Source of the DNA: Gammaproteobacteria bacterium
GTDB lineage: Bacteria; Pseudomonadota; Gammaproteobacteria; CBDBNL01; JAAOII01
Direction of reading: 5' to 3'
Assembly: GCA_965215225.1 (NCBI GenBank)
Contig: OZ244039.1
Span: 111,771 to 175,770 of the forward strand
Length of the DNA: 64,000 nucleotides
Below the pieces are notes generated by a model, which saw only the letters and a program-made list of their open reading frames with translations, had not been told where the DNA came from and did not search any database. The translations under genes were made by a program, and so were the position numbers. How positions within the stretch are numbered: the first letter of the stretch is position 1; each line of letters starts with the position of its first letter. This document shows, piece by piece, positions 1 through 64,000 of the stretch.

Positions 1-3
1 ATT

Positions 4-669
4 ATGTTCAAACAATCGGTTAGGGCATTCTTGTTGTTAATGTCCTTAGCTGTTCCGACTCTTAGGGCTAAGAAGCTCAGGGCTCTTTTTGCTTCGGCTA
101 GTATCATTTTGCTGATTGGCATTGCCAGCCCATCTTTTGCGGACTCGCGCTTACAAGCCTTCCTTAGCCTAGGAAGCGGAGGAAGTCTATTTCAAGATAT
201 AGACTTCGAAGGTAAGTCCGGCGAATTTGATGATAAATCTGGTAGTGGAATCCTTTTTGATTGGACTGTGGACACACCTGACTCCATTCTCACCGGCGGG
301 CTCAGCCGCCACGGGCTTTCAATCGACTACTATGACACCAGCGAACAGGAAGGTGAGGATAGCATTGAGATAACTAGCATTTTTGTCGGCTACCGCTATC
401 ATTTTCTCAAAAGATTCTATGCTGGCGCCAGCATAGCCTTGAATTCGGAAGCAGTGCATAGTGAAGCAGGGCTTGATCCTGCGACTGCCAACGCTAATCC
501 GATCGCCTATACCTTTGGCTATTCATATGGATTCCCCATTGGTCCTACCTTAGGAGTTCATTATATGAATAGTCTTCCTACCGACTATGAGTTTGATGAT
601 CCAACCCGCTCGGACCTTGAAGACCTAACCGTAACAACGATTGGGGTAACTGCTGGCTTGCGCTTTTAA
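4..669 (+). CDS. Putative outer-membrane beta-barrel protein. The real start is probably the internal Met at about nt 40 (signal peptide MSLAVPTLRAKKLRALFASASIILLIGIASPSFA), and the ORF may extend past the window edge.
   Basis: ORF track. N-terminal signal-peptide-like segment ending AFA/SFA-DS. Alternating amphipathic strands. C-terminal ...TAGLRF with a terminal Phe, typical of OMP beta-barrels. Confidence 0.45.
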   Translation: MFKQSVRAFLLLMSLAVPTLRAKKLRALFASASIILLIGIASPSFADSRLQAFLSLGSGGSLFQDIDFEGKSGEFDDKSGSGILFDWTVDTPDSILTGGLSRHGLSIDYYDTSEQEGEDSIEITSIFVGYRYHFLKRFYAGASIALNSEAVHSEAGLDPATANANPIAYTFGYSYGFPIGPTLGVHYMNSLPTDYEFDDPTRSDLEDLTVTTIGVTAGLRF

Positions 670-785
670 GTCTTTATCCTTTAGTCATAGAACATAGCCA
701 CAGAATATAGCCACCTTCTAATTCTCTATTCTCTTCAATCCTCCTTGATTCTTGGTGAATCCCCATTATAAGTGCGCCCATCTTG

Positions 786-970
786 GTGAGATTATATAAT
801 CCTGTCCAACCAAAAGAGCGGTCTCGTGTAAAAGCATTATACCCGTCTTTCAAAGAAAGAACGAGCGGTGATAGAAAGAATGAGGAGAGAAGGAAGGAGT
901 GTGTGCTTTATAGCTCGGCGCTTAGATCCTCCTACCATTAGCCGAGAAACTCAGCGTAATAGCGGTGCAT
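786..970 (+). mobile_element. IS30-family left-end remnant: the palindromic IRL core gggattatataatcc plus the first ~40 codons of the transposase HTH region. Truncated and diverged.
   Basis: Nucleotide similarity to the intact IS30 copy at 3062-4157. The ORF 868-1053 translates to MIERMRREGRSVCFIARRLDPPTISRETQRN, matching the transposase N-terminus (MIEKMRREGKSIRFIARRLDRCPSTISREIQRN). Confidence 0.6.
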
Positions 971-1291
971 CCAACGAATCTACCATAATAGAAATTTTAT
1001 ATCATCCCTATACTTTTTGCTGGGAGTGGCACAAGGGAAATGGGATAGTGTGATTGATTGAGGGATAAGCTGCTTCTTTATCAAATTTTCTATCCAATGT
1101 AACCACCGAAAACAAGAAAAAAAAGAGGCGCCGGTTAGGGCACCTCATTTTTTTATGTCATGCCTATTTGGCAGACTTAGTGAGCACGGTCACAAAAAGA
1201 AGCGTTAGAATAATCGCTTATCCATTAAGCAATGCCGCTCCCATCAACGCAACTTATCTACATTGTTACGATGGCTGTTTTTCTATCCGCT

Positions 1292-1537
1292 TCAATCTTT
1301 GCCGCTGCAGAGTGCTTGTTCAATAATAAAAGCAGCCGCACAAAATGCTAAGTTAACCGGAGTAGGACTTTTTGCTGCAGCAGCACAAACGATTTTACGA
1401 CCCGCCTTTGCTGCGTCACATGCATTTATCTTTATCAAATTATGAACTTCCGCTGCCTTTGGTTCACTTTCCATAGACTTAACAATTGCTTCAAGGACAA
1501 ACAAAGCTTGCTCTTTTTCTTTCTCAGTCATTTCCAT
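1292..1537 (-). CDS. Small Cys-containing helical protein of unknown function (81 aa).
   Basis: ORF with AGAGG Shine-Dalgarno ~8 nt upstream of the ATG. It overlaps and outcompetes the antisense ORF 1263-1445. Ala- and Cys-rich. Confidence 0.4.
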   Translation of the reverse strand: MEMTEKEKEQALFVLEAIVKSMESEPKAAEVHNLIKINACDAAKAGRKIVCAAAAKSPTPVNLAFCAAAFIIEQALCSGKD

Positions 1538-1570
1538 AATGATACCTCTTTATTTAATTGAATAACGAAA

Positions 1571-1596
1571 TAATTAATTAATTAATTAATTAATTA
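1571..1596. repeat. (TAAT)6 tetranucleotide microsatellite in the promoter region of the 1292-1537 gene.
   Basis: Direct reading: taattaattaattaattaattaatta, 34 bp upstream of the start codon at 1537. Confidence 0.9.
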
Positions 1597-1697
1597 TGCA
1601 GATTATAGCAGAAAAAGAGAAAAAAAACTGTATTTAACGAGGACAAAAACAACAAAAAATGCACATTAAATACTCCTAATCAACACTCAATTTCAAC

Positions 1698-1922
1698 CTA
1701 GATTTCTTTATATCTGTCAGGTTGGCCCTTGATGAGCATGAACTTACATTCTTTATATAGGAATCTCAAAGACTTTCCCTTTGCTTTGCCAGCAGAAAAT
1801 ATATCTTCTCCATATACTTCCTTTAATATGCCATTTGGAACGGATATTAGCTTAATAGATGTAATAGCTAGGCTCTTCTCATCATAGACAACACTATCTA
1901 CAATAGTAGAAATTTTAATCAC
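1698..1922 (-). CDS. Hypothetical protein (74 aa), downstream of the disrupted methyltransferase. Possibly a fragment of a former restriction-enzyme gene.
   Basis: ORF track only. No recognisable motif. Confidence 0.25.
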   Translation of the reverse strand: MIKISTIVDSVVYDEKSLAITSIKLISVPNGILKEVYGEDIFSAGKAKGKSLRFLYKECKFMLIKGQPDRYKEI

Positions 1923-1972
1923 GAATTTACATCATAAATGTAACCCGGTTAGATGAGATTGTCCAATCCCAT

Positions 1973-2278
1973 TTAAACATAGCAATAGAAAGCATTGTAA
2001 GTTTCAAATAGCATATCTGCACCTATAGGTGTGGAATTTGGTTTGCCAAACTGATTAAAAAGCCAAAAGTAAATTCTTTCTGCCCCCCGAGAAAAATCAG
2101 AATTTTGTCTTTTATTCTCTTTATAAAAATAATGTCCCCATTCACTCCTAATCTTTTCTTTTGAATGAAGACCTAACAACATCTTCTCTTTTTCTTGTTC
2201 CAACAAGAAATAGATCTCATTAAAATAATGAAATTCCCATTCTTCTATAGATTGTGGATCCAACTCTAGTTCCATCAC
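1973..2278 (-). CDS. Hypothetical protein (101 aa) immediately downstream of, and overlapping the stop of, the methyltransferase pseudogene.
   Basis: ORF track. 4-bp overlap with the upstream MTase ORF, which suggests an operon. No recognisable motif. Confidence 0.3.
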   Translation of the reverse strand: MMELELDPQSIEEWEFHYFNEIYFLLEQEKEKMLLGLHSKEKIRSEWGHYFYKENKRQNSDFSRGAERIYFWLFNQFGKPNSTPIGADMLFETYNAFYCYV

Positions 2279-3061
2279 AGAAGCTTAATCTCCCCTATTA
2301 TTCTTTTCATAATGGGAATGTAGCTTTCTTGAATATCTATCAGGATAGATCTTCGATTTAGCTTTTTAGCTATCAAGCCAGTTGTGCCACTTCCAGCAAA
2401 AGGATCTAGCACCACACCATCTGGTGGACAACATGATTTTATGGCTAGGGTGGGTATGCTATCAGGGAAAACGGCAAAATGTTTATATCCGCTTTTCGCC
2501 GTGGGTGATATGAGTAAGTCGCCAGGATTCTTCCCATTAGGATGGGGTCTAACACATCGGATTTCCTTATATTCTTTAGTCATTTGTTCATCATACTCAT
2601 CACCAAACTTCAATATCCTTTTTAGCTTTACCCAGTCTTTTATATTAGGATAAGAACCTCCACCATCTTTTCTAAACCAATGGGATGAAGTATGTCTGTA
2701 TTTTTCACCTAGAATTTTTAACAAGTCCCCTTTGGTGTAATTATTATCTATAAGAGCCTGTCCTAGAAAATCCGCTATTGTATGTTGAGAAACTTTTATC
2801 CTTCTTGTTTTTATATATTTGTTTTTACTAGTAGCTATTCTACCTGCAGGAGAAGAGCCTATATTTTTAGTTTCATTTGAAAACTTACCATTGTATTTCC
2901 GATTAGCATATTGGGTGGTTCCTTTACTTTTATGAGCTATCCTCACTTCATCTAAATTGAAATTTATTCTTTTTTGCCAAGTATTCTTTGAGAATAAGTA
3001 GATCACTTCATAAGTATTAGAAAACCTATTCTTAACGGCGGATGGCATATGATTAGGCTTA
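2275..3061 (-). pseudogene. C-terminal fragment of a beta-class (CcrM-like) N6-adenine/N4-cytosine DNA methyltransferase, separated from its N-terminal part by an IS30 insertion.
   Basis: The translation carries the motifs KPNHMPSAVKNRFSNTYEVIYLFSKN (compare CcrM [26 protein letters not shown]) and, near the C-terminus, motif I VLDPFAGSGTTGLIAKKLNRRSILIDIQESY. The ORF track entry 2275-3147 runs artefactually into the IS inverted repeat. Confidence 0.75.
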
Positions 3062-4157
3062 GGCAAATTCCCACCATCAGTGCAACACCTCTTTTCTTGG
3101 ATGGGATTATATAATCCCATCCAAGAAAAATTATTACGAGGTGTCACAATGTATAAAAAGCATTATACCCCCCTTTCAAAGAAAGAAAGATATATGATAG
3201 AAAAAATGAGGCGAGAAGGAAAGAGCATACGCTTTATAGCTCGGCGCTTAGATCGTTGTCCTTCTACTATTAGCCGAGAGATCCAGCGCAATCGCGGGAA
3301 GCGCGGCTATCGTCATTTACAAGCGCATCAAAAAAGCCAAGCCCGACAGTTAGAACGTTCTTACTACGAGGTTCTAACGGAACGGATGAAGGAAGAAGTG
3401 CGCTCTTTATTAGAAATCCAATGGAGTCCAGAGCAGATTGTAGAGCGCTGGCGTCTTATAGGGAAGCCCGCTCCTTCTAAAAATACGCTGTATCGGTGGA
3501 TCGCAAAGGATCGTAAAGCAGGCGGTGACCTGCATACTTTGCTTCGCAATAAAGGACGCCATCACGGTCATGATCATAGACGCAAAGCCTATAAACAGTG
3601 TATTCCAGGACGGGTCGGCATCGAAAAGCGTCCCGCCATAGTGGAACAACGCACGCGATTAGGCGACTGGGAAGCCGATACCATGCATGGTGCCAACCAT
3701 AAAGGGTTCTTAGTGACCATAGTGGATCGAGCTTCCCGTTTTACCTTGATGGCCCAGGTGCAACACAAAGACAAGGTCTCAATCGAAAAAGCTATCTCCG
3801 CCATGCTCCAACCCATCGCCGACTGGGTCCATACCATCACTTTCGATAATGGGCGGGAGTTCAGCGACCACCAGAAGATAGCCGAAAAACTCAACTGCGA
3901 TACCTACTTCGCCACGCCTTATCGCAGCTGGGAAAGAGGTACCAATGAAAGTATCAATAAACTCATCCGCGAGTATCTGCCGAAAGGAATGTCCTTGCGA
4001 AATCTACCCAAAGAAATGATAATAAAAATCATGACCCGATTGAACAACCGACCACGAAAGTGCCTCGGCTTCAAAACCCCCGCCGAAGTGTTCCAACAAC
4101 TTAGCGGGATAAACTATAATTTAGAAACAAGTGTTGCATTCTAGATGGGAATCTGCC
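3062..4157 (+). mobile_element. Complete IS30-family insertion sequence (1096 bp) with imperfect ~27-bp terminal IRs (ggcaaattcccaccatcagtgcaacac ... gtgttgcattctagatgggaatctgcc), flanked by a 3-bp TSD 'tta' at 3059-3061 and 4158-4160.
   Basis: The 1.1 kb unit is repeated at 35106-36200 and the boundaries were defined by comparing the two copies. A single ORF encodes a DDE transposase with the IS30-type HTH (IARRLDRCPSTISREIQRN). Confidence 0.85.
3080..4144 (+). CDS. IS30-family DDE transposase. The probable true start is the Met at nt 3149 (MYKKHYTPLSKKERYMIEKMRREGKS...).
   Basis: Similarity to E. coli IS30 InsI (HTH ...STISREVQRNRG; SPEQI; catalytic region with WEADTMHG, FDNGREF, YRSWERGTNE). 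Confidence 0.85.
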   Translation: MQHLFSWMGLYNPIQEKLLRGVTMYKKHYTPLSKKERYMIEKMRREGKSIRFIARRLDRCPSTISREIQRNRGKRGYRHLQAHQKSQARQLERSYYEVLTERMKEEVRSLLEIQWSPEQIVERWRLIGKPAPSKNTLYRWIAKDRKAGGDLHTLLRNKGRHHGHDHRRKAYKQCIPGRVGIEKRPAIVEQRTRLGDWEADTMHGANHKGFLVTIVDRASRFTLMAQVQHKDKVSIEKAISAMLQPIADWVHTITFDNGREFSDHQKIAEKLNCDTYFATPYRSWERGTNESINKLIREYLPKGMSLRNLPKEMIIKIMTRLNNRPRKCLGFKTPAEVFQQLSGINYNLETSVAF

Positions 4158-4599
4158 TTATACCAGATGATTTGGTTTCTTATTATCCATCCATGTTTTT
4201 GCATCTCTATCGCTATTCTTTGAGGTATCATTTGTAAGTTACCATCAATATATAAGTGTCCCCCAGATTCAAAAAGAACGCTCCATCATCTTTTAGTATT
4301 CGCAACATTTTCTTGCCTAAGGAAGATATCTTTCGGACATAGTCATCAGGGCTTCTCTCTAAACCTATTTGGTGTTCAGAATTATAGTCTCGCAAATTCC
4401 AGTAAGGTGGGGAAGTCACTATCACCGCTATAGATTTATCGGGTATCCTTTTCAGAGCCGCTTCAACTTCAGCAATAATCACCAATGGAATAGGATTCTT
4501 AGGCAATTCAATAAGATCCCTGTCATATTCCAGATGATTCAATGGATTATTTTGCAATAATACATTAAAGCTGTTTTCTATACTTCTAAGTTTATACAC
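4158..4599 (-). pseudogene. N-terminal fragment of the same beta-class DNA methyltransferase. It has a catalytic motif IV TSPPY and an additional 1-nt frameshift in a poly-A run at about 4231-4233.
   Basis: ORF 4228-4599: ...SIAVIVTSPPYWNLRDY...GAFFLNLGDTY, then a stop. Continuation in the +1 frame (MIPQRIAIEMQKHGWIIRNQIIWY) is colinear with CcrM [23 protein letters not shown]. After removal of the IS and one TSD copy it joins in-frame to KPNHMPSA on the other side of the IS. Confidence 0.7.
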
Positions 4600-4671
4600 G
4601 CAAGTTTATACACGCAAGAATTAAATATAAAAAGTAAAATGTCATTTTATCTGCACTTTACAAAAGATAAA

Positions 4672-4815
4672 ATTTATTATAAGAAAAATAATGGTGGATT
4701 AACATTTAAACTGCAAATACTAAATTATTGTCTATCCCACTGAGTTGTTGAAACATCTCAGCGGGTATTTTGAATCCGAGGCACTTTCGTGGTCGGTGAT
4801 TCAATCAGTTGAACA
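4672..4815 (-). mobile_element. IS30-family right-end remnant (diverged IRR plus the last ~25 codons of the transposase).
   Basis: ctgagttgttgaaacatctcagcgggtattttgaatccgaggcactttcgtggtcggtgattcaatc matches the 3' end of the intact transposase gene (NNRPRKCLGFKTPAEVFQQLSG) in reverse orientation. Confidence 0.55.
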
Positions 4816-5112
4816 CTCTTCTTATTTCTTGCTTGGTGATGCACTTATGATGTAAATTCACGAGTAACTCTTATATAAAGGAGGAATCATTATGAGCTGG
4901 AAAAATTCACAACCTCAGGAGCTGCCCTTAAGAGCAAACTCGCCGCCTAGATCCGCCTACACTATTTAATCAACGCTCAATTTCAACCTCACCCCATAAA
5001 AACACTTTTATTAGTTAGAATAAACTAATTAATCAAACCTTTCTCCCTATATTAAGGATATAATAAGGTCTGATTAATTTAATATTGACCTACTATTGAG
5101 TAGAATAAGAAG

Positions 5113-5445
5113 ATGAAAAAGTTAATTTTTGGTGGAATATTAGTTCTATCTGTTTCAGTAGCCCATGCTGCTGACTATATTTGGTGCCAAAGCGAACCTC
5201 ATGATAGCAATAAGCGATACTATTCTAAGGTTTTTGCTGGGGATTATCACGACCGGCTCTCCTATCAGATAGCCTTTGAGAACTTTCTTCGTGCCCGTTA
5301 TGTGGATGGCGAGGAGCTATTAACCAGCTTTTGCTTTTCAGCACCCACCTCCAGTGAGGCAAAATCCAAGCGAGATGAGGACGCTGCCTATGCCCGTAGC
5401 GGAATCTTCAATTACGAAGTAGTTTTCCTTGATTGGAAATATTAA
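5113..5445 (+). CDS. Small secreted protein of unknown function (110 aa).
   Basis: ORF with an N-terminal signal peptide MKKLIFGGILVLSVSVAHA-AD. Confidence 0.45.
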   Translation: MKKLIFGGILVLSVSVAHAADYIWCQSEPHDSNKRYYSKVFAGDYHDRLSYQIAFENFLRARYVDGEELLTSFCFSAPTSSEAKSKRDEDAAYARSGIFNYEVVFLDWKY

Positions 5446-5639
5446 GACAAAAGAGGGAAGGTTGGGAGGGATGTAAATATTAAGACAAAAGAGGGGATAC
5501 AGGGAGGGGTATAAAAATCAAGGAGGATTGAAGAGAATAGAAAATTAGAAGGGCAAGTTTCTCCCTTTTTGCTGTATAGTTTCTCAAATGTTGTTAATTA
5601 TTCAAATCTTTCTACGTGAAGTAGTATAATGAACATTGT

Positions 5640-6131
5640 ATGTGGATGTTTGTTTCATTTAAATGGGTTTTGGTCGTTGGGGTGTTGTTGGCGTTTGTTA
5701 CGCTTGCTGTCACCGGCAGGAAATCAGTCAAAGCTGAATTGTTTGTTGCTGCTACACCTGAAGAGGTGTGGCGTGTAATCATCGATGGGTCGGATTACCA
5801 ATCATGGAATCCGCTACTGGTTCCTTTGGAGGGAGATATAGCCCTCGGCAATAAAGTTACTTACGAAATGACCGACAACAAAGGAAATAAAAGTAATATC
5901 TCTGCTCGAGTAAAAGCTTTTGAAACCAATCGATATCTCAACCAATTTGGCGGCATTCCAGGTATTATTACCTTCAACCACGAATATAAACTCGAGCCGC
6001 TCGACGGAGGTACGCGCATTATTCAGCAAGAAGAATACCGCGGGCTGTATGTTTGGTTTTGGGACCCCGAATGGCTTAATGGTGCTTACGCAGATGTTAA
6101 TGAAGCCATTAGCAGAAAAACTGGAGAATAA
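5640..6131 (+). CDS. Membrane-anchored SRPBCC-fold (polyketide cyclase/START-like) protein.
   Basis: N-terminal TM helix, then ~140 aa with the composition and length of an SRPBCC ligand-binding domain (...EEVWRVIIDGSDYQSWNP...). Assignment by pattern, not by search. Confidence 0.4.
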   Translation: MWMFVSFKWVLVVGVLLAFVTLAVTGRKSVKAELFVAATPEEVWRVIIDGSDYQSWNPLLVPLEGDIALGNKVTYEMTDNKGNKSNISARVKAFETNRYLNQFGGIPGIITFNHEYKLEPLDGGTRIIQQEEYRGLYVWFWDPEWLNGAYADVNEAISRKTGE

Positions 6132-6310
6132 ATCGACACACGATTTACCTAAGGAAAGTTTCGGCACAAAACCACCTCGCGGAAGCACTTGATTATTTCA
6201 AGCGCAATACTTCTTGGTTAGTTGTGCTCTACTTGGTTTCCCCCAACTTCTTTTGTTAATTAATCACAACTTTCAGGGAACACAAGGCATCTAGGACAAA
6301 TCATTAAGCT

Positions 6311-7564
6311 TTAAGCCTCGCCACCGATCTTCTTCACCAACACTTTCGCATTACGGCAATAGGAAATGTGTGGCAGAGGCAGTTTCTCCTTAGTATTCAC
6401 AAAGCCCTTTTCGCGAAACCACTCAACTGCTTGGGTGGTCAGCACAATCAGATGGCTATATCCTTGCCCTATGGCAAGATTTTCCATTGAATTCAAGACC
6501 CGACTGCCATAGCCACGACCAGCGTATAGATTCTTGACTACAACACACTCAAGTTCGACATAGCCCCGCTTCCCTTCCACAGGGGACAGGGCGGCGCAAC
6601 CTATGATATTGTCGTCTTGCTTAATGATACGAAAGTCCTTGGTCTTCTTTTGCAACTGCTTTAGGCTGCGCGGTCTCAACAGTCCCTCTTGTTCTAAAGG
6701 CGCAATCAAGTCTTTTATCATCGCCATATCACGGCGCTTTGGTTCTATCAGCTCCTCATAAGAATCGGCATTAATCATCAAGCCATAGCCTTGGGCGGTC
6801 AATAGTTCACTAACCAAGGCGTTTTCTTGATGCGCGGGCAATAGATGAACTCGTGGCGCGCCCATATCACAATAGTGAATCATATCAGCCAAGACGGGAC
6901 GGATGGATGCCTTCGCCCGCTTCATAAAGGATTCCGCCTCCGCGCGCGGAATTGCCTTCTTATAGTCAGCATCTGACAGCCCGGTATGATAAAGAATGAC
7001 CTTATCGGCCGCCAAAGACCTCACCAGTTCTGCTACTAAATTGCGCTCGCTAAGCAGATAGCCGATTCCTTGCTTATCGGCAGCTAGCGGAGTGACAAAC
7101 AAAACATATCCCATATCAAGCAGCTGGATCATGCCATCGGCTGCCACTCTTCTTACTCTGCCGTGATGTTGCATATCTATTCCATCAATAATACCTTGTG
7201 GGCGAGCAAGAATCCAGCTACCTTGAATAAACTTCGGTTTTTGCCCCACCTCATAGCTTGCCCGCGTCGCCAGTCTATTACAATGCCCATAGAGAGCGGC
7301 ATATTTACTAGCCAGGTCATTGAGCTCGGCAGTCTTAAGCGGCTCATTTGGAGCAGCGACAGGTTCGGTAATACAGAGAACACAATGAATACCAAGACTT
7401 TGGCACATAGCCCAATCTTGACCTAGGATCCTGCTGTGCTCTTCTACCTCCTTCCTCACCAAGGCTCCTGACACAACGAAAACAAAGCACTTTCCTCTAT
7501 AGTTGTTAATATAAGGAAGTGCTTGACGAAGCAGAAGTCCCCTTTCTTGCGCGTTATTAGACAT
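6311..7564 (-). CDS. argA: Amino-acid N-acetyltransferase (N-acetylglutamate synthase): N-terminal amino-acid kinase domain plus C-terminal GNAT domain.
   Basis: N-terminus RQALPYINNYRGKCFVFVV...LGIHCVLC matches the ArgA/ArgB start (SVPYINTHRGKTFVIMLGG...LGIRLVVV). 417 aa. C-terminal GNAT segment (...LYAGRGYGSRVLNSMENLA...). Confidence 0.75.
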   Translation of the reverse strand: MSNNAQERGLLLRQALPYINNYRGKCFVFVVSGALVRKEVEEHSRILGQDWAMCQSLGIHCVLCITEPVAAPNEPLKTAELNDLASKYAALYGHCNRLATRASYEVGQKPKFIQGSWILARPQGIIDGIDMQHHGRVRRVAADGMIQLLDMGYVLFVTPLAADKQGIGYLLSERNLVAELVRSLAADKVILYHTGLSDADYKKAIPRAEAESFMKRAKASIRPVLADMIHYCDMGAPRVHLLPAHQENALVSELLTAQGYGLMINADSYEELIEPKRRDMAMIKDLIAPLEQEGLLRPRSLKQLQKKTKDFRIIKQDDNIIGCAALSPVEGKRGYVELECVVVKNLYAGRGYGSRVLNSMENLAIGQGYSHLIVLTTQAVEWFREKGFVNTKEKLPLPHISYCRNAKVLVKKIGGEA

Positions 7565-7612
7565 TTGCTAATTATACAATTAGATAAACTCTAGTTAAAA
7601 GATAGCATTATA

Positions 7613-8278
7613 ATGACATCTCTAATTATGAATCTAATTTTCCTTGGCCCGCCCGGCAGTGGTAAGGGCACTCAGGCTGCAACCCTTTGCAGCGACAAGA
7701 ACCTTGCTCATATAAGCACGGGCGATATGCTGCGCACTGAAATTAAAAGAGGCTCTGCCCTAGGCAAGCAGGTCAAAGAAAAGATTGCGCAGGGAGAGCT
7801 CATTGACGACCAACTAATTATCCAACTAGTCAAAGAGAGGATAAAGCAAAGGGATTGTGAGAAAGGATTTGTCTTGGACGGCGTGCCACGGACGCTTGAA
7901 CAGGCTCAATCTCTGACCGATGAAGCAGTCCCAATAGATCATATTATTGAATTCCAATGTTCGTCTGAGCTATTAACTCAGCGGTTAACCAATCGGCGCG
8001 TCCATCTGGCGTCTGGCCGCATATACAACACACTCTACAACCCTCCCAAACAAGAAGACAAAGACGATATCACTGGCGAGCCGTTAATCCAGCGAGAGGA
8101 CGATAAGGAAGAAACTGTGCACGCTCGTATCCAAGAGTATTACGACAAAACCCAGCCATTGAGAGAGTATTATCATCAGTTGGCGAGTCAGTTGCGATCG
8201 ATAAAATACCATCTCCTTGATGCGTCCTTGCCGGCCAAACAAATCAAGCAAAATCTACTCAGGGCTATCTATAGCTGA
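7613..8278 (+). CDS. adk: Adenylate kinase.
   Basis: P-loop LIFLGPPGSGKGTQA, ...ISTGDMLR..., LID domain, 221 aa. Confidence 0.92.
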   Translation: MTSLIMNLIFLGPPGSGKGTQAATLCSDKNLAHISTGDMLRTEIKRGSALGKQVKEKIAQGELIDDQLIIQLVKERIKQRDCEKGFVLDGVPRTLEQAQSLTDEAVPIDHIIEFQCSSELLTQRLTNRRVHLASGRIYNTLYNPPKQEDKDDITGEPLIQREDDKEETVHARIQEYYDKTQPLREYYHQLASQLRSIKYHLLDASLPAKQIKQNLLRAIYS

Positions 8279-8296
8279 TTTCTCCTTGCTCAGATT

Positions 8297-8989
8297 GTGA
8301 AGAGGATTCTCGCCCTAGATTGCGCAACCAATGCTTGTTCAGTGGCGCTCAATCTAAATGGCGAATACAAGCAGATACTAAAAACCAAAGCCCGCATCCA
8401 CAATCGCATCCTGCTGCCTATGATGGACAGGCTGCTCAGCCAAGCGGGACTGCGGCCAAAAGACTTAGACCTGCTAGTATGTGGAATAGGGCCAGGAGCC
8501 TTTATGGGAGTGCGTATTGCAGTCGCGGCTGCTCAAGGCTTGGCGACAGCCGCCGACTTACCACTCATGCCCATCTCATCCCTTTATGCTCTGGCCCAAC
8601 AAGCCTGGCAAAACCAAGCAAGCAAGCCACTCAAAGGAGGAATTCTTGCCCTGCTAGATGCCCGCCTGAGCCAAGTATATTGGGGTTGCTATGAGGAATA
8701 TGAGGAACATCAAGAAGCCAAAGAGCCTAAACGATTATTAAAAGAGAGAACAGCCCCCCAGCTTGCTTTTCCAACCCAAGTCAAGCCTCCTATAGACATA
8801 GCCTTAGGAATCGGGGAAGGCTGGAGCTACCAAGCCGAGCTGCCTTCCCCATTGAAAGAATTAAAACAAGTAGCTAAGGATGCAATGCCACAGGCTCGTC
8901 ATCTGATTGAAGTGGCGCTCGGTCAAAAACAGCCTCTTATCTATAATCCTCGCCTGCTCAGCCCATTGTATTTGCGTAATCAGGTCTGA
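8297..8989 (+). CDS. tsaB: tRNA threonylcarbamoyladenosine biosynthesis protein TsaB (YeaZ).
   Basis: MKRILALDCATNACSVAL...GIGPGAFMGVRIAVAAAQGLA, typical of the YeaZ/TsaB ASKHA fold. The overlapping ORF 8320-8694 is spurious. Confidence 0.8.
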   Translation: MKRILALDCATNACSVALNLNGEYKQILKTKARIHNRILLPMMDRLLSQAGLRPKDLDLLVCGIGPGAFMGVRIAVAAAQGLATAADLPLMPISSLYALAQQAWQNQASKPLKGGILALLDARLSQVYWGCYEEYEEHQEAKEPKRLLKERTAPQLAFPTQVKPPIDIALGIGEGWSYQAELPSPLKELKQVAKDAMPQARHLIEVALGQKQPLIYNPRLLSPLYLRNQV

Positions 8990-9053
8990 TTTGACAAGAT
9001 ATACAAGGATACCTTGTATTAATATGAAAATAGTTTTATAATATCAGTATAGA

Positions 9054-9127
9054 GGCCGGGATAGCTCAGTTGGTAGAGCAACTGATTCGTAACCAGTAGG
9101 TCAGAGGTTCGATTCCTCTTCTCGGCA
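9054..9127 (+). tRNA. tRNA-Thr (anticodon CGU). No encoded CCA.
   Basis: Manual cloverleaf: acceptor GCCGGGA/TCTCGGC, D-arm GCTC-AGTTGGTA-GAGC, anticodon loop TTCGTAA, T-arm AGAGG-TTCGATT-CCTCT. Close to E. coli thrW-type tRNA-Thr(CGU). Confidence 0.85.
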
Positions 9128-9153
9128 TTGAGTAAATTGTTATAGTATGAATA

Positions 9154-9960
9154 ATGGGCATATTAGACAGCTTTAGAAGGAGAAAGCAGGTTATTAGCCC
9201 CGCACAGCAGGGGCTAGAATCTCAGTCAAAGGTGCTGGGCGAGAAGAAAGTGGTGAGCACAAGTAATTCGCTTGCTCGTATCACAATTATGAATGGTAAG
9301 GGCGGAAGTGGTAAGAGCACTCTCGCCACCAATCTTGCCGCGCTTCTTTCTTCTCATGATGAGAGTGTCACCTTAATAGACAATGACCCCCAGTGTTCTA
9401 GCATTCGCTGGCTGGGTGAGCGCCCCCATGATATGACTGTTATTAAGGGGGTCACTGTCAGCGAAACCGCCAGATTAAAGAATATTCGCCTCAGATCTGG
9501 TGCAGTAGGGGCAAAGACCAACTATATCATCACCGATACTCAGGCTGGGTTGCACGGTCTTGGTCTAACCGATGTCATTGACCGCAGCGATATGATGATT
9601 ATCCCTGTTCTGCCCTCTGCTATAGACATGCGGGTAACTGCCGACTTTGTTGCCCAGATATTTCTAAATCGTTCTTATCGCAACAAGCCAAAACCCTTAG
9701 GAGTGGTCGCAAATCGGGTCATCAACGACTCTGTTATCTATCGCAAACTACAAAAGTTTTTGCTCAGTCTGAGAGTCAATTTCATCAGCACTTTTCGCGA
9801 CAACAAAGCCTACTTAGAAGCTGCCGAAAAAGGAGCAGGGATCTTTGAGTTAAATTGGCCTGGCCTTGAAGAAGAAAGACAGGAATGGCAACTACTACTC
9901 CGCTGGATAGAAGACAAGAAAGCCAAGCTACAGCCCTCCTCGTCCCTAAGCGCAGACTGA
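9154..9960 (+). CDS. ParA/MinD-family P-loop ATPase (orphan), directly upstream of ccmB where ccmA would be expected.
   Basis: Deviant Walker A ITIMNGKGGSGKSTLATNLAALLS followed by VTLIDNDPQ, a ParA/MinD signature and not the ABC ATPase signature expected for CcmA. 8-bp gap to ccmB. Confidence 0.65.
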   Translation: MGILDSFRRRKQVISPAQQGLESQSKVLGEKKVVSTSNSLARITIMNGKGGSGKSTLATNLAALLSSHDESVTLIDNDPQCSSIRWLGERPHDMTVIKGVTVSETARLKNIRLRSGAVGAKTNYIITDTQAGLHGLGLTDVIDRSDMMIIPVLPSAIDMRVTADFVAQIFLNRSYRNKPKPLGVVANRVINDSVIYRKLQKFLLSLRVNFISTFRDNKAYLEAAEKGAGIFELNWPGLEEERQEWQLLLRWIEDKKAKLQPSSSLSAD

Positions 9961-9967
9961 ACCTCAA

Positions 9968-10609
9968 GTGTCAAGCCTAGCTGGAATATTCATCATTGAA
10001 GCCAAAAGGTATGGGCGTAATGCGCACAATCTCATAACCCCGGCTGTTTTCACCACTCTCATAGCCCTGATAGCAGGCTTTGGCATGCCCCAAATGCCAG
10101 CCGATAGCCTAATATGGATTTGCGCTATCCTAGCCTTTCTTCTTAACACCGACCAGCTTTTCCGTCAAGACTATCACAATGGCTTGTTGGAACAGTATTT
10201 TTTCGCCAGCCTGAGCCCCTACTTCATTATTCTCATCAAGACTGGTATCTTTTCCTTATTCAATAGTGCCGTCCTATTAGGCATCAACCTACCCATCATC
10301 ATTCTATTGCTCCAGCCCCAGACGGATCAGTTGGGACTGCTCCTCTTAGCTTTGTTAGCTATTATCCCCAGCCTCACTATGTTGGTGGCACTTGGCGCCT
10401 CCTATGCATTGGCATCCTCAGGTAGCCTCATGCCGGCACTAATAACCATTCCTTTTTATGTCCCGCTGGTTATCCTAGCCATGTTGGCAACCAATGACCC
10501 TTTGAACTATGCTTACTATCTCTCTTTATTAGTAGCCTTGGCGCTGCTATATGTCTCATTATTAGGCCTCGCCATTCAATTCATCCTAAAAAATCTTGCT
10601 GCCTCTTAG
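9968..10609 (+). CDS. ccmB: Heme exporter protein CcmB.
   Basis: ~213 aa polytopic membrane protein in ccmB position before ccmC. Six predicted TM segments. Confidence 0.7.
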   Translation: MSSLAGIFIIEAKRYGRNAHNLITPAVFTTLIALIAGFGMPQMPADSLIWICAILAFLLNTDQLFRQDYHNGLLEQYFFASLSPYFIILIKTGIFSLFNSAVLLGINLPIIILLLQPQTDQLGLLLLALLAIIPSLTMLVALGASYALASSGSLMPALITIPFYVPLVILAMLATNDPLNYAYYLSLLVALALLYVSLLGLAIQFILKNLAAS

Positions 10610-11321
10610 TCTCACCAAATTGCTTGCTTTACGCAACTGCTATAACCTTAGCGAACGGTTGACTCCTATCCTGCTCCCCATATCCATCGGACTACTGATC
10701 TGCGGAGCACTCTGGGGGCTAATCTATGCGCCGACTGACTTTCGCCAGGGCGACGCCTATCGCATCATCTTCATCCATGTTCCGGCTGCTTTTAGCGCCG
10801 AAGCCATCTATATGTTCATGGCGGCGGCTGCCTTCATATTTCTCATTTGGCGGATCAAATTGGCATATTTGCTAACCAAGGCGGCTGCGCCCCTTGGTCT
10901 TAGCATGGCGTTTATCACCCTTGTGACCGGCTCCCTATGGGGAAAGCCAACCTGGGGAGTCTTCTGGGTTTGGGATGCCCGTATTGTTTCGGTGTTGCTC
11001 TTGTTCATCCTCTATCTAGTGATTATCAACATCCAAAAGTCTCTTCGCCCAGCCGATTTTGCCGCCAAAGCCAGCTGCGTCATCATTCTGCTTGGCTTAG
11101 TCAATATTCCCATCATCAAGTTCTCGGTTGATTGGTGGTTCACTCTTCATCAAAGTGCCTCTCTTTCCCTCTTTCGCCCTCCTTCTATGCCACCCTCTAT
11201 GTGGATGCCACTACTCTTTATGATATTTGCCTTCAACCTATACCTTATCACCCTATTGCTCCTTCGCCTTAACAACGAGATCCTATACTCTGAAAGGCAC
11301 AACCGCTGGTGGCAAGAATGA
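10596..11321 (+). CDS. ccmC: Heme exporter protein CcmC.
   Basis: Tryptophan-rich WWD motif (WGKPTWGVFWVWDARI) and conserved His residues. 241 aa. Confidence 0.85.
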   Translation: MLPLSLTKLLALRNCYNLSERLTPILLPISIGLLICGALWGLIYAPTDFRQGDAYRIIFIHVPAAFSAEAIYMFMAAAAFIFLIWRIKLAYLLTKAAAPLGLSMAFITLVTGSLWGKPTWGVFWVWDARIVSVLLLFILYLVIINIQKSLRPADFAAKASCVIILLGLVNIPIIKFSVDWWFTLHQSASLSLFRPPSMPPSMWMPLLFMIFAFNLYLITLLLLRLNNEILYSERHNRWWQE

Positions 11322-11476
11322 TAACCGAACTCTTTGTGATGAACGGTCATGGCATCTATGTTTGGTCTGCTTATCTCCTGTGCGCGCTGGTGTTGGCGGT
11401 TAATCTAATCCACCCGCGCCGTGAGCTGGCTCGGCTGACAAAGACTCTCAAGACTAAAAGCAAGAATGCGTCCTAA
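11318..11476 (+). CDS. ccmD: Heme exporter protein CcmD (52 aa). Not in the ORF track.
   Basis: Manual translation: MITELFVMNGHGIYVWSAYLLCALVLAVNLIHPRRELARLTKTLKTKSKNAS. Single TM segment, start overlapping the ccmC stop and stop overlapping the ccmE start, as in canonical ccm operons. Confidence 0.6.
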   Translation: MITELFVMNGHGIYVWSAYLLCALVLAVNLIHPRRELARLTKTLKTKSKNAS

Positions 11477-11873
11477 GCGGCGACAAAATCTACAAGCGCT
11501 CATCTTTATCATGCTAGCAGTAGCCTCAGCTACCGCTATCATCCTCTATCAACTCAGAGCCAATATCAACTATTTCTACACCCCATCTGATTTAGCTACC
11601 AGCGATCTGCCATCCGATGCAAGAATAAGAGTCGGCGGCTATGTGGTAAATGGCAGCCTTCGCTACAACCAAGACGGCAGCGCCCAATTCCTGCTAACCG
11701 ATAATCTGGCGGAAGTAGCGGTGGTCTATAGGGGCGTCCTGCCAGCCCTCTTTGCCGAAGGGGATCAAGCCGTAGTAATAGGAACAAATGGCAACAAGCA
11801 AATACTGGCAACCCAGGTCCTAGCAAAGCATGACGAGAACTACCGCCCCCCTGAACTGAAAGAATTAGAATAG
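11466..11873 (+). CDS. ccmE: Cytochrome c-type biogenesis heme chaperone CcmE.
   Basis: N-terminal TM anchor, OB-fold region ...RIRVGGYVVNGSL..., 135 aa. ccmF does not follow; the repeat array begins 7 bp after the stop. Confidence 0.8.
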   Translation: MRPKRRQNLQALIFIMLAVASATAIILYQLRANINYFYTPSDLATSDLPSDARIRVGGYVVNGSLRYNQDGSAQFLLTDNLAEVAVVYRGVLPALFAEGDQAVVIGTNGNKQILATQVLAKHDENYRPPELKELE

Positions 11874-11894
11874 CACCCTGTAGTTATTCCAACT

Positions 11895-13204
11895 AATGGA
11901 AGCGGTAAAGAAGCAGCGCGTCTAAACAAATCTGATTTAATTGAGGTTCGCCAATCCCATCCAAAAACTACCAGCTATGCTATTGGATTGAAGCTGAGGA
12001 ACTAAGTCAAAGCCAGCCATATATAAGAAGGAAAACAGCTTGGCTAGATGGGTCTGGTTGGGTTCAGCTGTCCTAGTCGCTTCGGTTGAAGCTGAGGAAC
12101 TAAGCCAAAGCAAGCTACCTATATATAAGAAGGAAAACAGCTTGGCTAGATGGGTCTAGTTGGGTTCAGCTGTCCTAGCCGCTTCGGTTGAAGCTGTTGA
12201 ATATAAGAGACTAGTCAAAGCCAGCTACCTATATATAAGAAGGAAAGCAACTTGGCTAGATGGTCTGGTTGGGGTTGATCTGTCCTAGCTGAGAACCTAG
12301 TCAAAGCCAGCCACCTATATATAGGAAGGAAAGCAGCTTGACTAGATGATTCTAGTTGGGATTCATCTGTCCTAGCTGAGGAACCTAGTCAAAACCAGCT
12401 ACCTATATATAGGAAGAAAAGCAGCTTGACTAGATGATTCTAGTTGGGATTCATCTGTCCTAGCTGAGAACCTAGTCAAAGCCAGCTACCTATTATATAA
12501 GAAGGAAAGCAGCTTGGCTAGATGGGTCTGGTGGGGATTCTTCTGTCCTAGCCGTTTCGGTTGAAGCTGTTGAAGCTGAGGGACTAGTCAAAGTCAGCCA
12601 CCTATTACATAAGAAGAAAAGCAGCTTGACTAGATGGTCTGGTTGGGGTTGATCTGTCCTAGCTGAGAGCCTAGTCAAAGCCAGCTACCTATATATAGGA
12701 AGAAAAGCAGCTTGACTAGATGGTCTGGTTGGGGTTGATCTGTCCTAGCTGAGAACCTAGTCAAAGCCAGCTACCTATATATAGGAAGAAAAGCAGCTTG
12801 ACTAGATGGTCTGGTTGGGGTTGATCTGTCCTAGCTGAGAACCTAGTCAAAGCCAGCTACCTATTATATAAGAAGGAAAGCAGCTTGGCTAGATGGGTCT
12901 GGTAGGGATTCTTCTGTCCTAGCCGTTTCGGTTGAAGCTGTTGAAGCTGAGGGACTAGTCAAAGTCAGCCACCTATTACATAAGAAGAAAAGCAGCTTGG
13001 CTAGCTGGGTCTGGTTGAGTTCCTCTGTCCTAGCCGCTTTGGTTGAAGTTAGAGGGCCTAAGTCAAAGCAAGTTGTCGATTTAAGGTGAAAGGCTAATCA
13101 AAATCAGTTTGAAGAAGAAGGCAGACTGTCTAAGCGAGTCTGGTCTAGTGTGGGCTTGGCAGGCGTCCCCTCCAAAGACCACCAGCTACGCCAGTTGTCA
13201 ATGG
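11895..13204. repeat. Tandem array of ~12 copies of an 86-118 bp repeat derived from the 3' cassette-junction element of the giant lipoprotein genes. Each unit carries an 8-bp stem ctagtcaa/ttgactag around a TATATATA core and a GCTTC-GGTT-GAAGC hairpin.
   Basis: Direct reading: units such as gcagcttgactagatggtctggttggggttgatctgtcctagctgagaacctagtcaaagccagctacctatatataggaagaaaa recur head-to-tail. Longer variants insert ccgtttcggttgaagctgttgaagct. No unique spacers between units. Confidence 0.85.
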
Positions 13205-15613
13205 CTAATGGTGTGCAGCGAATGGCCGGATATTGACTTGAAGTGCCGAAATCCCAGATAAGATTGTCAGTCGAATTTGTTCATCTGCCTCAATGCTCCC
13301 GCTATGATCCCTATCACACCAGACCGCCAATGGCACGTTATCCCCATCGCTAAATATATTTGTCTCCTCGTCCCACCTATCATAAATATCTGTATAGCCA
13401 GTTGGGCTGCGGAGATCACTAGTGGTCTTGGCTTCACCAATGTTGCCAATACTGCCACTACTAAGAACATCACTGTCCCAATAGGAAGCAACTCCATCTC
13501 CGTCTGAAGCCGTCCCCGTCATAGCAGTATTACTGCCTGAAACTACATAAGAATAAGCAACCCGACCAGCATTAGCATCAACGCCAAGGAAGCCCACCAG
13601 ACCGCCTACAGAAGCAAGAAACAACCCCCCCATTCCGTTCACCTCAGCCACCACAACCGAAGAAGAATGAATCCGAGCACCTGGACCCCGCCCCAACAGA
13701 CCACCTACACTATTACCATTATCCCCTCTCACTTCACCTGCCACAACCGAAGAAGAATATATCTCAACCGATTCACTATCCCCTACCAGACCACCTACAT
13801 TACCCGCAACACCACTCCCTCTCACCTCACCCACCACGACCGAAGAAGAATATATCTCAACCGATATGCCCCCAGTCACTGGGCCCCACCCCAACAGACC
13901 TCCTACTTGATTAGCCCCGCTCACCTCACCCGCCACAACCGAAGAAGAATGAATCCGAGCCAATTCACCATACCCCACCAGACCGCCTACAACATTATCA
14001 GTCCCGTTCACCTTACCCGCCACAACCGAAGAAGAAACAATCCGAGCACTCATACCTCTCCCCATCAGGCCGCCTACATTAATACCACTCCCGCTCACCT
14101 CAGCCACCACAACCGAAGAAGAATTAATCTGAGCCGACGAACCAACCCCCATCAAACCGCCTACACTACCAACCCCTCTCACCTCAGCCACCTCAACCGA
14201 AGAAGAAACAATCCGAGCCGAGCCACCATTCCCTACCAGACTGCCTACAACTCGCCTTCCTATCACCGCTTCGGCGCGGAGAGTCAAATTGCGAATCTCT
14301 GAACCCGTAGCTATATAGCCAAACAAACCCACACAATCCTCAGCTGGACGACTAATGCTTAGATCACTGATCGTCCAGCCATTGCCTTCAAAAGTCCCAT
14401 CAAAAGCAGCTCCTTGACATAAAGCCATACTACTATCTGTATCATTCCCTAATGGCTGCCAGCCTTTGCCCTCTCTATAAGCGGCAAGACTTATATTCCC
14501 AACCAACTCATAGCCAGAACAAGAAGTGATCGCAGCGCCATCACCACAGCCAGTGCTATCAAGCGACCCATCCGCCGATAGCTTTCGCCCATTACCTTCT
14601 AGAGCATGCCTCACTGCATCCAATTGCGCCGCCGTCTCTATCTCTATCAACCCATCCCCATCTCTATCTACGTCCGCCCCATCCATAGAACCATCATTAT
14701 CATCATCTGTATCTTCACCTGCATCTCGGCAACCATCCATATCACTATCGGTCGAAGGATTACTCATCCAACCTGTCTCACCAGCAGAACAGTCGTCCAA
14801 ACTATCACCTACCTCATCATTATCACAATCCGCTAACAACCGACAACTCATCCCACCTGAATTAGTCAGCTGCTCCTTCGTATCAGTATCATCCAACCCA
14901 TCATTATCATCATCTGTGTCCTCAGTCTCATCACGGCAACCATCCCCGTCATTATCGCTAGAAGCATTGCTCTGCCAGTTGATCTCGTGACCAACAGCAT
15001 CCGGATCATCACATCGGTCTGCCTCATTATTAACATCATCGCCATCTAAGTCATCATCCACACTGTCTGCTCGTCTATCCCCATCCGTATCCAGCCCTGA
15101 CCCAATGCCGCCATCGTCGTGGTCGGCCTCATTCTCTGGCCAAACAAAATTGATTGCTACCCTCTGCTGTCTGCCATCATCAAGAGTCCCTATAATCGCA
15201 AAGGTCCAGTTGGATTGGTCGCCTAACCCAGTGAGGTTATAACTGTCATCAGCAAATTCGTTTATGTTAATATTCTTATTTACAGACTCGGTTCTATTGG
15301 TCGCCGTAATCCTCAAAGAAACCATCTCGCCAAAATCCGATTGGTTGCCTATTTGAAAACCATCGGGTATGGGAGCAAAAGTGAGATTTACCTCAAAAGG
15401 CCGGAGAGAACTAGGAGGACCATCACCTGGACCGCCTCCCCCATCTGAACCATTTTCCGAATCATCGCTTCCCCCACCAGCACAAGCCGTAAGAACTAGA
15501 AAGCTGAACCCAACTAAAAAGAAGAGAAGCCGCCCGCCTCGCAAAATCGGAAGGAAAGCAAGCACGAAAGAGGAAAGAAGACCCCGCACCAAACTAAACA
15601 AGCGGGGGGGCAT
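13205..15613 (-). CDS. Giant surface lipoprotein, single cassette (802 aa): lipobox LVLTAC, Ig-like FEVNLTFAPI domain, thrombospondin type-3 repeats, ~10 GLUG-motif repeats (VGGLVG), C-terminal AVWCD...WDFG...YPA domain.
   Basis: ORF track. TSP3 consensus D.D.DG..D..D.C..........D.DGDG..D visible repeatedly. GLUG period of ~19-22 aa. Paralogous to 16365-21803 and 62612-64000. The plus-strand Ser/Pro-rich ORFs inside are antisense artefacts. Confidence 0.7.
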   Translation of the reverse strand: MPPRLFSLVRGLLSSFVLAFLPILRGGRLLFFLVGFSFLVLTACAGGGSDDSENGSDGGGGPGDGPPSSLRPFEVNLTFAPIPDGFQIGNQSDFGEMVSLRITATNRTESVNKNININEFADDSYNLTGLGDQSNWTFAIIGTLDDGRQQRVAINFVWPENEADHDDGGIGSGLDTDGDRRADSVDDDLDGDDVNNEADRCDDPDAVGHEINWQSNASSDNDGDGCRDETEDTDDDNDGLDDTDTKEQLTNSGGMSCRLLADCDNDEVGDSLDDCSAGETGWMSNPSTDSDMDGCRDAGEDTDDDNDGSMDGADVDRDGDGLIEIETAAQLDAVRHALEGNGRKLSADGSLDSTGCGDGAAITSCSGYELVGNISLAAYREGKGWQPLGNDTDSSMALCQGAAFDGTFEGNGWTISDLSISRPAEDCVGLFGYIATGSEIRNLTLRAEAVIGRRVVGSLVGNGGSARIVSSSVEVAEVRGVGSVGGLMGVGSSAQINSSSVVVAEVSGSGINVGGLMGRGMSARIVSSSVVAGKVNGTDNVVGGLVGYGELARIHSSSVVAGEVSGANQVGGLLGWGPVTGGISVEIYSSSVVVGEVRGSGVAGNVGGLVGDSESVEIYSSSVVAGEVRGDNGNSVGGLLGRGPGARIHSSSVVVAEVNGMGGLFLASVGGLVGFLGVDANAGRVAYSYVVSGSNTAMTGTASDGDGVASYWDSDVLSSGSIGNIGEAKTTSDLRSPTGYTDIYDRWDEETNIFSDGDNVPLAVWCDRDHSGSIEADEQIRLTILSGISALQVNIRPFAAHH

Positions 15614-15799
15614 TATTGCGGCTATGTAACAAGGCGGACATAGACAAGGTAAGATAAGAGAAATAAAAGCGAGGCATTGCCGAGGCTAGATAAAAGAAAT
15701 CAGAAAGCAAGGCATTCACAATAGTGAAGAAGCGAGACCTGGTCACGCTAGATAAGAAAATTTTTGTTATCATGGCTAGTAATTGGTTAATGAATTCAT

Positions 15800-15960
15800 A
15801 GGTGGCATTATACCTCTTTTATAGATCTTTTATCTTTTTTTTAACTTTTTTTATCTCTTTTTTACATATCTTTTATCTTTTTTTTGTATCTTTTTTATCT
15901 CTTTTTTATATCTCTTTTAGGTCTCTTTTATATCTTTTTTCTGGTTATTTTTGTCTCAAC
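15800..15960. repeat. Degenerate ~13-bp repeats (tatctcttttttat)n in the 5' region of the 13205-15613 gene.
   Basis: Direct reading of ...ttttatctcttttttacatatcttttatcttttttttgtatcttttttatctcttttttatatctcttttaggtctcttttatatctttttt... Confidence 0.6.
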
Positions 15961-16035
15961 TAGCATTCAATTAATAGAAGATGAATGGTTAGTTCTGCCA
16001 GCTCAATTAACATCAGGACAATGCTCCTTGCCTGT

Positions 16036-16446
16036 TGGATTGAAGCTGAGGAACTAAGTCAAAGCCAGCTACCTAATATATAAGAAGGAAAGCAGCTTGA
16101 CTAGATGGGTCTGGTCGGGGTGTGCCACCAACCAAAGACCACCAGCTATGCCGTTTCGATTGAAGCTGAGAAACTAAGTCAAAGCCAGCTACCTAATATA
16201 TAAGAAGGAAAGCAGCTTGACTAGGTGGGTCTGACTGGGTTCAGCTGTTCTAGCCGTTTCGGTTGAAGCTGGGGGGCTAAGCTAAAGCAAGTTGGTAGTT
16301 TAGGAAAGCAGCTTGGCTAGATGGGTCTGGTTGAGTTCCTCTGTCCTAGCGGCTTCGGTTAAAGCTAGGGAAGCAACGCGTCTAAACGAGGCTGGTTTAG
16401 CCGGGGTTTGGCTGGCGTCCCCTCCAAAGACCACCAGCTACGCCAG
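16036..16446. repeat. Second array (3-4 units) of the junction-derived 100-115 bp repeat, overlapping the 3' coding end of the 16365-21803 gene.
   Basis: Same unit family as 11895-13204 (ttgaagctgaggaactaagtcaaagccagctacctaatatataagaaggaaagcagcttgactagatgggtctgg...). The conserved junction core cctccaaagaccaccagctacgccag lies at 16415-16446. Confidence 0.8.
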
Positions 16447-19400
16447 TCATCAGGGGCTAGCGGGGTGCAGAGAAGAGCGGGATATTGACTTGAGGTGCCG
16501 AAATCCCAGATGCGATTATCAGGGGTTCGTTCATCTGCCTCTATGCTCCCGCTATTATCCCTATCACACCAGACCGCCAAAGGCACGTCTTCCCCATCGT
16601 TAAATATATTTGTATGATTGCCCCAGTTGGCATAAATATCTGTATAGTCAGTTGGACTGCGGAGATCACTAGTGGTCTTCGGGTCACCAATGTCGCCACT
16701 AAGGACATTACTAGTATCACTGTCCCAATAAGAATCAACATCAGTAATCCCGCTTCCAACTCCAGCCAACATATTGGTATTCCTGCCTGAGACTACATAA
16801 GAATAAGCAACCTTGCCAGAGTAAAAGGCTCCCGCCAGACCGGCTATACTACCTAGTAAACCACCACTCCCGCTCACCTCACCCACCACAACCGAAGAAG
16901 AATGAATCCGAGCCGAGCCACCATTCCCTACCAGACCGCCTACACTACTACTCCCGTTCACCTCACCTGCCACAACCGAAGAAGAATGAATCCCAGCCCG
17001 AACACCATTCCCTACCAGACCGCCTACATACAAACCAGTTCCGCTGACCTCAGCCACCACAACCGAAGAAGAAAAAATCCGAGCCGAGTGACCCCATCCT
17101 ACCAGACCACCTAGAACCCCCAACCCGCTCACCTCTCTTGCCACAACCGATGAAGAAAAAATATGAACGCCATCCCCCCACCCCACCAGACCGCCTACAC
17201 GAAGATTACCTTTCACCCCACCCACCACAACCGAAGAAGAAACAATCCGAGCCAAGCCACCATGCCCCACCAGACCGCCTATACTAGTATTCCCACTCAC
17301 CTCACCCACCTCAGCTGAAGAAGAATTAATCCGAGCCGAGCTGCCATCCCCCACCAGACCGCCTACACGAAGATTACCTTTCACCCCACCCACCACAACC
17401 GAAGAAGAAACAATCCGAACATCTGTCCCATACCCCACCAGACCGCCTACTCTATCACCACCTACTACTGCCTCGGCATGAAGAGTCAGATTGCGAATCT
17501 CTGAATTCGCAGCTATATGACCAAACAAACCCACGCAATCCTCACCTGAACGATTAATGCTTAGATCACTAATCATCCAGCCATTGCCTTCAAAAGTCCC
17601 ATCAAAAGCAGCTCCTTGACATCCATCTGTAACATTATCTGTATCATGACCCAAGGGTTGCCAGCCTTTGCCTCCATCACCATCTGCATAGGCTGCAAGA
17701 CTTATATCCGCAACCAGCTCATAACCATTACAGGTCCTAATGCTGTCGCCATCACCACAGCCAATGGTGTCGGTCGTCGCATTCTCTGATAGCTGGCGCC
17801 AGCTACCATGCAAAGCATACCTCACTGCATCTAATTCCGCGGCCCTAGCTATCTCTATCAAACCATCGCCATCATCATCTATATCTATATTGTCGTCATA
17901 ACCATCGCCATCGCAATTCCTATCTAATGCACATCCAGCTGCCTCATCACCATCTCGGACCTCATCATTATCATCGTCTGTATCCTCATCTGCATCACGG
18001 CAACCATCGCCATCATTATCAGTAGAACCATTGCTCGTCCAACCCGTCTCACCAGCAGAACACTGGTCTGAATTATCATCTACCCTATCATTATCGCAAT
18101 CAGTCTTTATTACACAATTTGCCGCCACTTCATCTATGTCTCTGACAGTATCCCCATCGCAATCTGCTAACAGCGAACAACTCACCCCATCCAAATTATT
18201 CTGCTGCTCCCTCACATCAGTATCATCCAATCCATCATTATCGTCATCTGTATCCTCACCCCCATCACGGCAACCATCCCCATCATTATCGGACGATGAA
18301 TTGCTCGTCCAACTTGTCTCACCAACAGAACATTGATCTGAACTATCAGTTACCAAATCATTATCATCATCTTCATCCTCACCCTCATCACGGCAACCAT
18401 CCCTATCATGATCGGTAGAACTATTGCTTAGCCAATCGGGCTCGCCAATAGAACATTGGTCTGAATTATCATCCACCTCATCACTATCACAATCAGTTTC
18501 TATTACACAATTTGATGCCATCTCATCTATATCTCTGACAGTATCCCCATCGCAATCCGCTAACAACCAACATGTCACATTATTTGAATTAGTTAGCCGC
18601 TCTCTCGAATCATTATCCCCTAACCCATCATTATCACAATCCTCATGCAAACGACACTCCCTTCCATCAACCATTCCTGTATCCAGCAAATCTAAAATAT
18701 TATCATCATCATCATCCTCATCACAAGCATCCCCTTCAGTATCACCATCAATATTATATTGTCGAGGATTTACAACAAGCCGGCAATTATCCCTAACATC
18801 CGGAACCCCATCATTATCATCGTCATCATCCACACTATCCGCTCGCCCATCCCTATCTGTATTTAGACCTGGCCGAATACCGCCGCTTGCGTGATCTTCA
18901 CGATTCTCTTGCCAGATAAAATTTATTCTCATATTTTGCTGCCTCCCATCACTAAGAGCCCCTATAATCCGAAAAGTCCAATCGGTTTGATCATCTAGCC
19001 CGATAAAATCATAATAGCTGTCATCAATAAATTCGGCTATGTCAATATCCTCTTCTACTACCAACCCGCCTTCATTAGTTGCTTTGATGTTCAAAGAAAC
19101 CGAATCACCAAAATCCGATTGGTTAGCTATGCGAAAACCATCGCTTATGGGAGTAAAAGTGAGATCCACCTCAAAGAAAGGAAGCAGCTCATCTAAACGG
19201 GTCCGGTTTAGTCGAGGTTTACCAATCTCATCCAAAAACCACGAGCTACGCCAGTCGGCAGGGGTTAGCTGAGTGCAGCGAATGGCGGGATATTGACTTG
19301 AATTACCGAAATCCCAAATAAGATTGTCCTCGGTTTGTTCATCTGTCTCAATGCTCCCGCTATTATCCTCATCACACCAGACCGCCAATGGGACGTCTTC

Positions 19401-21803
19401 CCTATTGCCAAATATATTTGTAGCATTGTCCCAATCGGCATAAATCCCTTCATAGCCAGTCGGCATCCGAAGTGCATCGCTGGTCTTGGCTTCCCCAGTG
19501 CTTCCACTATTAACACCATTAACATCACTGTCCCAATAAGAATCAACATCAGTAACCCCGCTTCCAGTCCCAACCAGCATAGCAGCATCTGAGACCACAT
19601 AAGAATAAGCAAGCTTGCCAAAATCAAAACGCCCCGCCAGGCTGCCTATAAAATTACGTCGCCCACTCACCTCAGCCACTACAACCGAAGAAGAATGAAT
19701 TTGAGCGAATGGTCCATCCCCTACCAGACCGCCTACAAAACTAAAAAAACTGTTCACCCCGCTCACCTCAGCCACCACGACCGAAGAAGAGTGAATATGA
19801 GCACCTTCACCCAACCCCACCAGACCGCCGACAGTAGAGCGCCCGCGCACTTCACCCGCCACAACCGAAGAAGAATCAATCCGAGCCGATAGACCCCAAC
19901 CCACTAGACCGCCTATTAGGCTATTCCCGTTCATCTCACCAACCACAACCGAAGAAGAATGAATTTGAGCCGAGTCACCCAAACCCACCAAACCACCTAT
20001 CCAATCATTAGTCCCGCTCACCTCGCCAGCTACGACCGAAGAAGAAACAATCCGAGCAAATTCACCAGACCCCATCAGACCGCCTATACTCTGCACACCC
20101 ATCACCTCACCCACCTCAACCGAAGAAGAATGAATCCGAGCGAATTCACCATACCCCACCAGACCGCCTACAGCATTTCTACCTATCACTGTCTCGGCAC
20201 GAATATTCAAATTGCGAATCTCTGAATTCGCAGCCACATGACCAAACAAACCCACACAATCCTCGCCTGAACGACTAATACTTAAATTGGTAACCGCAAA
20301 ACCATTGCCTTCAAAAATTCCGTCGAAAGCGGCTCCTTCACATTCACCTTCAAAATTTAGTGGTCCTTCCCCCAAGGGCTGCCAGCCTTTGCCGTCCCTA
20401 TAAGCAGCAAGACTTATATTCCCAACCAGCTCATAGCCATCACAGAACCTAATGCCGTTGCCACCACCACAACCAGTGGTGTTGAGTTCCGCATCCGCTG
20501 ATAACCTACGCCCATCGCCATTCAGAGCATACCTCACTGAATTCAATTCCGCCGCCGCGGCTATCTCTATCAAACCATCGCCATCTCTATCTATGTCCTC
20601 ATCATCCATAACCCTATCATTATCATCGTCATCATCCTCACCTGCATCACGGCAACCATCGCCATCATTGTCGGTAGAAGGATTGCTCGTCCAACCTGTC
20701 TCACCAGCAGAACACTGGTCGAAATAATCATCTACCTCATCATTATCACAATCCTCATACAAGCGACACTCCCTCCCATCAACCATTCCGGTATCCATCA
20801 AATCTGGCAATAGATCATTATCACAATCCTCATATAAGCGACACTCCCTCCCATCAACCATTCCGGCATCCATCAAATCTGGCAATAGATCATTGTCATC
20901 ATCCATATCCTCAGTCTCATCACGGCAACCATCCATATCATTATCGCTAGAAGAATTGCTCGTCCAACCTGTCTCACCAGCTTCGCACAGGTCCAAATTA
21001 TCATTTACCTCATCATTATCACAATCGCTGTCTAATTCACATCCAGCCTCCTCATCCAGATCTTCTACCTTATCATTATCATCATCTGTATCCTCAGTCT
21101 CATCACGACAACCATCCCCATCATTATCGGTCGATGAATTGCTCGTCCAACCTGTCTCGCCAGTTTCACACAGGTCTGAACTATCATTTACCCTATCATT
21201 ATCATCATCCTCATCCACACTATTCGCTCGCCCATCCCCATCCGTATTGTTTCCCGCCCGAATGCCACCGCTCTCGTGATCTTCCTCATTCTCTTGCCAC
21301 ACAAAGCCTATCTCCACCTCCTGCTGCCTGCCATCACTAAGAATCCCTATAATCGCAAGAGTCCAGTTGGATTGCTCATCTAGCCCAGTAAAGTTATAGC
21401 TGCCATCAACAAATTCGGCTATGTTGATATTTAGCTCTTCTACCACCGACCCATTCTCACTGGTTGCCTTGATGCTCAAAGAAACCAAATCACCAAATGC
21501 CGATTGGTTGCCTATTTCAAACCCGCCACTTATAGGAGCAAAGGTGAGATTTACTTCAAAAGGTCGGAGAGAACTAGGAGGGACTTCAGTTGGACTGCCT
21601 CCCGAACCCCCACCAGCACAAGCAGTAAGAGTTAGAAAGCCAACCCCAACCAAAAAGAAAAGAAACCGCTTGCCTCGCAAAAGCGGAGGGAAGGCAAGCA
21701 CAAAGGAGAAAAGAAGTCCCCTCACTAAACTAGACACGCGAAGAGCGGACACAAAGGAGTGGCATAACGGAGGCACAAGAAAGACATAGACGAGGGAAAA
21801 CAT
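16365..21803 (-). CDS. Giant surface lipoprotein formed by in-frame fusion of two complete cassettes (1812 aa). Each half has the FEVNLTF Ig-like domain, TSP3 repeats, GLUG repeats and a WDFG/YPA C-domain. The halves are joined through a translated junction element (...YPAIRCTQLTPADWRSSWFLDEIGKPRLNRTRLDELLPFFEVDLTF...).
   Basis: ORF track. Internal repetition of the whole domain order. Nucleotides 19190-19330 match the intergenic junction or tail element found after the other cassettes. Confidence 0.7.
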   Translation of the reverse strand: MFSLVYVFLVPPLCHSFVSALRVSSLVRGLLFSFVLAFPPLLRGKRFLFFLVGVGFLTLTACAGGGSGGSPTEVPPSSLRPFEVNLTFAPISGGFEIGNQSAFGDLVSLSIKATSENGSVVEELNINIAEFVDGSYNFTGLDEQSNWTLAIIGILSDGRQQEVEIGFVWQENEEDHESGGIRAGNNTDGDGRANSVDEDDDNDRVNDSSDLCETGETGWTSNSSTDNDGDGCRDETEDTDDDNDKVEDLDEEAGCELDSDCDNDEVNDNLDLCEAGETGWTSNSSSDNDMDGCRDETEDMDDDNDLLPDLMDAGMVDGRECRLYEDCDNDLLPDLMDTGMVDGRECRLYEDCDNDEVDDYFDQCSAGETGWTSNPSTDNDGDGCRDAGEDDDDDNDRVMDDEDIDRDGDGLIEIAAAAELNSVRYALNGDGRRLSADAELNTTGCGGGNGIRFCDGYELVGNISLAAYRDGKGWQPLGEGPLNFEGECEGAAFDGIFEGNGFAVTNLSISRSGEDCVGLFGHVAANSEIRNLNIRAETVIGRNAVGGLVGYGEFARIHSSSVEVGEVMGVQSIGGLMGSGEFARIVSSSVVAGEVSGTNDWIGGLVGLGDSAQIHSSSVVVGEMNGNSLIGGLVGWGLSARIDSSSVVAGEVRGRSTVGGLVGLGEGAHIHSSSVVVAEVSGVNSFFSFVGGLVGDGPFAQIHSSSVVVAEVSGRRNFIGSLAGRFDFGKLAYSYVVSDAAMLVGTGSGVTDVDSYWDSDVNGVNSGSTGEAKTSDALRMPTGYEGIYADWDNATNIFGNREDVPLAVWCDEDNSGSIETDEQTEDNLIWDFGNSSQYPAIRCTQLTPADWRSSWFLDEIGKPRLNRTRLDELLPFFEVDLTFTPISDGFRIANQSDFGDSVSLNIKATNEGGLVVEEDIDIAEFIDDSYYDFIGLDDQTDWTFRIIGALSDGRQQNMRINFIWQENREDHASGGIRPGLNTDRDGRADSVDDDDDNDGVPDVRDNCRLVVNPRQYNIDGDTEGDACDEDDDDDNILDLLDTGMVDGRECRLHEDCDNDGLGDNDSRERLTNSNNVTCWLLADCDGDTVRDIDEMASNCVIETDCDSDEVDDNSDQCSIGEPDWLSNSSTDHDRDGCRDEGEDEDDDNDLVTDSSDQCSVGETSWTSNSSSDNDGDGCRDGGEDTDDDNDGLDDTDVREQQNNLDGVSCSLLADCDGDTVRDIDEVAANCVIKTDCDNDRVDDNSDQCSAGETGWTSNGSTDNDGDGCRDADEDTDDDNDEVRDGDEAAGCALDRNCDGDGYDDNIDIDDDGDGLIEIARAAELDAVRYALHGSWRQLSENATTDTIGCGDGDSIRTCNGYELVADISLAAYADGDGGKGWQPLGHDTDNVTDGCQGAAFDGTFEGNGWMISDLSINRSGEDCVGLFGHIAANSEIRNLTLHAEAVVGGDRVGGLVGYGTDVRIVSSSVVVGGVKGNLRVGGLVGDGSSARINSSSAEVGEVSGNTSIGGLVGHGGLARIVSSSVVVGGVKGNLRVGGLVGWGDGVHIFSSSVVAREVSGLGVLGGLVGWGHSARIFSSSVVVAEVSGTGLYVGGLVGNGVRAGIHSSSVVAGEVNGSSSVGGLVGNGGSARIHSSSVVVGEVSGSGGLLGSIAGLAGAFYSGKVAYSYVVSGRNTNMLAGVGSGITDVDSYWDSDTSNVLSGDIGDPKTTSDLRSPTDYTDIYANWGNHTNIFNDGEDVPLAVWCDRDNSGSIEADERTPDNRIWDFGTSSQYPALLCTPLAPDDWRSWWSLEGTPAKPRLNQPRLDALLP

Positions 21804-21965
21804 CCCTTCACCAAACTAGACAAGCGGGAAGCAGGACACAAAGGAGTGGCATAACGGAGGCACAAGAAAGACATAGACGAGGAAAAACATCCCTTCACCA
21901 AACTAGACAAGCGGGAAGCAGGACACAAAGGAGTGGCATAACGGAGGCACAAGAAAGACATAGGG
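21736..21965. repeat. Three tandem 87-bp copies of the 5' end (start-codon region) of the 16365-21803 gene.
   Basis: Unit period of exactly 87 bp (acacaaaggagtggcataacggaggcacaagaaagacatagacgag...). Upstream copies carry ATG-initiated short ORFs that end at a TAG created by a 1-nt difference from the gene-proximal copy. Confidence 0.8.
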
Positions 21966-22225
21966 GAGGTGAGATAAGAGAATAGAAGCGGGACCCAATA
22001 TCCACAATATTGAAGAAGCGGAGCTTCACTTCCTTGTCTTCACCGAAAAACAAAAATTGTCTTGTCATGGTTAATGATTGAAACTAATAAGAACATTGTT
22101 CAGCTGCTTATCAGCTAGCTAAAAGCAGAAATGGTTTCATAGTCCTATTATATCTTTTCTTCCAACTAAAAAAAGGAATACTGTAATCATATTAGCAGTC
22201 TTAGTTTGTTAGTTTTTGTCAGTTT

Positions 22226-22645
22226 AAGGAAGGAAGCCGCTCATCTAAACGGAATGGTTTAATTTGTCAAGCGTCCCAGCCAAAGCAAGTTGTCAGCTTA
22301 AGATGAGAGGCTAATCAAAATCAGCCCAAGAGGGAAGTAGATTAGCTAAATGGGTCTGGCTGGAGTTCCTCTAGCCTAGCCGAGAATCTAAGCCAAAGCC
22401 AGTTGTCAGTTTAAGGAAGGAAGCAACTCGTCTAAGCGGGTTCGGTTTAGTTGGGGTTTGGCAGGCGTCCCCTCCAAAGACCACCAGCTACTTCGGTTGA
22501 AGCTGAGGAACTAAGTCAAAGCCAGCTATCTATATATAAGAAGGAAAGCAGATTAGCTAAATGGATCTGGTTGGGGTTCATCTATCCTAGCCCCTTCGGT
22601 TGAAGCTGAGGAACTAAGTCAAGGCAAGTTGGTGGTTTAGGAAAA
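22226..22645. repeat. Third array (~4 units) of the junction-derived repeat family, upstream of the 16365-21803 gene.
   Basis: Units contain aaggaagcaactcgtctaagcgggttcggtttagttggggtttggcaggcgtcccctccaaagaccaccagctac and ttcggttgaagctgaggaactaagtcaaagccagc. Confidence 0.8.
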
Positions 22646-22647
22646 TA

Positions 22648-22840
22648 GGCGGATTCACATTTAAAGTGCAACATCTGTTGCTAAATTATAATTGATTTCG
22701 CTGAGTTGTTAGAACACTTCAGCGGGTGTTTCGAATCCGAGGCACTTTCGTGGTCGGTTGTTCAATCGGGTCATGATTTTAGTTATTATTTGGTTAGATA
22801 GATTTCGGAAGGACATTCTTTTCTCTGAAAGATAATGCTT
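22648..22840 (-). mobile_element. IS30-family right-end remnant (IRR ggcggattcacatttaaagtgcaacatc plus ~50 C-terminal transposase codons).
   Basis: Colinear nucleotide similarity to the 3' ~190 bp of the intact IS copy, in reverse orientation. Confidence 0.6.
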
Positions 22841-22912
22841 TTTACACATTTTAGATCGGCTAGTTATCTTGGAGTCAGGTTGCCCTTAGGATGTAAATTT
22901 ATGTTGTAGTCA

Positions 22913-23659
22913 TCAGACATTATTGTGTCTTTGATGAATGGTGTTTATTGTTTTCTTGTTTCTATTAATCGATATGACTTGCCTCCCATGTTTTTTTGCT
23001 GCTGTCCCAGTAGTTTCGTTCCCGCCAGAAAGAATCAACACAGTATTACCTACATTACTATGAGCTAAGATGATTCGCTCCAAAATATTAAAGGGTCTTT
23101 GAATAGAGTTCTTATTCCCATTATTCTTTTCTTTGCTATTACTTTTTAGTATCGGCATACTATCCCACCAGACATCAGTCGGAGTTTTGCCACGCTTAGC
23201 CTTTTCATCTCCTACTAACATAGGCGCCATATATGGTATGCGATCTATTTCCTCGTAGTTATAGCTATAATTTTTGTTATCCTTTGTGTACCACAAGATA
23301 TAGTGATGTTTTGTCGGCCATCTCGATCTGCTTCGAGCCCTTCCCTCATAGGCTAGGATGATTTCGTTTATAAAATTACTCCTACCAAATAATTTATCCA
23401 TCTCAATTTTGATATAGTGAACCTCTCTATAGTCTGCTTGTAAAAAGAAACTTCCGTTATCACTTAATAATGGATATGCTAACTCCACTCTATCCATCAA
23501 GAATGAAATGTGGTTTCTGGATTTGTCACCTTGCCCTCGCCTATTCTTAAAGAGCCGCTCAATGTAAATAAGATCTATGCTACCCTTTTTTATGGTAGGT
23601 AAATTCATATCTTCTTTCCAAACTAAAAAACAATTGCTGAAATCATATCGGCATGGCAA
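22913..23659 (-). CDS. Degenerate beta-class (CcrM-like) DNA methyltransferase homologue with both catalytic motifs ablated. A likely inactive pseudo-enzyme or early-stage pseudogene, although the ORF is intact.
   Basis: Colinear with CcrM: SIDLIYIERLF (for SVDLIFADPPY), LSDNGSFFLQADY (for LKPNGSLWVIGSY), HHYILWYTKDNKNYSYNYEEI (for [19 protein letters not shown]), and ILSGGNETTGTAAKKHGRQVISI (for [25 protein letters not shown]). DPPY is replaced by ERLF and D-FxGxG by SGGNE. Confidence 0.5.
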   Translation of the reverse strand: MPCRYDFSNCFLVWKEDMNLPTIKKGSIDLIYIERLFKNRRGQGDKSRNHISFLMDRVELAYPLLSDNGSFFLQADYREVHYIKIEMDKLFGRSNFINEIILAYEGRARSRSRWPTKHHYILWYTKDNKNYSYNYEEIDRIPYMAPMLVGDEKAKRGKTPTDVWWDSMPILKSNSKEKNNGNKNSIQRPFNILERIILAHSNVGNTVLILSGGNETTGTAAKKHGRQVISINRNKKTINTIHQRHNNV

Positions 23660-23873
23660 TACGGATACTTCATTATACCTTCATTGCCCATTGCCATTAG
23701 ATCTTCCTTCCTTTGCCAAACTCTTGATTTGAAAGTTCTGATTAATTAAAGCAACTCAAATAAGTTCTACTAACTACAATTGAGTCAAACCATCTAAGCC
23801 AATTTGAAATAAATCATCTTATAATGACAACTCAAGAATCATTTAAATAATTCTAACTTCTATTTGACTAACT

Positions 23874-24992
23874 ATGAAAAAAATAGCGTTCTACCTTCCT
23901 TTATTACTGATGGCCAGTCTGCCAGTTCATTCATTGGAGCTGGTTACCAGTATCAAACCGCTTCAGCTAATGGCATCGGAGCTTATCCTACCCCAAGACC
24001 GGGTAGCTTATCTCATCCCACCTAATGCATCGCCTCACACCTATGGCTTGAAACCCTCTGCCATAAGGCAAGCAAGACAAGCCGACCTTGTTCTCTGGGT
24101 TGGCAGTGGGCTGGAAAGCAAATGGGGGAAGTTGTTCACTAGCCTCGACTCATCTATTGAGCTAGCTCAGGCACTAGGCTTACAAGAGGAGAGAGAAGAA
24201 CATGGTGAGGACCATGATAAACACCATGGTGAAAAGCACGATGAAGAGCATAGCGAAGAGCATGATGAAGAGCATAGCGAAGAGCATGATGAAGAGCATA
24301 GCGAAGAGCATGATGAAGAACATAGTGAAAAGCACGATGAAGACCATGGTGAAAAACATGGTGAAAAACATGGTGAAGAGCATGGTGAAAAACATGGTGA
24401 AGAGCATGGTGAAAAGCATGATGAAGACCATCATGAAGACCATGATGAGGAACATGGTGAAGAGCATGCTCATCACGACCATTCTCATTCAATTGACCTT
24501 CATATCTGGTTGTCGCCTCCATTGATGAGGCAGACAGCAGCCGTTATCACCGACCGCTTAATCCAACTCAATCCTTCTCAAGCAGAATCCTACCAACAAA
24601 AATTGGCTGCTTTTGAAAGAGACCTAGCCACCGCCATTAATGCCATAAACAACGACCTACTAGCTGTAAGGGATAAGAAGTTCTATACCATGCATGATGC
24701 CTATAACTACTTCACTTCCTATTTTCATCTCAGCAACACTGGTTATCTGACCCTCTCGCCTGAGATTCCCCTGTCAGCTTCCCATCTACAGAGGGTTCGC
24801 TCCGACCTAAAAAACAAAGACATCGTCTGCGTATTTAGCGAGCCGCAACTAGATGAGGCAGCGGTTCTCAAACTCATTGAAGGCACTCAGGTTCGTTATG
24901 GCATTCTAGACCCCCTAGCAGGCAATGCGAACGACTATTTCAGCTTTCTCCACACGCTAGCAGATTCATTCAAACAATGCCTTGCTTCCTAA
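23874..24992 (+). CDS. znuA: Zinc ABC transporter periplasmic substrate-binding protein ZnuA-like, with a long His/Glu/Asp-rich loop.
   Basis: Signal peptide. Cluster-9 SBP pattern. Loop HGEDHDKHHGEKHDEEHSEEHDEEH... encoded by 24-bp nucleotide repeats (agcgaagagcatgatgaagagcat x4). The ORFs 24154-24525 are artefacts of this repeat. Confidence 0.75.
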   Translation: MKKIAFYLPLLLMASLPVHSLELVTSIKPLQLMASELILPQDRVAYLIPPNASPHTYGLKPSAIRQARQADLVLWVGSGLESKWGKLFTSLDSSIELAQALGLQEEREEHGEDHDKHHGEKHDEEHSEEHDEEHSEEHDEEHSEEHDEEHSEKHDEDHGEKHGEKHGEEHGEKHGEEHGEKHDEDHHEDHDEEHGEEHAHHDHSHSIDLHIWLSPPLMRQTAAVITDRLIQLNPSQAESYQQKLAAFERDLATAINAINNDLLAVRDKKFYTMHDAYNYFTSYFHLSNTGYLTLSPEIPLSASHLQRVRSDLKNKDIVCVFSEPQLDEAAVLKLIEGTQVRYGILDPLAGNANDYFSFLHTLADSFKQCLAS

Positions 24993-25031
24993 GTTCTCGC
25001 TGCTCTGGTTTATGACCGGCTCAATAAACCT

Positions 25032-25934
25032 ATGACATCCCTTTCCTTACGTATCCCTGCCAGCAGCGGCAACCTCGGCGCAGGGTTTGATTCTTTGGGC
25101 TTAGCCTTCGCCGTCTATAATACTTTTGACTTTGCCTGGCAAGAAGAATACCAGCTAAGCTATCGACATCCGCAGGATGAGCTATTAGACCCCAAGCGCA
25201 ATTATGTTATCAATAGCTATAAATTTGCCTGTGCCAAACTAGGCAAAGAGACCCCGCCTTTTGCGCTCCACTGTGATAATCAAATCCCCTCTGCCAGCGG
25301 CTTTGGTTCCAGTGGCACGGCTGCCCTGGCTGGCTGCGCCGCCGCTCTCCTCTACCACACTGGCACATTGGATCAAGACCAGCTGCTACAGCTGGCATGT
25401 GAGTTGGAAGAACATCCAGACAATGTCGCCGCCAGTCTTTACGGCGGCTTTGTCATCAGCCATCATGATAAAGGCAACGGCAGTTGGGCTTACAATTTTC
25501 CGGTTTCAACCTCACTATCCTATTGGGTCATCCTACCAAAACTACAAACCTATACTCAGGTAGCCCGTAAAAACATTCCACCCGTCATAGAGCGCCAGGC
25601 TGTTGTCTTCAACCTTAGCCACGCTGCCCTTACCACCGCCGCCTATATCAAGCAAGACTATCAGCTGCTGAGATCAGCAGTTGATGACCGAATTCACGAA
25701 GAGCTAAGGGATATGCCTCAACTGGACTATCTAGGTCTCAAAAGGAAGCTACTAATAACAAATGTTTTTTCGGTATCCCTATGTGGCAGTGGTCCTGCTA
25801 TATTGGTGCTTGCCCCTGAGATAAGTAGCTTCCAAAAAAAGCTAGTCGGCGAACACTTCGCTAGGCTGAGCGTGGAATGGCGCGACTCCCAGCTCAAAGC
25901 AGATAATCAAGGAATGACCTTCGACTATGAATGA
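25032..25934 (+). CDS. thrB: Homoserine kinase (GHMP kinase family).
   Basis: N-terminal LRIPASSGNLGAGFDSLGLA and the GHMP motif region. 300 aa. Confidence 0.8.
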   Translation: MTSLSLRIPASSGNLGAGFDSLGLAFAVYNTFDFAWQEEYQLSYRHPQDELLDPKRNYVINSYKFACAKLGKETPPFALHCDNQIPSASGFGSSGTAALAGCAAALLYHTGTLDQDQLLQLACELEEHPDNVAASLYGGFVISHHDKGNGSWAYNFPVSTSLSYWVILPKLQTYTQVARKNIPPVIERQAVVFNLSHAALTTAAYIKQDYQLLRSAVDDRIHEELRDMPQLDYLGLKRKLLITNVFSVSLCGSGPAILVLAPEISSFQKKLVGEHFARLSVEWRDSQLKADNQGMTFDYE

Positions 25935-28641
25935 ACACTTAATTCTGGTGGATGGCTCGAGCCATATGTTTCGCGCCTACTATGCCCTTCAACAGCAGGG
26001 TTTCTCTAGCCCCGACGGCAAACCCACTGGTGTTCTTTATGGGGTGCTCAATATGATAAAGGCATTAGGCAAACAATATCCCAAAAGCACTATCATCATA
26101 GTTTTTGATGGCAAGGGCAAAGGAGTCCGCAGCCAATGGTATCCCAAATATAAAGCACAGCGCCCATCTATGCCTGAGGATATGAGAGAACAGCTGCCCC
26201 CTTTGTTTGATGCCATTCGGGCTTTGGGAATTCCCTTAGTCCAACAAGGCGATTGGGAAGCCGATGACCTCATAGGCGTGCTGGTTAAACAAGCACCTTC
26301 GCTATATAAGAAAACCTACATAGCGACTCGCGACAAGGACTTGGCTCAGCTAATCTCCACTAGGGTTTCAATCCTTGCCGATGAAAAGACAAACACTCTA
26401 TGGGGGCCAGCTGAGGTAGAGGAAAAATTTGGGGTGCCACCCAAGCTGATTAACGACTATCTAGCACTTCTAGGTGACACGGTTGACAACATTATCGGAG
26501 TAGAAAAGGTGGGGCCAAAGACAGCCGCTCAGTTGCTCAAAAAATACGGCTCGCTAGAAGAGCTACTTGCCAATCTCAATGAGGTTCCAGGCAAGGTGGG
26601 CGAAAATCTCATGGCAGCTAAGGAACGGCTACCGCTAAACAAGAGGCTCACCACTCTTATCTCTTCCATCTCGCCGCTACCAGACCTTGCTTCATTAAAG
26701 ACAAGACCGCCAGATAATGACAGGCTGCGCGCGCTCTATTTAGAATATGGCTTGCGCAGTTTTCTTAAAGAGATGCCAAGCCATGACAGCCCAACTGAAC
26801 AAGAGTACCATCTCATAACCGAAAAAGAGCAATGGCAAGAGCTAATCAAGCAGCTGCGCAAGAACAAGTCTTTTGTCTTCAATCTGCATAGTGAGAAAAA
26901 GGAAGACCTCAATGCCGCTCCAGTTGGGTTCTCATTTGCTATGTCTGCAGCCAAAGCCTATTATGTGCCGTGCGGTCATTCTTACTTAGATGCCCCTCCC
27001 CAATTAACTATTGAAGAGATCTTGGCTGAGCTAAAACCACTCTTCGTTTCTCACACTATTATTAGTCATGGACTCAAATATAGCTTCCATCTGCTTGCCA
27101 ACCAACTCCAACTGGAGAAGCGAGCAGAAAAACAATCATTGAATCAGCTGCCGAGCCAATGGGAAGATGTTCGTCTGATGTCCTATACTATCAATTCCAC
27201 TGCCAGTAACAATCATTCACTATCCGATCTCAGCCAAACCTATCTCGCTACCATTAAGCAAGACGACCAAGAACTGCTTGGCAAAGGCAAAAAGCAAATA
27301 GGCTTCGCTGACCTAGATCTAGCCAAAGCAAAGGACTATGCTGGCGAAGAAAGTCTGCTCAGCTTTCAGCTATTTGACCGATTGAGCGAAGAGATGAAAA
27401 AGGAAAAAGATTTGATGGCTGTCTATCAGAAAATAGAAAAACCCCTCATGCCAGTGCTGATGCATATGGAACGCACCGGCGCATTGTTGGACTCTAAGCT
27501 ATTACAGCAACAAAGTCGCCAACTGGAAAAAGCTATGAAGCAGATCGCCGAGCAGATCTTCTCTCATAGTAAAACGGAATTCAACATCAACTCCCCAGCT
27601 CAGCTTGGCAAGGTGCTTTATGAGGAGATGGGCTTTACTTCTGGCCGCAAAACAAAGGGTGGTAAGCACTCCACTGCCGAAAGCATTTTGCAAGAACTAG
27701 CTATTGAGCACGAATTTCCTCGTCTGATATTAGACTACCGCAGTGTCAGCAAACTAAAGAATACCTATACCGACCCTCTCCCTCAATTAGTGAATCCGAA
27801 AACCGGCCGCGTCCATACTTCTTTTGATCAAGCGGGGGCTGCCACCGGACGACTAGCTTCCCTCCACCCTAATCTACAAAATATTCCCATTAGAACAGCT
27901 GAGGGTAGGCGGATTCGCCAAGCATTCATCGCTCCAGCCGGTCGGCTACTAGCATCTGCTGATTACTCCCAAATTGAACTGCGCATCATGGCACATCTAT
28001 CCAAGGACAAGACCCTACTTGACGCCTTTCAGCGCAAACAAGACATCCATAGAGTTACCGCAGCTGAGGTGCTTGGCAAAGAACCGAGCCAAGTAACCGA
28101 TGAGGAGCGGCGACAAGCCAAGGCAATCAACTTTGGCCTAATCTATGGTATGTCCGCCTTCGGCCTAGCAAGACAACTGAGAATAGAACAATCAGCCGCC
28201 CAAGAATTCATCAAGATATATTTCAATCGCTATCCGGGAGTTCAAAAGTATATTACCCAGACGCGCAGCCTAGCCCACAAAAAAGGCTGGGCTGAAACGC
28301 TCAGTGGGCGGCGAGTCTATACCCCTGATATTAACAGCACTAACTTTGTTGCCCGCTCGGCAGCCGAGCGAGCTGCTATCAATGCCCCAGTGCAAGGGAC
28401 TGCCGCTGACATCATCAAATTAGCCATGCTGAAAGTATCCGCTGCCCTGGATCATCAACGCGCCAGTTTAATTTTGCAGGTGCATGATGAATTGCTACTG
28501 GAAGTAGATGAAGACTATATCGACCAATGCGAGCAATTGGTGCGCGACTCTATGACTCAGGTCGCGCCACTAAAAGAGAAACTTCAGGTGGATCTGGAGG
28601 TGGATTTCGGCTATGGCGCTAATTGGGATGAGGCTCACTGA
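25927..28641 (+). CDS. polA: DNA polymerase I (5'-3' exonuclease, 3'-5' exonuclease-like and polymerase domains).
   Basis: 904 aa. Motif A DYSQIELRIMAHLS, motif B RRQAKAINFGLIYGMSAFGL, motif C LQVHDELLLEV. N-terminal FEN domain. Confidence 0.95.
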   Translation: MNEHLILVDGSSHMFRAYYALQQQGFSSPDGKPTGVLYGVLNMIKALGKQYPKSTIIIVFDGKGKGVRSQWYPKYKAQRPSMPEDMREQLPPLFDAIRALGIPLVQQGDWEADDLIGVLVKQAPSLYKKTYIATRDKDLAQLISTRVSILADEKTNTLWGPAEVEEKFGVPPKLINDYLALLGDTVDNIIGVEKVGPKTAAQLLKKYGSLEELLANLNEVPGKVGENLMAAKERLPLNKRLTTLISSISPLPDLASLKTRPPDNDRLRALYLEYGLRSFLKEMPSHDSPTEQEYHLITEKEQWQELIKQLRKNKSFVFNLHSEKKEDLNAAPVGFSFAMSAAKAYYVPCGHSYLDAPPQLTIEEILAELKPLFVSHTIISHGLKYSFHLLANQLQLEKRAEKQSLNQLPSQWEDVRLMSYTINSTASNNHSLSDLSQTYLATIKQDDQELLGKGKKQIGFADLDLAKAKDYAGEESLLSFQLFDRLSEEMKKEKDLMAVYQKIEKPLMPVLMHMERTGALLDSKLLQQQSRQLEKAMKQIAEQIFSHSKTEFNINSPAQLGKVLYEEMGFTSGRKTKGGKHSTAESILQELAIEHEFPRLILDYRSVSKLKNTYTDPLPQLVNPKTGRVHTSFDQAGAATGRLASLHPNLQNIPIRTAEGRRIRQAFIAPAGRLLASADYSQIELRIMAHLSKDKTLLDAFQRKQDIHRVTAAEVLGKEPSQVTDEERRQAKAINFGLIYGMSAFGLARQLRIEQSAAQEFIKIYFNRYPGVQKYITQTRSLAHKKGWAETLSGRRVYTPDINSTNFVARSAAERAAINAPVQGTAADIIKLAMLKVSAALDHQRASLILQVHDELLLEVDEDYIDQCEQLVRDSMTQVAPLKEKLQVDLEVDFGYGANWDEAH

Positions 28642-29445
28642 TTAGATCTTATGACTAGGCAGTCAGTTTCCATGACTCAAGTTGCGCCACTAAAAGAGAA
28701 ACTTCAGGCGGATCTGGGGGTGGGTTTGGAGGTGGATTTAGGGGCGGATTTGGAGGTGGGTTTGGGGGTGGATTTAGGGGCGGGTCTGGGGGCGGATTTC
28801 GGCTATGGTGCTAATTGGGACGAGGCTCATTGACTAGGTCTTATGACTAAGCGGTCAATTCTCGTGATTCAGGTTGCGCCACTAAAAGAGAAGCCTCAGG
28901 TGGATCTGGAGGTAGATTTAGGGGCGGATTTCGGCTATGGCGCTAATTGGGATGAGGCTCATTGATTAGGTCTTATGACTAGGCAGTCAGTTTCCATGAC
29001 TCAAGTTGCGCCACTAAAAGAGAAACTTCAGGTGGGTTTGGGGGTGAGTCTGGGGGTGAGTCTGGGGGTGGGTTTGGAGGTGGATTTGAGAGCAGATTTC
29101 GGCTATGGCGCTAATTGGGACGAGGCTCATTGATTAGGTCTTATGACTAAGCGGTCAATTCTCGTGATTCAGGTTGCGCCACTAAAAGAGAAACTTCAGG
29201 TGGGTCTGGAGGTGGATTTAGGAGCGGATTTGGAGGTGGATTTCGGCTATGGCGCTAATTGGGACGAGGCTCATTGATTAGGTCTTATGACTAAGCGGTC
29301 AATTCTCGTGATTCAGGTTGCGCCACTAAAAGAGAAACTTCAGGTGGGTTTGGGGGTGAGTCTGGGGGTGGGTTTGGAGGTGGATTTGAGAGCAGATTTC
29401 GGCTATGGCGCTAATTGGGATGAGGCTCATTGACTAGGCCTGATG
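28642..29445 (+). repeat. Six tandem ~130-190 bp copies of the polA-3'-end / mnmA-5'-start junction. Each contains a decoy mnmA-like ATG fused to a polA tail and an internal variable 12-bp (ggtggatttrgg) microsatellite.
   Basis: Each unit reads ...ttaggtcttatgactaggcagtcagtttccatgactcaagttgcgccactaaaagagaaacttcaggtgg(at/gt)ctgg... ggctatggcgctaattgggatgaggctcattga. ORF 28651-28833 is one such unit. Confidence 0.85.
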
Positions 29446-30507
29446 GCTAGGCAGTCAGTTTTCGTTGCCCTTTCGGGTGGAGTAGATTCCGCCTTGACTG
29501 CCTCACTGCTCCAAGAACAAGGCTATGAGGTAGTCGCGGTGTTTATGCGTAACTGGATGGATGACGATGGTCGTCCTGAATGCACTAGCCTAGCAGATTG
29601 GTTGTCCGCGAGGCGAGTTGGCGACCACCTGGGCATAGAAGTCCAACAGGTTAATTTCAGCCAGCTCTACAAGGAGAAGGTCTTTCATCCATTCTTGCGC
29701 GGGCTGGTAAATGGTATCACACCCAATCCAGATGTGCTTTGTAATCACTTTATAAAATTTCAGGCACTTAGACACTATGTTCGCCATCAAGGAGGGCAAC
29801 TACTAGCCACTGGCCATTATGCCCGCCTGGTTTCAACGCCACCAGAGCTGCATCGTGCCTATGATAGCACCAAGTGCCAGACCTATTTCCTTTTTGCAGT
29901 GAACAATTTTGCCAACTGCCTTATGCCCCTTGGCGATCTTAGTAAGTCTCAGGTGCGGGCTATGGCAAAGAAACGGCGCCTGCCTAACTATGCCCGTAAA
30001 GACAGCACTGGGCTATGCTTCATTGGCGAAAGAAACTTTTCTCACTTCATTAGTCGTTATCTTAAAGATGACCCAGGTGAGATAGTGGATAGCCACGGAA
30101 AGGTCCGCGGCCAGCATAGGGGGCTATTTCACTATACCATAGGTCAGCGGCGCGGCCTTGGCATTGGCGGAAAGGCAGATAGCGAACATAGTCCTTGGTA
30201 TGTGATTGACAAAGACAAAAAGCACAACCGCTTAATAGTAGGGCAACAAACCAATGCTCTTTATGCAAATGAGATCCGCATCACCAATCTCCACTGGATT
30301 AATGAGCCACCCAAATTGCCACTCAACTGCCAAGTGCAGATCCGCTATCGCAGCCAATCTTCCCCCTGTATAGTGAGCACTGCCAAAGAAGGCTCCTGCC
30401 GTTTGCAGTTTGCTCAGCCGCAAAAGGCTGCCACTCCAGGCCAAGCAGCCGTTTTCTATCAAGGAGAAAGGTGTCTAGGCGGAGGGTTTATTGCTTCCAA
30501 CATCTAA
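29443..30507 (+). CDS. mnmA: tRNA-specific 2-thiouridylase MnmA.
   Basis: PP-loop VALSGGVDSALTA, catalytic Cys region GLCFIGE. 354 aa. Confidence 0.9.
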   Translation: MARQSVFVALSGGVDSALTASLLQEQGYEVVAVFMRNWMDDDGRPECTSLADWLSARRVGDHLGIEVQQVNFSQLYKEKVFHPFLRGLVNGITPNPDVLCNHFIKFQALRHYVRHQGGQLLATGHYARLVSTPPELHRAYDSTKCQTYFLFAVNNFANCLMPLGDLSKSQVRAMAKKRRLPNYARKDSTGLCFIGERNFSHFISRYLKDDPGEIVDSHGKVRGQHRGLFHYTIGQRRGLGIGGKADSEHSPWYVIDKDKKHNRLIVGQQTNALYANEIRITNLHWINEPPKLPLNCQVQIRYRSQSSPCIVSTAKEGSCRLQFAQPQKAATPGQAAVFYQGERCLGGGFIASNI

Positions 30508-30779
30508 ATCTAAAAGCACACTGCTGCTTTTTTATTTCGGTTTGGGATTGGTTTACCGCTGCTAGTATTTAGGTTTGTCGCTTCCAACGTCTAAATCTAA
30601 AAGCACACCGCTGCTTTATTTCGGTTTGGGATTGGTTTACCGCTGCTAGTATTTAGGTTTGTCGCTTCCAGTATTGAGGCTTATTGCTTCTAGTATCTAG
30701 GTCTATTGCTTCCAGTATGTTCCAGTATATTAAAGCATCTAAATCTGAAGCATAGACCCTGCTAAGAAGTTCTAGTGAA

Positions 30780-31772
30780 TTACTTGTTATTAGCCTGCCC
30801 CATTAGCCAGCGTTTTGTGCTAAGGCAAATGTCATACAGACCAAAAAATGCAAGAATGGGATAAATAAAAAGGATTAACAAGGCACGTCTAATAAATATT
30901 GTCCTACCTCTCAAAAGTTGAGCTAAAAGGATTATTCTTCGTCTATAAGACTTGAGAGCACCTATGACCGAAAACCTCATACTATCCACACGTCTTGAAC
31001 GAGCAATATTCTCATCATAAAGAGGATTTAAAACGCTCGCCTTCCCAGCCTCTTCAAAATCATACCCCAATACTTCCAAATCATCCGCATAGATTTCTTC
31101 TATCAACCGTCTTGTTGGCTTGTCATAATAGTCACTATAATGTCTAGACCCACTTCCTACTCTTCGGCTTAAGGAAACATTACGCTTGGTGAGATTATGA
31201 TTGGGCACACCTAATATATCCAACAAGTAGCTAAAATCCCTCTCTAGGTTTTCATATCTCCCAATGAAAGAACAAGGGGTGCTGGTATATCGCTTGAAAC
31301 CCGAATAGTAGATGGGATTATAGTCCAATACCATAGCCTTTTGGCTCATCAAATGAAGCCTTTCATATCCAAGATCACAAAGAGGCACCCTATGAGGCCC
31401 CATCTCTTTATCTAACCGGATGGAAGCAAGTGAAGAATTAATCAATAGATCCTTAGTAAGCTCCGCATACTCCCTTAGACTATGATTGCACATAGGATTG
31501 TCTTTATATATTTCTCTATTAGGGTCAAATCGATGCAACCAAGAAGAAACAAATCTATCAAATGGGTTGCGAACAAAAGCAAAAGTGAAATAAGTAGGGA
31601 ACATATTAATATAGGGCGGACGTCTATCACCTACATAGGAGGGGCCTAAATAGGCTGATACAGTATGCCATCTCAAAAAACCCTGAAAATAGCTTGCTAT
31701 GCTACTGCTGGCAACCTTAGGAACACGAATATATATACATCTATATTTATAAGATATCAAAAGATACGTCAT
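30780..31772 (-). CDS. Carbohydrate sulfotransferase-like protein (Sulfotransfer_2 / eukaryotic CHST-type) with a C-terminal hydrophobic tail anchor. Paralogue 1 of 5.
   Basis: 5'-PSB-like CIYIRVPKVASSSI (compare CHST YCYVPKVACTNWK) and 3'-PB FVRNPFDRFVSSWLHRF (compare VRDPLERLVSAYRNKF). C-terminal LILFIYPILAFFGLYDICL. Confidence 0.6.
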   Translation of the reverse strand: MTYLLISYKYRCIYIRVPKVASSSIASYFQGFLRWHTVSAYLGPSYVGDRRPPYINMFPTYFTFAFVRNPFDRFVSSWLHRFDPNREIYKDNPMCNHSLREYAELTKDLLINSSLASIRLDKEMGPHRVPLCDLGYERLHLMSQKAMVLDYNPIYYSGFKRYTSTPCSFIGRYENLERDFSYLLDILGVPNHNLTKRNVSLSRRVGSGSRHYSDYYDKPTRRLIEEIYADDLEVLGYDFEEAGKASVLNPLYDENIARSRRVDSMRFSVIGALKSYRRRIILLAQLLRGRTIFIRRALLILFIYPILAFFGLYDICLSTKRWLMGQANNK

Positions 31773-31810
31773 GAATTTAAATCGTGAATTTGCATCATAA
31801 GTTCAACCTG

Positions 31811-31925
31811 ACGGGATTATATAATCCCATTCAAAATAATCAACAAAGAGGTTTCAAAATGTGTAAAAAGCATTATACCCACCTTTCAGTGAAAGAAAGA
31901 TATATGATAGAAGAAATGAGAAAAG
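31811..31925 (+). mobile_element. IS30-family left-end remnant (IRL palindrome gggattatataatccc plus start of the transposase gene).
   Basis: Sequence similarity to 3085-3200 of the intact copy. Confidence 0.55.
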
Positions 31926-32067
31926 ACACTCTATAAGGCCCCGTCTTTTTATCTGAAGGAAAGGAAATGGATGACTGTTAGAGTCCAATATGCAATGGAA
32001 AATTCCTCTCATCGATTAGATGCTAATATTTGAAATTGTCTAATTTTATTGTGGGCTCCCCTTTCAA

Positions 32068-33384
32068 CTATGAGTCTTGAGCAATTTCCAGTTCGGTCAC
32101 TACCCCCGTTTCAATTGCCTTATCAATAACCCGTTTGTCCTCAATAAGAAACGCCGGATCCACCGAACTTAGTGGCTGTATCATTTTCATAAATTTAGAA
32201 TGTCTATTTTTTCCACGATTCCAACCAGTATATAGATCACGAAAATGGCAGAAAAATGGATCTCCCCTTTTTTCATCAACAAGCCGCCATTTATCTTTCT
32301 CTGCTCTGTTTCGCAAAAGCTTAAAAACCACATCCCACTTTTTAGAGATAGCAGCTCTCTTTATCTGCATCAGCAACGATAGAATATTTTGTGGTCTTGT
32401 TAGTACACAATAATGATTTGTCATTTGCTGAACCTTATTAGGTTGGCAAATATATTTAGGGTTGTGCTTAAAATCCCAATGTTTTAACTGGTATCTAATT
32501 CGGTGATGGTAAAAACGTGCTTGCTTCTTAGCCGACACTTGACCAGGTGGGAAGAGGTAATGAGCAAAAGGAATATATGGTCTTATAAGGTTCTCAGGTA
32601 GTTGCAAATATTCTTTTAGCTGCGCAGGACTATCAAAATACAGAAATTCGTCAATATCTAAATTGATACACCATGAGGTTTGCATACCAAAGAAGAGATG
32701 AAAATGATTGAATGCACCTGCGTTGGCATATTTGTATCGCCAGAGCATATCAGGGATAGGGCCAAATTTATAAGGCCAATGGACTAAGATAATCTCCACT
32801 TCTTCATCTATCTCAGCAAGTTCCTTATCTAGTGTTGGCCAATAACTACTGCCATTATCATAAAGCACTATTCTTTGAACCCCATGCACCCTTATATGCC
32901 AACGGCACCAATCCTTTATCCAGATAAGCAGATTATCTTTTTGTAAACCAACCAAACACAAATCCTTTTGGGTCAGAGAAATATTCTTGTGGCAATCGCA
33001 AGAAATCTCGATACTGAACTCCTTAAATACAAATTCCAAATCTAACTGAGATACTCGCGTCCATCGAGAAGGAAGTTTTATATCTATTACTTCTGGCCCC
33101 TTCCATCTATCATACCCTACTAGTTTAAAGCTAAGACTCTTGCCTTTATACTTGATAGCTAAGGGTGCACCTATGCTATAAAAAGGCGGGCCTATACAGA
33201 CCAACCGATTAGATTGAACAAACACATCATAGAACAAAGTTTTACTATCATAATTGGCTTGCTGCTGCCTAGGGAGCAAGTGAGGCATTAATTTTTGTTG
33301 TTCCAATGGAACAGCTCTCTCTATGTCATCAGGTAGAAATACTGCTTGAGGATAGTAGGTTCTGATTGCCGGCTTCTTCTTCAT
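32068..33384 (-). CDS. GT-A fold glycosyltransferase, GT92/DUF23-like. Paralogue A.
   Basis: Core ...HGVQRIVLYDNGSS...ILVHWPY...KYANAGAFNHFHLFFGMQTSWCINLDIDEFLYF with a DxDEF motif typical of GT92 (Glyco_transf_92). 438 aa, ~70% identical to 33423-34754. Confidence 0.5.
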   Translation of the reverse strand: MKKKPAIRTYYPQAVFLPDDIERAVPLEQQKLMPHLLPRQQQANYDSKTLFYDVFVQSNRLVCIGPPFYSIGAPLAIKYKGKSLSFKLVGYDRWKGPEVIDIKLPSRWTRVSQLDLEFVFKEFSIEISCDCHKNISLTQKDLCLVGLQKDNLLIWIKDWCRWHIRVHGVQRIVLYDNGSSYWPTLDKELAEIDEEVEIILVHWPYKFGPIPDMLWRYKYANAGAFNHFHLFFGMQTSWCINLDIDEFLYFDSPAQLKEYLQLPENLIRPYIPFAHYLFPPGQVSAKKQARFYHHRIRYQLKHWDFKHNPKYICQPNKVQQMTNHYCVLTRPQNILSLLMQIKRAAISKKWDVVFKLLRNRAEKDKWRLVDEKRGDPFFCHFRDLYTGWNRGKNRHSKFMKMIQPLSSVDPAFLIEDKRVIDKAIETGVVTELEIAQDS

Positions 33385-33422
33385 ATGTCTTGATATTATT
33401 AATGATTATAGCTCCTTTTCAA

Positions 33423-34754
33423 CTATGACTCTTGAGAAATTTCTAGTTCAGTCACCACCCCTGTTTCAACTGCCTTATCAATAACCCGTTTGTCCTCAAT
33501 AAGAAATGCCGGATCCACCGAGCTTAGAGGCTGTATCGTTTTTATAAAAGTAAAATTTTTATTTTTCCCCTCAGTCCAAGCCTCATTCCAACCTTCATGC
33601 CAACCAGTATATAGATCACGAAAATGGCAGAAAAAGGGTTTCTCCCTTTCATCAATCCTTTGCTGTTGTAATCTCCTCTTTATTTTTAGCAAAAGATATA
33701 AAATAATATTCCACTTTTCAGAGATATTATCTCTCTTTATCAGCAACAATAGAATATCTCGTACACTGTTTTGCATACAGCCATGAACTTTCATTTGCTT
33801 AATCTTATCAGGTTGGCAAATATATTTAAGGTTGTACTTCACATTCCAATATTCTGACTTGTATCTAATTCGGTGATAATAAAAACGCGCTTGCTTCTTA
33901 GCTGGGGCTTGACCAGGTGGGAAAAGGTAATGAGCTAAAGAAATATATGGTCTCATAAAATTTTTAGGCAGCTCCAAATATTTCTTTAACGGCATAGGAC
34001 TATCAAAATAAAGAAACTCATCAATATCTAAATTGATACACCATGAGGTTTGAGCACCAAAGAAGAGACGGAAATGGTTGAGCATACCGATTCTGGTATA
34101 TTTATATTTAGGGAACGTACCAGGGAAAGGGCCATATCTATAAGGCCAATGAACCAAGATAATCTCCACTTCCTCATCTATTTCAACAAGTTCCTTATCT
34201 AGAGTTGGCCAATAACTACTGCCATTATCATAAAGCACTATCCTTTGAACCCCATGCACCCTTATATGCCAACGGCACCAATCCTTTATCCAGATAAGCG
34301 AATTATCTTTTTGTAAATTAACTAAACACAAATCCCTTTGGGCCAGAGAAATGTTCTTATGGTAATGGTAAGAAACCTCAATAGTGAATTCCTCAAATAC
34401 AAATTCCAGATCTAACTGAGATGCTTGCGTCCTTCGAAAAGGGATTTTTATATCTATTACTTCCGGCCCTCTCCATTGATCTCCTCTTATCAACTTAAAT
34501 CTAAGATCCTTACCTCTATGCTTGATAGCTAAGGGTGCACCTATGCTATAAAAAGGCGGGCCTATACAGATCAACCGATTAGATTGAACAAACAGATCAT
34601 AAAACAAGGTTTTACTATCATAATAGGCTTGTTGTTGCTTAGGGAGCAAAAGGCCTATTAATTCTTGTTGTTCCAATGGAACAACTCTTTCTATACCATC
34701 AGGTAAAAATACTGCTTGAGGATAGTAGGTCCTGATTGTGGGTTTCTTTTTCAC
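33423..34754 (-). CDS. GT-A fold glycosyltransferase, GT92/DUF23-like. Paralogue B.
   Basis: Same motifs (INLDIDEFLYF). 443 aa. Tandem paralogue of 32068-33384. Confidence 0.5.
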   Translation of the reverse strand: MKKKPTIRTYYPQAVFLPDGIERVVPLEQQELIGLLLPKQQQAYYDSKTLFYDLFVQSNRLICIGPPFYSIGAPLAIKHRGKDLRFKLIRGDQWRGPEVIDIKIPFRRTQASQLDLEFVFEEFTIEVSYHYHKNISLAQRDLCLVNLQKDNSLIWIKDWCRWHIRVHGVQRIVLYDNGSSYWPTLDKELVEIDEEVEIILVHWPYRYGPFPGTFPKYKYTRIGMLNHFRLFFGAQTSWCINLDIDEFLYFDSPMPLKKYLELPKNFMRPYISLAHYLFPPGQAPAKKQARFYYHRIRYKSEYWNVKYNLKYICQPDKIKQMKVHGCMQNSVRDILLLLIKRDNISEKWNIILYLLLKIKRRLQQQRIDEREKPFFCHFRDLYTGWHEGWNEAWTEGKNKNFTFIKTIQPLSSVDPAFLIEDKRVIDKAVETGVVTELEISQES

Positions 34755-34785
34755 GAAAGTTTTGAATAATTAAAGCGATATCTTA

Positions 34786-35105
34786 TTAGTTCTTTTTTCT
34801 TACTCCAAGATACGAAAACAGCTTTTTAAGTTCTCTTTTGCTAAAATAATAGAATTCTTGCCCTAAGATTTTAATAAGCGCGTACCGGCTAAGTTTTCTA
34901 TTGGCAAGGCGATTAGTAGCATGATAGAAATATATCCCTTCCTTTATTAAGTAATAGGGATAGAGTGTAATTAATACTACTTCTCGCATTATCTTATAGT
35001 AGTGCCATTTTATATTAGTCTTAGGGGGTCTAGTGTAGTCTAAGTAACGAGATGGTATCTTTCTTTCTATGGCTTTAATCATGGATTTATTTAGTTGAAT
35101 AGTAA
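34786..35105 (-). pseudogene. Detached C-terminal domain of the IS30-disrupted DXD glycosyltransferase-like gene (see 36201-37056).
   Basis: ORF 34786-35118 (...IQLNKSMIKAIERKIPSRYLDY...LITLYPYYLIKEGIYFYHATNRLANRKLSR...) aligns with the C-terminal 100 aa of the intact paralogue 39661-40830 (IPLNKYVIRAIGKNILFLYLY...LIILYPYYLINEGIYFYHAANRLTNRKLSR). Its first codons (MGICL) come from the IS end. Confidence 0.75.
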
Positions 35106-36200
35106 GGCAGATTCCCATCTAGAATGCAACACTTGTTTCTAAATTATAGTTTATCCCGCTAAGTTGTTGGAACACTTCGGCGGGGGTTTTGAAGCCGAGG
35201 CACTTTCGTGGTCGGTTGTTCAATCGGGTCATGATTTTTATTATCATTTCTTTGGGTAGATTTCGCAAGGACATTCCTTTCGGCAGATACTCGCGGATGA
35301 GTTTATTGATACTTTCATTGGTACCTCTTTCCCAGCTGCGATAAGGCGTGGCGAAGTAGGTATCGCAGTTGAGTTTTTCGGCTATCTTCTGGTGGTCGCT
35401 GAACTCCCGCCCATTATCGAAAGTGATGGTATGGACCCAGTCGGCGATGGGTTGGAGCATGGCGGAGATAGCTTTTTCGATTGAGACCTTGTCTTTGTGT
35501 TGCACCTGGGCCATCAAGGTAAAACGGGAAGCTCGATCCACTATGGTCACTAAGAACCCTTTATGGTTGGCACCATGCATGGTATCGGCTTCCCAGTCGC
35601 CTAATCGCGTGCGTTGTTCCACTATGGCGGGGCGCTTTTCGATGCCGACCCGTCCTGGAATACACTGTTTATAGGCTTTTCGTCTATGATCATGACCGTG
35701 ATGGCGTCCTTTATTGCGAAGCAAAATATGCAGGTCACCGCTTGCTTTGCGATCCTTTGCGATCCACCGATACAGCGTATTTTTAGAAGGAGCGGGCTTC
35801 CCTATAAGACGCCAGCGCTCTACAATCTGCTCTGGACTCCATTGGATTTCTAATAAAGAGCGCACTTCTTCCTTCATCCGTTCCGTTAGAACCTCGTAGT
35901 AAGAACGTTCTAACTGTCGGGCTTGGCTTTTTTGATGCGCTTGTAAAGACGGCCGCCGCGCTTCCCGCGATTGCGCTGGATCTCTCGGCTAATAGTAGAA
36001 GGACAACGATCTAAGCGCCGAGCTATAAAGCGTATGCTCTTTCCTTCTCGCCTCATTTTTTCTATCATATATCTTTCTTTCTTTGAAAGGGGGGTATAAT
36101 GCTTTTTATACATTGTGACACCTCGTAATAATTTTTCTTGGATGGGATTATATAATCCCATCCAAGAAAAGAGGTGTTGCACTGATGGTGGGAATTTGCC
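35106..36200 (-). mobile_element. Second IS30-family copy (1095 bp, ~98% identical to copy 1) flanked by a 3-bp TSD 'taa' at 35103-35105 and 36201-36203. Its transposase gene carries a frameshift and is split into ORFs 35119-35877 and 35910-36209.
   Basis: Direct comparison with 3062-4157. Copy 1 gcggctatcgtcatttacaagc reads gcggcggccgtctttacaagc in copy 2 (1-bp loss), changing ...GKRGYRHLQAHQ... to ...GKRGGRLYKRIKKAKPDS*. Confidence 0.85.
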
Positions 36201-37056
36201 TAAAAACATAAGTTTGATTCTTTACTAAGGATTTATCAGATAAAGAATAGTTTGTTCTTTGATTTATTAGCTTAAACAATTCTGGTGATCCTTTATATAG
36301 ATGCATCATAATAAAGTAGTTCCAGTGCGAATTAGTGTCATTAAAACGATCATTAAGACTTATTAGAGGCTTATTCTTATAAGTTATGCCTTTGTTAGTG
36401 TCACTATTAATTCGTAAGAGGTCATGAATCACCACTCTTGATTCATGAGAATATACATTTGCCCGCCATCTTAGCCTTAAGTTATAATTTGGCGAAAAAT
36501 GGAATAGGGTAAAATATTTGGCAACATCACTTAAGCAAATTTGTTCTATAAAAGGGGAGGAACCTTTTGCCATTGCATTTCTCCACCAGTGAGGGAATTC
36601 CTTATTGTTAACAAAAATCCATGCACCACTATATTTGCCATATATATTAATCTCGCGTAGAGGACGCCTTGGTGTCAGACCCAGATCTTTGCTATCATCA
36701 ACCAAGCCAAGAGGAGAAGTGATGACGACATCCGCATCCATGTATAGGCTATTGGGATGGTGTTTTAAAGCTTGCTCAATAATAATAGATTTTTGACTTA
36801 GGAACTCTATTGCTTCTGGAACACTTAGTAACTTCCAATTTTTATTTCCATATTTTTCTAATCCCAAGGTTATAGTGATATTTGTTGGTAAACCAGTCTC
36901 TTGTTCTAGTCTCTTCCTCACTATTGATTGAGCCGAGATAAAAATCGGCATGTCTGGGTGAAATACTACAATAGAACGGAGCAACAAGAGCAGCTCATCA
37001 TAGAACGGAAAGCTAGCCATGGTGGCGATAGAACGAATGTTAGTAGTTTTTGTCAT
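36201..37056 (-). pseudogene. N-terminal ~285 codons of a DXD-motif glycosyltransferase-like gene interrupted by IS30 copy 2. Removing the IS and one TSD restores an in-frame gene (...KNQTYVF-T-IQLNKS...).
   Basis: ORF 36148-37056 runs into the IS IR. Paralogous to 39661-40830 (YMDADVVITSPLG vs FMDSDVTIASPLG). Confidence 0.75.
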
Positions 37057-37106
37057 AAAGCTTTAATTAATGTAGATAATGCGCAAATAATCCACTCTCC
37101 ATTAAA

Positions 37107-38111
37107 TTATTTGCTCTCACCTGTGTCCTCCTCTTTTTTAGGTCTCAACCATTTCACCCAAATATAATGCAGTTGCAGTCCGATAAATACAGAAATAGGA
37201 TAGATGAAAAGGAATATTATGGCCCTTCTGCTCATAAATCTTCTATCCCAGAAAGATTTAACCAAAAACACAAGCCGTCTCTGGTAAGCCCTTAAAGTAT
37301 CCAAGACTGAATTCTTCACACTATTGGCATGTCTTGCTCGAGCTACCTCTTCATCATAAAGAGGATTTAGAATACTCACCTTTCCACCCTCTTCAAAATC
37401 ATACCCCAACAGACTTAAATCATCCGCATAGATTTCTTCTACCAGCCGTCTTGTGGGCTTGTCATAATAGTCACTATAATGCCTTTTTTTACCTTCCCCT
37501 ACTCTTCGGCTTAAGGAAACATTGCCTTTGGGTAGATCATGATTGGGCGCACCTAGTATATTCATCACGCAGCGCAAATCTTTCTCTAGGGTTTCATATC
37601 TCCCAATGAAAGAACAGGGGGCACTGTTGCATCGCTTGACACCAAAATAGTACTCAGGGTTATAATCCAACAAAAAATCTTTTTGGTATCTACAATGATG
37701 GCCTTCATACCAAAGGTCACAAAGAGGCACCCTATGAGGCCCCATCTCTCTATCTGAAGAAAGAGAAGTAGATGACCGATAGATTAATAGATCCTTAACA
37801 AGCTCCGCATACTCCCTTAGACTATGATTGCGCATAGGGTTCCTTTTAAACTCTTTCCTGTTAGGATCAAATCGATGCAACCAAGCAGAGACAAACTTGT
37901 CAAATGGATTACGGACAAAAATAAAAGTGAAATAGGTCGGAACCATATTAATACAGTGTGGAAGTCTATCCAAATAATTGCCCAGATAGCGGTGGCCTAA
38001 CGAAGATTCTGTAGAATGCCCCTTCACAAAAAAACGGAAATAATTATCCAGACTAGAGCTGGCAACCTTAGGGTGGTTAATATATATATATCTATATTTA
38101 TAAGATATCAT
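37107..38111 (-). CDS. Carbohydrate sulfotransferase-like protein, paralogue 2.
   Basis: MISYKYRYIYINHPKVASSSL...FVRNPFDKFVSAWLHRF. C-terminal hydrophobic helix IIFLFIYPISVFIGL. Confidence 0.6.
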   Translation of the reverse strand: MISYKYRYIYINHPKVASSSLDNYFRFFVKGHSTESSLGHRYLGNYLDRLPHCINMVPTYFTFIFVRNPFDKFVSAWLHRFDPNRKEFKRNPMRNHSLREYAELVKDLLIYRSSTSLSSDREMGPHRVPLCDLWYEGHHCRYQKDFLLDYNPEYYFGVKRCNSAPCSFIGRYETLEKDLRCVMNILGAPNHDLPKGNVSLSRRVGEGKKRHYSDYYDKPTRRLVEEIYADDLSLLGYDFEEGGKVSILNPLYDEEVARARHANSVKNSVLDTLRAYQRRLVFLVKSFWDRRFMSRRAIIFLFIYPISVFIGLQLHYIWVKWLRPKKEEDTGESK

Positions 38112-38153
38112 CTGATCCTTTCCCTAATAAATCCCTCATTGAATCCTACTAGC

Positions 38154-39131
38154 TTACCCCATTAGCCAGCGTTTTATGTCACGACAAATGTCATACAAAC
38201 CGATAAATGTAAGAAGCGGCAAAACAAAAAAGAACTTAATAACCCTTCTGCTGATAAATTTTCTATCCCAGAAAGACTTAACCCAAAACATAGACCGCCG
38301 TTGGTAAGCCCTTACAGCATCGAAGACTGAATTCTTCATGCTATTGGCATGTCTTGCCCGAGCCACCTCCTCATCATAAAGAGGATTTAAAACGCTCAGC
38401 TTCCCAGCCTCTTCAAAATCATAACCTAATAGATTCAGATCATCCGCATAGATTTCTTCTACCAGCCGTCTTGTCGGTTTGTCATAATAGTCACTATAAT
38501 GTCTCTTTTTACCCCCATCCACTATTCGGCTTAAGGAAACATTATGCTTGGGTAGCTTGTAGTATGGCGCGCCTAGTATATTCATCACGCAACGCAAATC
38601 TTTCTCTAGGTTCTCATATCTCCCAATAAAAGAACAGGGGGCATTGTTACATCTTTTAACATCATAATAGTACTCGGGGTTATAATTCAACAATAAATCC
38701 TTTTGTCTCCCCAAATGAAGTCTTTCATACGGAAGATCGCAAAAAGGTACTCTATGAGGCCCCATTTCTTTGTCTGGAGGAAAAGAGGGAACTGGCGAAC
38801 TATTCAATAGATCCTTAGTAAGTTCCGCATACTCCCTTAGGCTATGATTAGGTATAGGGTGATCTTGAAATCCTTTTCTATTAGGGTCAAGTCGAGGCGC
38901 CCAAGTAGCAACAAATCTATCAAATGGATTGCGAACGAAAACAAAAGTAAAGTAGGTTGGAAACATATTAATACAGTGAGGAAGCCTAGCCTGATAATAG
39001 CCGTGATAATAGCGGCCTAAGGGGCGTACTATCTCATGCCCTGCCAAAAAATCCTTGACATAAGCCCTCAGACTAGTGCTAGCAACCTTACCATTGCGAA
39101 TAAGTATACATCTATATTTATAAGATATCAT
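38154..39131 (-). CDS. Carbohydrate sulfotransferase-like protein, paralogue 3.
   Basis: MISYKYRCILIRNGKVASTSL...FVRNPFDRFVATWAPRL. C-terminal FFFVLPLLTFIGLYDI. Confidence 0.6.
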   Translation of the reverse strand: MISYKYRCILIRNGKVASTSLRAYVKDFLAGHEIVRPLGRYYHGYYQARLPHCINMFPTYFTFVFVRNPFDRFVATWAPRLDPNRKGFQDHPIPNHSLREYAELTKDLLNSSPVPSFPPDKEMGPHRVPFCDLPYERLHLGRQKDLLLNYNPEYYYDVKRCNNAPCSFIGRYENLEKDLRCVMNILGAPYYKLPKHNVSLSRIVDGGKKRHYSDYYDKPTRRLVEEIYADDLNLLGYDFEEAGKLSVLNPLYDEEVARARHANSMKNSVFDAVRAYQRRSMFWVKSFWDRKFISRRVIKFFFVLPLLTFIGLYDICRDIKRWLMG

Positions 39132-39184
39132 ATGATCCTTTCCTCATAAATACTTAAACATGAATTCCCGTCATAGGTGCAACC

Positions 39185-39360
39185 CGTTTAGATGGGATTA
39201 TATAATCCCATCTAAGATAACCAAAAGATAGGTCTCGGGTAAAAAGTATTATACCCATCTTTCAAAGAAAGAACAAGCAATGATAGAAAAAATGAGGAGA
39301 GAAGGAGGCATAGCTTGGCGCTTAGATCCTTGTCCTGCTACTATTAGCCGAGAAACTCAG
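39185..39360 (+). mobile_element. IS30-family left-end remnant. It is the same diverged subtype as 786-970 and shares the variant ...attagccgagaaactcag.
   Basis: gatgggattatataatcccatctaag...tttcaaagaaagaacaagcaatgatagaaaaaatgaggagagaagg... Confidence 0.6.
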
Positions 39361-39660
39361 TGGGATCAATTATAATGACAGGTGCTGCGCTCTAAGTGTT
39401 AATCCACCGCGCGTCATCCACATTAATTAAGGGAACTACATAGTATCTTCCACAAATCCATAAATCCCCTTATTCCACTCTCTTTTTGATGAGTGTCTGT
39501 AAAAGAAAATCTGTGAAGCTGTTAAACTTCGCTTCCTTTATTGGCGGAAGGTCTGACCGTAAATAGTCTCACTTTTTATGACTTCTCCGCTTCGGGGCTT
39601 TCTTTTTCACAATATTTTCTTTTGTGGAAGATTGGATATAATTCCCTTAATTAAAGCTTC

Positions 39661-40830
39661 ATGACAGAAAATACTAACATCCGTTCCATCGCCACCATGG
39701 CTAGCTTACCAGTCTATGATGAGTTGGTCTTGTTGCTCCGTTCTATTAAAGTGTTTCATCCAAACATACCGATTTTTATCTCAGCCCAATCAACGGTGAA
39801 GAAGAGGCTAGAACAAGAAACCGGGCTGCCCGCAAACATCACTATAACCTTGGGATTAGAAAAATATGGAAACAAAAATTGGAGGGTATTAAGTGTCCCA
39901 GAAGCAATAGAGTTCCTAAGTCAAAAATCTATTATCATTGAACAAGCTTTAAAGCACCATCCCAATAGCCTATTTATGGATTCGGATGTCACCATTGCTT
40001 CTCCCCTTGGCTTGATTGATGATAGCAAAGATCTGGGTCTGACACCAGCTGTTCCAGAGCTCATTACCAAATTCGGCAAGTATAATACCGGGTGGGTCTT
40101 CGTTAACAACAAGGAGTTTCCTCACTGGTGGAAAAATGCAATGGCAAAAGGTTCTTCCCCTTTTATAGAACAACTTTGCTTAAATAATGCTGCCAAATAT
40201 TTTGACCTGTTCCACTTCCCACCAAATTATAATTTTTCTCCCAATAAGCAGCTAAGCCATTCTGGTAATAAGCCAAGAGTACAGCTCCATCGTTTTTTAC
40301 GAATTAACAGTGATACTGACAAAGGCATAACCTATGAGGATAAGCCTCTTATAAGTTTTCACCATCGTTTTAATGGCATTAATTCGCCCTGGGACCATTT
40401 TATTATGATGCATCTGTATAAAGGATCACCAGAGTTGTTTAAGCTAATAAATTCGAGCACAAACTATTCTTTATCTGATAGATCCTTAGCAAAGAATGAG
40501 ACCTATGTTATTTTCGCTATTCCACTAAATAAGTATGTGATTAGAGCCATAGGAAAAAATATACTATTTCTTTACTTATACACTAGATCCACCAAGACTA
40601 ATATAAGAAGATACTACTATAAACTAGTTCAAAGAATAGTACTCATCATACTCTACCCTTACTACCTAATAAATGAAGGGATATACTTCTATCATGCTGC
40701 CAATCGCCTTACCAATAGAAAACTTAGTCGGCAAACGCTTATTAAAATCCTAGGGCAAGCATTCTATCATTTTAGTAAAGGAAAACTTCAAAGGCTATTT
40801 TCGTATTTTGGGGCAAGAACTCCAAGATAA
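39661..40830 (+). CDS. DXD-motif (GT-A-like) putative glycosyltransferase, intact paralogue (389 aa) with a C-terminal hydrophobic domain.
   Basis: FMDSDVTIASPLG (DXD), WVFVNNKEFPHWW. C-terminal RIVLIILYPYYLINEGIYFYHAANRL. Fold and family assignment tentative. Confidence 0.4.
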   Translation: MTENTNIRSIATMASLPVYDELVLLLRSIKVFHPNIPIFISAQSTVKKRLEQETGLPANITITLGLEKYGNKNWRVLSVPEAIEFLSQKSIIIEQALKHHPNSLFMDSDVTIASPLGLIDDSKDLGLTPAVPELITKFGKYNTGWVFVNNKEFPHWWKNAMAKGSSPFIEQLCLNNAAKYFDLFHFPPNYNFSPNKQLSHSGNKPRVQLHRFLRINSDTDKGITYEDKPLISFHHRFNGINSPWDHFIMMHLYKGSPELFKLINSSTNYSLSDRSLAKNETYVIFAIPLNKYVIRAIGKNILFLYLYTRSTKTNIRRYYYKLVQRIVLIILYPYYLINEGIYFYHAANRLTNRKLSRQTLIKILGQAFYHFSKGKLQRLFSYFGARTPR

Positions 40831-40842
40831 TCCTTAGGGCGG

Positions 40843-40930
40843 TTTCGGGTAAAAGAGCATTGTATACACCTTTCAGAGAAAGAACGATATATGGTAGAAG
40901 AAATCAAAAAAGACGGAGTAGCTTGGCGAA
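40843..40930 (+). mobile_element. Short IS30-family left-region remnant lacking the IR.
   Basis: ggtttcgggtaaaagagcattgtatacacctttcagagaaagaacgatatatggtagaagaaatcaaaaaagacgg parallels 39231-39300. Confidence 0.45.
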
Positions 40931-40934
40931 AGAT

Positions 40935-41075
40935 TACACAGAGGACTTTCTTTAAACTCTTCGGGTCAGATAGATTCAACCAAGAAGAAACAAACTTATC
41001 AAATGGATTACGGACATAAAGACCCAGACTAGAGCTAGCAACCCTATTTATAAGATATCATTTGATCCTTTCCTT
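40935..41075 (-). pseudogene. Heavily deleted sixth sulfotransferase paralogue. Only the 5' end and promoter-proximal region are retained.
   Basis: ...ttcaaccaagaagaaacaaacttatcaaatggattacggaca...ctagagctagcaaccctatttataagatatcatttgatcc matches the 5' ~140 bp of the other paralogues (atatttataagatatcat = MISYKY start). Confidence 0.5.
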
Positions 41076-41083
41076 GAGATACC

Positions 41084-42079
41084 TCATTGAATCCTATTAG
41101 TCTGACCTCTTAAATATTGTCTCACTCTATAGGCAATGTCATACAACCCGAAAAACGTAAGAGCCGGAAAAACAGAACAGAACTTAATAACCCTTCCACT
41201 GATAAGTTTTCTATCCCAGAAAGATTTAACCAAAAAGATAAGCCGCCGTTGGCAAGCCATTAAAGTATCCAAGACTGAACCCTTCATACTATTGGCATAT
41301 CTTGTCCGAGCTACCTCCTCATTATAAAGAGGATTTAAAACGCTCAACTTCCCAGCCTCTTCAAAATCATAACCCAATAGCTCCAAATCATCCGCATAGA
41401 TTTCTTCTACCAGCCGTCTTGTGGGCTTGTCATAATAGTCCCTATAATGTCTCTTCTCATTTTCCTTTGCTCTGCGGCTTAAGGAAACATTGTCTTTGAA
41501 CAATTTATATTGGGGCGCACCTAGTATATTCATCACGCAGCGCAAATCTTCCTCTAGGGTTTCATATCTCCCAATGAAAGAACAGGGGGCGCTGTTGCAT
41601 CGCTTGACACCAAAATAGTACTCAGGGTTATAATCCAACAAAAAATCTTTTTGGTATCTACAATGATGGCCTTCATACCAAAGGTCACAAAGAGGCACCC
41701 TATGAGGCCCCATTTCTCTATCTGAAGAAAGAGAAGTAGATGACCAATAGATTAATAGATCCTTAACAAGCTCCGCATACTCCTTTAGACTATGATTGCG
41801 CATTGGGCTCTCTTTAAACTCTTTCCTGTTAGGATCAAATCGATGCAACCAAGCAGAGACAAACTTGTCAAATGGATTACGGACAAAAGCAAAAGTGAAA
41901 TAGGTGGGAAACATATTAATGCAGCGAGGAAGCCTATCAAGATGAGCAGCTATGTAGGAGAGGTCTAAATAGGGTTGCATAGGATGCCCTCCCAAAAAAT
42001 TCCCGAAATAGTTTCTTATGCTAGTGCTGGCATTCTTAGGAATGCGAACATATATACATCTATATTTATAAGATATCAT
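41084..42079 (-). CDS. Carbohydrate sulfotransferase-like protein, paralogue 4.
   Basis: MISYKYRCIYVRIPKNASTSI...FVRNPFDKFVSAWLHRF. C-terminal VFPALTFFGLYDIAYR. Confidence 0.6.
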   Translation of the reverse strand: MISYKYRCIYVRIPKNASTSIRNYFGNFLGGHPMQPYLDLSYIAAHLDRLPRCINMFPTYFTFAFVRNPFDKFVSAWLHRFDPNRKEFKESPMRNHSLKEYAELVKDLLIYWSSTSLSSDREMGPHRVPLCDLWYEGHHCRYQKDFLLDYNPEYYFGVKRCNSAPCSFIGRYETLEEDLRCVMNILGAPQYKLFKDNVSLSRRAKENEKRHYRDYYDKPTRRLVEEIYADDLELLGYDFEEAGKLSVLNPLYNEEVARTRYANSMKGSVLDTLMACQRRLIFLVKSFWDRKLISGRVIKFCSVFPALTFFGLYDIAYRVRQYLRGQTNRIQ

Positions 42080-42116
42080 CTGACCCTTTCCTTTAAATAC
42101 TTAAATAGAAAACTCC

Positions 42117-43112
42117 TCATTGAATCCTACCAGTCCGACCTTTTAGATATCGTCTCATTCTATAGGCAATGTCATGCAAGCCGACAAATGTAAGAAGCGG
42201 CAAAATAAAAAAGAACTTAATAACCCTGCTGCTGATAAATTTTCTATCCCAGAAAGACTTAACGAAAAAGATAGACCGCCATTGGCAAGCCTTTAAAGCA
42301 TCCAAGACTGAGTTCTTCATACTATGGGCATATCTTGCCCGAGCCACCTCCTCATCATAAAGAGGACTTAGACCGCTTGGCTTGCCAGCCTCTTCAAAAT
42401 CATACCCAAATAGTTCCAAATCATCTGCATAGATATCCTCTACCAACCGTCTTGTTGGCTTGTCATAATAGTCACTATAATGCCTCTTTTTACCTTCTCT
42501 TACTCTTCGGTTTAAAGAAATATTGGCCTTGGGTAGCTTATGATTGGGCGAACCTAGTATATCCAGCAAGCAGCTAAAATCCCTCTCTAGGTTTTCATAT
42601 CTCCCAATGAAAGAACAAGGAGCCTTGGTGCATTGCTTGACATCATGATAGGAGTTGAGATCATGAACCAACAAAAAATCCTTTTGGCGGATAAAATGAT
42701 GCCTTTCAAATTTAAGGTCAAGAAAAGGCATCTTGTGGGGTCCTATTTCTTTATCCGAAGGAAAGGAAATAGACGACTGATAGATTAATAGCTCCTTAGC
42801 AAGCTCCGCATACTCCCTTAGACTATGATTATATCTAGGTGTTTGATTAAATGGCCACCTAGTAGTATCAAATCGATGCAACCAGGTAGAAACAAATCTA
42901 TCGAATGGATTGCGAACAAATGTAAAAGTGAAATAAGTAGGGAACATATTAATACAATGCGGAAGTCTATCAAGATAAGCGCCTACATAGGAGTGGCCTA
43001 AACAGATTTCTATATTATGTCCTGCCATGAAATTCTTGAAATATTCTCTTATGCTAATGCTGGCAGTCTTGGGATTGTGAATATATATACATCTATACTT
43101 ATAAGATATCAT
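42117..43112 (-). CDS. Carbohydrate sulfotransferase-like protein, paralogue 5.
   Basis: MISYKYRCIYIHNPKTASISI...FVRNPFDRFVSTWLHRF. C-terminal FFFILPLLTFVGLHDIAYR. Confidence 0.6.
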   Translation of the reverse strand: MISYKYRCIYIHNPKTASISIREYFKNFMAGHNIEICLGHSYVGAYLDRLPHCINMFPTYFTFTFVRNPFDRFVSTWLHRFDTTRWPFNQTPRYNHSLREYAELAKELLIYQSSISFPSDKEIGPHKMPFLDLKFERHHFIRQKDFLLVHDLNSYHDVKQCTKAPCSFIGRYENLERDFSCLLDILGSPNHKLPKANISLNRRVREGKKRHYSDYYDKPTRRLVEDIYADDLELFGYDFEEAGKPSGLSPLYDEEVARARYAHSMKNSVLDALKACQWRSIFFVKSFWDRKFISSRVIKFFFILPLLTFVGLHDIAYRMRRYLKGRTGRIQ

Positions 43113-43226
43113 CTGATAGTTTCCTTGCTAAAAAATGCGCCTTAGGGATTGTGAATAAATATTTATTATACTCCTTCAAGCAAAGTCAGCGCACCCAAAT
43201 CCGATGCTGTTGCCGCATTTCAATAA

Positions 43227-44825
43227 CTAAAAACTATATTCTAGCCCTATCCTCATTCCTATAGTTAAGCCGGCCGGTTCCAGTTCGCGATCACTGCCAG
43301 CTGGGGCATTCTCTCCATCCTCAGAGCGGGCTTGAGAAGCATAGACGAAATTGCTGAGATACTGAAACGCCTCCAACGAGACGCCATACTTCAACGAATC
43401 ATAAAAATCATTGGCATAATAAAGGCTCCCGCCAAAAGCAAAACTAAGAAAACCAGCTATAGCGCCGATAGTATGTTGTTGGCGAAGACCAAATTCACGC
43501 CCGACATTGAAGGCGGGAAGCACATTGCCAAAAGGTCCACCGTCTTCTTCCGGAAAGGCCGCATCCTGTAAGCCAATCGCCTTGTCTGCCCGCCGTCCGA
43601 AATAATCGAAATATATCAGATAGACATTAAAGAAGTTCCTATCACCATAGTAGTCAAACCCCCAGGCAACAATATACTGATCCGCCGCCACAGTCAAACG
43701 ATTATTATTATCCATCTGAATGAAATCGCGATAATCTCGTTGCGCTGGGCTCATCGCTGATTCAGTAATCGCTTCAAATCTTAAAGGAAAAGTGGCTGGC
43801 TCGGCTAGGATCTCAAACTTGATATTAAATCTATCAAGCGGAACTGATAGTTCAAAGCCATAGGCGAGCCTTCGCTCAATAGTCGGCAGGGTCTCACTAT
43901 AGAACCACTTCTCAACTTCCCCACCCCGCCCACCTTCACCGCCTCCCCCACCTCCAACGCTCCTCACTGTCCCCTCCCTAAGAATTGCCACATCACTGCC
44001 AAACACAAAGGCGTTATAGCCTTGATAAACAGTCCAACCATAAACTATCTTAGGGCTAGTATATATCAAGCGAAGCAAATACTGAGATTCGTCGGCCGGA
44101 ACATCCAGCCGAACCGCCACATTATCACCGCAGTCGCCAGCTTCATAGTCGTCATAGGTTTGGCAAGCTGGCTCTAGCAGCGGATTAAAATACTGCTCTG
44201 GGGATGCCTGGGCTACATCCAAAAGAGCATCACTAGTGAGAGAAGGAAAGTAAACCGTTTCAAGCAACCAGTTGCCGAAGGCAAAATCATTCCGCACTGC
44301 CAGCTGCGGCAGACGATAGTCTGCTTTATTGTAGGTAAGGCGAGTATTAGTAACATCCACTGGCAAGACAAAATCAACTGGCGAGAAGATATCAAATTGA
44401 CCTATAGTGATGGCTTGCCGCCCGAAGGCGAAATCCCAGTATTCAGTCGGTGCCAATTTAATATATGCCTCGCGCCATTCATTATCCATCACCTCAAAAG
44501 ACTGGGTCGGGCCAGGGTCGCCATCCTCGCCACGAGCCAGAGTCAGATCCACCTTTGAAGCATAGCCAATATATTCTGCCACCACTAGTCCGTCCCGCCA
44601 GTCCTCTTGATAGCGCAGCCGCAACTGGAGATTAGACCGACTGTTATCTGCATCGCCCAGACCGGCTTCACTGGCTATAAAATTACCGCCAAAATGCTTG
44701 GTCAGATAACTAGTTGGCCCTTCCTCTGCCTCCTCAATCACTATAAATGACAAGGTTTCATTTTCTGCCATCGAGAAAGATGACGACAAGAGAACAAATA
44801 TGCCAACAAAAGAACGACTTTTCAT
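43227..44825 (-). CDS. Putative outer-membrane beta-barrel protein (532 aa).
   Basis: Signal peptide MKSRSFVGIFVLLSSSFSMA-EN. Aromatic-rich alternating strands. C-terminal ...RIGLEYSF. Gly-rich loop GGGGGEGGRGGE. Confidence 0.5.
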   Translation of the reverse strand: MKSRSFVGIFVLLSSSFSMAENETLSFIVIEEAEEGPTSYLTKHFGGNFIASEAGLGDADNSRSNLQLRLRYQEDWRDGLVVAEYIGYASKVDLTLARGEDGDPGPTQSFEVMDNEWREAYIKLAPTEYWDFAFGRQAITIGQFDIFSPVDFVLPVDVTNTRLTYNKADYRLPQLAVRNDFAFGNWLLETVYFPSLTSDALLDVAQASPEQYFNPLLEPACQTYDDYEAGDCGDNVAVRLDVPADESQYLLRLIYTSPKIVYGWTVYQGYNAFVFGSDVAILREGTVRSVGGGGGGEGGRGGEVEKWFYSETLPTIERRLAYGFELSVPLDRFNIKFEILAEPATFPLRFEAITESAMSPAQRDYRDFIQMDNNNRLTVAADQYIVAWGFDYYGDRNFFNVYLIYFDYFGRRADKAIGLQDAAFPEEDGGPFGNVLPAFNVGREFGLRQQHTIGAIAGFLSFAFGGSLYYANDFYDSLKYGVSLEAFQYLSNFVYASQARSEDGENAPAGSDRELEPAGLTIGMRIGLEYSF

Positions 44826-44897
44826 TATCTTAATAAGAATATCAAATACAAAAGGAGTTGTGACTCATTATAATTCAACAAAATGAGCGGGGATTAA

Positions 44898-44975
44898 AAC
44901 AAGGAAACAGAGGAAACAAGAAAGCAAAGGAAACAAGGAAACAAGAAAACAAAGAAAACAGAAAGAGAATGAAAC
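44898..44975. repeat. Octanucleotide (GGAAACAA/GAAAACAA)n tract, ~10 units, 70-150 bp upstream of the OMP gene start.
   Basis: Direct reading: aacaaggaaacagaggaaacaagaaagcaaaggaaacaaggaaacaagaaaacaaagaaaacagaaagag. Confidence 0.8.
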
Positions 44976-45015
44976 CCACTATAATTACTTTATTATGACA
45001 AACCGAAAAGAACCA

Positions 45016-46336
45016 TTATGACAAGGAGAGAAGGAGCAACCAAGCACCTGCTCAAAGAAGAGTCTTATTTCATCAAACGGCAGCTAAGAAGCTATGCTGG
45101 CGCCCTATAATTGCTTCATTATGACAAGGAGAGAAGGAGCATGACAAAGCAAGAAGAAAGAGCATGACAAGGCGAGAGGAAAGAGCATGACCAGGAGAGA
45201 AGGGAGAGAAGCAACAACCAAGCACCTGCTCAAAGAAGAGTCTTATTTCATCAAACGGCAGCTAAGAAGCTATGCTGGCGCCCTATAATTGCTTCATTAT
45301 GACAAGAGGAGGAGCATGACAAGGAGAAGAAAGAGCATGACAAAGCAAGAAGAAAGAGCATGACCAGGAGAGAAGGGAGAGAAGCAACAACCAAATACCT
45401 GCTCAAAGAAGAGTCTTATTTTATCAAACGGCAGCTAAGAAGCTATGCTGGCGCCCTATAATTGCTTCATTATGACAAAGCGAGAAGGAGCATGACAAAG
45501 CAAGAGGAAAGAGCATGACCAGGAGAGGAAAGAGCATGACAAAGCAAGAGGAAGGAGCATGACAAAGCGAGAGAAAGGAGCATGACCAGGCGAGAGGAAA
45601 GAGCATGACAAAGCAAGAGGAAAGAGCATGACCAGGAGAGAAGGGAGAGAAGCAACAACCAAGCACCCGCTCAAAGAAGAGTCTTATTTTATCAAACGGC
45701 AGCTAAGGAGATATGCTGGCGCCCTATAATTGCTTCATTATGACAAGGAGAGAAGCAACAACCAAGCACCCGCTCAAAGAAGAGTCTTATTTTATCAAAC
45801 GGCAGCTAAGAAGCTATGCTGGCGCCTTATAATTGCTTCATTATGACAAGGAGAGAAGGAGCATGACAAAGCGAGAAGAAAGAGCATGACCAGGCGAGAG
45901 GAAAGAGCATGACCAGGAGAGAAGGGAGAGAAGGGAGAGAAGGAACAACCAAATACCTGCTCAAAGAAGAGTCTTATTTTATCAAACGGCAGCTAAGGAG
46001 ATATGCTGGCGCCCTATAATTGCTTCATTATGACAAGGAGAGAAGGAGCAACCAAGCACCTGCTCAAAGAAGAGTCTTATTTTATCAAACGGCAGCTAAG
46101 GAGATATGCTGGCGCCCTATAATTGCTTCATTATGACAAAGCGAGGAGGAGCATGACAAAGCAAGAGGAAAGAGCATGACAAAGCAAGAAGAAAGAGCAT
46201 GACAAAGCAAGAGGAAAGAGCATGACAAAACAAGAGGAAGGAGCATGACAAAGCAAGAGGAAAGAGCATGACAAAGCGAGAGAAAGGAGCATGACAAAGC
46301 AAGAGGAAAGAGCATGACAAAGCAAGAGGAAGGAGC
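45016..46336 (+). repeat. Array of ~7 tandem duplicates of the permease gene 5' end (5'UTR, ATG and first ~30 codons, each ending in a premature TAA), interspersed with a variable number (1-9) of 23-bp repeats (gagcatgacaaagcaagaggaaa).
   Basis: atgacaaggagagaaggagcaaccaagcacctgctcaaagaagagtcttatttcatcaaacggcagctaagaagctatgctggcgccctataa recurs. The real gene at 46337 reads ...gctggcgcctggtcgctc. The 23-bp period keeps all three minus-strand frames open, which produces the artefactual ORFs at 45424-46377. Confidence 0.85.
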
Positions 46337-47797
46337 ATGACCAGGAGAGAAGAAGGAACAACCAAATACCTGCTCAAAGAAGAGTCTTATTTTATCAAAC
46401 GGCAGCTAAGGAGATATGCTGGCGCCTGGTCGCTCTGGTCTTTGGGAGTGGCGGCCGTAATAGCCGGCAACTTTTATGGCTGGAACTTTGGTCTTGCCGC
46501 TGGCGGCTTCGGTGGGATGCTAGTGGCAACCCTAGTGATAGCGATCGCCTATATATGTATGTGCTTCTCCCTAGCCGAGCTCTCGCCAGCTCTGCCGCAT
46601 ACTGGCGGCGGCTATTCATTTGCTCGCACCGCGATGGGACCCTTGGGCGGCTTCATTACGGGGCTTGGCGAGTCAATCAAATACATCCTCACGCCAGCGG
46701 TCATAGTAGTTGGCATAGGAAGCTACCTAGACACCATCTTCTCTCATTCCTTTGGCATAACCCTAGCCCCTCCCATCTGGTGGCTCATCACCTATGGCAT
46801 TTTTGTTGCCATTAATCTTCTCGGCGCCGAGATTAGCTTCAAGTTCACTGTCTTCATTACTTTTCTTGCCCTGCTGGTATTGTTGCTCTTTTGGATAGGC
46901 ACCATCCGATACATTCAGTGGGAAAATGCTTACAATATCGCCCCTCAGCTTGGTGCTTCCCTCTTCTTGCCTTTTGGTTGGAAAGGGATTGCGGCTGCTT
47001 TGCCATTCGCATTCTGGTTCTACCTTGCCATTGAACTATTGCCCTTGGCAGCTGAAGAGACACAAGAGCCCCACATCAACATACCCAAGGGACTGTTATG
47101 GGGCATAGCAACCCTAGTGGTTGTTTCCTTTCTTACCTTAATACTCAGCTCCAGCATTGCACCTGGCGCGGCCGGGCTGAGCAATTCAGCCCAACCTTTG
47201 TTCATCGCTTTCAAGACCATCTTCGGCACTAGTATCAACGCATCATTTCTTTCCTTAATAGTGGTCCTAGGGCTTATCGCAAGTTTTCATACCATCATCT
47301 ATGCCCATAGCCGCAACATCTTTGCTCTCAGTCGGGCTGGTTATTATCCCAAATGGCTATCTCACACCAATCAAAAGAGCAAAAGCCCTTATGCTGCTCT
47401 CATAGCTGGGGCGATCCTCGGTTATCTAATGGCTCTGATGATAGAATTTGACAGCCAGCTCTTTGGCGATCTTCCCGTAGGTGCAACCCTCCTAGGCATG
47501 GCGGTTTTTGGCGCCCTCATATCCTATATCATGCAGATGCTATCCTTTATTCTTTTAAGGCGCAATCAGGCTTATATCACTCGTCCTTTCATCAGCCCGC
47601 TCGGCAGTTTCGGTGCCTTTGTGGCATTGGTAATTTTTTGTGTCGCGCTGATTACTCTGCTAAGCATCTATTTGCAAGGTATCTATGGCTGCCTCATCTG
47701 GTTCGCTATAGGCCTAGCCTATTTCTTCCTTTATGCTCGCCGCCGAATGATACTATCGCCAGAGGAAGAATTTGCTTTGAACAATCGCATCAAATAG
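46337..47797 (+). CDS. APC-superfamily amino-acid/ethanolamine-type permease (12 TM).
   Basis: 486 aa polytopic membrane protein. GGGYSFARTAMGPLGGFITG-type segment and length are typical of APC transporters. Confidence 0.65.
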   Translation: MTRREEGTTKYLLKEESYFIKRQLRRYAGAWSLWSLGVAAVIAGNFYGWNFGLAAGGFGGMLVATLVIAIAYICMCFSLAELSPALPHTGGGYSFARTAMGPLGGFITGLGESIKYILTPAVIVVGIGSYLDTIFSHSFGITLAPPIWWLITYGIFVAINLLGAEISFKFTVFITFLALLVLLLFWIGTIRYIQWENAYNIAPQLGASLFLPFGWKGIAAALPFAFWFYLAIELLPLAAEETQEPHINIPKGLLWGIATLVVVSFLTLILSSSIAPGAAGLSNSAQPLFIAFKTIFGTSINASFLSLIVVLGLIASFHTIIYAHSRNIFALSRAGYYPKWLSHTNQKSKSPYAALIAGAILGYLMALMIEFDSQLFGDLPVGATLLGMAVFGALISYIMQMLSFILLRRNQAYITRPFISPLGSFGAFVALVIFCVALITLLSIYLQGIYGCLIWFAIGLAYFFLYARRRMILSPEEEFALNNRIK

Positions 47798-47801
47798 CAC
47801 C

Positions 47802-50800
47802 TTAGTATCCTCTCTGCAAACCAACTCCGCCAGCTGCGCATCTTAGGGCTGGATATTGATTACTATTGCCAAAATCCCAAACTCGGTTATCATCTACTGC
47901 CTCTTCCCGATCTACCCACCCATTGTTATTAAGATCACACCAAATGGTTACATTCATATCCCAGCCAGCATTGAATCCCATCTCAACAATTTCATCCCAC
48001 TCGTCATAAATAGCTGTATAGTCGGTTGGCTGCTTCAGTTCGCTTGCTGTCTTATGAGTACCAAAAGTGCCCTGTGAGTCATCTTTATAGACCTTGTTCT
48101 CATTATTACTATAATGACCATACCAACCTATCAACCCACCTATATCACTAGACCCGTTCACGGTATTTTCGGCGGCATAGGAATAGGATATTCCCGACGA
48201 GTCCATTCTCCCCACTAGACCACCACCACTAGAATCTACCAATATAGAGTTTGCGCGAGCATAAGAAGAAATCACATCGCTAGCACGGTATTGTCCTATC
48301 AAGCCACCCCCATTAACCGAAGCCGATATATTGGAATTGCCTACATAAGAAGAAAAGGTCACCACACCAGTTCCATGACCTAGGAGTCCACCGACCCTAT
48401 CAACACCAGTCACTCGATTGGCGTAAGAGACAGAAAACATCAACTCAGTGTTTATAGAGCTTCCTATGAGCCCGCCCACCTCCTCTTGTCCATTCACACT
48501 TAGTTCAGAAGCTGCCACTTGATAAAAACTAGAGCCCACATCTTCACCTACTAGGCCGCCTGCTTGGGATCCGCTGGCGTTAACCTTGCTGTTATGAATA
48601 CTAATCTCAATAAGCTCCGCTTTCCGAGTCAGTCCCATTAAGCCACCGACTCCTTGCTGCCCATTGACTATCACCCTATCTAAGTGGATATTTGTCATTC
48701 GCGCGCCCTCCCCAGCAAAAGACGCCAGCACGCCAACCTTTTGCGCTCCAGTCACATAGGCTTGATCTATATAAAGATTGCGAATCTCACTATCAGAACC
48801 CAGGCTAGTGAATAAACCCGAGTTATCTTGACCAGGCCGAGCTATAGTGAGATTGTAGATAGTATGGTTATTGCCTTCAAAAACAACATCAAACTCATCA
48901 GTTGGACTTCCTAAGGGTTGCCAGTCGGCTGCGCCACTCATATCTATATCCTGTGTCAGCTCATAACCCACACATTGCCGCTCTGGGCAGCTATTAATAT
49001 CCATCATGTCATCTAGATGCAAACCGCCATGACGAATTCCATCCATATCAGCCCTGCTGGCAATTTCCATTAAACCATTATTATCATAATCCTTGTCGCA
49101 AGCATCACCGCTGCCGTCTTCGTCATAATCTAGCTGGGCAAAATTAGCCTTAATAGGACAATTATCCTCATGGTCATAGAACCTATCGCTATCGCAATCC
49201 TTAACCAAGCGGCAGGCCTCAGCCGCCTCATCGACATCCAAAACCCCATCATTGTCATCGTCCGTATCACAAGCATCGCCAGCCAAGTCTAGGTCTGAGT
49301 TCAGTTGGTCTGGATTTGCATCAACCTGACAATTATCACTATTGTCCCCTATGCCATCCCCATCTGTATCCTGTGATTCTTGGTTGTTCAAAGGAAAAGC
49401 ATCTACATCATCCCGCGCCGAATCCCCATCGCAATCTGCTACCAAACGACAGCTTGCCAGTGCCTCATCCTCATCCAAAACACCGTCATTGTCGTCATCA
49501 GAGTCACAAACATTGCCATCCCCATCATTGTCGGTATCCAACTGAACGGGATTGGCAACCGAAGGACAGTTATCACCATTATCGCCACGGCTATCATTAT
49601 CACTGTCTTGCCATTCAGCCCTATCAAGCGGAAAAACATCCACATCATCCCGCGCCGAATCCCCATCGCAATCGGCTACCAGGCGACAGCTTGCCATGGG
49701 TTCGTTCTCATCCGCCACCCCATCATTGTCGTCATCCGAGTCGCAACGATTGCCAGTCCCATCTCCATCCGTATCCAACTGAACGGGATTGGCAACCGAA
49801 GGACAGTTATCGCCATTATCACCATATCCATCCGCATCACCGTCTTGCCATTCAGTCCTATCAAGCGGGAAAAGATCCATATCATCCCTCACCAGATCGC
49901 CATCGCAGTCGGCGAGCAAACGGCAAGCTCTTATAGCCTCATCTTCATCCGCAACTCCATCATTGTCGTCATCCGAGTCGCAAAGATTGCCAGTCCCATC
50001 ATTGTCTGTATCCAACTGAACGGGATTGGCAACCAAAGGACAGTTATCACCATTATCACCATGACCATCCTCATCACTGTCTTGCCATTCAGTCCTATCA
50101 AGCGGGAAAGCATCAAGATCATCCCGCGCCAGATCCCCATCGCAATCGGCGAGCAAACGGCAGCCAGCCGCCTCAGCGGTATCTAAGACACCATCATTGT
50201 CGTCATCCGAGTCGCAGACATTGCCAGCATTGTCCGTGTCTGTATCCAACTGATTCGGATTGGCAACCAAAGGACAATTATCACCATTGTCGCCATAGCC
50301 ATCCCCATCGCTGTCTTGCCACTCAGCAGAATTCAATGGGAAAAGATCAACATCATCTCGCACCAGATCACCATCGCAGTCCTGTTCTATTTGGCAAGAC
50401 TCGGCCGCCTCATTAATATCCAGCACCCTATCATTATCATCATCCTCATCACAAGCATCCCCAGTCCTATCGCCATCTGTATCCAACTGGTCGTCATTTG
50501 CAGCCACAGGACAATTATCCTCAGGGTCAAGACGACCATCGTGATCGCAATCTGCCAGCAAGCGACATATTGATGCCACTTCATTCAGATCCAAAATGCC
50601 ATCATTGTCGTCATCAGCATCGCAAGCATCCCCAAGCTGATCGCCATCTGTATCCAGCTGATCGCCATTGGCATTCGCCGGACAATTATCCTCATAGTCA
50701 GAATGACCGTCATTATCACAATCTGAATTCAGAACACACTCGGCCCTCTCCTCAACATCTGCTAAGCGGTCATTGTCATCGTCCTCATCCAGGCTATCAG

Positions 50801-53720
50801 GCAAATAGTCATTATCATGATTTGAGCCGACGTGCACCTCCCCTGCACCTAATAGCTGGCGGCTGCCATCAGCATAAACAACGGTCAGTTCCACCAGATA
50901 GCTCACCCCATTAGCCATACTAAACAACACCTCCTGGCGCAGCTCCCCTCTTGCCAAGACATCCCTCACTTCCAACAGACGCATATCCGTGCTAGTATCC
51001 TCTTGTTCTCTATAACGGATCTCGACATAATCAATCGGCGGTGCAGGATACCAAGCTGGATTACGCCACTGAACCAAAATGGCATTCGCTTGAGGTATCA
51101 GCACAAAAGAATCGTCTAAGGGTGGGGCGCAGCGCAAATGCGGATAGCTAAGGCTGGTGCCAAAATCCCACAAGCGATTTTCATCCCTTCTCTCCTCAGC
51201 ATCAATTTGAAAATCTAAATTCCTATCACACCAAATAGTTAAATTATGAAAGCCGCCCTCTTCAATGGCTAGGCCCTCATCCCAATTAGCATAGATACCA
51301 TCATAGGACATTGGCTGTTGTAATTCCCCTTGGGTCTTGACAAAATCGTCCTCCCCATCACCTACTAGATAGGAATGCGCGACCGCCACACCAAGGCCGC
51401 CATCGCCTACCAAATTGGTCGTTGAAATGCCAACCGCATAAGAAGAAGTAATCCGTCCGCCCACTGCCTGGCCGACCAACCCGCCAATCGTCTCAGCCCC
51501 ATCAACCAGACCACCAGTCGCATAGGAAGATACTAGCTTAAGATTAGTACCACGACCTAGCAGACCACCACCAATCAAATTCAGGCTCATAGTTCTTGTC
51601 TGTGCCGATGACGACAACACAGTGATGTCCTCTCCATCACCAACCAGCCCCCCTAGGTAGCTATGACCGCGTAGGATGCCATTATGTCCCGCCGAGTAGA
51701 GTATGCGCGCCAAATGAGCCCTGCCTATCAAACCACCTACCTCATCTACCCTCCCTTCAATCAGTTGGCTGCGTGCTTCAGTAAATAGAAGTTGTACCGA
51801 ATTTGCACTGCCCACTAAGCCACCCAACCGGCTGTCGCCACTGATATTTCTTGTTTCAGCAACGGCAAAACGAATCCTCGCATGGCTGCCATCGCCGACC
51901 AAGCCACCGACCGAATGGATGCCAGCCAGATTACCAACCCGCGCCCGGCTGTTTTCAATTTGACTGGCATAGCCATCACCTGTCAAGCCGCCAACATAGC
52001 CACCAGCTGCGCTCACCAAATCCACTTCAATGAGAACAGCTTTAATATGCGCTGAGGCTGCTGAGCCTATTAATCCACCAGCCCTCTGCCTTGCCCGAAC
52101 CTCATTCAGTTGCACATAGGCGCCCTCAACCACTGTCCCCTCGCCAGAACCAATTAAACCACCTCCGCCTTCGCCATTGGCAAGGATGCTAGAACCTTGA
52201 AGGGCAAGATTGCTAAGACGAGCCCCTCCAGCTGAGCCAGCCAAGCCGCCGACATTATCCTTGCCAGTCACCTCCACTCCTTTAAAGCGAAGGTTGCGCA
52301 CCTGAGCCAGATCGCCCAGTTCAGCAAAAAAGCCCACCGCATCTTCTTGGGGGCGAGAGATAACAAGATTGGCAATGGTTCGATTGTTCCCTTCAAAGAC
52401 TTTGTCAAAGGGAGCCCTGCCATGCCCCAGCGGATGCCAGCCAGAAGCATTCTCATAGTCCAGCACCAGATCAGCAACCAGTTCATAACCAGAGCATAGA
52501 CCAGCCGCACAACCAGACTGGCGCAAAGCCTCATCTTGCCAGTAATCACCAACTTTCTTCAGCTCTGCCACTTTGCGAATCTCAATTAAGCCATCCCCAT
52601 CTCGATCCTCATCACATAGATTGCCAACCCCATCGCCATCATCATCTGCTTGAGCCCTATTGAAGACCATCCGACAGTTATCCAGGTTATCAAACACACC
52701 GTCCTTATCACAATCCTTAAGCAAAGCACAACCAGGGAATTCATCAACATCGAGAACCCCATCGCCATCGCAGTCCATTGTGGCAGTGCATCTCACCGCT
52801 TCTTCCATGCCATCGGGGATAGTATCATTATCACAATCAATGGTAGAGACACAATCCAGCTCATCCGAATCCGCTATGTTATCATTGTCATCGTCCTCAT
52901 CACACATATCGCCTATCCTATCCCCATCCGCATCTGCTTGATTCGGATTGGGATCTAAAACACAATTATCTTGCTTGTCCATCACCTGATCATTATCACA
53001 ATCGGTTAATAGCTCACAACCAGGCATCTCATCGACATCCATCACCCGGTCATTGTCATCGTCCGCATCACAGGAATTACCCAAAGGGTCCTCATCACTA
53101 TTTTCTTGGTTTGGGTTATAGTCTAAAACACAGTTGTCATCCTCATCCATTATCAGATCATTGTCATCATCGGGATCAACTGCATCAATCATATGATCCT
53201 TATCAGCATTTGGCCCGGTGCGCGCCTGTCCTGTCCCTATTGCCATAACAATATCATTGGCAAAAGCCACCTCTACAAGAAAATCATAGGCAGCATCCTC
53301 AGCCAGCCCTACTACTATATAGGTAGCATTTGCATTTGGCTCTGATGAACCGCTATTGAGATTCTGCGGCTCCACCACCAGCACATTCTCGCCACTGCTA
53401 TCAAAGTCACTCAAACTAGCCTCTTTTGCTTGCCGAGCAGATTGGTCTTCCTCCGCTGTCTCTATCCTTTGATATTTGACAAGATAATGCTCGGTCTCAG
53501 CTGACATAGCAAGATTTTTCCACTTAAGAGTGACACTCCTTTCATCAGGTATCATAACCAAGGCACTCGCCTCGGCTGAACCACCCGAGCCGCCATAACT
53601 GCTAGAACCACCAGAGCTGCCAGACCCACCAGAACCAGAATTGGTACAAGCCATAACAAGATTACCAACTAGGATTGCTCCTATCCAAAAACACCTCTTA
53701 TATAGATATTGATTTTTCAT
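47802..53720 (-). CDS. Giant surface lipoprotein (1972 aa), two-module architecture: lipobox LVMACT, FN3-like domain, TSP3 repeats, GLUG repeats, WDFG/YPHLRC domain, then a second FN3-like, long TSP3 tract, GLUG repeats and WDFG/YPALRC.
   Basis: ORF track. Motifs as for 13205-15613. Numerous D.D.DG.GD.CD.DDDNDG units. Confidence 0.7.
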   Translation of the reverse strand: MKNQYLYKRCFWIGAILVGNLVMACTNSGSGGSGSSGGSSSYGGSGGSAEASALVMIPDERSVTLKWKNLAMSAETEHYLVKYQRIETAEEDQSARQAKEASLSDFDSSGENVLVVEPQNLNSGSSEPNANATYIVVGLAEDAAYDFLVEVAFANDIVMAIGTGQARTGPNADKDHMIDAVDPDDDNDLIMDEDDNCVLDYNPNQENSDEDPLGNSCDADDDNDRVMDVDEMPGCELLTDCDNDQVMDKQDNCVLDPNPNQADADGDRIGDMCDEDDDNDNIADSDELDCVSTIDCDNDTIPDGMEEAVRCTATMDCDGDGVLDVDEFPGCALLKDCDKDGVFDNLDNCRMVFNRAQADDDGDGVGNLCDEDRDGDGLIEIRKVAELKKVGDYWQDEALRQSGCAAGLCSGYELVADLVLDYENASGWHPLGHGRAPFDKVFEGNNRTIANLVISRPQEDAVGFFAELGDLAQVRNLRFKGVEVTGKDNVGGLAGSAGGARLSNLALQGSSILANGEGGGGLIGSGEGTVVEGAYVQLNEVRARQRAGGLIGSAASAHIKAVLIEVDLVSAAGGYVGGLTGDGYASQIENSRARVGNLAGIHSVGGLVGDGSHARIRFAVAETRNISGDSRLGGLVGSANSVQLLFTEARSQLIEGRVDEVGGLIGRAHLARILYSAGHNGILRGHSYLGGLVGDGEDITVLSSSAQTRTMSLNLIGGGLLGRGTNLKLVSSYATGGLVDGAETIGGLVGQAVGGRITSSYAVGISTTNLVGDGGLGVAVAHSYLVGDGEDDFVKTQGELQQPMSYDGIYANWDEGLAIEEGGFHNLTIWCDRNLDFQIDAEERRDENRLWDFGTSLSYPHLRCAPPLDDSFVLIPQANAILVQWRNPAWYPAPPIDYVEIRYREQEDTSTDMRLLEVRDVLARGELRQEVLFSMANGVSYLVELTVVYADGSRQLLGAGEVHVGSNHDNDYLPDSLDEDDDNDRLADVEERAECVLNSDCDNDGHSDYEDNCPANANGDQLDTDGDQLGDACDADDDNDGILDLNEVASICRLLADCDHDGRLDPEDNCPVAANDDQLDTDGDRTGDACDEDDDNDRVLDINEAAESCQIEQDCDGDLVRDDVDLFPLNSAEWQDSDGDGYGDNGDNCPLVANPNQLDTDTDNAGNVCDSDDDNDGVLDTAEAAGCRLLADCDGDLARDDLDAFPLDRTEWQDSDEDGHGDNGDNCPLVANPVQLDTDNDGTGNLCDSDDDNDGVADEDEAIRACRLLADCDGDLVRDDMDLFPLDRTEWQDGDADGYGDNGDNCPSVANPVQLDTDGDGTGNRCDSDDDNDGVADENEPMASCRLVADCDGDSARDDVDVFPLDRAEWQDSDNDSRGDNGDNCPSVANPVQLDTDNDGDGNVCDSDDDNDGVLDEDEALASCRLVADCDGDSARDDVDAFPLNNQESQDTDGDGIGDNSDNCQVDANPDQLNSDLDLAGDACDTDDDNDGVLDVDEAAEACRLVKDCDSDRFYDHEDNCPIKANFAQLDYDEDGSGDACDKDYDNNGLMEIASRADMDGIRHGGLHLDDMMDINSCPERQCVGYELTQDIDMSGAADWQPLGSPTDEFDVVFEGNNHTIYNLTIARPGQDNSGLFTSLGSDSEIRNLYIDQAYVTGAQKVGVLASFAGEGARMTNIHLDRVIVNGQQGVGGLMGLTRKAELIEISIHNSKVNASGSQAGGLVGEDVGSSFYQVAASELSVNGQEEVGGLIGSSINTELMFSVSYANRVTGVDRVGGLLGHGTGVVTFSSYVGNSNISASVNGGGLIGQYRASDVISSYARANSILVDSSGGGLVGRMDSSGISYSYAAENTVNGSSDIGGLIGWYGHYSNNENKVYKDDSQGTFGTHKTASELKQPTDYTAIYDEWDEIVEMGFNAGWDMNVTIWCDLNNNGWVDREEAVDDNRVWDFGNSNQYPALRCAAGGVGLQRGY

Positions 53721-53801
53721 AACCCCAATAATGAATATAGTTTATTAATAACCAGTCCCTCTCAGCCACCCTTTGTCATAGGATGCAAAAGCTCATTCTC
53801 A

Positions 53802-56800
53802 TCACCTCTGTCCCTCAATCCCCAGCGGCACACAAGGCAAAGCGGGATACTCGCCTGAACTGCCAAAATCCCATAGCACATTATCAACTACAGCCTCATC
53901 GTTGTTAATAAGGAGATCTCGATTAAGGTCACAACGAAAGCTAAAACTCATATCAAAGTTACCACCAGTGAGATTATTCCTTGTTAGCCAGTCTGCATAA
54001 ATCCCACTAGCATCTGTCGGCTGTTGTAAATCCTCCGTCGTCTGATAGGTCGCCTCCTCGGCAAGGTAGATGTTCTGATAAACACCATTAGATCCATCCC
54101 CCGTATCAACCCCAGCAATCCCACCAGTAGAAGAATTCCCTTCAACCTCTATATCCGCAGCATAGCTATAATAAATCGCAGTGCCTAGCATACTACCACC
54201 CAGTCCGCCACTGCCAGTAGCAGCATAGCTATGACCATCTCTCGCATAGGAAGAGGCTATCCGAACGGCAAAGCTTGAACCTACCAAGCCACCCGCATGT
54301 TCAACCTCCGCCCGAACCCGGCAATCCTCAACATAACTGGATATAACAGCATTGCCAAACATATTGCCAACCAAACCACCCGCACTAGAAGACAACGCCG
54401 TCACATTATTTGCCACCGAAGAAGACGAAAAAATATAGCCCCTATATGCATCACCAACCAAACCGCCTACATCTTCCTCTCCGGTCACCCTGAGATTAGT
54501 CGCCAAGGTCCAATGAAAGGTCGCAAGCTCCCTGCCACTGCCTGCCAAACCACCAACAGAACTACCATTACTATGAATAACACTATTATGAACCTCAGCA
54601 CTTATCACTTCGGCATCCACAACTTCCCCTACGAGCCCTCCTACCTTATCTTCCCCCTCTATACTCACCCCATCAAGATAGACATTCCGAATAGCCCCAC
54701 CAGCTTCAACCAACCCAGCTATGCTACCAACAAAATCCCTGCCAGTCACAGAAATGTTGACACCATAAAGATTGCGAACCTCACCAGACAGAGAACCAAA
54801 CAAACCCACATAGTCCTCTTCTGCTTCCGCAAAGACGAGATTGTGAATCGTGAAGTCGTTCCCTTCAAAGACAAATGGAAAAGGCTGCTCGCCGTCCCCC
54901 AAAGGCTGCCAGAAATCTACTCCCGCCATATCTATATCCGCAACCAACTCATAGCCTTCACAACCCGCCTCCCCGTCTAACCAGCAGCCAGTCAGATCGA
55001 GAACCGAACTCAGGTCATCATCGCCTATGGCAACTAGATCTGTCCCATCTCTTATCTCGACTAAGCCATTGCCATCACTATCCCTATCGCAAGGATCACC
55101 AGTGGAATCGCCATCGCTATCTAACTGTTCTTCATTGGCAATGGCTGGACAATTATCACCACTGTCCCCTATGCCATCACTATCGCAATCGGCGAGCAAA
55201 CCACAGCCAGGCAGCTCATCGCCATCCAACACATTATCATTATCGCAATCGACTAAGAGAATACAATCAGCCGGCTCATCACCATCCAACACACTATCGC
55301 CATCGCAATCGGCTATGAGCCCGCAGCCGCTTAACTCATCACCATCCAACAGACCATCGTCATCGCAATCGGCTAGAAGCTCGCAGTCGGTTAACTCATC
55401 ACCATTTAGCACATTGTCACCGTCTATGTCCTCATCGCAGCTATCACCAACAGTATCACCATCAGTATCCAACTGATCTGCATTGGCAAGGGCCGGACAA
55501 TTATCGCCATTGTCCCCTATGCCATCCCCATCATCATCCGACCACTCACTAGCATTCAAGACAAATGCATCCACATCATCCCTCACCAAATCGCCATCGC
55601 AATCGGCTAGGAGATCACAGCCAACCAGCTCATCAGCATTGGACACATTGTCACCGTCCCTGTCCTCATCGCACAGGTCACCAACAGTATCACCATCAGT
55701 ATCCAACTGATTGGGATTGGCAAGGACCGGACAATTATCGCCATTGTCCCCTATGCCATCCCCATCACCATCCGACCACTCACTAGCATCCAAGTCAAAC
55801 AGATCCACATCATCCCTCACCGAATCGCCATCGCAATCGGCTAGGAGATCACAGCCAACCAGCTCATCAGCATTGGACACATTGTCACCGTCCCTGTCCT
55901 CATCGCATCTATCACCAACTGTATCACCATCGGTATCCAACTGATTAGCATTAGCAACCGTCGGACAATTATCACCATTGTCCCCTATGCCATCACTATC
56001 ACCATCCGACCACTCACTAGCATCCGAAGGAAAAGCATCCAGATCATCCCTCACCAAATCGCCATCGCAATCGGCTAGGAGATCACAGCCAGTCAGCTCA
56101 TCCCCATTTAGCACATTGTCACCGTCTCTATCCTCATCGCAGCTATCACCAACTGTATCACCATCAGTATCCAACTGCTCAGCATTGGCAAGGGCCGGAC
56201 AATTATCACCATTGTCCCCTATGCCATCCCCATCACTATCCGCCCACTCAGTAGCATTCAAGACAAATGCATCCAGATCATCCCTCACCAAATCGCCATC
56301 GCAATCGGCTAGGAGATCACAGCCAACCAGCTCATCAGCATTCGACACATTGTCACCGTCTCTATCCTCATCGCAGCTATCACCAACTGTATCACCATCA
56401 GTATCTAACTGCTCAGCATTGGCAACCGTCGGACAATTATCACCATTGTCCCCTATGCCATCCCCATCATTATCCGACCACTCACTAGCATCCAAGTCAA
56501 ATGCATCCACATCATCCCTCACCAAATCGCCATCGCAATCGGCCAGGAGATCACAGCCAGTCAGCTCATCGCCATTTAGCACATTGTCACCGTCTCTGTC
56601 CTCATCGCACAGGTCACCAACAGTATCGCCATCAGTATCCAACTGATCAGCATTGGCAAGGGCAGGACAATTATCGCCATTGTCCCCTATGCCATCCCCA
56701 TCACCATCCGACCACTCACTAGCATCCGAAGGAAAAGCATCTAGATCATCTCGCACCAAATCGCCATCGCAATCGACTAAGAGATCACAGCCAGTCAGCT

Positions 56801-59800
56801 CATCAGCATTCGACACATTGTCACCGTCTCTGTCCTCATCGCACAGGTCACCAACAGTATCACCATCAGTATCCAACTGATCAGCATTGGCAATGGCTGG
56901 ACAATTATCACCATTGTCCCCTATGCCATCACCATCACCATCCGACCACTCACTAGCATCCGAAGGAAAAGCATCTAGATCATCTCGCACCAAATCGCCA
57001 TCGCAATCGACTAAGAGATCACAGCCAGTCAGCTCATCAGCATTCGACACATTGTCACCGTCTCTGTCCTCATCGCAGCTATCACCAACTGTATCACCAT
57101 CAATATCCAACTGAGCCGCATTGGCAATGGCCGGACAATTATCACCATTGTCCCCTATGCCATCCCCATCACTATCCGCCCACTCAGTAGCATCCGAAGG
57201 AAAAGCATCTAGATCATCTCGCACCAAATCGCCATCGCAATCGGCTAAGAGATCACAGCCAGTCAGCTCATCAGCATTCGACACATTGTCACCGTCTCTG
57301 TCCTCATCGCACAGGTCACCAATAGTATCACCATCAGTATCCAACTGAGCCGCATTGGCAATGGCCGGACAATTATCGCCATTGTCCCCTATGCCATCCC
57401 CATCATTATCCGCCCACTCACTAGCATCCAAGTCAAATGCATCCACATCATCCCTCACCAAATCGCCATCGCAATCGGCCAGGAGATCGCAGCCAGTCAG
57501 CTCATCAGCATTCGACACATTGTCACCGTCCTTATCCTCATCGCACAGGTCACCAACAGTATCGCCATCAGTATCCAACTGATCAGTATTGGCAAGGGCA
57601 GGACAATTATCACCATTGTCCCCTATGCCATCACCATCACCATCCGACCACTCACTAGCATCCGAAGGAAAAGCATCTAGATCATCTCGCACCAAATCGC
57701 CATCGCAATCGACTAAGAGATCACAGTCGCTCAGCTCATCCCCATTTAGCACATTGTCACCGTCCTTATCCTCATCGCACAGGTCACCATCAGTATCACC
57801 ATCAGTATCCAACTGAGCCGCATTGGCAACCGCCGGACAATTATCGCCATTGTCCCCTATGCCATCACCATCACCATCCGACCACTCACTAGCATCCAAG
57901 ATAAACAGATCCACACCATCGTCATATGAGTCATTATCGCAATCGGCTAGCTGCCCACATCCAGCCAACTCATCACCATCCAACACACTATCCCCATCGC
58001 AATCGGCTAAAAGAACACACCCAGCCAACTCATCACCATCTAACACACTATCATTATCGCAATCGGCTAAGAGCACACAGCCAGGCAACTCATCACCATC
58101 CAATACAGTGTCACCATCGCAATCGGCTAGCCGCTCACAGCCAGCTAATTCATCCTCATTCGGCACATTGTCACCGTCTCTGTCCTCATCGCAGCTATCA
58201 CCAGCACCATCCCCATCTCTATCCAACTGGTCAGCATTGGCAAGGGCCGGACAATTATCAAACAAGTCCAATACCCCATCGTAATCGCAATCCTCAACCA
58301 GACTACACCCTTCCGCCTCATCAATATCCCTCACATTATCATTATCATCATCGCTATCTAGGCTATCTGCCAGCCCATCACCATCTGTATTGACCCCAGT
58401 CCGAACCTCCCCTTCGCCCAAGAGCTCACTGGTGCCATCATCATAAAAAACCCTCAAGGCTATGGCATAATCAGCATCACTACTAAGGGATACCAACTGG
58501 TGCTCCCCTTCCTCAGCCAGATTCAGCCGACCCCCTATATTCGCTATCTCAACCACATCAAACACATTGTTATCCCCTTCGGCATAGCTCAGCTCCATCC
58601 GTTCAATAGAAACACCCGCCCCGCGAACCGGCCTATGCCAACGAACCAAAACACTCTGACTAGCTGGCACCAACGAAAAAGAATCCTCCAGCGGCGGCGC
58701 ACATCTTAACACTGGATAATCATGGCGCGAACCAAAATCCCACAGGCGATTACTATCTACCTTCTCACCTGCTTCTATAGTAAAACTCAAATCAGTATCA
58801 CACCAGATAGTTAGATTCAGATTCACCGAAGGAGACACAGTTGCATTTATCAAAAAGACCTCCTCAATATCAACACCCTCATCCCATTGAGTGTAAATCC
58901 CGCTATAATCGACTTGCCCTTGTAATTCCTCTTGGGTCTTATCAAACTCACCGTCGCCATTGAGCTTCTCAACATAGGAGCTAGAACTGTCCCCTCCTTG
59001 AGGGAGAACCGCATCCAAACCCGTCCCATAAGAAAAATAGACCTTAGACGAATCTCCCCCTCCTATTAAACCAGCCGACCCAGCCGCCGAAGTTACATTT
59101 TTACTCCACACATAAGAAGCTATCACCTTCGCCGAATCACCTTGCCCCACCAAGCCACCACCAGTGTCATCAAAGGAAAGAGAATCTAGCTGTGCCGATG
59201 AAGATAAGACCAGGGATCCATCCCCTTCTCCTATCAAACCACCTATATGATTCCTGCCCTGCACACTTTCAAAATCAGCCGATGAATAGAATACCCAGCT
59301 CCTTGAAGCCCATCCAATCAATCCTCCCACCCTATCGTGGCTAGAGCGAATATGCTGCCCGCTTACGGAAGAAGAATACACCAGCGCGGAATCCCCATCC
59401 CCTAGTAAACCGCCAACTCTATAACGCACATCAGAAAGCGAGTCTATCTCAATCTCAGCAAAACGAACCTGGGCGCGATTTCCTGATCCCATCAAGCCAC
59501 CTACTTCATATGCACTTTGTTTTCCTGCCAGCTTGCCTATACGAACCTGGGCGCGAATCACCTCTGAGCCATCCCCGTCCCCTACTAGACCCCCAACACT
59601 CCAACCGCCACTCTCAATCAAATCCACATCTACCCAGCTATCAGCTATTTGACTCCTCCGCCCATAGCCTATTAAACCACCAAGATTATAGGAACCAACA
59701 ACTGAATCCAATCTCGCATAGGCGCGGGTCACCACTGAATAAGAACTAATCCCCAGCAAACCACCAGTAGATGAACCCCCTCTCACCTGCCCATCAGAAA

Positions 59801-61322
59801 CCGCCACATTATCAACTTGAACATAAGACCCAGCTCCTGCTAGAGAACCAGTAAAGACGCGGCCAGTTATATCCACTTCATTCAAGCGCAAATTCTGCAA
59901 ACGTGAGCCGTCCGCAACCGACCCAAAAAGACCAACAAAATTTTCCTGTGGCCGATTAATGAACAGATTAGTAATCGTCCGATTGTTCCCTTCAAACACG
60001 CCATTAAATTGATGAGACCAGCTGCTGCCCAGAGGAGTCCACCCCTTCTCACCAGTGGTATTCAAAATCAAATCTCTAACCAGCTCATAACCAGCACAGG
60101 TCTCCTCACATCCCGGCTTGTCCCTGCCATGTTCTGGCCGACCAATGTCTTGCCGAATCCCCGCCAGCTCGGCTGCGGTTGCTATCTCAATCAAGCCATC
60201 CCCATCCTCATCCCTATCACACAGATCACCAAATCCATCATTATCCAGATCATCTTGCTCGCTATTTGCAACCAATAAGCAGTTGTCTAAGCCATCTGCT
60301 ATCTGGTCGCCATCGCAATCCGCCAAAAGGGCGCAGCCCGCCAGCTCAGCCGAATCCAAAATACCATCATCATCACAGTCTTCATTCAACACACATTCCA
60401 TCATCTCCTCCATACCATCCACAATCCCATCGTCATCACAGTCCTCATCCAATACACACTGTGCCATCTCATCCACATCAGCCAGCTGGTCATTGTCATC
60501 ATCCTCATCACACACATCCCCCTCACCATCACTGTCATAATTGTTTTGATCGCGGTTAGCATCTAGGACACAATTATCTATGCCATCAGCCACCTCATCA
60601 TTGTCACAATCTGCCAGGGTGCTACAACCAGGTGCCTCATCAACATCCATCACATTGTCATTGTCATCGTCCTCATCACAACTATTCCCCAATGGATCAT
60701 CATCGGTATTGAGTTGGTCTCCATTGGCAATCAGGCGGCAGTTGTCCTCCTCATCCATCACATTGTCATTGTCATCATCTGGATCAACTGCATCTATCAT
60801 GCTATCCTCATCATTATTCGGACCTGTCTGCATCCTCATGGTCCCCATCATCACCATATCATCACCCGCATAGGCTATCCCTACTGAAAAATCATACATG
60901 GTATCTTCCCCCAGACCATCAACCGTATAAGCCGCATCCTCCCCAGCTAAGACAGAAGAACCCCCATCTAAGGCAGAAGGCATTACCTCCATCACAACCC
61001 CTTCTTGCCCCTCATCGCTCTCAGTATCCAGCCTTGAAGCCTGACTAAAAAAAGAACGAACCGCAGCTACAGACCCCTTAGTCTCCCCCACCTCAACATA
61101 GCGAATAAGATAATGGTCTATCTGCTTGCCCTCCTCAACCATCGGATTAGTCCATCTGAGCGTTGCACTTGTCTCGCGCGGTATCATCGAGAAAGGCGCC
61201 TCACTGCTTTCAGTCGGCGAGCTGCTGGTAGTTGTTCCACCACAACCACTCAATAAACTCCCCAATAAGAGCCCCAATAGAACTGCTAAAACTCCCCCTC
61301 GCCTTATACCCCTATACCCCAT
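53802..61322 (-). CDS. Giant surface lipoprotein (2506 aa). Lipobox LLSGCGG, FN3-like domains, TSP3 tract containing ~17 near-identical 78-aa (234-bp) tandem repeats, GLUG repeats, WDFG/YPAL C-domains. Two modules.
   Basis: ORF track. The 234-nt periodicity shows as regularly spaced antisense ORFs at 56653, 56887, 57121, 57355, 57589 and 57823. Repeat unit DGDTVGDLCDEDRDGDNVSNADELTGCDLLADCDGDLVRDDLDAFPSDASEWSDGDGDGIGDNGDNCPALANADQLDT. Confidence 0.7.
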   Translation of the reverse strand: MGYRGIRRGGVLAVLLGLLLGSLLSGCGGTTTSSSPTESSEAPFSMIPRETSATLRWTNPMVEEGKQIDHYLIRYVEVGETKGSVAAVRSFFSQASRLDTESDEGQEGVVMEVMPSALDGGSSVLAGEDAAYTVDGLGEDTMYDFSVGIAYAGDDMVMMGTMRMQTGPNNDEDSMIDAVDPDDDNDNVMDEEDNCRLIANGDQLNTDDDPLGNSCDEDDDNDNVMDVDEAPGCSTLADCDNDEVADGIDNCVLDANRDQNNYDSDGEGDVCDEDDDNDQLADVDEMAQCVLDEDCDDDGIVDGMEEMMECVLNEDCDDDGILDSAELAGCALLADCDGDQIADGLDNCLLVANSEQDDLDNDGFGDLCDRDEDGDGLIEIATAAELAGIRQDIGRPEHGRDKPGCEETCAGYELVRDLILNTTGEKGWTPLGSSWSHQFNGVFEGNNRTITNLFINRPQENFVGLFGSVADGSRLQNLRLNEVDITGRVFTGSLAGAGSYVQVDNVAVSDGQVRGGSSTGGLLGISSYSVVTRAYARLDSVVGSYNLGGLIGYGRRSQIADSWVDVDLIESGGWSVGGLVGDGDGSEVIRAQVRIGKLAGKQSAYEVGGLMGSGNRAQVRFAEIEIDSLSDVRYRVGGLLGDGDSALVYSSSVSGQHIRSSHDRVGGLIGWASRSWVFYSSADFESVQGRNHIGGLIGEGDGSLVLSSSAQLDSLSFDDTGGGLVGQGDSAKVIASYVWSKNVTSAAGSAGLIGGGDSSKVYFSYGTGLDAVLPQGGDSSSSYVEKLNGDGEFDKTQEELQGQVDYSGIYTQWDEGVDIEEVFLINATVSPSVNLNLTIWCDTDLSFTIEAGEKVDSNRLWDFGSRHDYPVLRCAPPLEDSFSLVPASQSVLVRWHRPVRGAGVSIERMELSYAEGDNNVFDVVEIANIGGRLNLAEEGEHQLVSLSSDADYAIALRVFYDDGTSELLGEGEVRTGVNTDGDGLADSLDSDDDNDNVRDIDEAEGCSLVEDCDYDGVLDLFDNCPALANADQLDRDGDGAGDSCDEDRDGDNVPNEDELAGCERLADCDGDTVLDGDELPGCVLLADCDNDSVLDGDELAGCVLLADCDGDSVLDGDELAGCGQLADCDNDSYDDGVDLFILDASEWSDGDGDGIGDNGDNCPAVANAAQLDTDGDTDGDLCDEDKDGDNVLNGDELSDCDLLVDCDGDLVRDDLDAFPSDASEWSDGDGDGIGDNGDNCPALANTDQLDTDGDTVGDLCDEDKDGDNVSNADELTGCDLLADCDGDLVRDDVDAFDLDASEWADNDGDGIGDNGDNCPAIANAAQLDTDGDTIGDLCDEDRDGDNVSNADELTGCDLLADCDGDLVRDDLDAFPSDATEWADSDGDGIGDNGDNCPAIANAAQLDIDGDTVGDSCDEDRDGDNVSNADELTGCDLLVDCDGDLVRDDLDAFPSDASEWSDGDGDGIGDNGDNCPAIANADQLDTDGDTVGDLCDEDRDGDNVSNADELTGCDLLVDCDGDLVRDDLDAFPSDASEWSDGDGDGIGDNGDNCPALANADQLDTDGDTVGDLCDEDRDGDNVLNGDELTGCDLLADCDGDLVRDDVDAFDLDASEWSDNDGDGIGDNGDNCPTVANAEQLDTDGDTVGDSCDEDRDGDNVSNADELVGCDLLADCDGDLVRDDLDAFVLNATEWADSDGDGIGDNGDNCPALANAEQLDTDGDTVGDSCDEDRDGDNVLNGDELTGCDLLADCDGDLVRDDLDAFPSDASEWSDGDSDGIGDNGDNCPTVANANQLDTDGDTVGDRCDEDRDGDNVSNADELVGCDLLADCDGDSVRDDVDLFDLDASEWSDGDGDGIGDNGDNCPVLANPNQLDTDGDTVGDLCDEDRDGDNVSNADELVGCDLLADCDGDLVRDDVDAFVLNASEWSDDDGDGIGDNGDNCPALANADQLDTDGDTVGDSCDEDIDGDNVLNGDELTDCELLADCDDDGLLDGDELSGCGLIADCDGDSVLDGDEPADCILLVDCDNDNVLDGDELPGCGLLADCDSDGIGDSGDNCPAIANEEQLDSDGDSTGDPCDRDSDGNGLVEIRDGTDLVAIGDDDLSSVLDLTGCWLDGEAGCEGYELVADIDMAGVDFWQPLGDGEQPFPFVFEGNDFTIHNLVFAEAEEDYVGLFGSLSGEVRNLYGVNISVTGRDFVGSIAGLVEAGGAIRNVYLDGVSIEGEDKVGGLVGEVVDAEVISAEVHNSVIHSNGSSVGGLAGSGRELATFHWTLATNLRVTGEEDVGGLVGDAYRGYIFSSSSVANNVTALSSSAGGLVGNMFGNAVISSYVEDCRVRAEVEHAGGLVGSSFAVRIASSYARDGHSYAATGSGGLGGSMLGTAIYYSYAADIEVEGNSSTGGIAGVDTGDGSNGVYQNIYLAEEATYQTTEDLQQPTDASGIYADWLTRNNLTGGNFDMSFSFRCDLNRDLLINNDEAVVDNVLWDFGSSGEYPALPCVPLGIEGQR

Positions 61323-61439
61323 AATTTATACCCCTTAATGATTCAAAAGTTAATTTTTACCTCATCATAATAAAGCGCCTAAACAAAAAAGAAAGAGCAA
61401 AAGCAACAGTTTCTCAAATTAATTGAGTTTTTTTCACTG

Positions 61440-62480
61440 CTACCTATTCTCTGCTTTCCACCTCTAGCCTTCTGCTTTCTGCCTCTGCTTTCTGTTTTCT
61501 GTCCTCTGCCGCCAGCCTTCTGCTTTCTGCCTCTGTCCTCTGCTTTCTGTTTTCTGTCCTCTGCCGCCAGCCTTCTGCTTTCTGCCTCTGTCCTCTGCTT
61601 TCTGCCGCCAGCCTTCTGCTTTCTGCCTCTGTCCTCTGCTTTCTGCCGCCAGCCTTCTGCTTTCTGCCTCTGTCCTCTGCTTTCTGTTTTCTGTCCTCTG
61701 CCTTCTGCCTCTGTTTTCTGCTTTCTGCCGCCAGCCTTCTGCCTCTGCTTCTGTCCTCTGTTTTCTGTCCTCTGCCGCCAGCCTTCTGCTTTCTGCCTCT
61801 GTCCTCTGTTTTCTGTCCTCTGCTTTCTGCCTCTGTCCTCTGCTTTCTGTTTTCTGTCCTCTGCCGCCAGCCTTCTGCTTTCTGCCTCTGTCCTCTGCTT
61901 TCCGTTTTCTGCCTTCTGCTTTCTGTTTTCTGCCGCCAGCCTCTGCCTCTGTCCTCTGCTTTCTGCCTCTGTCCTCTGCTTTCTGTTTTCTGTCCTCTGC
62001 CTTCTGCCTCTGTTTTCTGTCCTCTGCCTTCTGCCGCCAGCCTTCTGCTTTCTGCCTTCCCCTTTCTAACTTCCTCTCGCTAACTTCCCCTTGCTAGCTT
62101 CTCCTTTCTAACTTCCCCTTTCCAGCTCCTCCTTTCCAGCTTCCTCTTGCTAGCTTCCCCTTGCTAACTTCTCCTTGCTAGCTTCCTCTTGCTAACTTCC
62201 TCTTGCTAACTTCCTCTTGCTAGCTTCCCCTTGCTAACTTCCCCTTTCCAGCTCCTTCTTTCCAACTTCCCCTTGCTAGCTTCTCCTTTCTAACTTCCCC
62301 TTGCTAGCTCTCTCTTTTCCAACTTCTTCTTGCTAGCTTCTCCTTTCTAACTTCCCCTTTCCAGCTCCTTCTTTCCAACTTCTCCTTGCTAGCTTCTCCT
62401 CTCTAACTTCCCCTTGCTAGCTTTCTCTTTTCCAACTTCTCCTTGCTAGCTTCTCCTTTCTAACTTCCCCTTGCTAGCTT
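61440..62480. repeat. Compound short-repeat tract between two giant genes (5' of 53802-61322): (CTGCYTTCTGYYTCTGTCCT)n variants for ~600 bp, then ~12-bp (cttgctagcttcycc / ctttctaacttcccc)n for ~440 bp.
   Basis: Direct reading of 61440-62040 and 62040-62480. Confidence 0.85.
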
Positions 62481-62611
62481 TCTCATTTGAGAGAAGCTAG
62501 CAAATTCTTCCTTACCATACCCTGATACACCCTTTACAAACCCTCGAAGAATTATCCATCTTTTCCTTAAGCCCTTTTAGATTGAATGGCTTAGAGATTC
62601 TAAGCTAGTTC

Positions 62612-64000
62612 CTATTGGCTCAACGCTTCTTCTAAACGGTCCCTGTCTAGTTCGGGTTTGCCAGTCGCATTCAAGAACCACCAATCACGCCATTCATCAG
62701 GGGCTAGCGGAGTGCAGCGAATGGCGGGATATTCATCCGACTTACCAAAATCCCAGATAAGATTACCAGGGGTTTTTTCACCTATTCCAATGTCCCCACT
62801 ATTATCTCTATCACACCAAACCGCCAATGGCTCATCAATCATTCCATCACCAAATATATCCGTGTCCTTGGTCCAATTGGCATAAATATCTGTATAGCCA
62901 GTTGGACTGCGAAGCTCACTAGTGGTCTTTGGGGCACCAATGTTTTCAACAGGAGGGACACCACTAGTATCACTGTCCCAATAGGAAGCAGCTCCAACAG
63001 TCCCGGTTGCAAGCCCAGCCAGCATATTAGTAGGACTGCCTGAGACTACATAAGAATACGCAAGCTGGCCAGAGAAAGTTCCCACCAGACCGCCTACAAA
63101 ACCCTTTCCTATCACCTCACCCACTACAACCGATGAAGAAACAATCCGAGCCGGAAATGCAAAATTGTCTCGCCCCAACAGACCGGCTACATTAGTACTC
63201 CCGCTCAACTGACCCACCACAACCGAAGAAGAATGAACCTGAGCACTTGGACCCTCCCCTATCAGACCACCTACCTGATTCTTATCCCCACTACTCAGTT
63301 TACTTGCCACAACCGAAGAAGAATGAATCCGTGCCGATTGACCATTCCCCACCAGACCACCTACATTATTATCAGTCCCTCTTACCATACCTGCTATAAC
63401 CGAAGAAGAATGAATCCAAACTGATACACCATCCCCCACCAGACCGCCTACAGCACCAATCCCTCTCACCTCACCTGCCACAACCGAAGAAGAAACAATC
63501 CGAACCTCTTCACCACCACCTACCAGACCGCCTACGAAATTCCCGCCTATCACTACCTCGGCTCGAAGAGTCAAATTGCGAACCTCTGAATCTGCAGCTA
63601 TATATCCAAACAAGCCCACACAATCCTCAGTTGGACGATTAATGCTTAGATCACTAATCGTCCAGCCATTACCTTCAAAAGTCCCATTGAAAACAGCTCC
63701 TTGACATCCAGCATTAACACTATCTGTATCATTCCCTAATGGTTGCCAGCCTTTGCCTCCATCAGCATTCACATAGGTTGCAAGACTTATATCCTTAACC
63801 AGCTCATAGCCAGAACATTCAGTAATGCCACTGGCACCACCACAGCCAGTGTCGTCGAACTCCGCATCTGCCGATAGCTTCCGCCCATTCCCATTTAAAG
63901 CATGCCTCACTGCATCTAATTGCGCCGCTGTTCTTATCTCTATCAACCCATCGCCATCATCATCTATGTCCGCCCCATCCATTACACTATCCCCATCGCA
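62612..64000 (-). CDS. 3' portion of another giant TSP3/GLUG lipoprotein cassette gene. The 5' end lies beyond the window.
   Basis: ...DGDGLIEIRTAAQLDAVRHALNG...GLUG repeats...AVWCDRDNSGDIGIGEKTPGNLIWDFGKSDEYPAIRCTPLAPDEWRDWWFLNATGKPELDRDRLEEALSQ. The frame stays open to nt 64000. Confidence 0.7.
   Translation of the reverse strand, partial: CDGDSVMDGADIDDDGDGLIEIRTAAQLDAVRHALNGNGRKLSADAEFDDTGCGGASGITECSGYELVKDISLATYVNADGGKGWQPLGNDTDSVNAGCQGAVFNGTFEGNGWTISDLSINRPTEDCVGLFGYIAADSEVRNLTLRAEVVIGGNFVGGLVGGGEEVRIVSSSVVAGEVRGIGAVGGLVGDGVSVWIHSSSVIAGMVRGTDNNVGGLVGNGQSARIHSSSVVASKLSSGDKNQVGGLIGEGPSAQVHSSSVVVGQLSGSTNVAGLLGRDNFAFPARIVSSSVVVGEVIGKGFVGGLVGTFSGQLAYSYVVSGSPTNMLAGLATGTVGAASYWDSDTSGVPPVENIGAPKTTSELRSPTGYTDIYANWTKDTDIFGDGMIDEPLAVWCDRDNSGDIGIGEKTPGNLIWDFGKSDEYPAIRCTPLAPDEWRDWWFLNATGKPELDRDRLEEALSQ

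Follow-up and report, generated by a model that had tools for sequence, protein, structure and literature searches.

Tandem repeat arrays apparently derived from the 3′ ends of surface-lipoprotein genes in an uncultured gammaproteobacterium

In the window, the 64,000-nt stretch of DNA analyzed here, the ccm locus lies on the plus strand and includes ccmB (9968-10609; Pfam CcmB, 1.6e-14), ccmC (10596-11321; Pfam Cytochrom_C_asm, 4.7e-30), ccmD (11318-11476; read by translation) and ccmE (11466-11873; Pfam CcmE, 2e-26). Compared with named sequences from Pseudomonadales or Marinobacter, the encoded CcmC reaches only about 50% identity, and an exact look-up of the window CcmE found no identical sequence on record. 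Four related contigs (L006, L007, L010 and L011; CcmC identity 73-90%, with values of 90, 89 and 73%) share the gene order tsaB-parA-ccmB-ccmC-ccmD-ccmE-znuA-ispE-polA-mnmA, in which znuA directly follows ccmE. Because znuA takes this place in all four, ccmF seems never to have followed ccmE in this clade. An earlier note on this DNA had proposed that a repeat array separates ccmE from the rest of the ccm operon. That reading does not hold, since ccmE and znuA are adjacent in the four relatives and the window has an insertion of 11.9 kb at precisely this spot.

The insertion occupies positions 11875-23811; besides three repeat arrays, it contains a gene for a DNA methylase and two large genes for lipoproteins. 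In a blastn comparison with L006 (83% DNA identity), positions 2-4238 of the relative correspond to 7649-11874 of the window and positions 4502-4896 correspond to 23812-24204. The ccmE stop codon lies at 11871-11873, homology to this array-free relative ends at 11874 and repeat-derived sequence begins at about 11895; the earlier placement of the array start 7 bp past the stop was thus imprecise. The methylase gene (22913-23659, minus strand; Pfam N6_N4_Mtase, 6.2e-29) forms the inner edge of the insertion. A homologous methylase adjoins GLUG-type genes in L001, and in L008 (80% identity) it belongs to a different, small insert between ccmE and znuA, the TSP3/Glug gene of L008 being located elsewhere. 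In L009, the closest relative (93%), the contig ends 84 nt past ccmE and a small duplication of the ccmE 3′ end is present. Judging from these comparisons, the ccmE-znuA intergenic site looks like a hotspot, and the lipoprotein gene family looks mobile in position.

Both lipoprotein genes are encoded on the minus strand. Gene 1 (13205-15613) encodes a lipoprotein-like protein of 802 aa. A frameshift of 2 nt, located some 50 codons before its end, severs the tail from the open reading frame, and the old frame runs on to 13104. Read in this ancestral frame (minus-strand frame 2, compared with gene 2), the coding tail of gene 1 at 13104-13207 gives …NWRSWWSLEGTPAKPTLDQTRLDSLPSSSN followed by a stop. 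Gene 2 (16365-21803) encodes 1812 aa and consists of two fused modules, with a coding tail at 16365-16451. Its C-terminus reads …DDWRSWWSLEGTPAKPRLNQPRLDALLP up to the stop, and the DNA that encodes it is what the earlier reader called the cassette tail. The junction of the two modules, at about 19166-19253, is in frame, with ADWRSSWFLDEIGKPRLNRTRLDELLP running directly into FFEVDLTF (translation; direct repeats D7-D11). Both proteins have an N-terminus with a lipobox-like LTAC, Asp-rich TSP3-like repeats and 28-aa GLVG…SSSVV repeats. Domain searches with the family gave a weak match to NCBIfam throspo3_MtsC and, in the L008 homologue, faint matches to TSP_3 and Glug. About ten homologues of the C-terminal domain were found, all of them metagenomic, with 53-68% identity, and the lipoprotein genes lie in differing genomic contexts among the relatives. 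The stretch between array 2 and gene 1, upstream of the latter, contains a TATAAT hexamer (GGTATAATG; 15807-15812, minus strand), and a TATAAT-like hexamer (22147-22152, minus strand) is found upstream of gene 2. L004 carries TGGTATAATG at the place that matches the gene 1 hexamer. As matches to the consensus only, these hexamers are candidate promoters.

Three non-coding arrays lie at the loci named in the earlier note and comprise 11, 3 and about 4 head-to-tail units of 86-120 nt, all in a single orientation. Their presence was confirmed by Tandem Repeats Finder, which reported periods of 86, 88, 102 and 371 nt over 11988-13034 with matches of 86-94%, and by a 19-nt anchor, AAGCAGCTTGRCTAGATGG, of which the window has 15 copies at up to 3 mismatches, against 0.04 expected. 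All 15 anchor copies are on the plus strand and inside the three array loci, and unit boundaries were set by splitting at the anchor. Array 1 (12002-13057, minus strand) sits between ccmE and the convergent gene 1. It has 11 units, short ones of 86-88 nt and long ones of 98-112 nt (in order 98, 111, 86, 88, 87, 112, 87, 86, 86, 112 and 103 nt), and a higher-order repeat of 371 nt; every one of the 11 matches the hidden Markov model (HMM) of the unit core with E values of 1e-17 to 1e-22. Where the earlier note gave about 12 units for 11895-13204, our count is these 11, a degenerate copy of the coding tail at the distal end (about 11895-12001, minus strand) and a piece of 3′ flank (13058-13103). 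The distal copy reads ..SW, a stop and FLDGIGEPQLNQICLDALLL.., and is interrupted by stops (three-frame translation, alignment A2). Array 2 (16036-16364, with units at 16054-16364, minus strand) lies directly downstream of gene 2 and has three units, one of which, 120 nt long, keeps the WWSL part of the tail. Array 3 (22226-22660, minus strand), a mosaic of about four pieces, is an orphan in that it lacks a GLUG-type gene upstream. Its pieces are a single TATATA-type unit (22511-22613), two degenerate ones and one nearly intact tail copy at about 22405-22497, which reads SSWWSLEGTPAKPQLNRTRLDELLPSLN and a stop.

Pairwise identity among units ranges from 65 to 100%. Two adjacent units are identical, another pair 371 nt apart is 99% identical, and the 371-nt higher-order block is repeated at 93-99%. 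The identical units and the 99% pair point to recent amplification. The units abut one another and have stops in all frames, the longest open reading frame being 61 aa. CTAG palindromes reach a density of 31.6 per kb in array 1 versus 3.6 per kb elsewhere. With a period of tens to somewhat over 100 nt and a graded divergence between copies, the arrays have the properties of minisatellites formed by tandem duplication.

Several known types of repeat array were compared with these loci and set aside. A CRISPR array, already dismissed in the earlier note, does not fit, as there are no unique spacers between units and no Cas family among the open reading frames of the window (Pfam, NCBIfam). In integron attC arrays, attC sites delimit the cassettes and an IntI integrase is encoded close by; the window encodes no tyrosine recombinase, and the units are contiguous without cassettes. 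Diversity-generating retroelements have a nearby reverse transcriptase and differences between template and variable repeats that are confined to adenines. No reverse transcriptase domain was found in the window, and the differences between tail copies involve all bases, not adenines alone. The dRS3 motif of neisserial NIMEs, ATTCCCN8GGGAAT, has no match in the window with up to 1 mismatch.

As shown by DNA alignment A2 and by translation, three parts of the large minus-strand genes are colinear with the units: the coding tail, the 3′ flank and the internal module junction. The motif of the coding tail, …WRSWWSLEGTPAKPRLNQPRLDALLP followed by the stop, is repeated in the units together with the 3′ flank, and when read on the minus strand the units give a decayed tail (…NQTHLAKLLSFLY… and a stop) with stops in every frame. 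The proximal 3′ flank of gene 1 (13058-13103, minus strand) carries a motif, ..CAACTTGCTTTGACTTAG, which is the right arm of the unit hairpin; the same motif directly follows the stop codon in L003, L004 and L005. A further match of the unit HMM falls on the internal junction of gene 2, at 19166-19227 (E = 0.006). By this homology the unit can be traced to an adjacent single-copy source, and the units are decayed, stop-rich tandem copies of the 3′ boundary of the lipoprotein genes, much as the earlier note had described them as degenerate copies of the cassette tail. The 3′ end of gene 2 itself is without the TATATA core of the units (alignment A2). An origin of this core in the codons for FFEVDLTF, with which the next module opens at the in-frame junction, was considered and not adopted, the alignment being suggestive but too short to carry the claim.

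Homologous units recur in the relatives, where 1-6 of them follow each homologous gene. In L001, three tail copies and five or six units follow one gene, two units follow a second and one follows a third, with periods of 96 and 110 nt. L003 has a period of 144 nt that includes the whole decayed tail, L004 has a single unit behind each of two tandem genes, and L005 retains a unit remnant. The differing periods and boundaries (86-120, 96, 110 and 144 nt) argue for repeated duplication of the same boundary rather than for one element with fixed ends. Across the window and the relative loci (206.7 kb), the unit-core HMM found 30 copies, all on the gene strand. These cores form contiguous arrays 44-1136 nt downstream of the WRxWW tail, except for those of orphan array 3 and a single one located where a contig begins, and none was found by the same model in the 81.8 kb of L006-L011. 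Behind the genes of L001 and L004, one core copy lies 40-140 nt past each tail motif. Over about 60 nt, the core of the window is conserved in L001 and L004 at least as well as the adjoining coding sequence, with best-match scores of 45-50 of 60 where coding windows typically score 35-45, a difference that is not decisive against neutrality because the many target copies inflate the best match. Beyond these loci, GAARGAAARCAGCTTGRCTAGATG had no match in genome, metagenome and viral contig collections, the looser pattern AGTCAAAGCCARN{12,24}GRAAARCAGYTTG had none in genome and metagenome collections, and a blastn search of the array against plasmids and phages found nothing.

This distribution bears on the proposal that the units are a non-autonomous mobile element of the MITE, REP or REPIN-like kind that inserts preferentially beside itself. 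An internal inverted repeat and the enrichment in CTAG (31.6 vs 3.6 per kb) would be in keeping with such an element. However, all copies are head-to-tail in one orientation and without target-site duplications, the inverted repeat is internal rather than terminal, and unit length and boundaries differ between loci. The units are moreover homologous to coding sequence, no RAYT or transposase is linked to them, every copy within 207 kb is located beside the gene family (array 3 and the contig-start core excepted), and the plasmids, phages, genomes and metagenomes searched held no match. The idea of a mobile element is already largely refuted, and we regard it as very improbable. REP elements are 20-40 nt long, lie scattered through intergenic regions at hundreds of unrelated places and, within BIMEs, switch orientation from one copy to the next. 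Like the REP and BIME sequences of Enterobacteria, the units are extragenic imperfect palindromes, which in the former are sometimes clustered at gene 3′ ends. They differ in being longer, all direct and, orphan array 3 aside, limited to the flanks of one gene family in the 206.7 kb searched. An assignment to REP, REPIN or MITE families, one of the suggestions of the earlier note, was rejected, as the units lack fixed ends, share a single orientation and are not scattered; each of the 30 cores in 206.7 kb belongs to an array, beside the gene family except for array 3 and the contig-start core.

The units make chains of alternating inverted repeats, with the inverted repeat internal to the unit. 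According to the earlier note, each unit folds into an 8-bp stem together with a second hairpin. This is partly borne out. A hairpin with the TATATATA centre is present in some units, but among the 11 units of array 1 only 5 have the perfect 8-bp stem CTAGTCAA/TTGACTAG, the remainder carrying TTGGCTAG, and the second hairpin, GCTTC-GGTT-GAAGC, is confined to long units. The folding of single units, which had been put forward as a check, gave a divided result: shuffled sequences fold as well as whole units do (z from -1.4 to +1.4), whereas the 55-nt core of the short units in the window is clearly more stable than its shuffles (z = -3.4 on the gene strand and -4.0 on the opposite strand). The cores of long units and of relatives are inconsistent in stability (z from +0.35 to -2.3). 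Among 20 diverged cores, 86.5% of stem cells are pairable and the central pair is broken in 11. In these few and closely related cores no covariation was detected: only two pairs have changed on both sides, and 429-477 of 500 shuffles do at least as well as the real alignment. The RNAalifold consensus has an energy of -0.5 kcal/mol and does not contain the hairpin. Allowing for G-U pairs gives no strand signal, with 86.5% of cells pairing on the gene strand versus 81.7% on the opposite strand. From these tests the hairpin emerges as a genuine inverted repeat of a recently amplified subfamily, not as a demonstrably conserved RNA structure.

Another explanation would make the core a cis-acting RNA or DNA element of the gene 3′ end, such as an atypical terminator, an mRNA-stabilizing hairpin or a protein-binding site, multiplied to insulate convergent or tandem genes. 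In its favor, one core lies 40-140 nt past the tail of each gene in L001 and L004, the hairpin of the short units is stable (z of -3.4 and -4.0) with 86.5% of stem cells pairable, and array 1 sits between convergent gene 1 and ccmE. These points are offset by the broken central pair in 11 of 20 cores, the absence of covariation, the inconsistent stability in relatives (z from +0.35 to -2.1) and the missing TATATA core at the 3′ end of gene 2. Intrinsic (Rho-independent) terminators have a G+C-rich stem-loop with a U-tract immediately after it. Here no U-tract stands behind the unit stem, which is followed by GGTTCTCAGC or TCCCTCAGC. A terminator scan of the region found 11 sites with 10.9 expected, and the only one within the arrays is marginal (5 pairs, 13007-12993). 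Rfam returned only one tRNA at gathering score in the window and nothing at E ≤ 1 in 11800-13300. A cis-acting role of this kind is in our judgment quite improbable.

An array of small-RNA genes, each unit having its own promoter, would have a precedent in the NsiR1 repeats of Nostoc, which are tandem small-RNA genes of this construction. Sigma-70-like matches (9-10 of 12 positions) occur on the minus strand in four units, as TAGCCA-17-TATAAT at 12891 and 12520 and as TAGTCA-17-TATATT at 16223 and 16103. Yet only these 4 of about 18 units match, the -10-like TATATA belongs to the palindrome, and neither terminators, covariation nor a better folding of whole units than of shuffles sets the units apart. 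We therefore hold a small-RNA array to be highly improbable; together with the attenuator suggested alongside it, it has no Rfam match, no covariation and a single marginal terminator-like site to show for it. A role of the units as promoters was rejected as well, as the sigma-70 match is found in only four units and the genes are themselves provided with TATAAT hexamers, which lie between the array and the start codon. The observation of the arrays itself is solid, while the split ccm operon and the structured RNA that were read into it do not hold.

Arrays that copy gene boundaries are not restricted to the lipoprotein genes. At 28669-29394, about six copies of a segment made of the last ~25 codons of polA, the stop codon, the spacer and the first ~10 codons of mnmA enlarge the polA-mnmA gap, which is 10 nt in L006 versus about 800 nt in the window. 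At 44884-46337, upstream of an amino-acid permease gene, there are about eight copies of a segment with the -10 box, the ATG and the first ~28 codons. Both arrays are absent from the 83%-identical L006 and have no plausible function. They indicate that tandem duplications spanning gene boundaries arise often and persist in this lineage.

We consider it probable that the three arrays are non-coding minisatellites that grew from tolerated duplications of this kind. In this scenario, a segment of 100-145 nt across the 3′ boundary of a lipoprotein gene, made up of ~25 codons at the end of the gene (…WRSWWSLEGTPAKPRLNQPRLDALLP), its stop codon and 30-70 nt of the adjoining 3′ flank, would have been duplicated serially in tandem, by slippage or unequal exchange. 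The copies would then have lost the reading frame, shrunk by internal deletions to 86-112 nt and been amplified again in blocks. Such duplications would be tolerated by selection because one intact copy of each gene end remains, and in a tightly packed genome they would be the ones that survive. The arrays would be carried along whenever the gene family duplicates or moves, which would explain both the array 3′ of each gene copy and the orphan array at 22226-22660. The inverted repeat may favor slippage, since the best-pairing units are those most recently amplified. The arrays would have no dedicated function and would be neutral, with one likely side effect: they may provide stretches of homology for unequal recombination that adds, removes or fuses modules, as in the two-module gene 2. 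The observations beneath this scenario are the tail homology, the position and orientation of the units, their recurrence in relatives and the other boundary arrays. Core conservation above the neutral expectation, the stable hairpin of the short units and the 86.5% of pairable stem cells are points against the arrays being a by-product.

The closest known phenomena are bacterial minisatellites and the repeats of Portiera, a lineage from Bemisia tabaci in which tandem repeats, mostly 7-bp microsatellites, proliferate in intergenic regions and in which the loss of replication or repair genes has been reported (PMC3673631). As in Portiera, the intergenic regions of one lineage have grown through head-to-tail arrays, those of a close relative having remained compact, and copy number has changed recently, plausibly through slippage with a weak deletion bias (PMC3673631). 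Unlike those of Portiera, the units described here are 86-145 nt long and can be recognized as copied gene boundaries, either a 3′ end with its flank or a promoter with the 5′ end. The polA gene of the window is intact.

By position and architecture, the closest counterparts are the NIME arrays of Neisseria, in which RS units are flanked by dRS3 inverted repeats (PMC1797815). Like these, the arrays are non-coding, have units of 50-150 nt and recurring short inverted repeats, adjoin surface-protein genes, vary in copy number among relatives and are candidate promoters of recombination in the flanking genes (PMC1797815). They differ in that the units copy the 3′ end of the neighboring gene itself instead of belonging to unrelated RS families, that no link to phage or recombinase was seen and that the host is an uncultured gammaproteobacterium, not Neisseria. 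The association with surface-protein genes resembles that of the Neisseria arrays, which have been proposed to be functional, and in this respect it bears against neutrality. A related comparison is offered by fhaB- and mafB-type adhesin or toxin genes, which have silent C-terminal cassettes downstream (PMC1797815). There as here, a large surface-protein gene is followed downstream by copies of its own 3′ part; those cassettes are long alternative C-terminal domains, whereas the copies in the window have at most 28 codons, are broken by stops and encode no alternative domain.

These parallels lead to the main rival of the by-product explanation, namely that the arrays are selected recombination tracts near surface-protein genes and drive the gain, loss, fusion and relocation of modules by homologous or site-specific exchange. 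Arrays flank every copy of the lipoprotein family in the window and the relatives, the two-module fusion of gene 2 is joined exactly at the tail sequence, the genes occupy different genomic contexts among relatives, the unit core is well conserved, and the alternating inverted-repeat chains have an architecture like that of NIME arrays (PMC1797815). Against this, Pfam and NCBIfam scans of the open reading frames found no recombinase, integrase or RAYT in the window, the empty site in L006 holds no unit, unit boundaries vary between loci and so define no fixed site, and arrays have also formed at polA/mnmA and the permease gene, where a variation system is implausible. From the comparisons made here, a role of the arrays as recombination substrates, which the earlier note also raised, is possible; that they are tracts selected for it we think unlikely. 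We are similarly doubtful that core and tail together represent the working junction of an undescribed system for shuffling adhesin modules, or else that a distinctive mutational process duplicates gene boundaries. As a junction element, the gene-end arrays would be recombination sites at which modules are fused, deleted or relocated, analogous to NIMEs or cassettes. A distinctive mutational process would account for at least four boundary-derived arrays within 64 kb.

What is new here is a set of minisatellites, apparently derived from gene boundaries, that is tied to a surface-protein family and recurs across related uncultured Gammaproteobacteria. For annotation, such arrays can be misassigned to families of the CRISPR-like, small-RNA or MITE kind and can give the false impression of a disrupted operon. 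The practical value of the finding is modest unless a role in recombination is demonstrated. If the explanation as by-products is true, the arrays would be a clean natural example of selection filtering tandem duplications in a compact genome, where intergenic "junk" would consist of recognizable gene ends because only boundary-spanning duplications survive. For the organism, the arrays mark a fast-evolving family of multi-module surface lipoproteins, and they may help its modules to fuse and turn over.

A tandem array of about six copies occupies the polA/mnmA junction (window 28669-29394). Each unit runs from the last ~25 polA codons and their stop across a spacer of 8-10 nt into the first ~10 mnmA codons, and 12-nt GGTGGATTTGGG expansions are interspersed among the junction copies. 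In L006, a relative that is 83% identical, polA and mnmA are 10 nt apart. Another array, of about eight copies, is found at the promoter and 5′ end of an amino-acid permease gene (window 44884-46337). Here the unit consists of CCCTATAATTGC, the ATG and the first ~28 codons, and the same interval also contains a microsatellite of the 23-nt ATGACAAAGCAAGAGGAAAGAGC, derived from the permease start-codon region; the corresponding stretch in L006 is only 84 nt long.

The 5′ boundary of gene 2, one of the large TSP3/Glug-like lipoprotein genes, is likewise tandemly duplicated. An 87-nt unit present in 2.9 copies (window 21717-21963) spans both the leader and the annotated N-terminus, which makes the start codon of this gene uncertain. 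The leader region that separates array 2, a block of tandem units copied from the 3′ boundary of these genes, from the start of gene 1, a member of the same family, contains a T-rich 11-nt tandem repeat of ~10 copies (window 15817-15940). Compared with gene 2, gene 1 carries two extra nucleotides (window 13300-13340, minus strand) that shift its frame ~50 codons ahead of its end, and the annotated ORF therefore stops at 13205, in the wrong frame. Either gene 1 is a pseudogene or the 2-nt insertion is a sequencing error.

A fourth gene of the lipoprotein family is located at 62612-63982 on the minus strand and has the tail EWRDWWFLNATGKPELDRDRLEEALSQ*. It lacks the TATATA unit, the repeat unit found 3′ of genes of this family, whereas its closest counterpart in L001, a contig of another relative, has one. 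Downstream of the fourth gene, the interval 61450-62488 contains tandem arrays of 7-, 14- and 28-nt units whose minus strand is rich in purines. CTAG occurs at 31.6/kb in array 1 (window 11983-13058), the counterpart of array 2 next to gene 1, against 3.6/kb in the remainder of the window, with three to four copies per unit.

In znuA (23874-24992), ~23 copies of the in-frame 12-nt repeat GAAGAGCATGGT (window 24195-24468) look like an expanded His/Glu-rich loop; they account for the difference in ZnuA length, 372 aa in the window versus 290 aa in L006. L009, the closest relative (93% CcmC identity), carries a second copy of the ccmE 3′ end (AAAGAATTGAAATAG..TTTGG) ~50 nt downstream of the first (5540-5637). 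This short-read contig ends at the duplication, which may be an assembly break at the repeat.

A conserved ~60-nt segment (…CCTCGGGTTCAAAACACCCGCTGAGGTGTTCCAACAACTCAGCGAG…) adjoins a methylase gene both in this genome (window 22680-22760) and in L001, where it is present in two copies (6840-6900 and 7180-7240). A further N6/N4 DNA methylase (window 2275-4599) appears to be split: the pieces at 4228-4599 and 2275-3147 match profile positions 2-58 and 82-220, respectively, and an IS30-family transposase (3080-4144) sits between them.

Compared with L006, the window carries a second insertion of ~12.7 kb (window 30491-43228), which encodes five Sulfotransfer_2 proteins, two GT92-like glycosyltransferases and an rve-type transposase. 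Sulfotransferases and glycosyltransferases of these families are encountered more typically in eukaryotes.

Follow-up and report, generated by a model that had tools for sequence, protein, structure and literature searches.

The window analysed here, a stretch of 64,000 nt, carries at 16365–21803 (minus strand) a gene for a two-module surface lipoprotein, 1812 aa long when read from ATG and 1803 aa when read from GTG, the start chosen by gene callers. In both modules, an N-domain (FEVxLTF...) is combined with Asp-rich TSP3-like repeats, 28-aa GGLVG repeats, a cap (WCD...WDFG...YPxxRC) and a tail. An N-terminal lipoprotein signal with the lipobox L-T-A-C (...FLTLTACAGGGS) is present in this protein, in the neighbouring 802-aa protein and in relatives. 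The module-1 N-domain starts with FEVNLTFAP (21534–21560, minus strand), preceded by the lipobox LTAC and a G/S linker, as is usual for this domain. The module-2 tail (16368–16469, minus strand) forms the true coding C-terminus, ...CTPLAPDDWRSWWSLEGTPAKPRLNQPRLDALLP, with the stop codon TAG at 16365–16367. The module-1 tail (19179–19277, minus strand; aa 843–875, CTQLTPADWRSSWFLDEIGKPRLNRTRLDELLP), which is the core of the finding, serves as the linker between the modules. Modules 1 and 2 are only 67–70% identical.

For the 1812-aa protein, comparison with known families gave resemblances only, every match falling short of the curated cut-off. The Asp-rich DxDxDGxxCxD repeats recall those of thrombospondin type-3 repeat proteins such as MtsC, and the 1812-aa protein matched both TSP_3 (Pfam PF02412; 18.7 bits, cut-off 25) and MtsC (NF047638; 28.8 bits, cut-off 350) below the cut-off, while the paralogue at 53802–61322 exceeded the MtsC cut-off when its repeats were summed (525 against 350). 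The 28-aa GGLVG repeats are reminiscent of the motif of GLUG proteins (PF07581; ZmpA-type), with a Glug match at E = 2.9 and 9 bits against a cut-off of 20.5. Unlike MtsC and ZmpA-type proteins, the 1812-aa protein has neither a MYXO-CTERM nor a protease domain. The tail and N-domain matched no Pfam family, a literature search for GLUG/TSP3 lipoproteins found nothing relevant, and scanning contigs with the C-terminal 150 aa returned just three distant matches (39–52% identity). An AlphaFold2 model of the junction region (cap, tail and N-domain; 11-row alignment) had a mean pLDDT of 55, too poor for inference.

The initial annotation had drawn attention to 19190–19330 as a segment read in frame inside this ORF and joining module 1 to module 2, and this reading was borne out: the minus strand encodes ...IRCTQLTPADWRSSWFLDEIGKPRLNRTRLDELLP and then directly FFEVDLTF..., the start of the second module. 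Its reported homology to three other sites also held, at 80–85% identity and far above shuffled controls (16380–16520, 109/137, 80%; 13150–13290, 83/98, 85%; 22420–22500, 47/58, 81%). The description of these sites as non-coding tails proved correct for 22420–22500 alone, which belongs to an orphan copy; 16380–16520 is the C-terminus of the same ORF and 13150–13290 a frameshifted coding tail. The latter belongs to the single-module paralogue at 13205–15613 (minus strand), 802 aa as read, which a frameshift cuts short near the 3′ end. The ORF leaves the tail frame because of a 2-nt GA insertion at 13271–13272 (minus strand, relative to L009) and nothing else; the out-of-frame tail, CTPLAIDNWRSWWSLEGTPAKPTLDQTRLDSLPSSSN, occupies 13104–13217 (minus strand) up to the original stop TGA at 13104–13106. 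The counterpart in L009, at a 98%-identical locus, lacks the GA insertion and encodes 901 aa with the tail in frame.

The tail is a conserved protein segment across the family. With the consensus CTPLxPxDWRxWWxL...PxLNxxRLDxLLP (34–35 aa), it forms the C-terminal end of at least 30 related proteins, its pooled dN/dS is about 0.25 (15 tails), and tails differ in length by whole codons only. Six-frame scans of the window and loci L004–L008 yielded 17 tails, all of which except the module-1 tail have a stop right after LLP or LLPxxN; one of them, with its stop, belongs to a further paralogue (62612–62716, minus strand; ...CTPLAPDEWRDWWFLNATGKPELDRDRLEEALSQ). The same regions contain nine N-domains, and all eight others than the one at the joint have a lipobox ahead. 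A profile search of the representative library identified 15 proteins with the strict tail motif, carrying 15 C-terminal and 7 internal tails, the latter in P0009 (six) and P0010 (one) and each followed by an N-domain 1–10 residues later. The tail thus acts as inter-module linker in three family members, with one junction in the 1812-aa protein, one in a 1766-aa protein and six in a 7295-aa protein, and relatives contain one, two or seven modules. At each of these junctions the internal tail leads directly into an N-domain of the form (F/L)E(V/A)xLTFxP, as in LLPFFEVDLTFTP of the 1812-aa protein and in LLPSFEAYLTF, LLSSFEVDLTF and MLYSFEANLTF of P0009 and P0010; P0009 contains at least two junction types, LLPSFEV and ...RFSSFSSPGSLEV.

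Module 2 fully matches the family motif, WCD...WDFG...YPxxRC followed by the tail C-T-P-x5-W-R-x-W-W-x-L...P-x-L-[ND]-x2-R-L. The module-1 tail matches it save for two substitutions (P to Q, W to S), each at a site where the 16 other tails in the comparison do not vary. These changes could reflect some relaxation after internalisation, an idea weakened by the internal tails of P0009 and P0010, which retain both residues. In distant multi-module relatives, a short segment after YPxxRC serves as linker (P0018, P0037, P0040 and the window genes 47802–53720 and 53802–61322), and it is tail-like in P0018, P0037 and P0040. The more distant window paralogues end soon after YPxLRC without a tail, so the tail is a subfamily-specific extension.

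This last observation, together with the existence of non-coding copies downstream of genes, is what favours the idea that an intergenic junction element following each gene cassette was exapted as a coding linker upon loss of a stop. We consider such a capture very improbable, since coding sequence accounts for two of the three copies cited as non-coding, at least 30 members conserve the tail as protein (dN/dS 0.25, indels of codon size), and tail-like segments occur in distant relatives; moreover, the non-coding units contain stops, 1-nt indels and 3′UTR sequence missing from the linker, and no homologous stop has been mutated. The intergenic copies are decayed, and the linker is ancestral coding sequence, the very outcome that the initial annotation had named as speaking against capture.

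The non-coding copies form three arrays around the two genes, all on the minus strand. Eleven pseudo-tail units of 86–112 nt lie 3′ of the 802-aa gene (11983–13070), with an orphan tail fragment at the end (approximately 11905–11990), and three lie directly 3′ of the 1812-aa gene (16035–16364). The third, an orphan array 5′ of the 1812-aa gene (22215–22640), holds a nearly complete non-coding tail copy with its native 3′UTR (22385–22495) and two to three degenerate units, and adjoins an apparent transposase C-terminal remnant (22712–22774). Altogether, 17 units were found in the window, 45 in L004–L008 and 24 in L009, all on the gene strand and nearly all directly 3′ of tail-bearing genes; a few orphan arrays lack such a gene upstream (22215–22640 in the window; 5365–5555 in L008). 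The units carry stops, frame breaks and 1-nt indels, and a chain of homology (79–92% identity, z = 9–15) leads from the real tail through the orphan copy (22385–22493) and the long units to the short ones. TRF resolved arrays with periods of 86–102 nt and 86–94% matches. As tandem head-to-tail intergenic units whose copy number varies between strains, they have the properties of VNTR/MIRU-like minisatellites: the array directly 3′ of the fused gene consists of three units in the window, whereas L009 has about 12 in that position, with flanks 98–99% identical. Arrays of a similar kind adjoin polA, mnmA and a permease gene, and the polA–mnmA copy number is about 5 in one strain and 1 in the other. 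We did not read cross-species selection from the conservation of units between loci, because L004 and L007 derive from the sample that also yielded L009 and might represent paralogous loci within a single genome.

The look-alikes would then be derived, decayed copies, arising by tandem duplication of the last 35–90 nt of the coding sequence together with about 60 nt of 3′UTR; such duplicated gene ends may have piled up and decayed downstream of the genes to become today's copy-number-variable minisatellites. The direction from coding to non-coding is our inference from these comparisons. A structured RNA element was rejected, as units, linker and tail folded no better than shuffles (units z = +0.3 to −0.9), one unit at z = −2.3 excepted, and an Rfam scan of 11000–24000 at E ≤ 1 gave no match. 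The search for an integron attC or other structured cassette-junction element likewise found no well-folding palindrome, no Rfam match and no integrase among the neighbouring ORFs scanned. As to a diversity-generating retroelement, no reverse transcriptase was present among ten neighbouring ORFs scanned, the copies are numerous instead of a single TR, and indels are among their differences. In a promoter and terminator scan, the number of terminator-like sites matched background (11 against 9.8 ± 3.2) and promoter-like sites were slightly enriched (26 against 16.8 ± 4.1), with weak TAGCCA/TAGTCA-17-TATAAT/TATATT matches inside four pseudo-tail units; the genes of the family have their own A-tract/TATAAT upstream regions.

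The fusion joint itself maps to 19173–19184 (minus strand), where CTT CCT TTC TTT encodes L P F F. Its 5′ side is homologous to tails and its 3′ side (GAGGTGGATCTCACTTTT...) to the N-domain start, elsewhere found after a lipobox. Tail homology ends at CTTCCTT(T/C)CTT, two codons ahead of the ancestral stop (LLPxxN and stop), and is followed by N-domain sequence and not by 3′UTR, which points to an in-frame deletion or duplication joint. At the DNA level, the tail reads ...GCTTCCTTCCTTAAACTGA, the N-terminal region ...CTCCGACCTTTTGAAGTA and the junction GCTTCCTTTCTTTGAGGTG. The initial annotation had proposed a gene fusion by loss of a stop and suggested aligning the junction copies to find the responsible nucleotide. 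Neither the tail alignment nor the junction DNA contains a homologous stop mutated to a sense codon at the aligned position, so no point change removed a stop; a fusion or duplication in frame, with loss of the stop, is nonetheless a reasonable origin, because the join lies at the very end of what elsewhere is the C-terminus of a gene.

Taken together, we regard it as very probable that 19190–19330 is the conserved C-terminal tail of a module of about 800–940 aa, used here as an inter-module linker, and that its non-coding look-alikes are derived. The general unit consists of N-domain, TSP3-like Asp-rich repeats, 28-aa GGLVG repeats, WCD/WDFG/YPxxRC cap and the 34–35-aa tail, the last serving as C-terminus in single-module members and as module-to-module connector in multi-module ones. 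In the fused gene, the module-1 tail is joined in frame to the module-2 N-domain two codons before the ancestral stop, and the joint does away with the stop, 3′UTR, promoter and signal peptide/lipobox of the would-be second gene. It probably arose at a short pyrimidine-rich microhomology (CCTT/CTTT), through unequal recombination or a deletion involving two paralogues in tandem; a tandem duplication of one entire module would be equivalent.

Support for the joint being genuine came from L009, an independent assembly from another sample (ERZ25070786 ctg132453l) that is syntenic and collinear over a 20-kb context at 97–98.7% identity. It carries the same fused 1803-aa gene with an identical open junction and is the only other strain found, the 90% cluster having no further member. 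That two paralogous genes were collapsed or mis-joined into a false fused ORF might be suspected from the high repetitiveness of the region and from the 2-nt indel of the neighbouring gene, which could be an assembly error; given the same junction in a second, collinear assembly and the same kind of junction in P0009 and P0010, we find such an artefact scarcely credible. Neither a recent fusion nor a toggling stop or readthrough site, both raised in the initial annotation, gains support from a second strain with the same fused gene. The modules have diverged to 67–70% identity and the junction type recurs in P0009 (six times) and P0010; the two-gene version that was to be sought in other strains was not found, as both members of the 90% cluster are fused.

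A switchable junction, alternating between a two-gene and a one-gene state by stop/readthrough, frameshifting or phase variation, might be suspected from the frameshifted or split genes in the family (the 802-aa gene with its 2-nt insertion, and genes called in pieces in L005, L007 and L008) and from a poly-C tract in a 5′ region of L004. However, the junction CTGCTTCCTTTCTTTGAGGTG contains no stop, no homopolymer (no run longer than 3) and no slippery heptamer X XXY YYZ, and it is open and identical in both available strains. The 3′UTR, promoter and lipobox expected between a stop and the next N-domain are all absent, which leaves no alternative state to toggle to and makes switching extremely improbable.

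Within the fused gene, window and L009 show 82 differences in 5.8 kb, clustered in places: 10 fall in 19265–19304, where the linker has its 5′ edge, and a further 10 and 8 in 204xx and 199xx, respectively. The L009 version of the differing tract better matches another paralogue type, and the paralogues are mosaic. Such patchiness, together with array copy numbers that change between near-identical strains and junctions at the same place in three proteins, raises the possibility that tail, 3′ pseudo-tail arrays and internal linker act as direct-repeat recombination handles for gene conversion, module gain or loss and fusion, generating surface variation. We consider this unlikely; it would amount to a cassette-free route to variation among giant surface lipoproteins. 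Every copy has its own lipobox and promoter-like A-tract/TATAAT region, which argues against a layout of expression site and silent cassettes; no adjacent recombinase was seen among the ORFs scanned; and the occurrence of equivalent arrays beside unrelated housekeeping genes, namely polA, mnmA and that of a permease, favours a general, neutral, genome-wide process.

Extragenic homology elements are known from antigenic variation, such as the UHS/DHS of Borrelia hermsii and the Sma/Cla repeat of Neisseria pilE/pilS. As in those systems, a conserved block lies at and after the 3′ end of every surface-protein paralogue and there are signs of patchy gene conversion; unlike in them, each gene here has its own lipobox and upstream region, so that a lone expression site served by promoterless silent cassettes is absent, and similar arrays also flank housekeeping genes. 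Bacterial intergenic minisatellites of the MIRU/VNTR type consist of tandem units of about 50–110 nt, oriented with the flanking genes and overlapping or copying stop and start regions. The arrays described here share the unit size, the tandem intergenic arrangement, the gene orientation, the overlap with or copying of stop and start regions and the strain-variable copy number (3 against about 12; about 5 against 1 at polA–mnmA), but their units are pseudo-copies of the adjacent gene's own terminal coding sequence and UTR, not a dispersed, gene-unrelated family.

Giant multi-module surface proteins and adhesins, including repeat-rich adhesins of the RTX/Bap/SiiE type, arise by intragenic tandem duplication. 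The present family resembles them in its long surface proteins of repeated homologous modules, variable in number between relatives. It differs in that the unit is a composite module of about 800–940 aa with N-domain, Ca-binding-type repeats, beta-helix-like repeats, cap and tail, that the linker is identical to what single-module genes carry as their free C-terminus, and that an N-terminal lipobox is present. N-domain identities define no clean 'internal' clade; the internal N-domains of P0009 are 79–87% identical, and adjacent modules within one protein are the most alike. As to the order of events, the sequences by themselves are compatible both with a single ancestral fusion later multiplied by module amplification and with repeated, independent fusions.

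The attractive account of a captured non-coding element is therefore replaced by an ordinary one, in which the C-terminal segment of a repeated module also works as a linker, and the finding is largely ordinary because the look-alike copies are probably decayed tandem duplicates of gene ends. It reveals that very large TSP3-like/GGLVG-repeat lipoproteins, built of one to seven modules, form an unannotated family, in a genome in which tandem duplication of gene ends is common and strain-variable. For gene callers, the arrays are a warning of possible false starts, pseudo-ends and small spurious ORFs. For the family itself, the duplication of gene ends may provide a substrate for fusion and diversification of surface proteins.

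The stretch at 19190–19330 lies within ORF 16365–21803 (minus strand), where it reads in frame as ...YPAIRCTQLTPADWRSSWFLDEIGKPRLNRTRLDELLP, followed directly by FFEVDLTFTPISDGF..., in agreement with the translation in the initial annotation. The 1812-aa product contains two homologous modules (aa about 82–875 and 876–1812), both similar to the neighboring 802-aa gene (13205–15613, minus strand). Each module comprises an N-domain, TSP3-like repeats, GGLVG repeats, a cap (WCD...WDFG...YPxxRC) and a conserved C-terminal tail of 34–35 aa. The proteins are predicted lipoproteins with an LTAC lipobox. Their Asp-rich thrombospondin-type-3-like repeats match TSP_3/MtsC below the cut-off in the 1812-aa protein and above it in a 2506-aa paralog, the 28-aa GGLVG repeats bear only a resemblance to the GLUG motif (E = 2.9), and the N-domain, cap and tail matched no Pfam family. 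An AlphaFold2 model of cap, tail and N-domain (mean pLDDT 55) was too uncertain for use. The 5′ end of the ORF is spanned by a tandem repeat of an 87-nt unit in 2.9 copies (21717–21963, 95% matches). The annotated ATG at 21803 falls within this repeat, and gene callers choose a GTG lying nine codons further in, which gives 1803 aa.

The stretch resembles all three sites that had been listed as its non-coding counterparts, with identities of 80% (16380–16520), 85% (13150–13290) and 81% (22420–22500), but only 22420–22500 is a real non-coding orphan. Site 16380–16520 is the C-terminus of ORF 16365–21803 itself (...CTPLAPDDWRSWWSLEGTPAKPRLNQPRLDALLP, stop at 16365–16367), and 13150–13290 corresponds to the homologous tail in the 802-aa gene, where one frame gives ...IWDFGTSSQYPAIRCTPLAIDNWRSWWSLEGTPAKPTLDQTRLDSLPSSSN up to TGA 13104–13106. 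A 2-nt GA insertion (13271–13272) takes the annotated 802-aa ORF out of this frame; it is absent from L009, a syntenic, 98%-identical locus in which the gene encodes 901 aa and keeps the tail. The insertion lies 26 codons ahead of the premature stop of the 802-aa gene, cutting off the conserved tail, and is either a real pseudogenizing mutation or an assembly error. A fourth coding copy of the tail ends ORF 62612–63982 (minus strand).

DNA alignment revealed that module 1 tracks the other tails as far as CTTCCTT(T/C)CTT. Past this motif, the others run into AAACTGA (LLPSLN, LPSSSN or, in contig L004, LLPFSN, each followed by stop) or, in module 2, TAG, whereas module 1 runs into GAGGTGGATCTCACTTTTACT, homologous to CCTTTTGAGGTAAATCTCACTTTTGCT, the N-domain start in the 802-aa gene and in module 1. 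The alignment thus contains no nucleotide change removing a stop, as had been proposed; tail homology gives way to N-domain sequence, and this switch places the joint two codons before the ancestral stop. Missing at the joint are the stop, the 3′UTR, the upstream region and the signal peptide/lipobox that a second gene would have had, and a short pyrimidine microhomology (CCTT/CTTT) occurs in both parents of the joint. The two modules are genuinely joined in frame where a gene once ended; the join would have arisen by unequal recombination or deletion between tandem paralogs or, equivalently, by tandem duplication of an entire module.

L009 belongs to an independent assembly from another sample, and between polA and ccmC its sequence runs collinear to that of the window (97–98.7% identity). 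Its fused gene encodes P0011 (1803 aa) with the junction LLPFFEVDLTF, as in the window, and P0011 and the window protein are the only two members of their 90% cluster. This shared junction in a collinear context makes an assembly artifact very unlikely. A two-gene version was looked for in this second strain, which carries the fused gene. Across N-domains and C-terminal regions, modules 1 and 2 share just 67–70% identity, a similarity no greater than that of either to paralogs elsewhere, which, with the fused gene in L009, speaks against the recent fusion suggested initially. Nor does a toggling stop or readthrough site hold, as no stop, homopolymer or slippery motif occurs at the junction, which is the same in L009.

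Between window positions 16091 and 21882, which take in the gene and its adjoining 3′ array, 82 differences separate the window from L009, and these are clustered: the linker's 5′ edge (19265–19304) accounts for 10, 199xx for 8 and 204xx for 10. In the linker-edge tract, the L009 version is closer to the 62612-type paralog than to the window allele, and the window version is closer to the 802-type paralog. The pattern fits short gene-conversion tracts and keeps alive the idea, to which we assign a low probability, that tails and arrays might serve as recombination handles.

With the junction region as query, a word-indexed protein search yielded eight relatives from metagenomes, none matching across the junction; they align either with the left half, ending at the tail (...LLP, ...ALNQ), or with the right half, starting with signal peptide, lipobox and N-domain. 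The five contigs with these relatives (L004–L008) hold 13 more tail-bearing genes, all with a stop after the tail (LLP or LLPFSN) and a lipobox ahead of every N-domain. Across 15 tails, pooled dN/dS was 0.25, and length differences were whole codons. Among 1.84 billion representative proteins, a profile search identified 15 that have the strict tail motif, with 15 C-terminal and 7 internal tails, the latter at six junctions of P0009 (7295 aa) and one of P0010 (1766 aa), each followed within 1–10 residues by an N-domain (LLPSFEAYLTF, LLSSFEVDLTF, MLYSFEANLTF). More distant multi-module relatives (P0018, P0037, P0040 and the 1972-aa and 2506-aa proteins of the window) carry a short segment after YPxxRC between modules, which is tail-like in the first three. 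The tail is, on this comparative evidence, ancestral coding sequence; given the internal tails and between-module segments, the linker is a normal module end and its use as a connector a family trait. The module-1 tail has two substitutions (CTP to CTQ and WW to SW) at positions invariant in 16 other compared tails. Since the internal tails of P0009 and P0010 retain these residues, the substitutions offer at best weak evidence that constraint has relaxed locally.

The two giant two-module paralogs of 1972 and 2506 aa (47802–53720 and 53802–61322, minus strand) lack the W-rich tail, their modules being connected by YPxLRCAPPLxDSF and then an FN3-like N-domain; the 2506-aa protein has about 11 near-identical 78-aa (234-nt) repeats. 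The single-module genes are preceded by A-tracts with 11-nt phasing (about 10 copies of TTTTATCTTTT), which end in TATAAT (window 15817–15940, L004 9400–9600, L009 14470–14590) and look, from their sequence, like a curved-DNA promoter region kept among paralogs. In L004, a run of about 12 C (9795–9812) lies near the 5′ end of a short paralog, in its signal-peptide region and ahead of the called start; it may reflect phase variation by strand slippage or a homopolymer error of long reads.

Downstream of tail-bearing genes lie tandem arrays of 86–112-nt pseudo-tail units: 11 units at 11983–13070, three at 16035–16364 and an orphan array at 22215–22640. Each unit combines a degenerate copy of the last 35–90 nt of the CDS (e.g., ...AACCAGACCCATCTAGCCAAGCTGCTTTCC vs AACCAGCCTCGTTTAGACGCGTTGCTTCCC in the tail) with copied sequence from the stop region and some 60 nt of 3′UTR (...GCTGGCTTTGACTTAG...CAGCTTCAACCGAA); long units begin with AGCTGGTGGTCTTTGG, encoding SWWSL. 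Homology runs from the real tail through the orphan 22385–22493 to long and then short units (79–92% identity, z = 9–15 vs shuffles), and, read in the frame of the tail, the units show stops and 1-nt indels. Together these features argue for descent from coding to non-coding sequence, the reverse of the captured intergenic element first proposed, as does the coding conservation of the tail. An nhmmer search found 17 units in the window, 45 in L004–L008 and 24 in L009, all on the gene strand and nearly all 3′ of tail genes, the arrays with no tail gene upstream being 22215–22640 and L008 5365–5555. The array between the 1812-aa and 802-aa genes has 3 units in the window and about 12 in L009, with one and nine AGCTGGTGGTCTTTGG starts, respectively, and flanks 98–99% identical. 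Units matched no Rfam family and folded no better than shuffles; terminator-like sites showed no enrichment and promoter-like sites only a marginal one. Many small ORFs (30–89 aa) called on the opposite strand within L008 pseudo-tail arrays (9021–9573, 12901–14425, 17948–19020) are almost certainly spurious. Between the orphan array and an N6/N4 DNA methylase gene (22913–23659), a short ORF remnant (22712–22774, minus strand; ...ITKIMTRLNNRPRKCLGFETPAEVF, stop), which we take to resemble an IS30-family transposase C-terminus, suggests that a former paralog was lost to an insertion or deletion.

Similar arrays flank unrelated genes. At 28640–29465, the polA 3′ end (...VDFGYGANWDEAH, stop), a short spacer and the first mnmA codons are repeated in tandem about five times, with G-rich 12-mers in between; the unit is single-copy in L009 (1032–1115). 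Directly after mnmA (30485–30718), 84-nt and 22-nt repeats carry pseudo-copies of its last codons (...GFIASNI vs GGTTTGTCGCTTCCAACGTCTAA). The region 44897–46341, upstream of an ethanolamine-permease gene (46337–47797), is a 5′ gene-boundary array, with nine 23-nt units each containing ATGACAAAGCAAGAGG, and 103/173/290-nt units copying the start codon and first ~30 codons. The 87-nt repeat over the 5′ end of the 1812-aa gene is a further case of such arrays. A long pyrimidine-rich array of another make-up fills the space between the 62612 paralog and the 2506-aa gene (61450–62488), with about 87 copies of GCCTTCT and then about 30 of a 14/28-nt unit, CTTCCCCTTGCTAA; the source contig, which includes ccm genes and polA, has many heptamer and other tandem repeats. 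The simplest account of the gene-end appearance of these "junction elements" is that duplications spanning a boundary are tolerated because one intact gene end remains, and those within a gene are not.

The 1812-aa product is a multi-module repeat surface protein of a known kind, and of its initial interpretation the in-frame joining of modules at what was once the end of a gene stands, but intergenic capture, a point-mutated stop, recency and toggling are not supported. A more noteworthy side result is that tandem duplication of gene ends is pervasive, varies between strains and is a general habit of this genome.

Follow-up and report, generated by a model that had tools for sequence, protein, structure and literature searches.

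An 87-bp tandem array in the leader of a giant TSP3/GLUG lipoprotein gene, most likely one of many tandem duplications at gene boundaries

The window, the whole stretch of 64,000 nucleotides that was analyzed, comes from an uncultured, deep-branching gammaproteobacterium whose genome measures at least 2.3 Mb. A repeat-rich, internally duplicated ORF on its minus strand (16365-21803) encodes a TSP3/GLUG-type surface protein (Table 1). No Pfam match to the whole 1812-aa protein was found, and its homologs carry PF02412 (TSP_3) and PF07581 (Glug). The proteins of this family are lipoproteins of 650-2500 aa. LTAC is invariant in an alignment of nine homologs and, as judged by inspection, RGKR-FLFFLVGVGFLT-LTAC has the positively charged n-region, the hydrophobic h-region and the L-x-x-C lipobox of a signal peptidase II precursor.

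Table 1. Features of the lipoprotein gene, its leader and the 87-bp array (positions in the window).
Feature	Position	Strand	Remark
Giant lipoprotein ORF, 1812 aa, ATG	16365-21803	minus	
Lipobox L-T-A-C	21618-21629	minus	Cys codon 21618-21620
TTG, candidate native start (M RGKR FLFFLVGVGFLTLTAC)	21678-21680	minus	canonical 21-aa lipoprotein signal peptide
GTG, candidate native start (GTG AGG GGA = M R G L L F...)	21723-21725	minus	
ATG opening the 1812-aa ORF	21801-21803	minus	repeat-specific, probably not the native start
Proximal copy, 86 nt	21704-21789	minus	probably the original segment
Middle 87-bp copy	21790-21876	minus	1 mismatch to the distal copy
Distal 87-bp copy	21877-21963	minus	
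78-aa ORF	21725-21961	minus	open across all three copies
24-aa ORF, MFFLVYVFLVPPLCHSFVSCFPLV then stop	21816-21890	minus	sole ATG-initiated, stop-terminated decoy
57-aa upstream ORF (MTRQFLFF...)	21895-22068	minus	runs into the distal copy
9-codon mini-ORF, MKPFLLLAS then stop	22111-22140	minus	begins 6 nt past the -10 box, leaderless-like arrangement
TATAAT -10 box, putative leader promoter	22147-22152	minus	read from the sequence, inferred
C7 tract in the neighbouring paralog's single-copy leader	15604-15610	minus	site is CCC in the 87-bp unit; paralog ORF 13205-15613

The gene is preceded by a pyrimidine-rich leader of ~460 nt. Its putative TATAAT box was not flagged by the consensus scan because it has no -35 match, and the promoter is therefore one that we infer; most types of paralog leader likewise have an exact TATAAT, with an ATG 4-10 nt further on. 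On the minus strand the scan revealed no consensus promoter from 21400 to about 22685, an interval that includes the array and the sequence just downstream of it, and no terminator-like site between 21400 and 23000. Transcription from the putative promoter would run through the array. In the paralog L004_1832 an ATG at the position of the 9-codon mini-ORF opens straight into a full signal peptide (MRLLLLLLSKVRRFLFF...LTAC). The start of the 57-aa upstream ORF is homologous to the upstream ATG of paralogs (MITKIFLS, MLNKFDFF, MVLNKFKF, MINSTNFS), and its stop (TGA, 21895-21897) lies 4 nt ahead of ATG 21890.

The first-pass annotation had described a triplication, with an exact 87-bp period, of the 5' end of the gene. 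The triplication was borne out by Tandem Repeats Finder (21717-21963, period 87, 2.9 copies, 95% matches) and by a 43-nt core, CTATGTCTTTCTTGTGCCTCCGTTATGCCACTCCTTTGTGTCC on the minus strand, which occurs exactly three times (21747-89, 21834-76 and 21921-63) when shuffled sequences are expected to give none. The array spans 21704-21963. The exact period holds for the distal and middle copies and fails for the proximal one. The copies had also been said to differ by 1 nt, which applies to the distal and middle copies only: the initial 43 nt of the proximal copy equal those of the others, but its final 43-44 nt differ by 11 substitutions and a 1-nt gap. This second half and the sequence downstream of it look ~85% identical to the leader of the neighbouring paralog, a figure estimated by eye in the alignment. 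Age need not be the reason for this bimodal divergence of the proximal copy, which could also stem from gene conversion with a paralog as donor. The middle and distal copies, at 99% identity, are a good substrate for slippage or recombination, and the head-to-tail arrangement of high-identity copies of a unit longer than 10 nt gives the array the structure of a minisatellite or VNTR.

Further copies were sought at several scales. A fourth, degenerate copy lying downstream over the signal peptide was rejected, its alignment score (14) being below the shuffle mean (15.9), and an older start-region duplication of ~47 nt was weakly supported (8/1000 shuffles here and 91/1000 in the paralog). The rest of the window contains the unit only once, in diverged form, in the neighbouring paralog's leader; the array does not belong with dispersed repeats (REP, MITE or the motif shared in Beggiatoaceae), whose unit stands at many loci. 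Metagenome contigs scanned with a 24-nt core of the unit held no further copy, and scans of the genome and metagenome contigs by N-terminal-domain protein alignment and by PolA returned no usable relatives. The GLUG coding repeats of the same gene, 84-87 bp long, were compared with the unit and share no similarity with it; the match in period is a coincidence.

Because the duplicated unit is itself a stop/start junction, every mini-ORF of the array ends beside another start, and the junctions found were TGA-N4-ATG, TAG-N4-GTG, TAG-N12-ATG and TAGTG. The stop-terminated, start-like ORFs reported in the first pass are present, and the second frame said to read through all three copies was confirmed as the 78-aa ORF, whose stop (TAG, 21727-21725) overlaps GTG 21725. 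On the other hand, ATG-initiated frames ending at TAG had been assigned to both distal copies, and only one of them starts with ATG (21890); its TAG lies 4 nt ahead of GTG 21811 and 12 nt ahead of ATG 21803. The equivalent decoy frame of the distal copy has no ATG, and the ORF there is TTG-initiated (21903-22007). The stops at TAGTG 21725 and TGA-N4-ATG 21890, overlapping or within a few nt of a start, have the arrangement of coupled upstream ORFs.

Judged by alignment, the 87-bp unit is a piece of the leader common to the giant TSP3/GLUG lipoprotein paralogs. It aligned to the single-copy leader of the neighbouring paralog with a score of 35 (shuffles 16.8 +/- 2.6, 0/500). Twelve distinct leaders (5 contigs, 3 assemblies) have a common architecture, in the order TATAAT, upstream ORF, slippage-prone poly-C site, stop, GTG/TTG/ATG start within a few nt, and signal peptide ending in LTAC. 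The unit takes in the last part of the upstream ORF, the CCC that stands at the former poly-C site, the TAG, and the start motif GTG-AGG-GGA plus about 7 codons. Upstream ORFs of the family either share the frame of the lipobox or end at the main start, which in L002 and L004_5679 gives an ATGA overlap. In several leaders they are longer than in shuffled sequences (0-4/300; L003 and L004_10301), and in class-I leaders the shuffle P was only 0.12-0.14, pyrimidine-rich sequence being partly expected to stay open.

Within 168 kb there are four homopolymers of at least 15 nt, and each is a poly-C tract (C15, C17, C22 and C23) at the homologous site of a leader; these lengths come from long reads and may be off by one. 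Poly-Pro N-termini were found in further family members, including P0024 of the same genome, and both on-frame and off-frame poly-C states occur among the paralogs. The poly-C tracts and stop/start junctions of these leaders are hallmarks of contingency loci. The paralogs carry the hypermutable 5' repeat of 1-8 nt typical of such loci, but the gene studied here, with its CCC and its 87-bp unit, does not. Since 87 = 3 x 29, gain or loss of a unit keeps all frames; with the array located downstream of the putative -10 box, a change in repeat number would shift neither the reading frame nor the promoter spacing.

The native start of the lipoprotein gene is probably GTG 21725 or TTG 21680. ATG 21803 is present only in the added copies, and the homologous place at the 3' end of the proximal copy (gggACTtct) and in the single-copy paralog leaders has no ATG. 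GTG 21725, with a stop 0-5 nt upstream, is shared by the neighbouring paralog, L001 and three of the four distinct L003 sequences with long leaders. Over the 15 codons from GTG 21725 to TTG 21680, 5 of the 8 differences from the paralog are synonymous and the gap in L001 is 3 nt long and in frame; this codon-position support comprises 8 substitutions in all, and the same test was uninformative when applied to the entire leader tail. An ATG takes the place of TTG 21680 in P0004 (MRRLFF), P0019 (MRGILSF), P0025 (MRRFLFF) and two L004 paralogs (MRRALLFF). Since the homologs begin at the equivalents of these two codons and ATG 21803 is confined to the repeat, the array most likely lies within a long transcribed leader, upstream of the true start, and the 44-aa N-terminal extension of the first-pass annotation is probably not native. 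The annotated start of the 1812-aa protein, like those of many family homologs, was probably miscalled because gene callers extend into the open frames of the pyrimidine-rich leader.

If translation instead began at ATG 21803 in the middle copy, the array would be coding, the 64 residues before the lipobox would form an extended signal peptide, and the upstream copies would be true decoys. This we regard as unlikely, even though the ATG 21803 frame is the longest ORF and a purine-rich stretch, GGTGAAGGG, stands right before that ATG in an otherwise pyrimidine-rich leader. In several family members, too, the lipobox frame is open from an ATG far upstream that has a good Shine-Dalgarno sequence, which puts 50-85 residues ahead of the Cys, and the in-frame extension of P0005 (LFHCFASSFMLSLVRLLL) resembles that of the 1812-aa frame (LCHSFVSALRVSSLVRGLL). 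The upstream ATG of L003-type paralogs is preceded by a good Shine-Dalgarno sequence (AGGAG, 7 nt) and shares its frame with the lipobox. Translation of long N-terminal extensions may thus really occur in this family, which would make ATG 21803 more plausible. Against this stand the distribution of ATG 21803 and the ATG of homologs at the TTG position, and lipoprotein signal peptides usually have about 16-30 residues. Paralogs use different frames of the homologous leader DNA (P0012 PLLCVLP vs the frame used here), which argues against protein-level constraint, and no Pfam match was obtained, neither to the extended signal peptide region (ESPR, PF13018) of large secreted proteins nor to another family. 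The search covered five leader/extension peptides, and even at E <= 10 it gave no ESPR match and nothing above the Pfam cut-off.

The other readings turn on what the copies do and on whether they are real. In L013, an independent assembly with a PolA 96% identical, the same array was found with 0 differences over the interval 21500-22238, indicating that it is not an assembly artefact. The copy-number polymorphism that the first-pass annotation proposed to look for was not seen between the window and L013, the only two genomes with the locus, although this test is weak because the whole 1.7-kb segment is nearly identical in both. The array might be an adaptive, copy-number-variable regulator, acting through the number of coupled mini-ORFs or the distance from promoter to start and replacing the poly-C switch of the paralogs. 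The family of surface lipoproteins, with contingency-locus hallmarks and leader poly-C of up to 23 nt, is in line with such a role, as are the near-identity of the young copies and the 12-mer array of ZnuA, which at the same locus has 22.8 copies here and 17.8 in L013. However, the 87-bp array is unchanged in copy number and sequence in L013, as far as that weak test goes, copy changes would leave the frame intact, and the metagenome scan gave no match beyond the two genomes; we therefore consider a regulatory function of this kind decidedly improbable. Least credible by far is that the array is an assembly artefact, a structured cis-regulatory RNA or an iteron-like protein-binding array. Nothing specific favours these, apart from the resemblance of identical, regularly spaced units to iterons. 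A structured RNA was rejected, with no relevant Rfam match for the leader at gathering or relaxed thresholds and a fold no better than that of shuffles (z = -1.64), and the unit has no meaningful inverted repeats. The unit is also not dispersed elsewhere, and no plasmid similarity was found.

Tandem duplications were not confined to this gene. Start-duplicating arrays had been reported at the polA-mnmA junction and at the 5' end of a permease gene, and both are present: the unit of the former runs from the polA tail through the spacer into mnmA, of which it includes the first 19-21 nt, and the latter duplicates promoter and start. L003 has lipoprotein promoter/start arrays and a 21-nt start repeat. 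Tandem duplications also occur at the 3' end (stop region) of mnmA and in purely intergenic DNA of the source genome, and in four arrays the 3' breakpoints lie only about 21-23 nt into the coding sequence. All these boundary arrays are absent from L011 (90% PolA identity), in which the polA-mnmA spacer is 9-10 nt and the permease gene has a single promoter and start. Spacers of about 10-50 nt in L011 correspond to 0.3-1.5 kb here, a growth achieved purely by tandem duplication across gene boundaries, which cleanly illustrates in nature how leaders, upstream ORFs and decoy starts can arise. The suggestion of a lineage-specific mechanism of, or selection for, amplification of translation-initiation regions thus holds as to the lineage, but the arrays at a 3' end and in intergenic DNA indicate that the process is not specific to such regions. 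Given these and the absence from L011, survival of tolerated boundary-spanning duplications explains the apparent targeting without selection, and does so better than selected decoy starts.

On balance, and with modest confidence, we favour a local tandem duplication within a surface-lipoprotein leader, with the native start downstream, as one case of boundary-spanning duplications tolerated throughout the lineage. The lineage would have a high rate of tandem duplication, the products of which may persist if they extend across a gene boundary and one copy of the gene stays intact. At this locus two young copies would have been inserted upstream of an older, diverged one, each adding one more self-contained stop/start junction, with ATG 21803 as a probable by-product. 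Ribosomes loaded upstream might be relayed to the lipoprotein ORF by termination-reinitiation, and the duplication would be tolerated because this relay remains available. A more ambitious scenario, in which recurrent and possibly selected duplication of promoter/start segments provided leaderless genes with leaders, Shine-Dalgarno-like sites and chains of coupled mini-ORFs, made the lipoprotein leader a phase-variable switch in which a poly-C (poly-proline) uORF is coupled to the main start, and made the 87-bp array a copy-number rheostat for that switch, appears doubtful to us. The array is most likely one of many boundary tandem duplications and not a dedicated decoy-start device.

Translational coupling via adjacent or overlapping stop and start codons (ATGA, TAATG) is well established. 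The upstream ORFs described here likewise stop 0-12 nt from the next start (TAGTG 21725; ATGA in L002 and L004_5679), but the junction has been copied in tandem into a chain of mini-ORFs. Phase variation through homopolymeric tracts occurs in Neisseria pilC, with poly-G, and the paralog leaders similarly have C7-C23 just upstream of the signal peptide. In Gardnerella nanH3 a homopolymeric poly-C near the signal-peptide region is phase variable (bioRxiv 10.1101/2020.09.16.300947). Unlike both genes, the gene studied here has lost its tract (CCC), and the tracts of its family precede the signal peptide, in an upstream ORF or extension, rather than follow it.

Neisseria opa genes contain CTCTT coding repeats in the leader-peptide region (PMC3960869). 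As in the present family, the genes of a multi-copy surface-protein family have a pyrimidine-rich repeat prone to slippage in their 5' region, within or ahead of the signal-peptide sequence, and in both the frame into the mature protein is set by repeat length, for the paralog poly-C tracts on paper. In contrast, the array consists of three copies of a unit whose length is a multiple of 3, so that no frame is toggled, no length polymorphism was observed between the window and L013, and the proteins are lipoproteins of an uncultured, deep-branching gammaproteobacterium. For Neisseria gonorrhoeae, VNTRs tens to hundreds of bases long have been catalogued inside genes or ahead of them (PMC5320596). 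The likeness lies in a long unit with head-to-tail copies in the 5' region of a surface-protein gene, and the difference in a unit that here copies the leader and start junction of the gene itself, with the same copy number in two genomes. Marine Beggiatoaceae, also gammaproteobacterial, show a comparable lineage-specific plenty of direct repeats between promoters and start codons, in their case TAACTGA intergenic repeats (PMC4679880). Theirs is one heptamer found at many loci, whereas the arrays described here are locus-specific self-duplications, each with its own unit.

The array most likely lies in the 5' leader of the giant TSP3/GLUG lipoprotein gene, where Tandem Repeats Finder delimited it to 21717-21963 (period 87, 2.9 copies, 95% matches). 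A 43-nt core is repeated exactly at three sites 87 nt apart, with 0 expected from shuffles. A single base separates the middle from the distal copy; the proximal one matches both over its first 43 nt and carries 11 substitutions and a 1-nt gap in its second half. A fourth, degenerate copy downstream of the array received no support. These results confirm, with minor corrections, the triplication described in the first-pass annotation: the 1-nt difference assigned to the proximal copy exists but is accompanied by the substitutions, and of the two ATG-started, stop-terminated decoys proposed, one was found (24 aa) while the other has no ATG start. The second frame reported to read through the copies (78 aa) is also present.

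Positions of the repeat copies, reading frames and related elements in the window and in contigs of related genomes (L001, L002, L003, L013)
Feature	Contig	Position	Strand	Remark
Longest ORF of the lipoprotein gene	window	16365-21803	minus	1812 aa
Distal copy	window	21877-21963	minus	
Middle copy	window	21790-21876	minus	
Proximal copy	window	21704-21789	minus	86 nt
24-aa ORF	window	starts at ATG 21890	minus	
78-aa ORF	window	21725-21961	minus	
Poly-C tract at homologous leader site	window	15604-15610		C7, neighbouring paralog
Poly-C tract at homologous leader site	L001	2982-2996		C15
Poly-C tract at homologous leader site	L002	9964-9985		C22
Poly-C tract at homologous leader site	L003	7421-7437		C17
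Poly-C tract at homologous leader site	L003	12812-12834		C23
21-nt start repeat and 115-nt promoter/start repeats	L003	2864-2925, 7063-7339, 12535-12749		
REP-like palindromic element (CTAGTCAAAGCCAGCTA...TATATA...TAGCTGGCTTTGACTAG)	window	11988-13034, 16040-16340		tandem
REP-like palindromic element	L001	1570-2670, 5495-7323		tandem
REP-like palindromic element	L013	2850-3170		tandem

The ORF from ATG 22068 ends at TGA 21895-21897, 4 nt before ATG 21890; the ORF from the latter ends at TAG 21816-21818, followed by GTG 21811 after 4 nt and ATG 21803 after 12 nt; and the frame open across all three copies ends at a TAG (21727-21725) overlapping GTG 21725. The upstream ORF of the neighbouring paralog, the second lipoprotein gene of the window (13205-15613), ends in TAG 4 nt before a GTG, and in L002 and the L004 paralog L004_5679 the TGA of the upstream ORF overlaps the main ATG (ATGA). 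Because the ORF stops in the array and in the paralogs lie close to the next starts, the 87-bp unit is a copied stop/start junction. Each added copy is one more link in a chain in which no path dead-ends, and we infer that ribosomes may be relayed along the array ORFs.

An ATG occupies the position of TTG 21680 in the homologous proteins P0004, P0019 and P0025 and in two L004 paralogs, and a start at this TTG would yield M-RGKR-FLFFLVGVGFLT-LTAC. GTG 21725 (GTG AGG GGA) is shared by the neighbouring paralog, L001 and three of the four distinct long-leader L003 sequences, with a stop codon 0-5 nt upstream of it. Over the 15 codons from GTG 21725 to TTG 21680 there are eight differences from the paralog, of which five are synonymous, and a 3-nt gap of L001 in the same stretch keeps the frame; this evidence is suggestive only. 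ATG 21803 is found only at the junction of added copies: the proximal copy itself finishes with gggACTtct, and no ATG stands at this place in the paralogs. The native start was therefore placed downstream of the array, and the 44-aa N-terminal extension, raised earlier as possibly genuine, is treated as a side effect of calling ORFs in a leader rich in pyrimidines and poor in stop codons. Shine-Dalgarno arguments carry little weight in this genome: many window genes, indeed most, have no such sequence, and in several a TATAAT precedes the start codon by 6-13 nt. The latter arrangement was seen in about eight genes (e.g. 6311-7564, 5640-6131, 22913-23659 and 2275-3147), which suggests that mRNAs of the source organism are often leaderless or nearly so.

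The single-copy leader of the neighbouring paralog is homologous to the 87-bp unit (score 35 versus 16.8 +/- 2.6 for shuffles, 0/500), and no further similarity to the unit was found within the window. Twelve distinct leaders of the lipoprotein family, from five contigs, share a common plan. An A/T-rich stretch is followed by an exact TATAAT, frequently with an ATG 4-10 nt further on, and by an upstream ORF of 48-88 codons that opens at a conserved ATG (MTRQFLFF, MITKIFLS, MLNKFDFF, MINSTNFS). Next come a site bearing poly-C tracts and then GTG, TTG or ATG, placed at the n-region of a canonical signal peptide whose last residues are the lipobox LTAC. Every homopolymer of at least 15 nt in 168 kb of the lineage, four in all, is a poly-C tract at this site (C15, C17, C22, C23). 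Among paralogs the upstream ATG is in frame in some and out of frame in others, and more family members, including P0024 of the source genome, start with a poly-Pro run or have one. Judged from these tracts, the family looks phase-variable. The 87-bp unit itself has only CCC at the poly-C site, then the same GCTTGT.TAGTTTGGTG. G8 tracts were also seen within lipoprotein coding regions (L002 11477-11484, L003 21414-21421); that of L002 falls where one gene was called in two pieces (503 aa + 295 aa), which could be either a phase-variation frameshift or a long-read homopolymer error.

The evidence on translation of the leader is mixed. In L003 an AGGAG precedes the upstream ATG by 7 nt, and three of the four distinct long leaders have this ATG in the frame of the lipobox, the frame of the fourth (C23) being off by one. 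The longest ORFs of the L003 and L004_10301 leaders were longer than in shuffles (0-4/300), and the leader class of the target gene showed no clear excess (35-42/300). Homologous leader DNA is apparently read in different frames by different paralogs. The leader peptides matched no Pfam family, the leader had no match in Rfam, and its RNA was not unusually structured relative to shuffles (fold z = -1.64).

L013, from an independent assembly of a relative (PolA 96% identical), has the locus and the array too, with 0 differences over window 21500-22238, indicating that the array is not an artefact. Copy-number polymorphism, proposed earlier as a check, was not seen between the two, a weak test because the surrounding 1.7 kb is also almost identical. 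Arrays are able to vary between these strains, since the 12-mer array in the ZnuA coding sequence (GAAGAGCATGGT, His-rich loop) has 22.8 copies in the window (24195-24468) and 17.8 in L013 (4720-4933). Divergence between window 19482-22900 and L013 1-3450 is mosaic (0-1 differences/100 nt across 20500-22200, 10-35/100 nt in adjoining blocks), suggesting that lipoprotein paralogs have recombined or undergone gene conversion with one another. The window sits in a 2,317,988-bp contig. Its PolA shares no more than 46-48% identity with those of named Gammaproteobacteria (e.g. Coxiella, Legionellaceae, Pseudomonadales), which makes the source an uncultured, deep-branching gammaproteobacterium. Compared with L011 (7342-7948), region 13205-23659, comprising the two lipoprotein genes and an N6/N4 DNA methylase gene, is an insertion between ccmE and znuA; in L004, too, a methylase adjoins a lipoprotein paralog.

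The first-pass annotation had named two other arrays, and had taken all three to suggest a lineage-specific mechanism or selection for amplifying translation-initiation regions. Both exist. The polA-mnmA junction (28587-29465) is amplified about fivefold, each unit joining the final ~90 nt of polA to the initial 19-21 nt of mnmA across a 10-nt spacer; a GGTGGATTTGGG 12-mer is expanded as well. In L011 (12620-12820) the spacer measures 9-10 nt, and in L013 (9058-9859) the array is arranged differently. Upstream of the permease, 1.3 kb (45025-46341) is made of 103-290-nt units containing TATAAT and, after 9 nt, the ATG together with roughly 25 initial codons. Up to 9 copies of a 23-mer (ATGACAAAGCAAGAGGAAAGAGC) reproduce nucleotides 1-23 of the coding sequence, and the TGA of every mini-ORF overlaps the following ATG. 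L011 has one TATAAT-N9-ATG there (18950-19110). L003 carries three copies of a 21-nt unit (start codon plus 6 codons), the AGGAG of one copy serving as Shine-Dalgarno for the next ATG, and 115-nt promoter and start repeats upstream of two lipoprotein paralogs. None of these start-region arrays occurs in L011 (PolA 90% identical), which has short spacers throughout. Existence of the other arrays and their absence from L011 lend the earlier interpretation partial support; nevertheless, the mnmA stop-codon region is also tandemly duplicated (30485-30718, compared with L011 13740-13870), so that the duplication habit reaches gene 3' ends, and REP-like palindromes stand in tandem in spacers of the source genome, as they do between genes elsewhere in the lineage (several sites, several genomes). 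The duplication process is thus not specific to initiation regions. A boundary-spanning duplication would leave one intact gene and be tolerated, whereas an internal one would not, and this gene-integrity filter alone could suffice to yield arrays resembling decoy starts. We therefore lean, at somewhat better than even chances, towards the array being a tolerated stop/start-junction duplication within the leader, upstream of the native start. Of most note around it are the lipoprotein family with its poly-C tracts and the genome's tendency to duplicate across gene boundaries. Repeated fragments of ~177 nt (3982-4158, 35105-35281, L013 3184-3360, L014 1-125), directly upstream of lipoprotein promoters in L013 and L014, resemble by eye an IS30-like transposase gene's 3' end plus its terminal repeat.

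The lipoprotein family resembles classical contingency loci: opa, with CTCTT repeats within the leader-peptide region (PMC3960869); genes such as nanH3, with poly-C tracts adjoining the signal-peptide region (bioRxiv 10.1101/2020.09.16.300947); and the longer tandem repeats found close to Neisseria genes (PMC5320596). Beggiatoaceae have lineage-specific repeats in 5' leaders (PMC4679880), but these share one motif across loci, unlike the arrays described here. The 87-bp array differs from a simple-sequence-repeat switch, as it lacks any short repeat and its unit length is divisible by three; in the weak comparison of two genomes (window, L013) it showed no polymorphism. It does fit a duplication of minisatellite type, sited in the leader of one member of a contingency-like family.

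Follow-up and report, generated by a model that had tools for sequence, protein, structure and literature searches.

A lineage-specific minisatellite built from the polA–mnmA gene junction of a gammaproteobacterium, a probable by-product of tandem duplication

Organization of the polA–mnmA locus

The 64-kb stretch of DNA analysed here (the window) contains polA and mnmA, which lie on the plus strand in the same frame and are separated by a tandem array (Table 1). The polA product matches the Pfam family DNA_pol_A (2.3e-154, profile positions 2–381 of 381) and also contains both exonuclease domains, while the mnmA product matches tRNA_Me_trans (1.2e-63) from residue 5. On its upstream side, polA overlaps by 8 nt a GHMP-kinase gene (25032–25934), which is probably the homoserine kinase gene thrB; thrB, polA and mnmA are tightly packed. 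MnmA of the window is 100% identical to P0132, encoded on a 2,317,988-bp NCBI/ENA contig.

Table 1. Coordinates of the genes, repeat units, decoy ORFs and related arrays in the window.
Feature	Coordinates	Strand	Length	Description
polA	25927–28641	+	904 aa	DNA polymerase I; intact
Native polA tail	28552–28641	+		MTQVAPLKEKLQVDLEVDFGYGANWDEAH, then stop; source of the repeated tail
mnmA	29443–30507	+	354 aa	tRNA 2-thiouridine synthase; intact
Inter-genic array	28642–29442	+	801 nt	Holds five of the six junctions; the sixth is formed by the last tail copy and the real mnmA start
Unit 1	28552–28671		120 nt	Native polA tail and decoy start 1
Unit 2	28672–28863		192 nt
Unit 3	28864–28995		132 nt
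Unit 4	28996–29163		168 nt
Unit 5	29164–29307		144 nt
Unit 6	29308–29463		156 nt	Last tail copy and real mnmA start at 29443
Decoy ORF1	28651–28833	+	60 aa	Subtype A; 8 motif copies (28708–28803)
Decoy ORF2	28843–28965	+	40 aa	Subtype B; 3 motif copies (28900–28935)
Decoy ORF3	28975–29133	+	52 aa	Subtype A; 6 motif copies (29032–29103); G-quadruplex motif 29034–29068
Decoy ORF4	29143–29277	+	44 aa	Subtype B; 4 motif copies (29200–29247)
Decoy ORF5	29287–29433	+	48 aa	Subtype B; 5 motif copies (29344–29403); G-quadruplex motif 29346–29372
mnmA 3' array	30485–30718	+		Last 7 codons, stop and ~60 nt of 3' flank, x2.2 (84-nt unit), then a 22-nt unit x3.9
Permease start array	44897–46341			TATAAT-like box, ATG and first ~28 codons, at least 7 copies, units of about 103 nt
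1812-aa ORF start array	21717–21963	minus		87-nt unit: GAAGGG motif, ATG and first 24 codons, x2.9

Structure of the array

The basic unit of the array is 120 nt long and spans the boundary between the two genes. It consists of the last 29 polA codons with the stop codon (90 nt, 28552–28641), a 9-nt spacer, and the first 7 mnmA codons (21 nt). Five extra copies follow head to tail between 28672 and 29463, a result on which direct reading, Tandem Repeats Finder (scores 403–986) and a separate parsing agree. The bounds of each unit are counted from a copy of the polA tail through the next copy of the mnmA start. The units are mutually 83–92% identical over more than 100 nt, which excludes a chance origin of the repeats. 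The unit ends share 1–2 nt at most (28543–28560 compared with 29458–29472, by inspection), and a BLAST search of the 64-kb window returned no copies of the unit elsewhere.

The original prediction, made from the sequence of this region, described an amplified junction in which decoy mnmA starts are joined in frame to polA tails, and parsing of the units bears this out. Its six tandem junctions are also present, each with the stop, 9 nt and ATG, but the added units, and hence the decoy starts, number five rather than six. The copied segment, put at ~30 polA and ~8 mnmA codons, is 29 codons plus the stop and 7 codons, respectively. Similarly, the peptides predicted at ~45–60 aa correspond to real ORFs, whose actual sizes are 60, 40, 52, 44 and 48 aa.

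In every added copy, the 7 mnmA codons are fused in frame with the polA tail, giving five intact ORFs that each start with ATG and have a TGA exactly 9 nt upstream. The start regions fall into two subtypes, A (MTRQSVS-MTQ; ORFs 1 and 3) and B (MTKRSIL-VIQ; ORFs 2, 4 and 5), so that a higher-order period of two units, or about 300 nt, is superimposed on the array. The real mnmA start (MARQSVF) likewise has a tail copy, a TGA and a 9-nt spacer upstream, and it is the tail copy of decoy ORF5 that provides this context. Decoy ORF4 is annotated publicly as protein P0121.

A 12-nt motif, GTGGATCTGGAG or GTGGATTTCGGC, encoding VDLE or VDFG, is present in two copies in native polA (28588–28611) and in 8, 3, 6, 4 and 5 copies in the successive added units. 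The copy number of this microsatellite therefore does vary between units, as predicted. Because only the motif count varies, the lengths of all units are multiples of 12.

The sense strand of the array is rich in G (35.8%) and poor in C (14.9%); its C/G ratio is 0.41, whereas the genes on either side have about 1.1. Canonical G-quadruplex motifs occur just twice in the 64-kb window, both strands included, and both times on this strand of the array (Table 1). The two motifs arose by GAT-to-GGT and GAG-to-GGG transitions within the 12-nt motif.

Distribution among strains and relatives

Relatives of the locus were gathered through protein searches. The gene order thrB-polA-mnmA and a single tight polA-mnmA junction are found in all six relatives, L081, L088, L082, L083, L084 and L085, whose MnmA proteins are 89, 89, 87, 78, 67 and 62% identical to that of the window. 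The polA-mnmA spacers of these relatives are 9, 9, 9, 11 and 4 nt, with one gene pair overlapping. A protein search with decoy ORF4 against 5.8 billion proteins gave matches from two sources only, the window's own genome and L087. The latter is an independent 9.9-kb ENA contig that is 94.5–95.6% identical to the window over 9.4 kb and thus represents a different strain; the polA genes of the two differ by 4.4%. Other searches were less informative: the closest match to MnmA among those listed in a scan of genome contigs has 48% identity, scans of metagenome contigs with the polA-tail DNA and with a back-translated pattern returned 0 hits each, and exact look-ups of the window MnmA and of P0121 found no record.

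L087 also carries the array. Its polA is followed by decoy ORFs of 60, 52, 44 and 52 aa and by a fifth, truncated at the end of the contig. With letters for the start subtype and numbers for the copies of the 12-mer, the unit order is A8 B3 A6 B4 B5 in the window and A8 A6 B4 A6 B.. in L087. The first added unit of one strain is the orthologue of that of the other, with 2 differences over 201 nt (28642–28842), and the 9-nt spacing and ATG are exact at all 11 junctions (6 in the window and 5 in L087). Sequence variants are distributed by strain: a GAC variant occurs in three window units and zero L087 units, while a GGT variant occurs in three L087 units and one window unit. Such spread of variants within each array indicates concerted evolution, as would result from re-duplication and conversion. 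The comparison of unit copy number with related genomes that was proposed with the original prediction thus yields a single junction in the six relatives and an array in L087. Since the array is absent from the former and present in both ~95%-identical strains, it arose after the split from the ~10%-diverged lineage and before the split of these two strains.

The same comparison bears on whether the array is a mis-assembly of a single junction, the artefact that had been named as a possible refutation. Repeats are error-prone in assembly, the L087 contig ends within the array, and the copy number given here for the window is that of its assembly. However, an independent assembly from a strain with 4.4% divergence in polA carries the same first unit followed by a different order of units. 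In addition, the units differ by 8–17% in sequence and in their 12-mer count, which is not something that assemblers invent, and the source contig is 2.32 Mb long. We therefore regard an assembly artefact as very improbable.

Divergence between window positions 19482–28842 and L087 is strongly mosaic. Stretches of ~1.5 kb with 0–1 differences (20.7–22.2 kb) adjoin blocks of 5–20% divergence, suggesting frequent recombination with diverged relatives. The head of the native polA tail (28552–28611) has 9 differences in 60 nt, resulting in 3 amino-acid changes in L087. In L084, the relative with 67% identity, a 96-aa ORF (3042–3332) with a 5'-3' exonuclease N-terminal domain is located directly upstream of a full-length polA, possibly as a partial tandem copy of the 5' end of that gene.

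Other tandem arrays in the window

The window contains 22 merged tandem arrays, which make up 17.8% of its length, and the polA–mnmA array is one of at least four amplifications at gene boundaries. A second lies at the other end of mnmA, where the intergenic region is 272 nt long compared to 52 nt in L081. A third precedes an amino-acid permease gene (46337–47797, plus strand). Here, a 23-nt microsatellite (ATGACAAAGCAAGAGGAAAGAGC) that stems from the start region lies interspersed among the copies, and the array contains 34 start-like ATGAC.A motifs; in L082, the segment is present once and the intergenic region measures 84 nt. The array at the start of an 1812-aa ORF creates 24-aa decoy ORFs, and its copy number is equal in L087 (2239–2485). 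The syntenic 12–13 kb of L081 and L082 contain no tandem repeats apart from a His-rich tract in ZnuA.

The presence of boundary amplifications at other genes of the window and their absence in sister lineages argue for a genome-wide mutational process. The polA–mnmA array would then be one product of a lineage-specific burst of tandem duplication, as these sequence comparisons point to, and a device specific to mnmA is not indicated. A defective 5' nuclease of Pol I was considered as the cause of the burst and rejected, as the lineage-specific substitutions in this enzyme (V143I and K266R) are conservative and none appears suspicious.

The local origin of each array also bears on the possibility that an intergenic repeat of the MIRU, MITE or REP type, dispersed or mobile, was inserted here. 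Such an element would fit the position of the array between co-directional genes and its ORFs bridging stop and start, as in MIRUs (PMC3184786). However, all parts of the unit come from the flanking genes, the window has no second copy, no terminal inverted repeats are present, and the other arrays of the window are each built from their own local sequence. An inserted element is accordingly an explanation to which we assign almost no weight.

Several further features of the window are repetitive. A large intergenic array (11988–13034) comprises about 10 copies of 86–102-nt units with TATATATAAG-like motifs, and large intergenic arrays of a 7-nt GCCTTCT unit (about 87 copies) and a 14-nt unit (about 30 copies) lie upstream of a 2506-aa ORF (61449–62488). 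Very large, repeat-rich ORFs (802–2506 aa) occupy 13205–21803 and 47802–61322, where the GC skew is strongly negative. The minus strand carries a cluster of paralogous ORFs of about 330 aa, at least 7 in number (30780–43112); the one that was scanned belongs to Sulfotransfer_2.

Expression signals and translational context

A consensus scan of the plus strand found no sigma-70-like promoter in the array, and no convincing terminator was found on this strand of the array. The sole terminator-like hit near it is a 5-bp stem over the real mnmA start. Predicted folding of the array RNA shows no excess of structure relative to shuffled sequences (z = +0.99), nor do the 90-mers around the six junctions (z between 0 and 1.25). 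No Rfam family, regulatory codon runs or alternative hairpins were found in the array. An attenuator or other structured RNA was rejected on these grounds, there being no terminator or antiterminator hairpins with a U-run, no excess folding and no Rfam match. The suggestion of a uORF or attenuation array, with which the original prediction had closed, is thus not supported, in view of the missing terminator- and promoter-like sites and the unremarkable folding, as well as the occurrence of the same kind of amplification at other gene boundaries. A phase switch acting by frameshifts, as in a contingency locus, was also rejected: every change in length is a multiple of 12 nt, and the scan detected no promoter.

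Rho-dependent termination is disfavoured by G-rich, C-poor RNA, which provides poor loading sites for Rho. Given the composition of its sense strand, premature Rho termination within the array would therefore be less likely.

The only Shine-Dalgarno-like element, GAGG, is located 16 nt upstream of every ATG in the array, and L081 and L082 are without even this element; no Shine-Dalgarno sequence at a functional distance was found at the junctions. The stop, spacer and ATG lie within a weak consensus hairpin, which eight distinct junction variants, among them those of L081 and L082, preserve in 95% of cells. Its shuffle control is borderline (31/500) and these sequences also served to derive the structure, so it only hints at some constraint on the junction. 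Many gene starts in the window (for example, those at 7564, 3147 and 23659 on the minus strand and 46337 on the plus strand) have a TATAAT-like box 7–11 nt upstream and no Shine-Dalgarno match, a pattern which suggests that leaderless or very short-leader mRNAs are frequent in this organism.

Termination-reinitiation coupling between adjacent genes requires very short gaps (PMC10666635, PMC6728339) and is almost abolished at gaps of about 20–40 nt (PMC10666635). Direct coupling of polA to mnmA across 801 nt would thus be impossible unless it is relayed. The main functional alternative is a selected translational relay or rheostat, in which mnmA translation needs ribosomes handed on from polA at each 9-nt gap. 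With less than 100% of the ribosomes passed on per unit, the number of units would set the MnmA:PolA ratio, which gains and losses of units would adjust, and the micro-ORFs would be kept open by selection. Several features are compatible with this proposal: the tight polA-mnmA junction of the six relatives, the lack of a functional Shine-Dalgarno site or promoter, the weak conserved hairpin over the junction, and the steep fall of coupling with distance (PMC10666635). The array also differs between the two strains, none of their nine complete decoys is broken, and the ATG and the gap of exactly 9 nt are retained at every one of the 11 junctions.

Tests for selection on the decoy ORFs

The significance of the intact reading frames was assessed with the nine complete decoy ORFs of the two strains. 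Of the possible transitions, 4.35% would break a decoy ORF. For about 31 events, about 1.35 disruptive hits are expected, and the probability of observing no break is about 0.26 under neutrality; intactness was therefore discarded as evidence of selection. The conservation of the first added unit (2 differences in 201 nt) was discarded as well, since 25% of all 201-nt windows have 2 or fewer differences; its low divergence follows from the mosaic, recombinational divergence between the strains.

Outside the 12-mer tract, the nine decoys differ by 15 substitution events, all of which are transitions. In the 9 mnmA-derived codons, 8 of these are non-synonymous and 1 is synonymous, whereas the polA-derived parts contain 4 synonymous and 2 non-synonymous events (P about 0.10, not significant). 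A codon-position or synonymous bias was accordingly not accepted as evidence of selection, the 4:2 ratio of the polA part being non-significant and reversed to 1:8 in the mnmA part. The last 11 codons show synonymous differences only among the nine copies, with just 2 substitution events there, and the 12-nt tract varies freely (18 variants).

These results weaken the proposed relay, for which the intact ORFs are statistically ordinary and the low divergence of the first added unit has another explanation in mosaic recombination. Any copy of the unit brings the 9-nt geometry along with it, and other gene starts of the window were amplified without preservation of the frame, as illustrated by the ATG-rich 23-nt microsatellite of the permease. 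A selected relay is, in our view, unlikely.

The decoys could instead be genuine small-protein genes, whose acidic, Gly/Leu/Val-rich peptides ending in FGYGANWDEAH, the C-terminal motif of polA, are themselves under selection. Two public annotations list them as proteins, and the purely synonymous variation of the last 11 codons would be expected of such genes. However, that variation amounts to just 2 events, the overall synonymous bias is not significant, the 9 N-terminal codons have changed mainly non-synonymously (8 to 1), and the 12-nt tract is free to vary. Moreover, the decoy peptides belong to no Pfam family, and the search of 5.8 billion proteins found no homologues beyond the two contigs. 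Selected small proteins are thus quite improbable, and the five annotated hypothetical proteins are almost certainly by-products of the duplications.

Origin of the array

The explanation that we favor, and consider probable, is that the array is a lineage-specific junction minisatellite, a tolerated and non-adaptive by-product of the burst of tandem duplication. Its first step would have been a tandem duplication of the 120-bp segment in which the polA stop and the mnmA start meet. The array would later have been enlarged and reshuffled through slippage, unequal exchange and conversion, including expansion of the 12-bp motif that was already present twice in polA. After a duplication spanning the boundary, polA would remain whole at the left edge, and mnmA would remain whole at the right edge, still preceded by its native 99 nt. 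The persistence of the array can be explained by this arrangement, which spares both genes and the context of the mnmA start. In a tight operon, boundary-spanning duplications would be among the few events tolerated by selection. Duplications within a gene disrupt it, and the enrichment of arrays at gene boundaries would then be what selection leaves behind. The five in-frame chimeric micro-ORFs, with their ancestral stop/9-nt/ATG geometry, would be a by-product of the same process.

It is plausible from the gene arrangement that ribosomes or transcripts arrive at mnmA only after passing through the array, as the original prediction proposed for six decoy sites, because the operon-like tight junction is conserved in the six relatives. 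We infer that mnmA, which has no own promoter or functional Shine-Dalgarno sequence, would normally depend on polA translation by coupling. Ribosomes now probably get to it in one of two ways: through the five micro-ORFs by serial termination-reinitiation, which is plausible, or by initiating independently at the junction context, which all units, the last one too, have kept. The net effect on mnmA expression would be neutral to dampening, and a dedicated regulatory function is not indicated.

A bolder version combines the relay with the mutational process: the five micro-ORFs would carry coupling across 0.8 kb, the number of units would act as an evolvable dial for MnmA, and the lineage would be a tandem-duplication mutator that builds arrays of gene starts and ends. 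This combination appears rather doubtful. Should the lineage be such a mutator, expression variants and new chimeric micro-proteins would arise in it naturally. Serial translation of the micro-ORFs, if it occurs, would make the locus a natural test of how far coupling can be relayed, and an example of how a gene survives displacement by 0.8 kb from its coupling partner. Regardless of function, the junction minisatellite is a clean and datable case of a junction-spanning duplication that makes chimeric ORFs. The genome, which is small (about 2.3 Mb) and gammaproteobacterial, should be useful for studying what drives bursts of minisatellites in bacteria.

Comparison with known systems

Leader-peptide attenuators and uORFs share with the array the presence of short ORFs upstream of a gene on the same transcript. 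The polA–mnmA ORFs, however, are accidental chimeras of the flanking genes and are accompanied by neither hairpins nor a terminator.

The array also resembles gene pairs linked by termination-reinitiation, with its stop/9-nt/ATG arrangement, the tight spacing seen in relatives, and no Shine-Dalgarno sequence at a functional distance. The 9-nt gap at all 11 junctions lies within the spacing typical of such pairs (up to about 10–20 nt), and a consensus scan found no independent ribosome-binding site or promoter for the downstream gene. Known coupled pairs consist of two real genes linked directly, whereas here a relay through five non-genic micro-ORFs is needed. We know of no demonstrated case in which coupling is relayed through a series of non-genic micro-ORFs.

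The closest known analogues are the mycobacterial MIRU arrays inside operons. MIRU-VNTR loci consist of 40–100-bp tandem units in operon intergenic regions with strain-variable copy number; MIRU ORFs abut the neighboring genes, and promoter activity has been reported for the senX3-regX3 MIRU arrays (PMC3184786, PMC4213456). As at senX3-regX3 of M. tuberculosis, the polA–mnmA array is located between co-directional operon genes, is bridged by small ORFs that join stop and start, and varies between strains. However, MIRUs are a single, possibly mobile family at about 40–50 loci, while the polA–mnmA unit derives from its flanking genes and is confined to a sole locus in the window, showing no MIRU-like dispersal within these 64 kb. 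Its units are longer (120–192 bp), its ORFs are 9 nt apart and do not overlap, and no promoter activity is predicted, unlike that reported for the senX3-regX3 arrays.

Tandem duplication driven by microhomology or slippage is an established class of mechanism (bioRxiv 10.1101/2020.03.03.972455). The ends of the polA–mnmA unit share at most 2 nt. With bacterial minisatellites, the array has in common local head-to-tail copies, changes in copy number, re-duplication of two-unit blocks and expansion of an internal microsatellite. It is unusual among them in its setting, a 64-kb window with an array density of 18% in which gene starts and ends were captured repeatedly. The two hallmarks of a minisatellite or VNTR are both present, head-to-tail units of at least 10 bp that exceed chance and an arrangement that differs between strains. 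The polA–mnmA array is neither an attenuator nor a contingency locus, and behaves as a minisatellite/VNTR.
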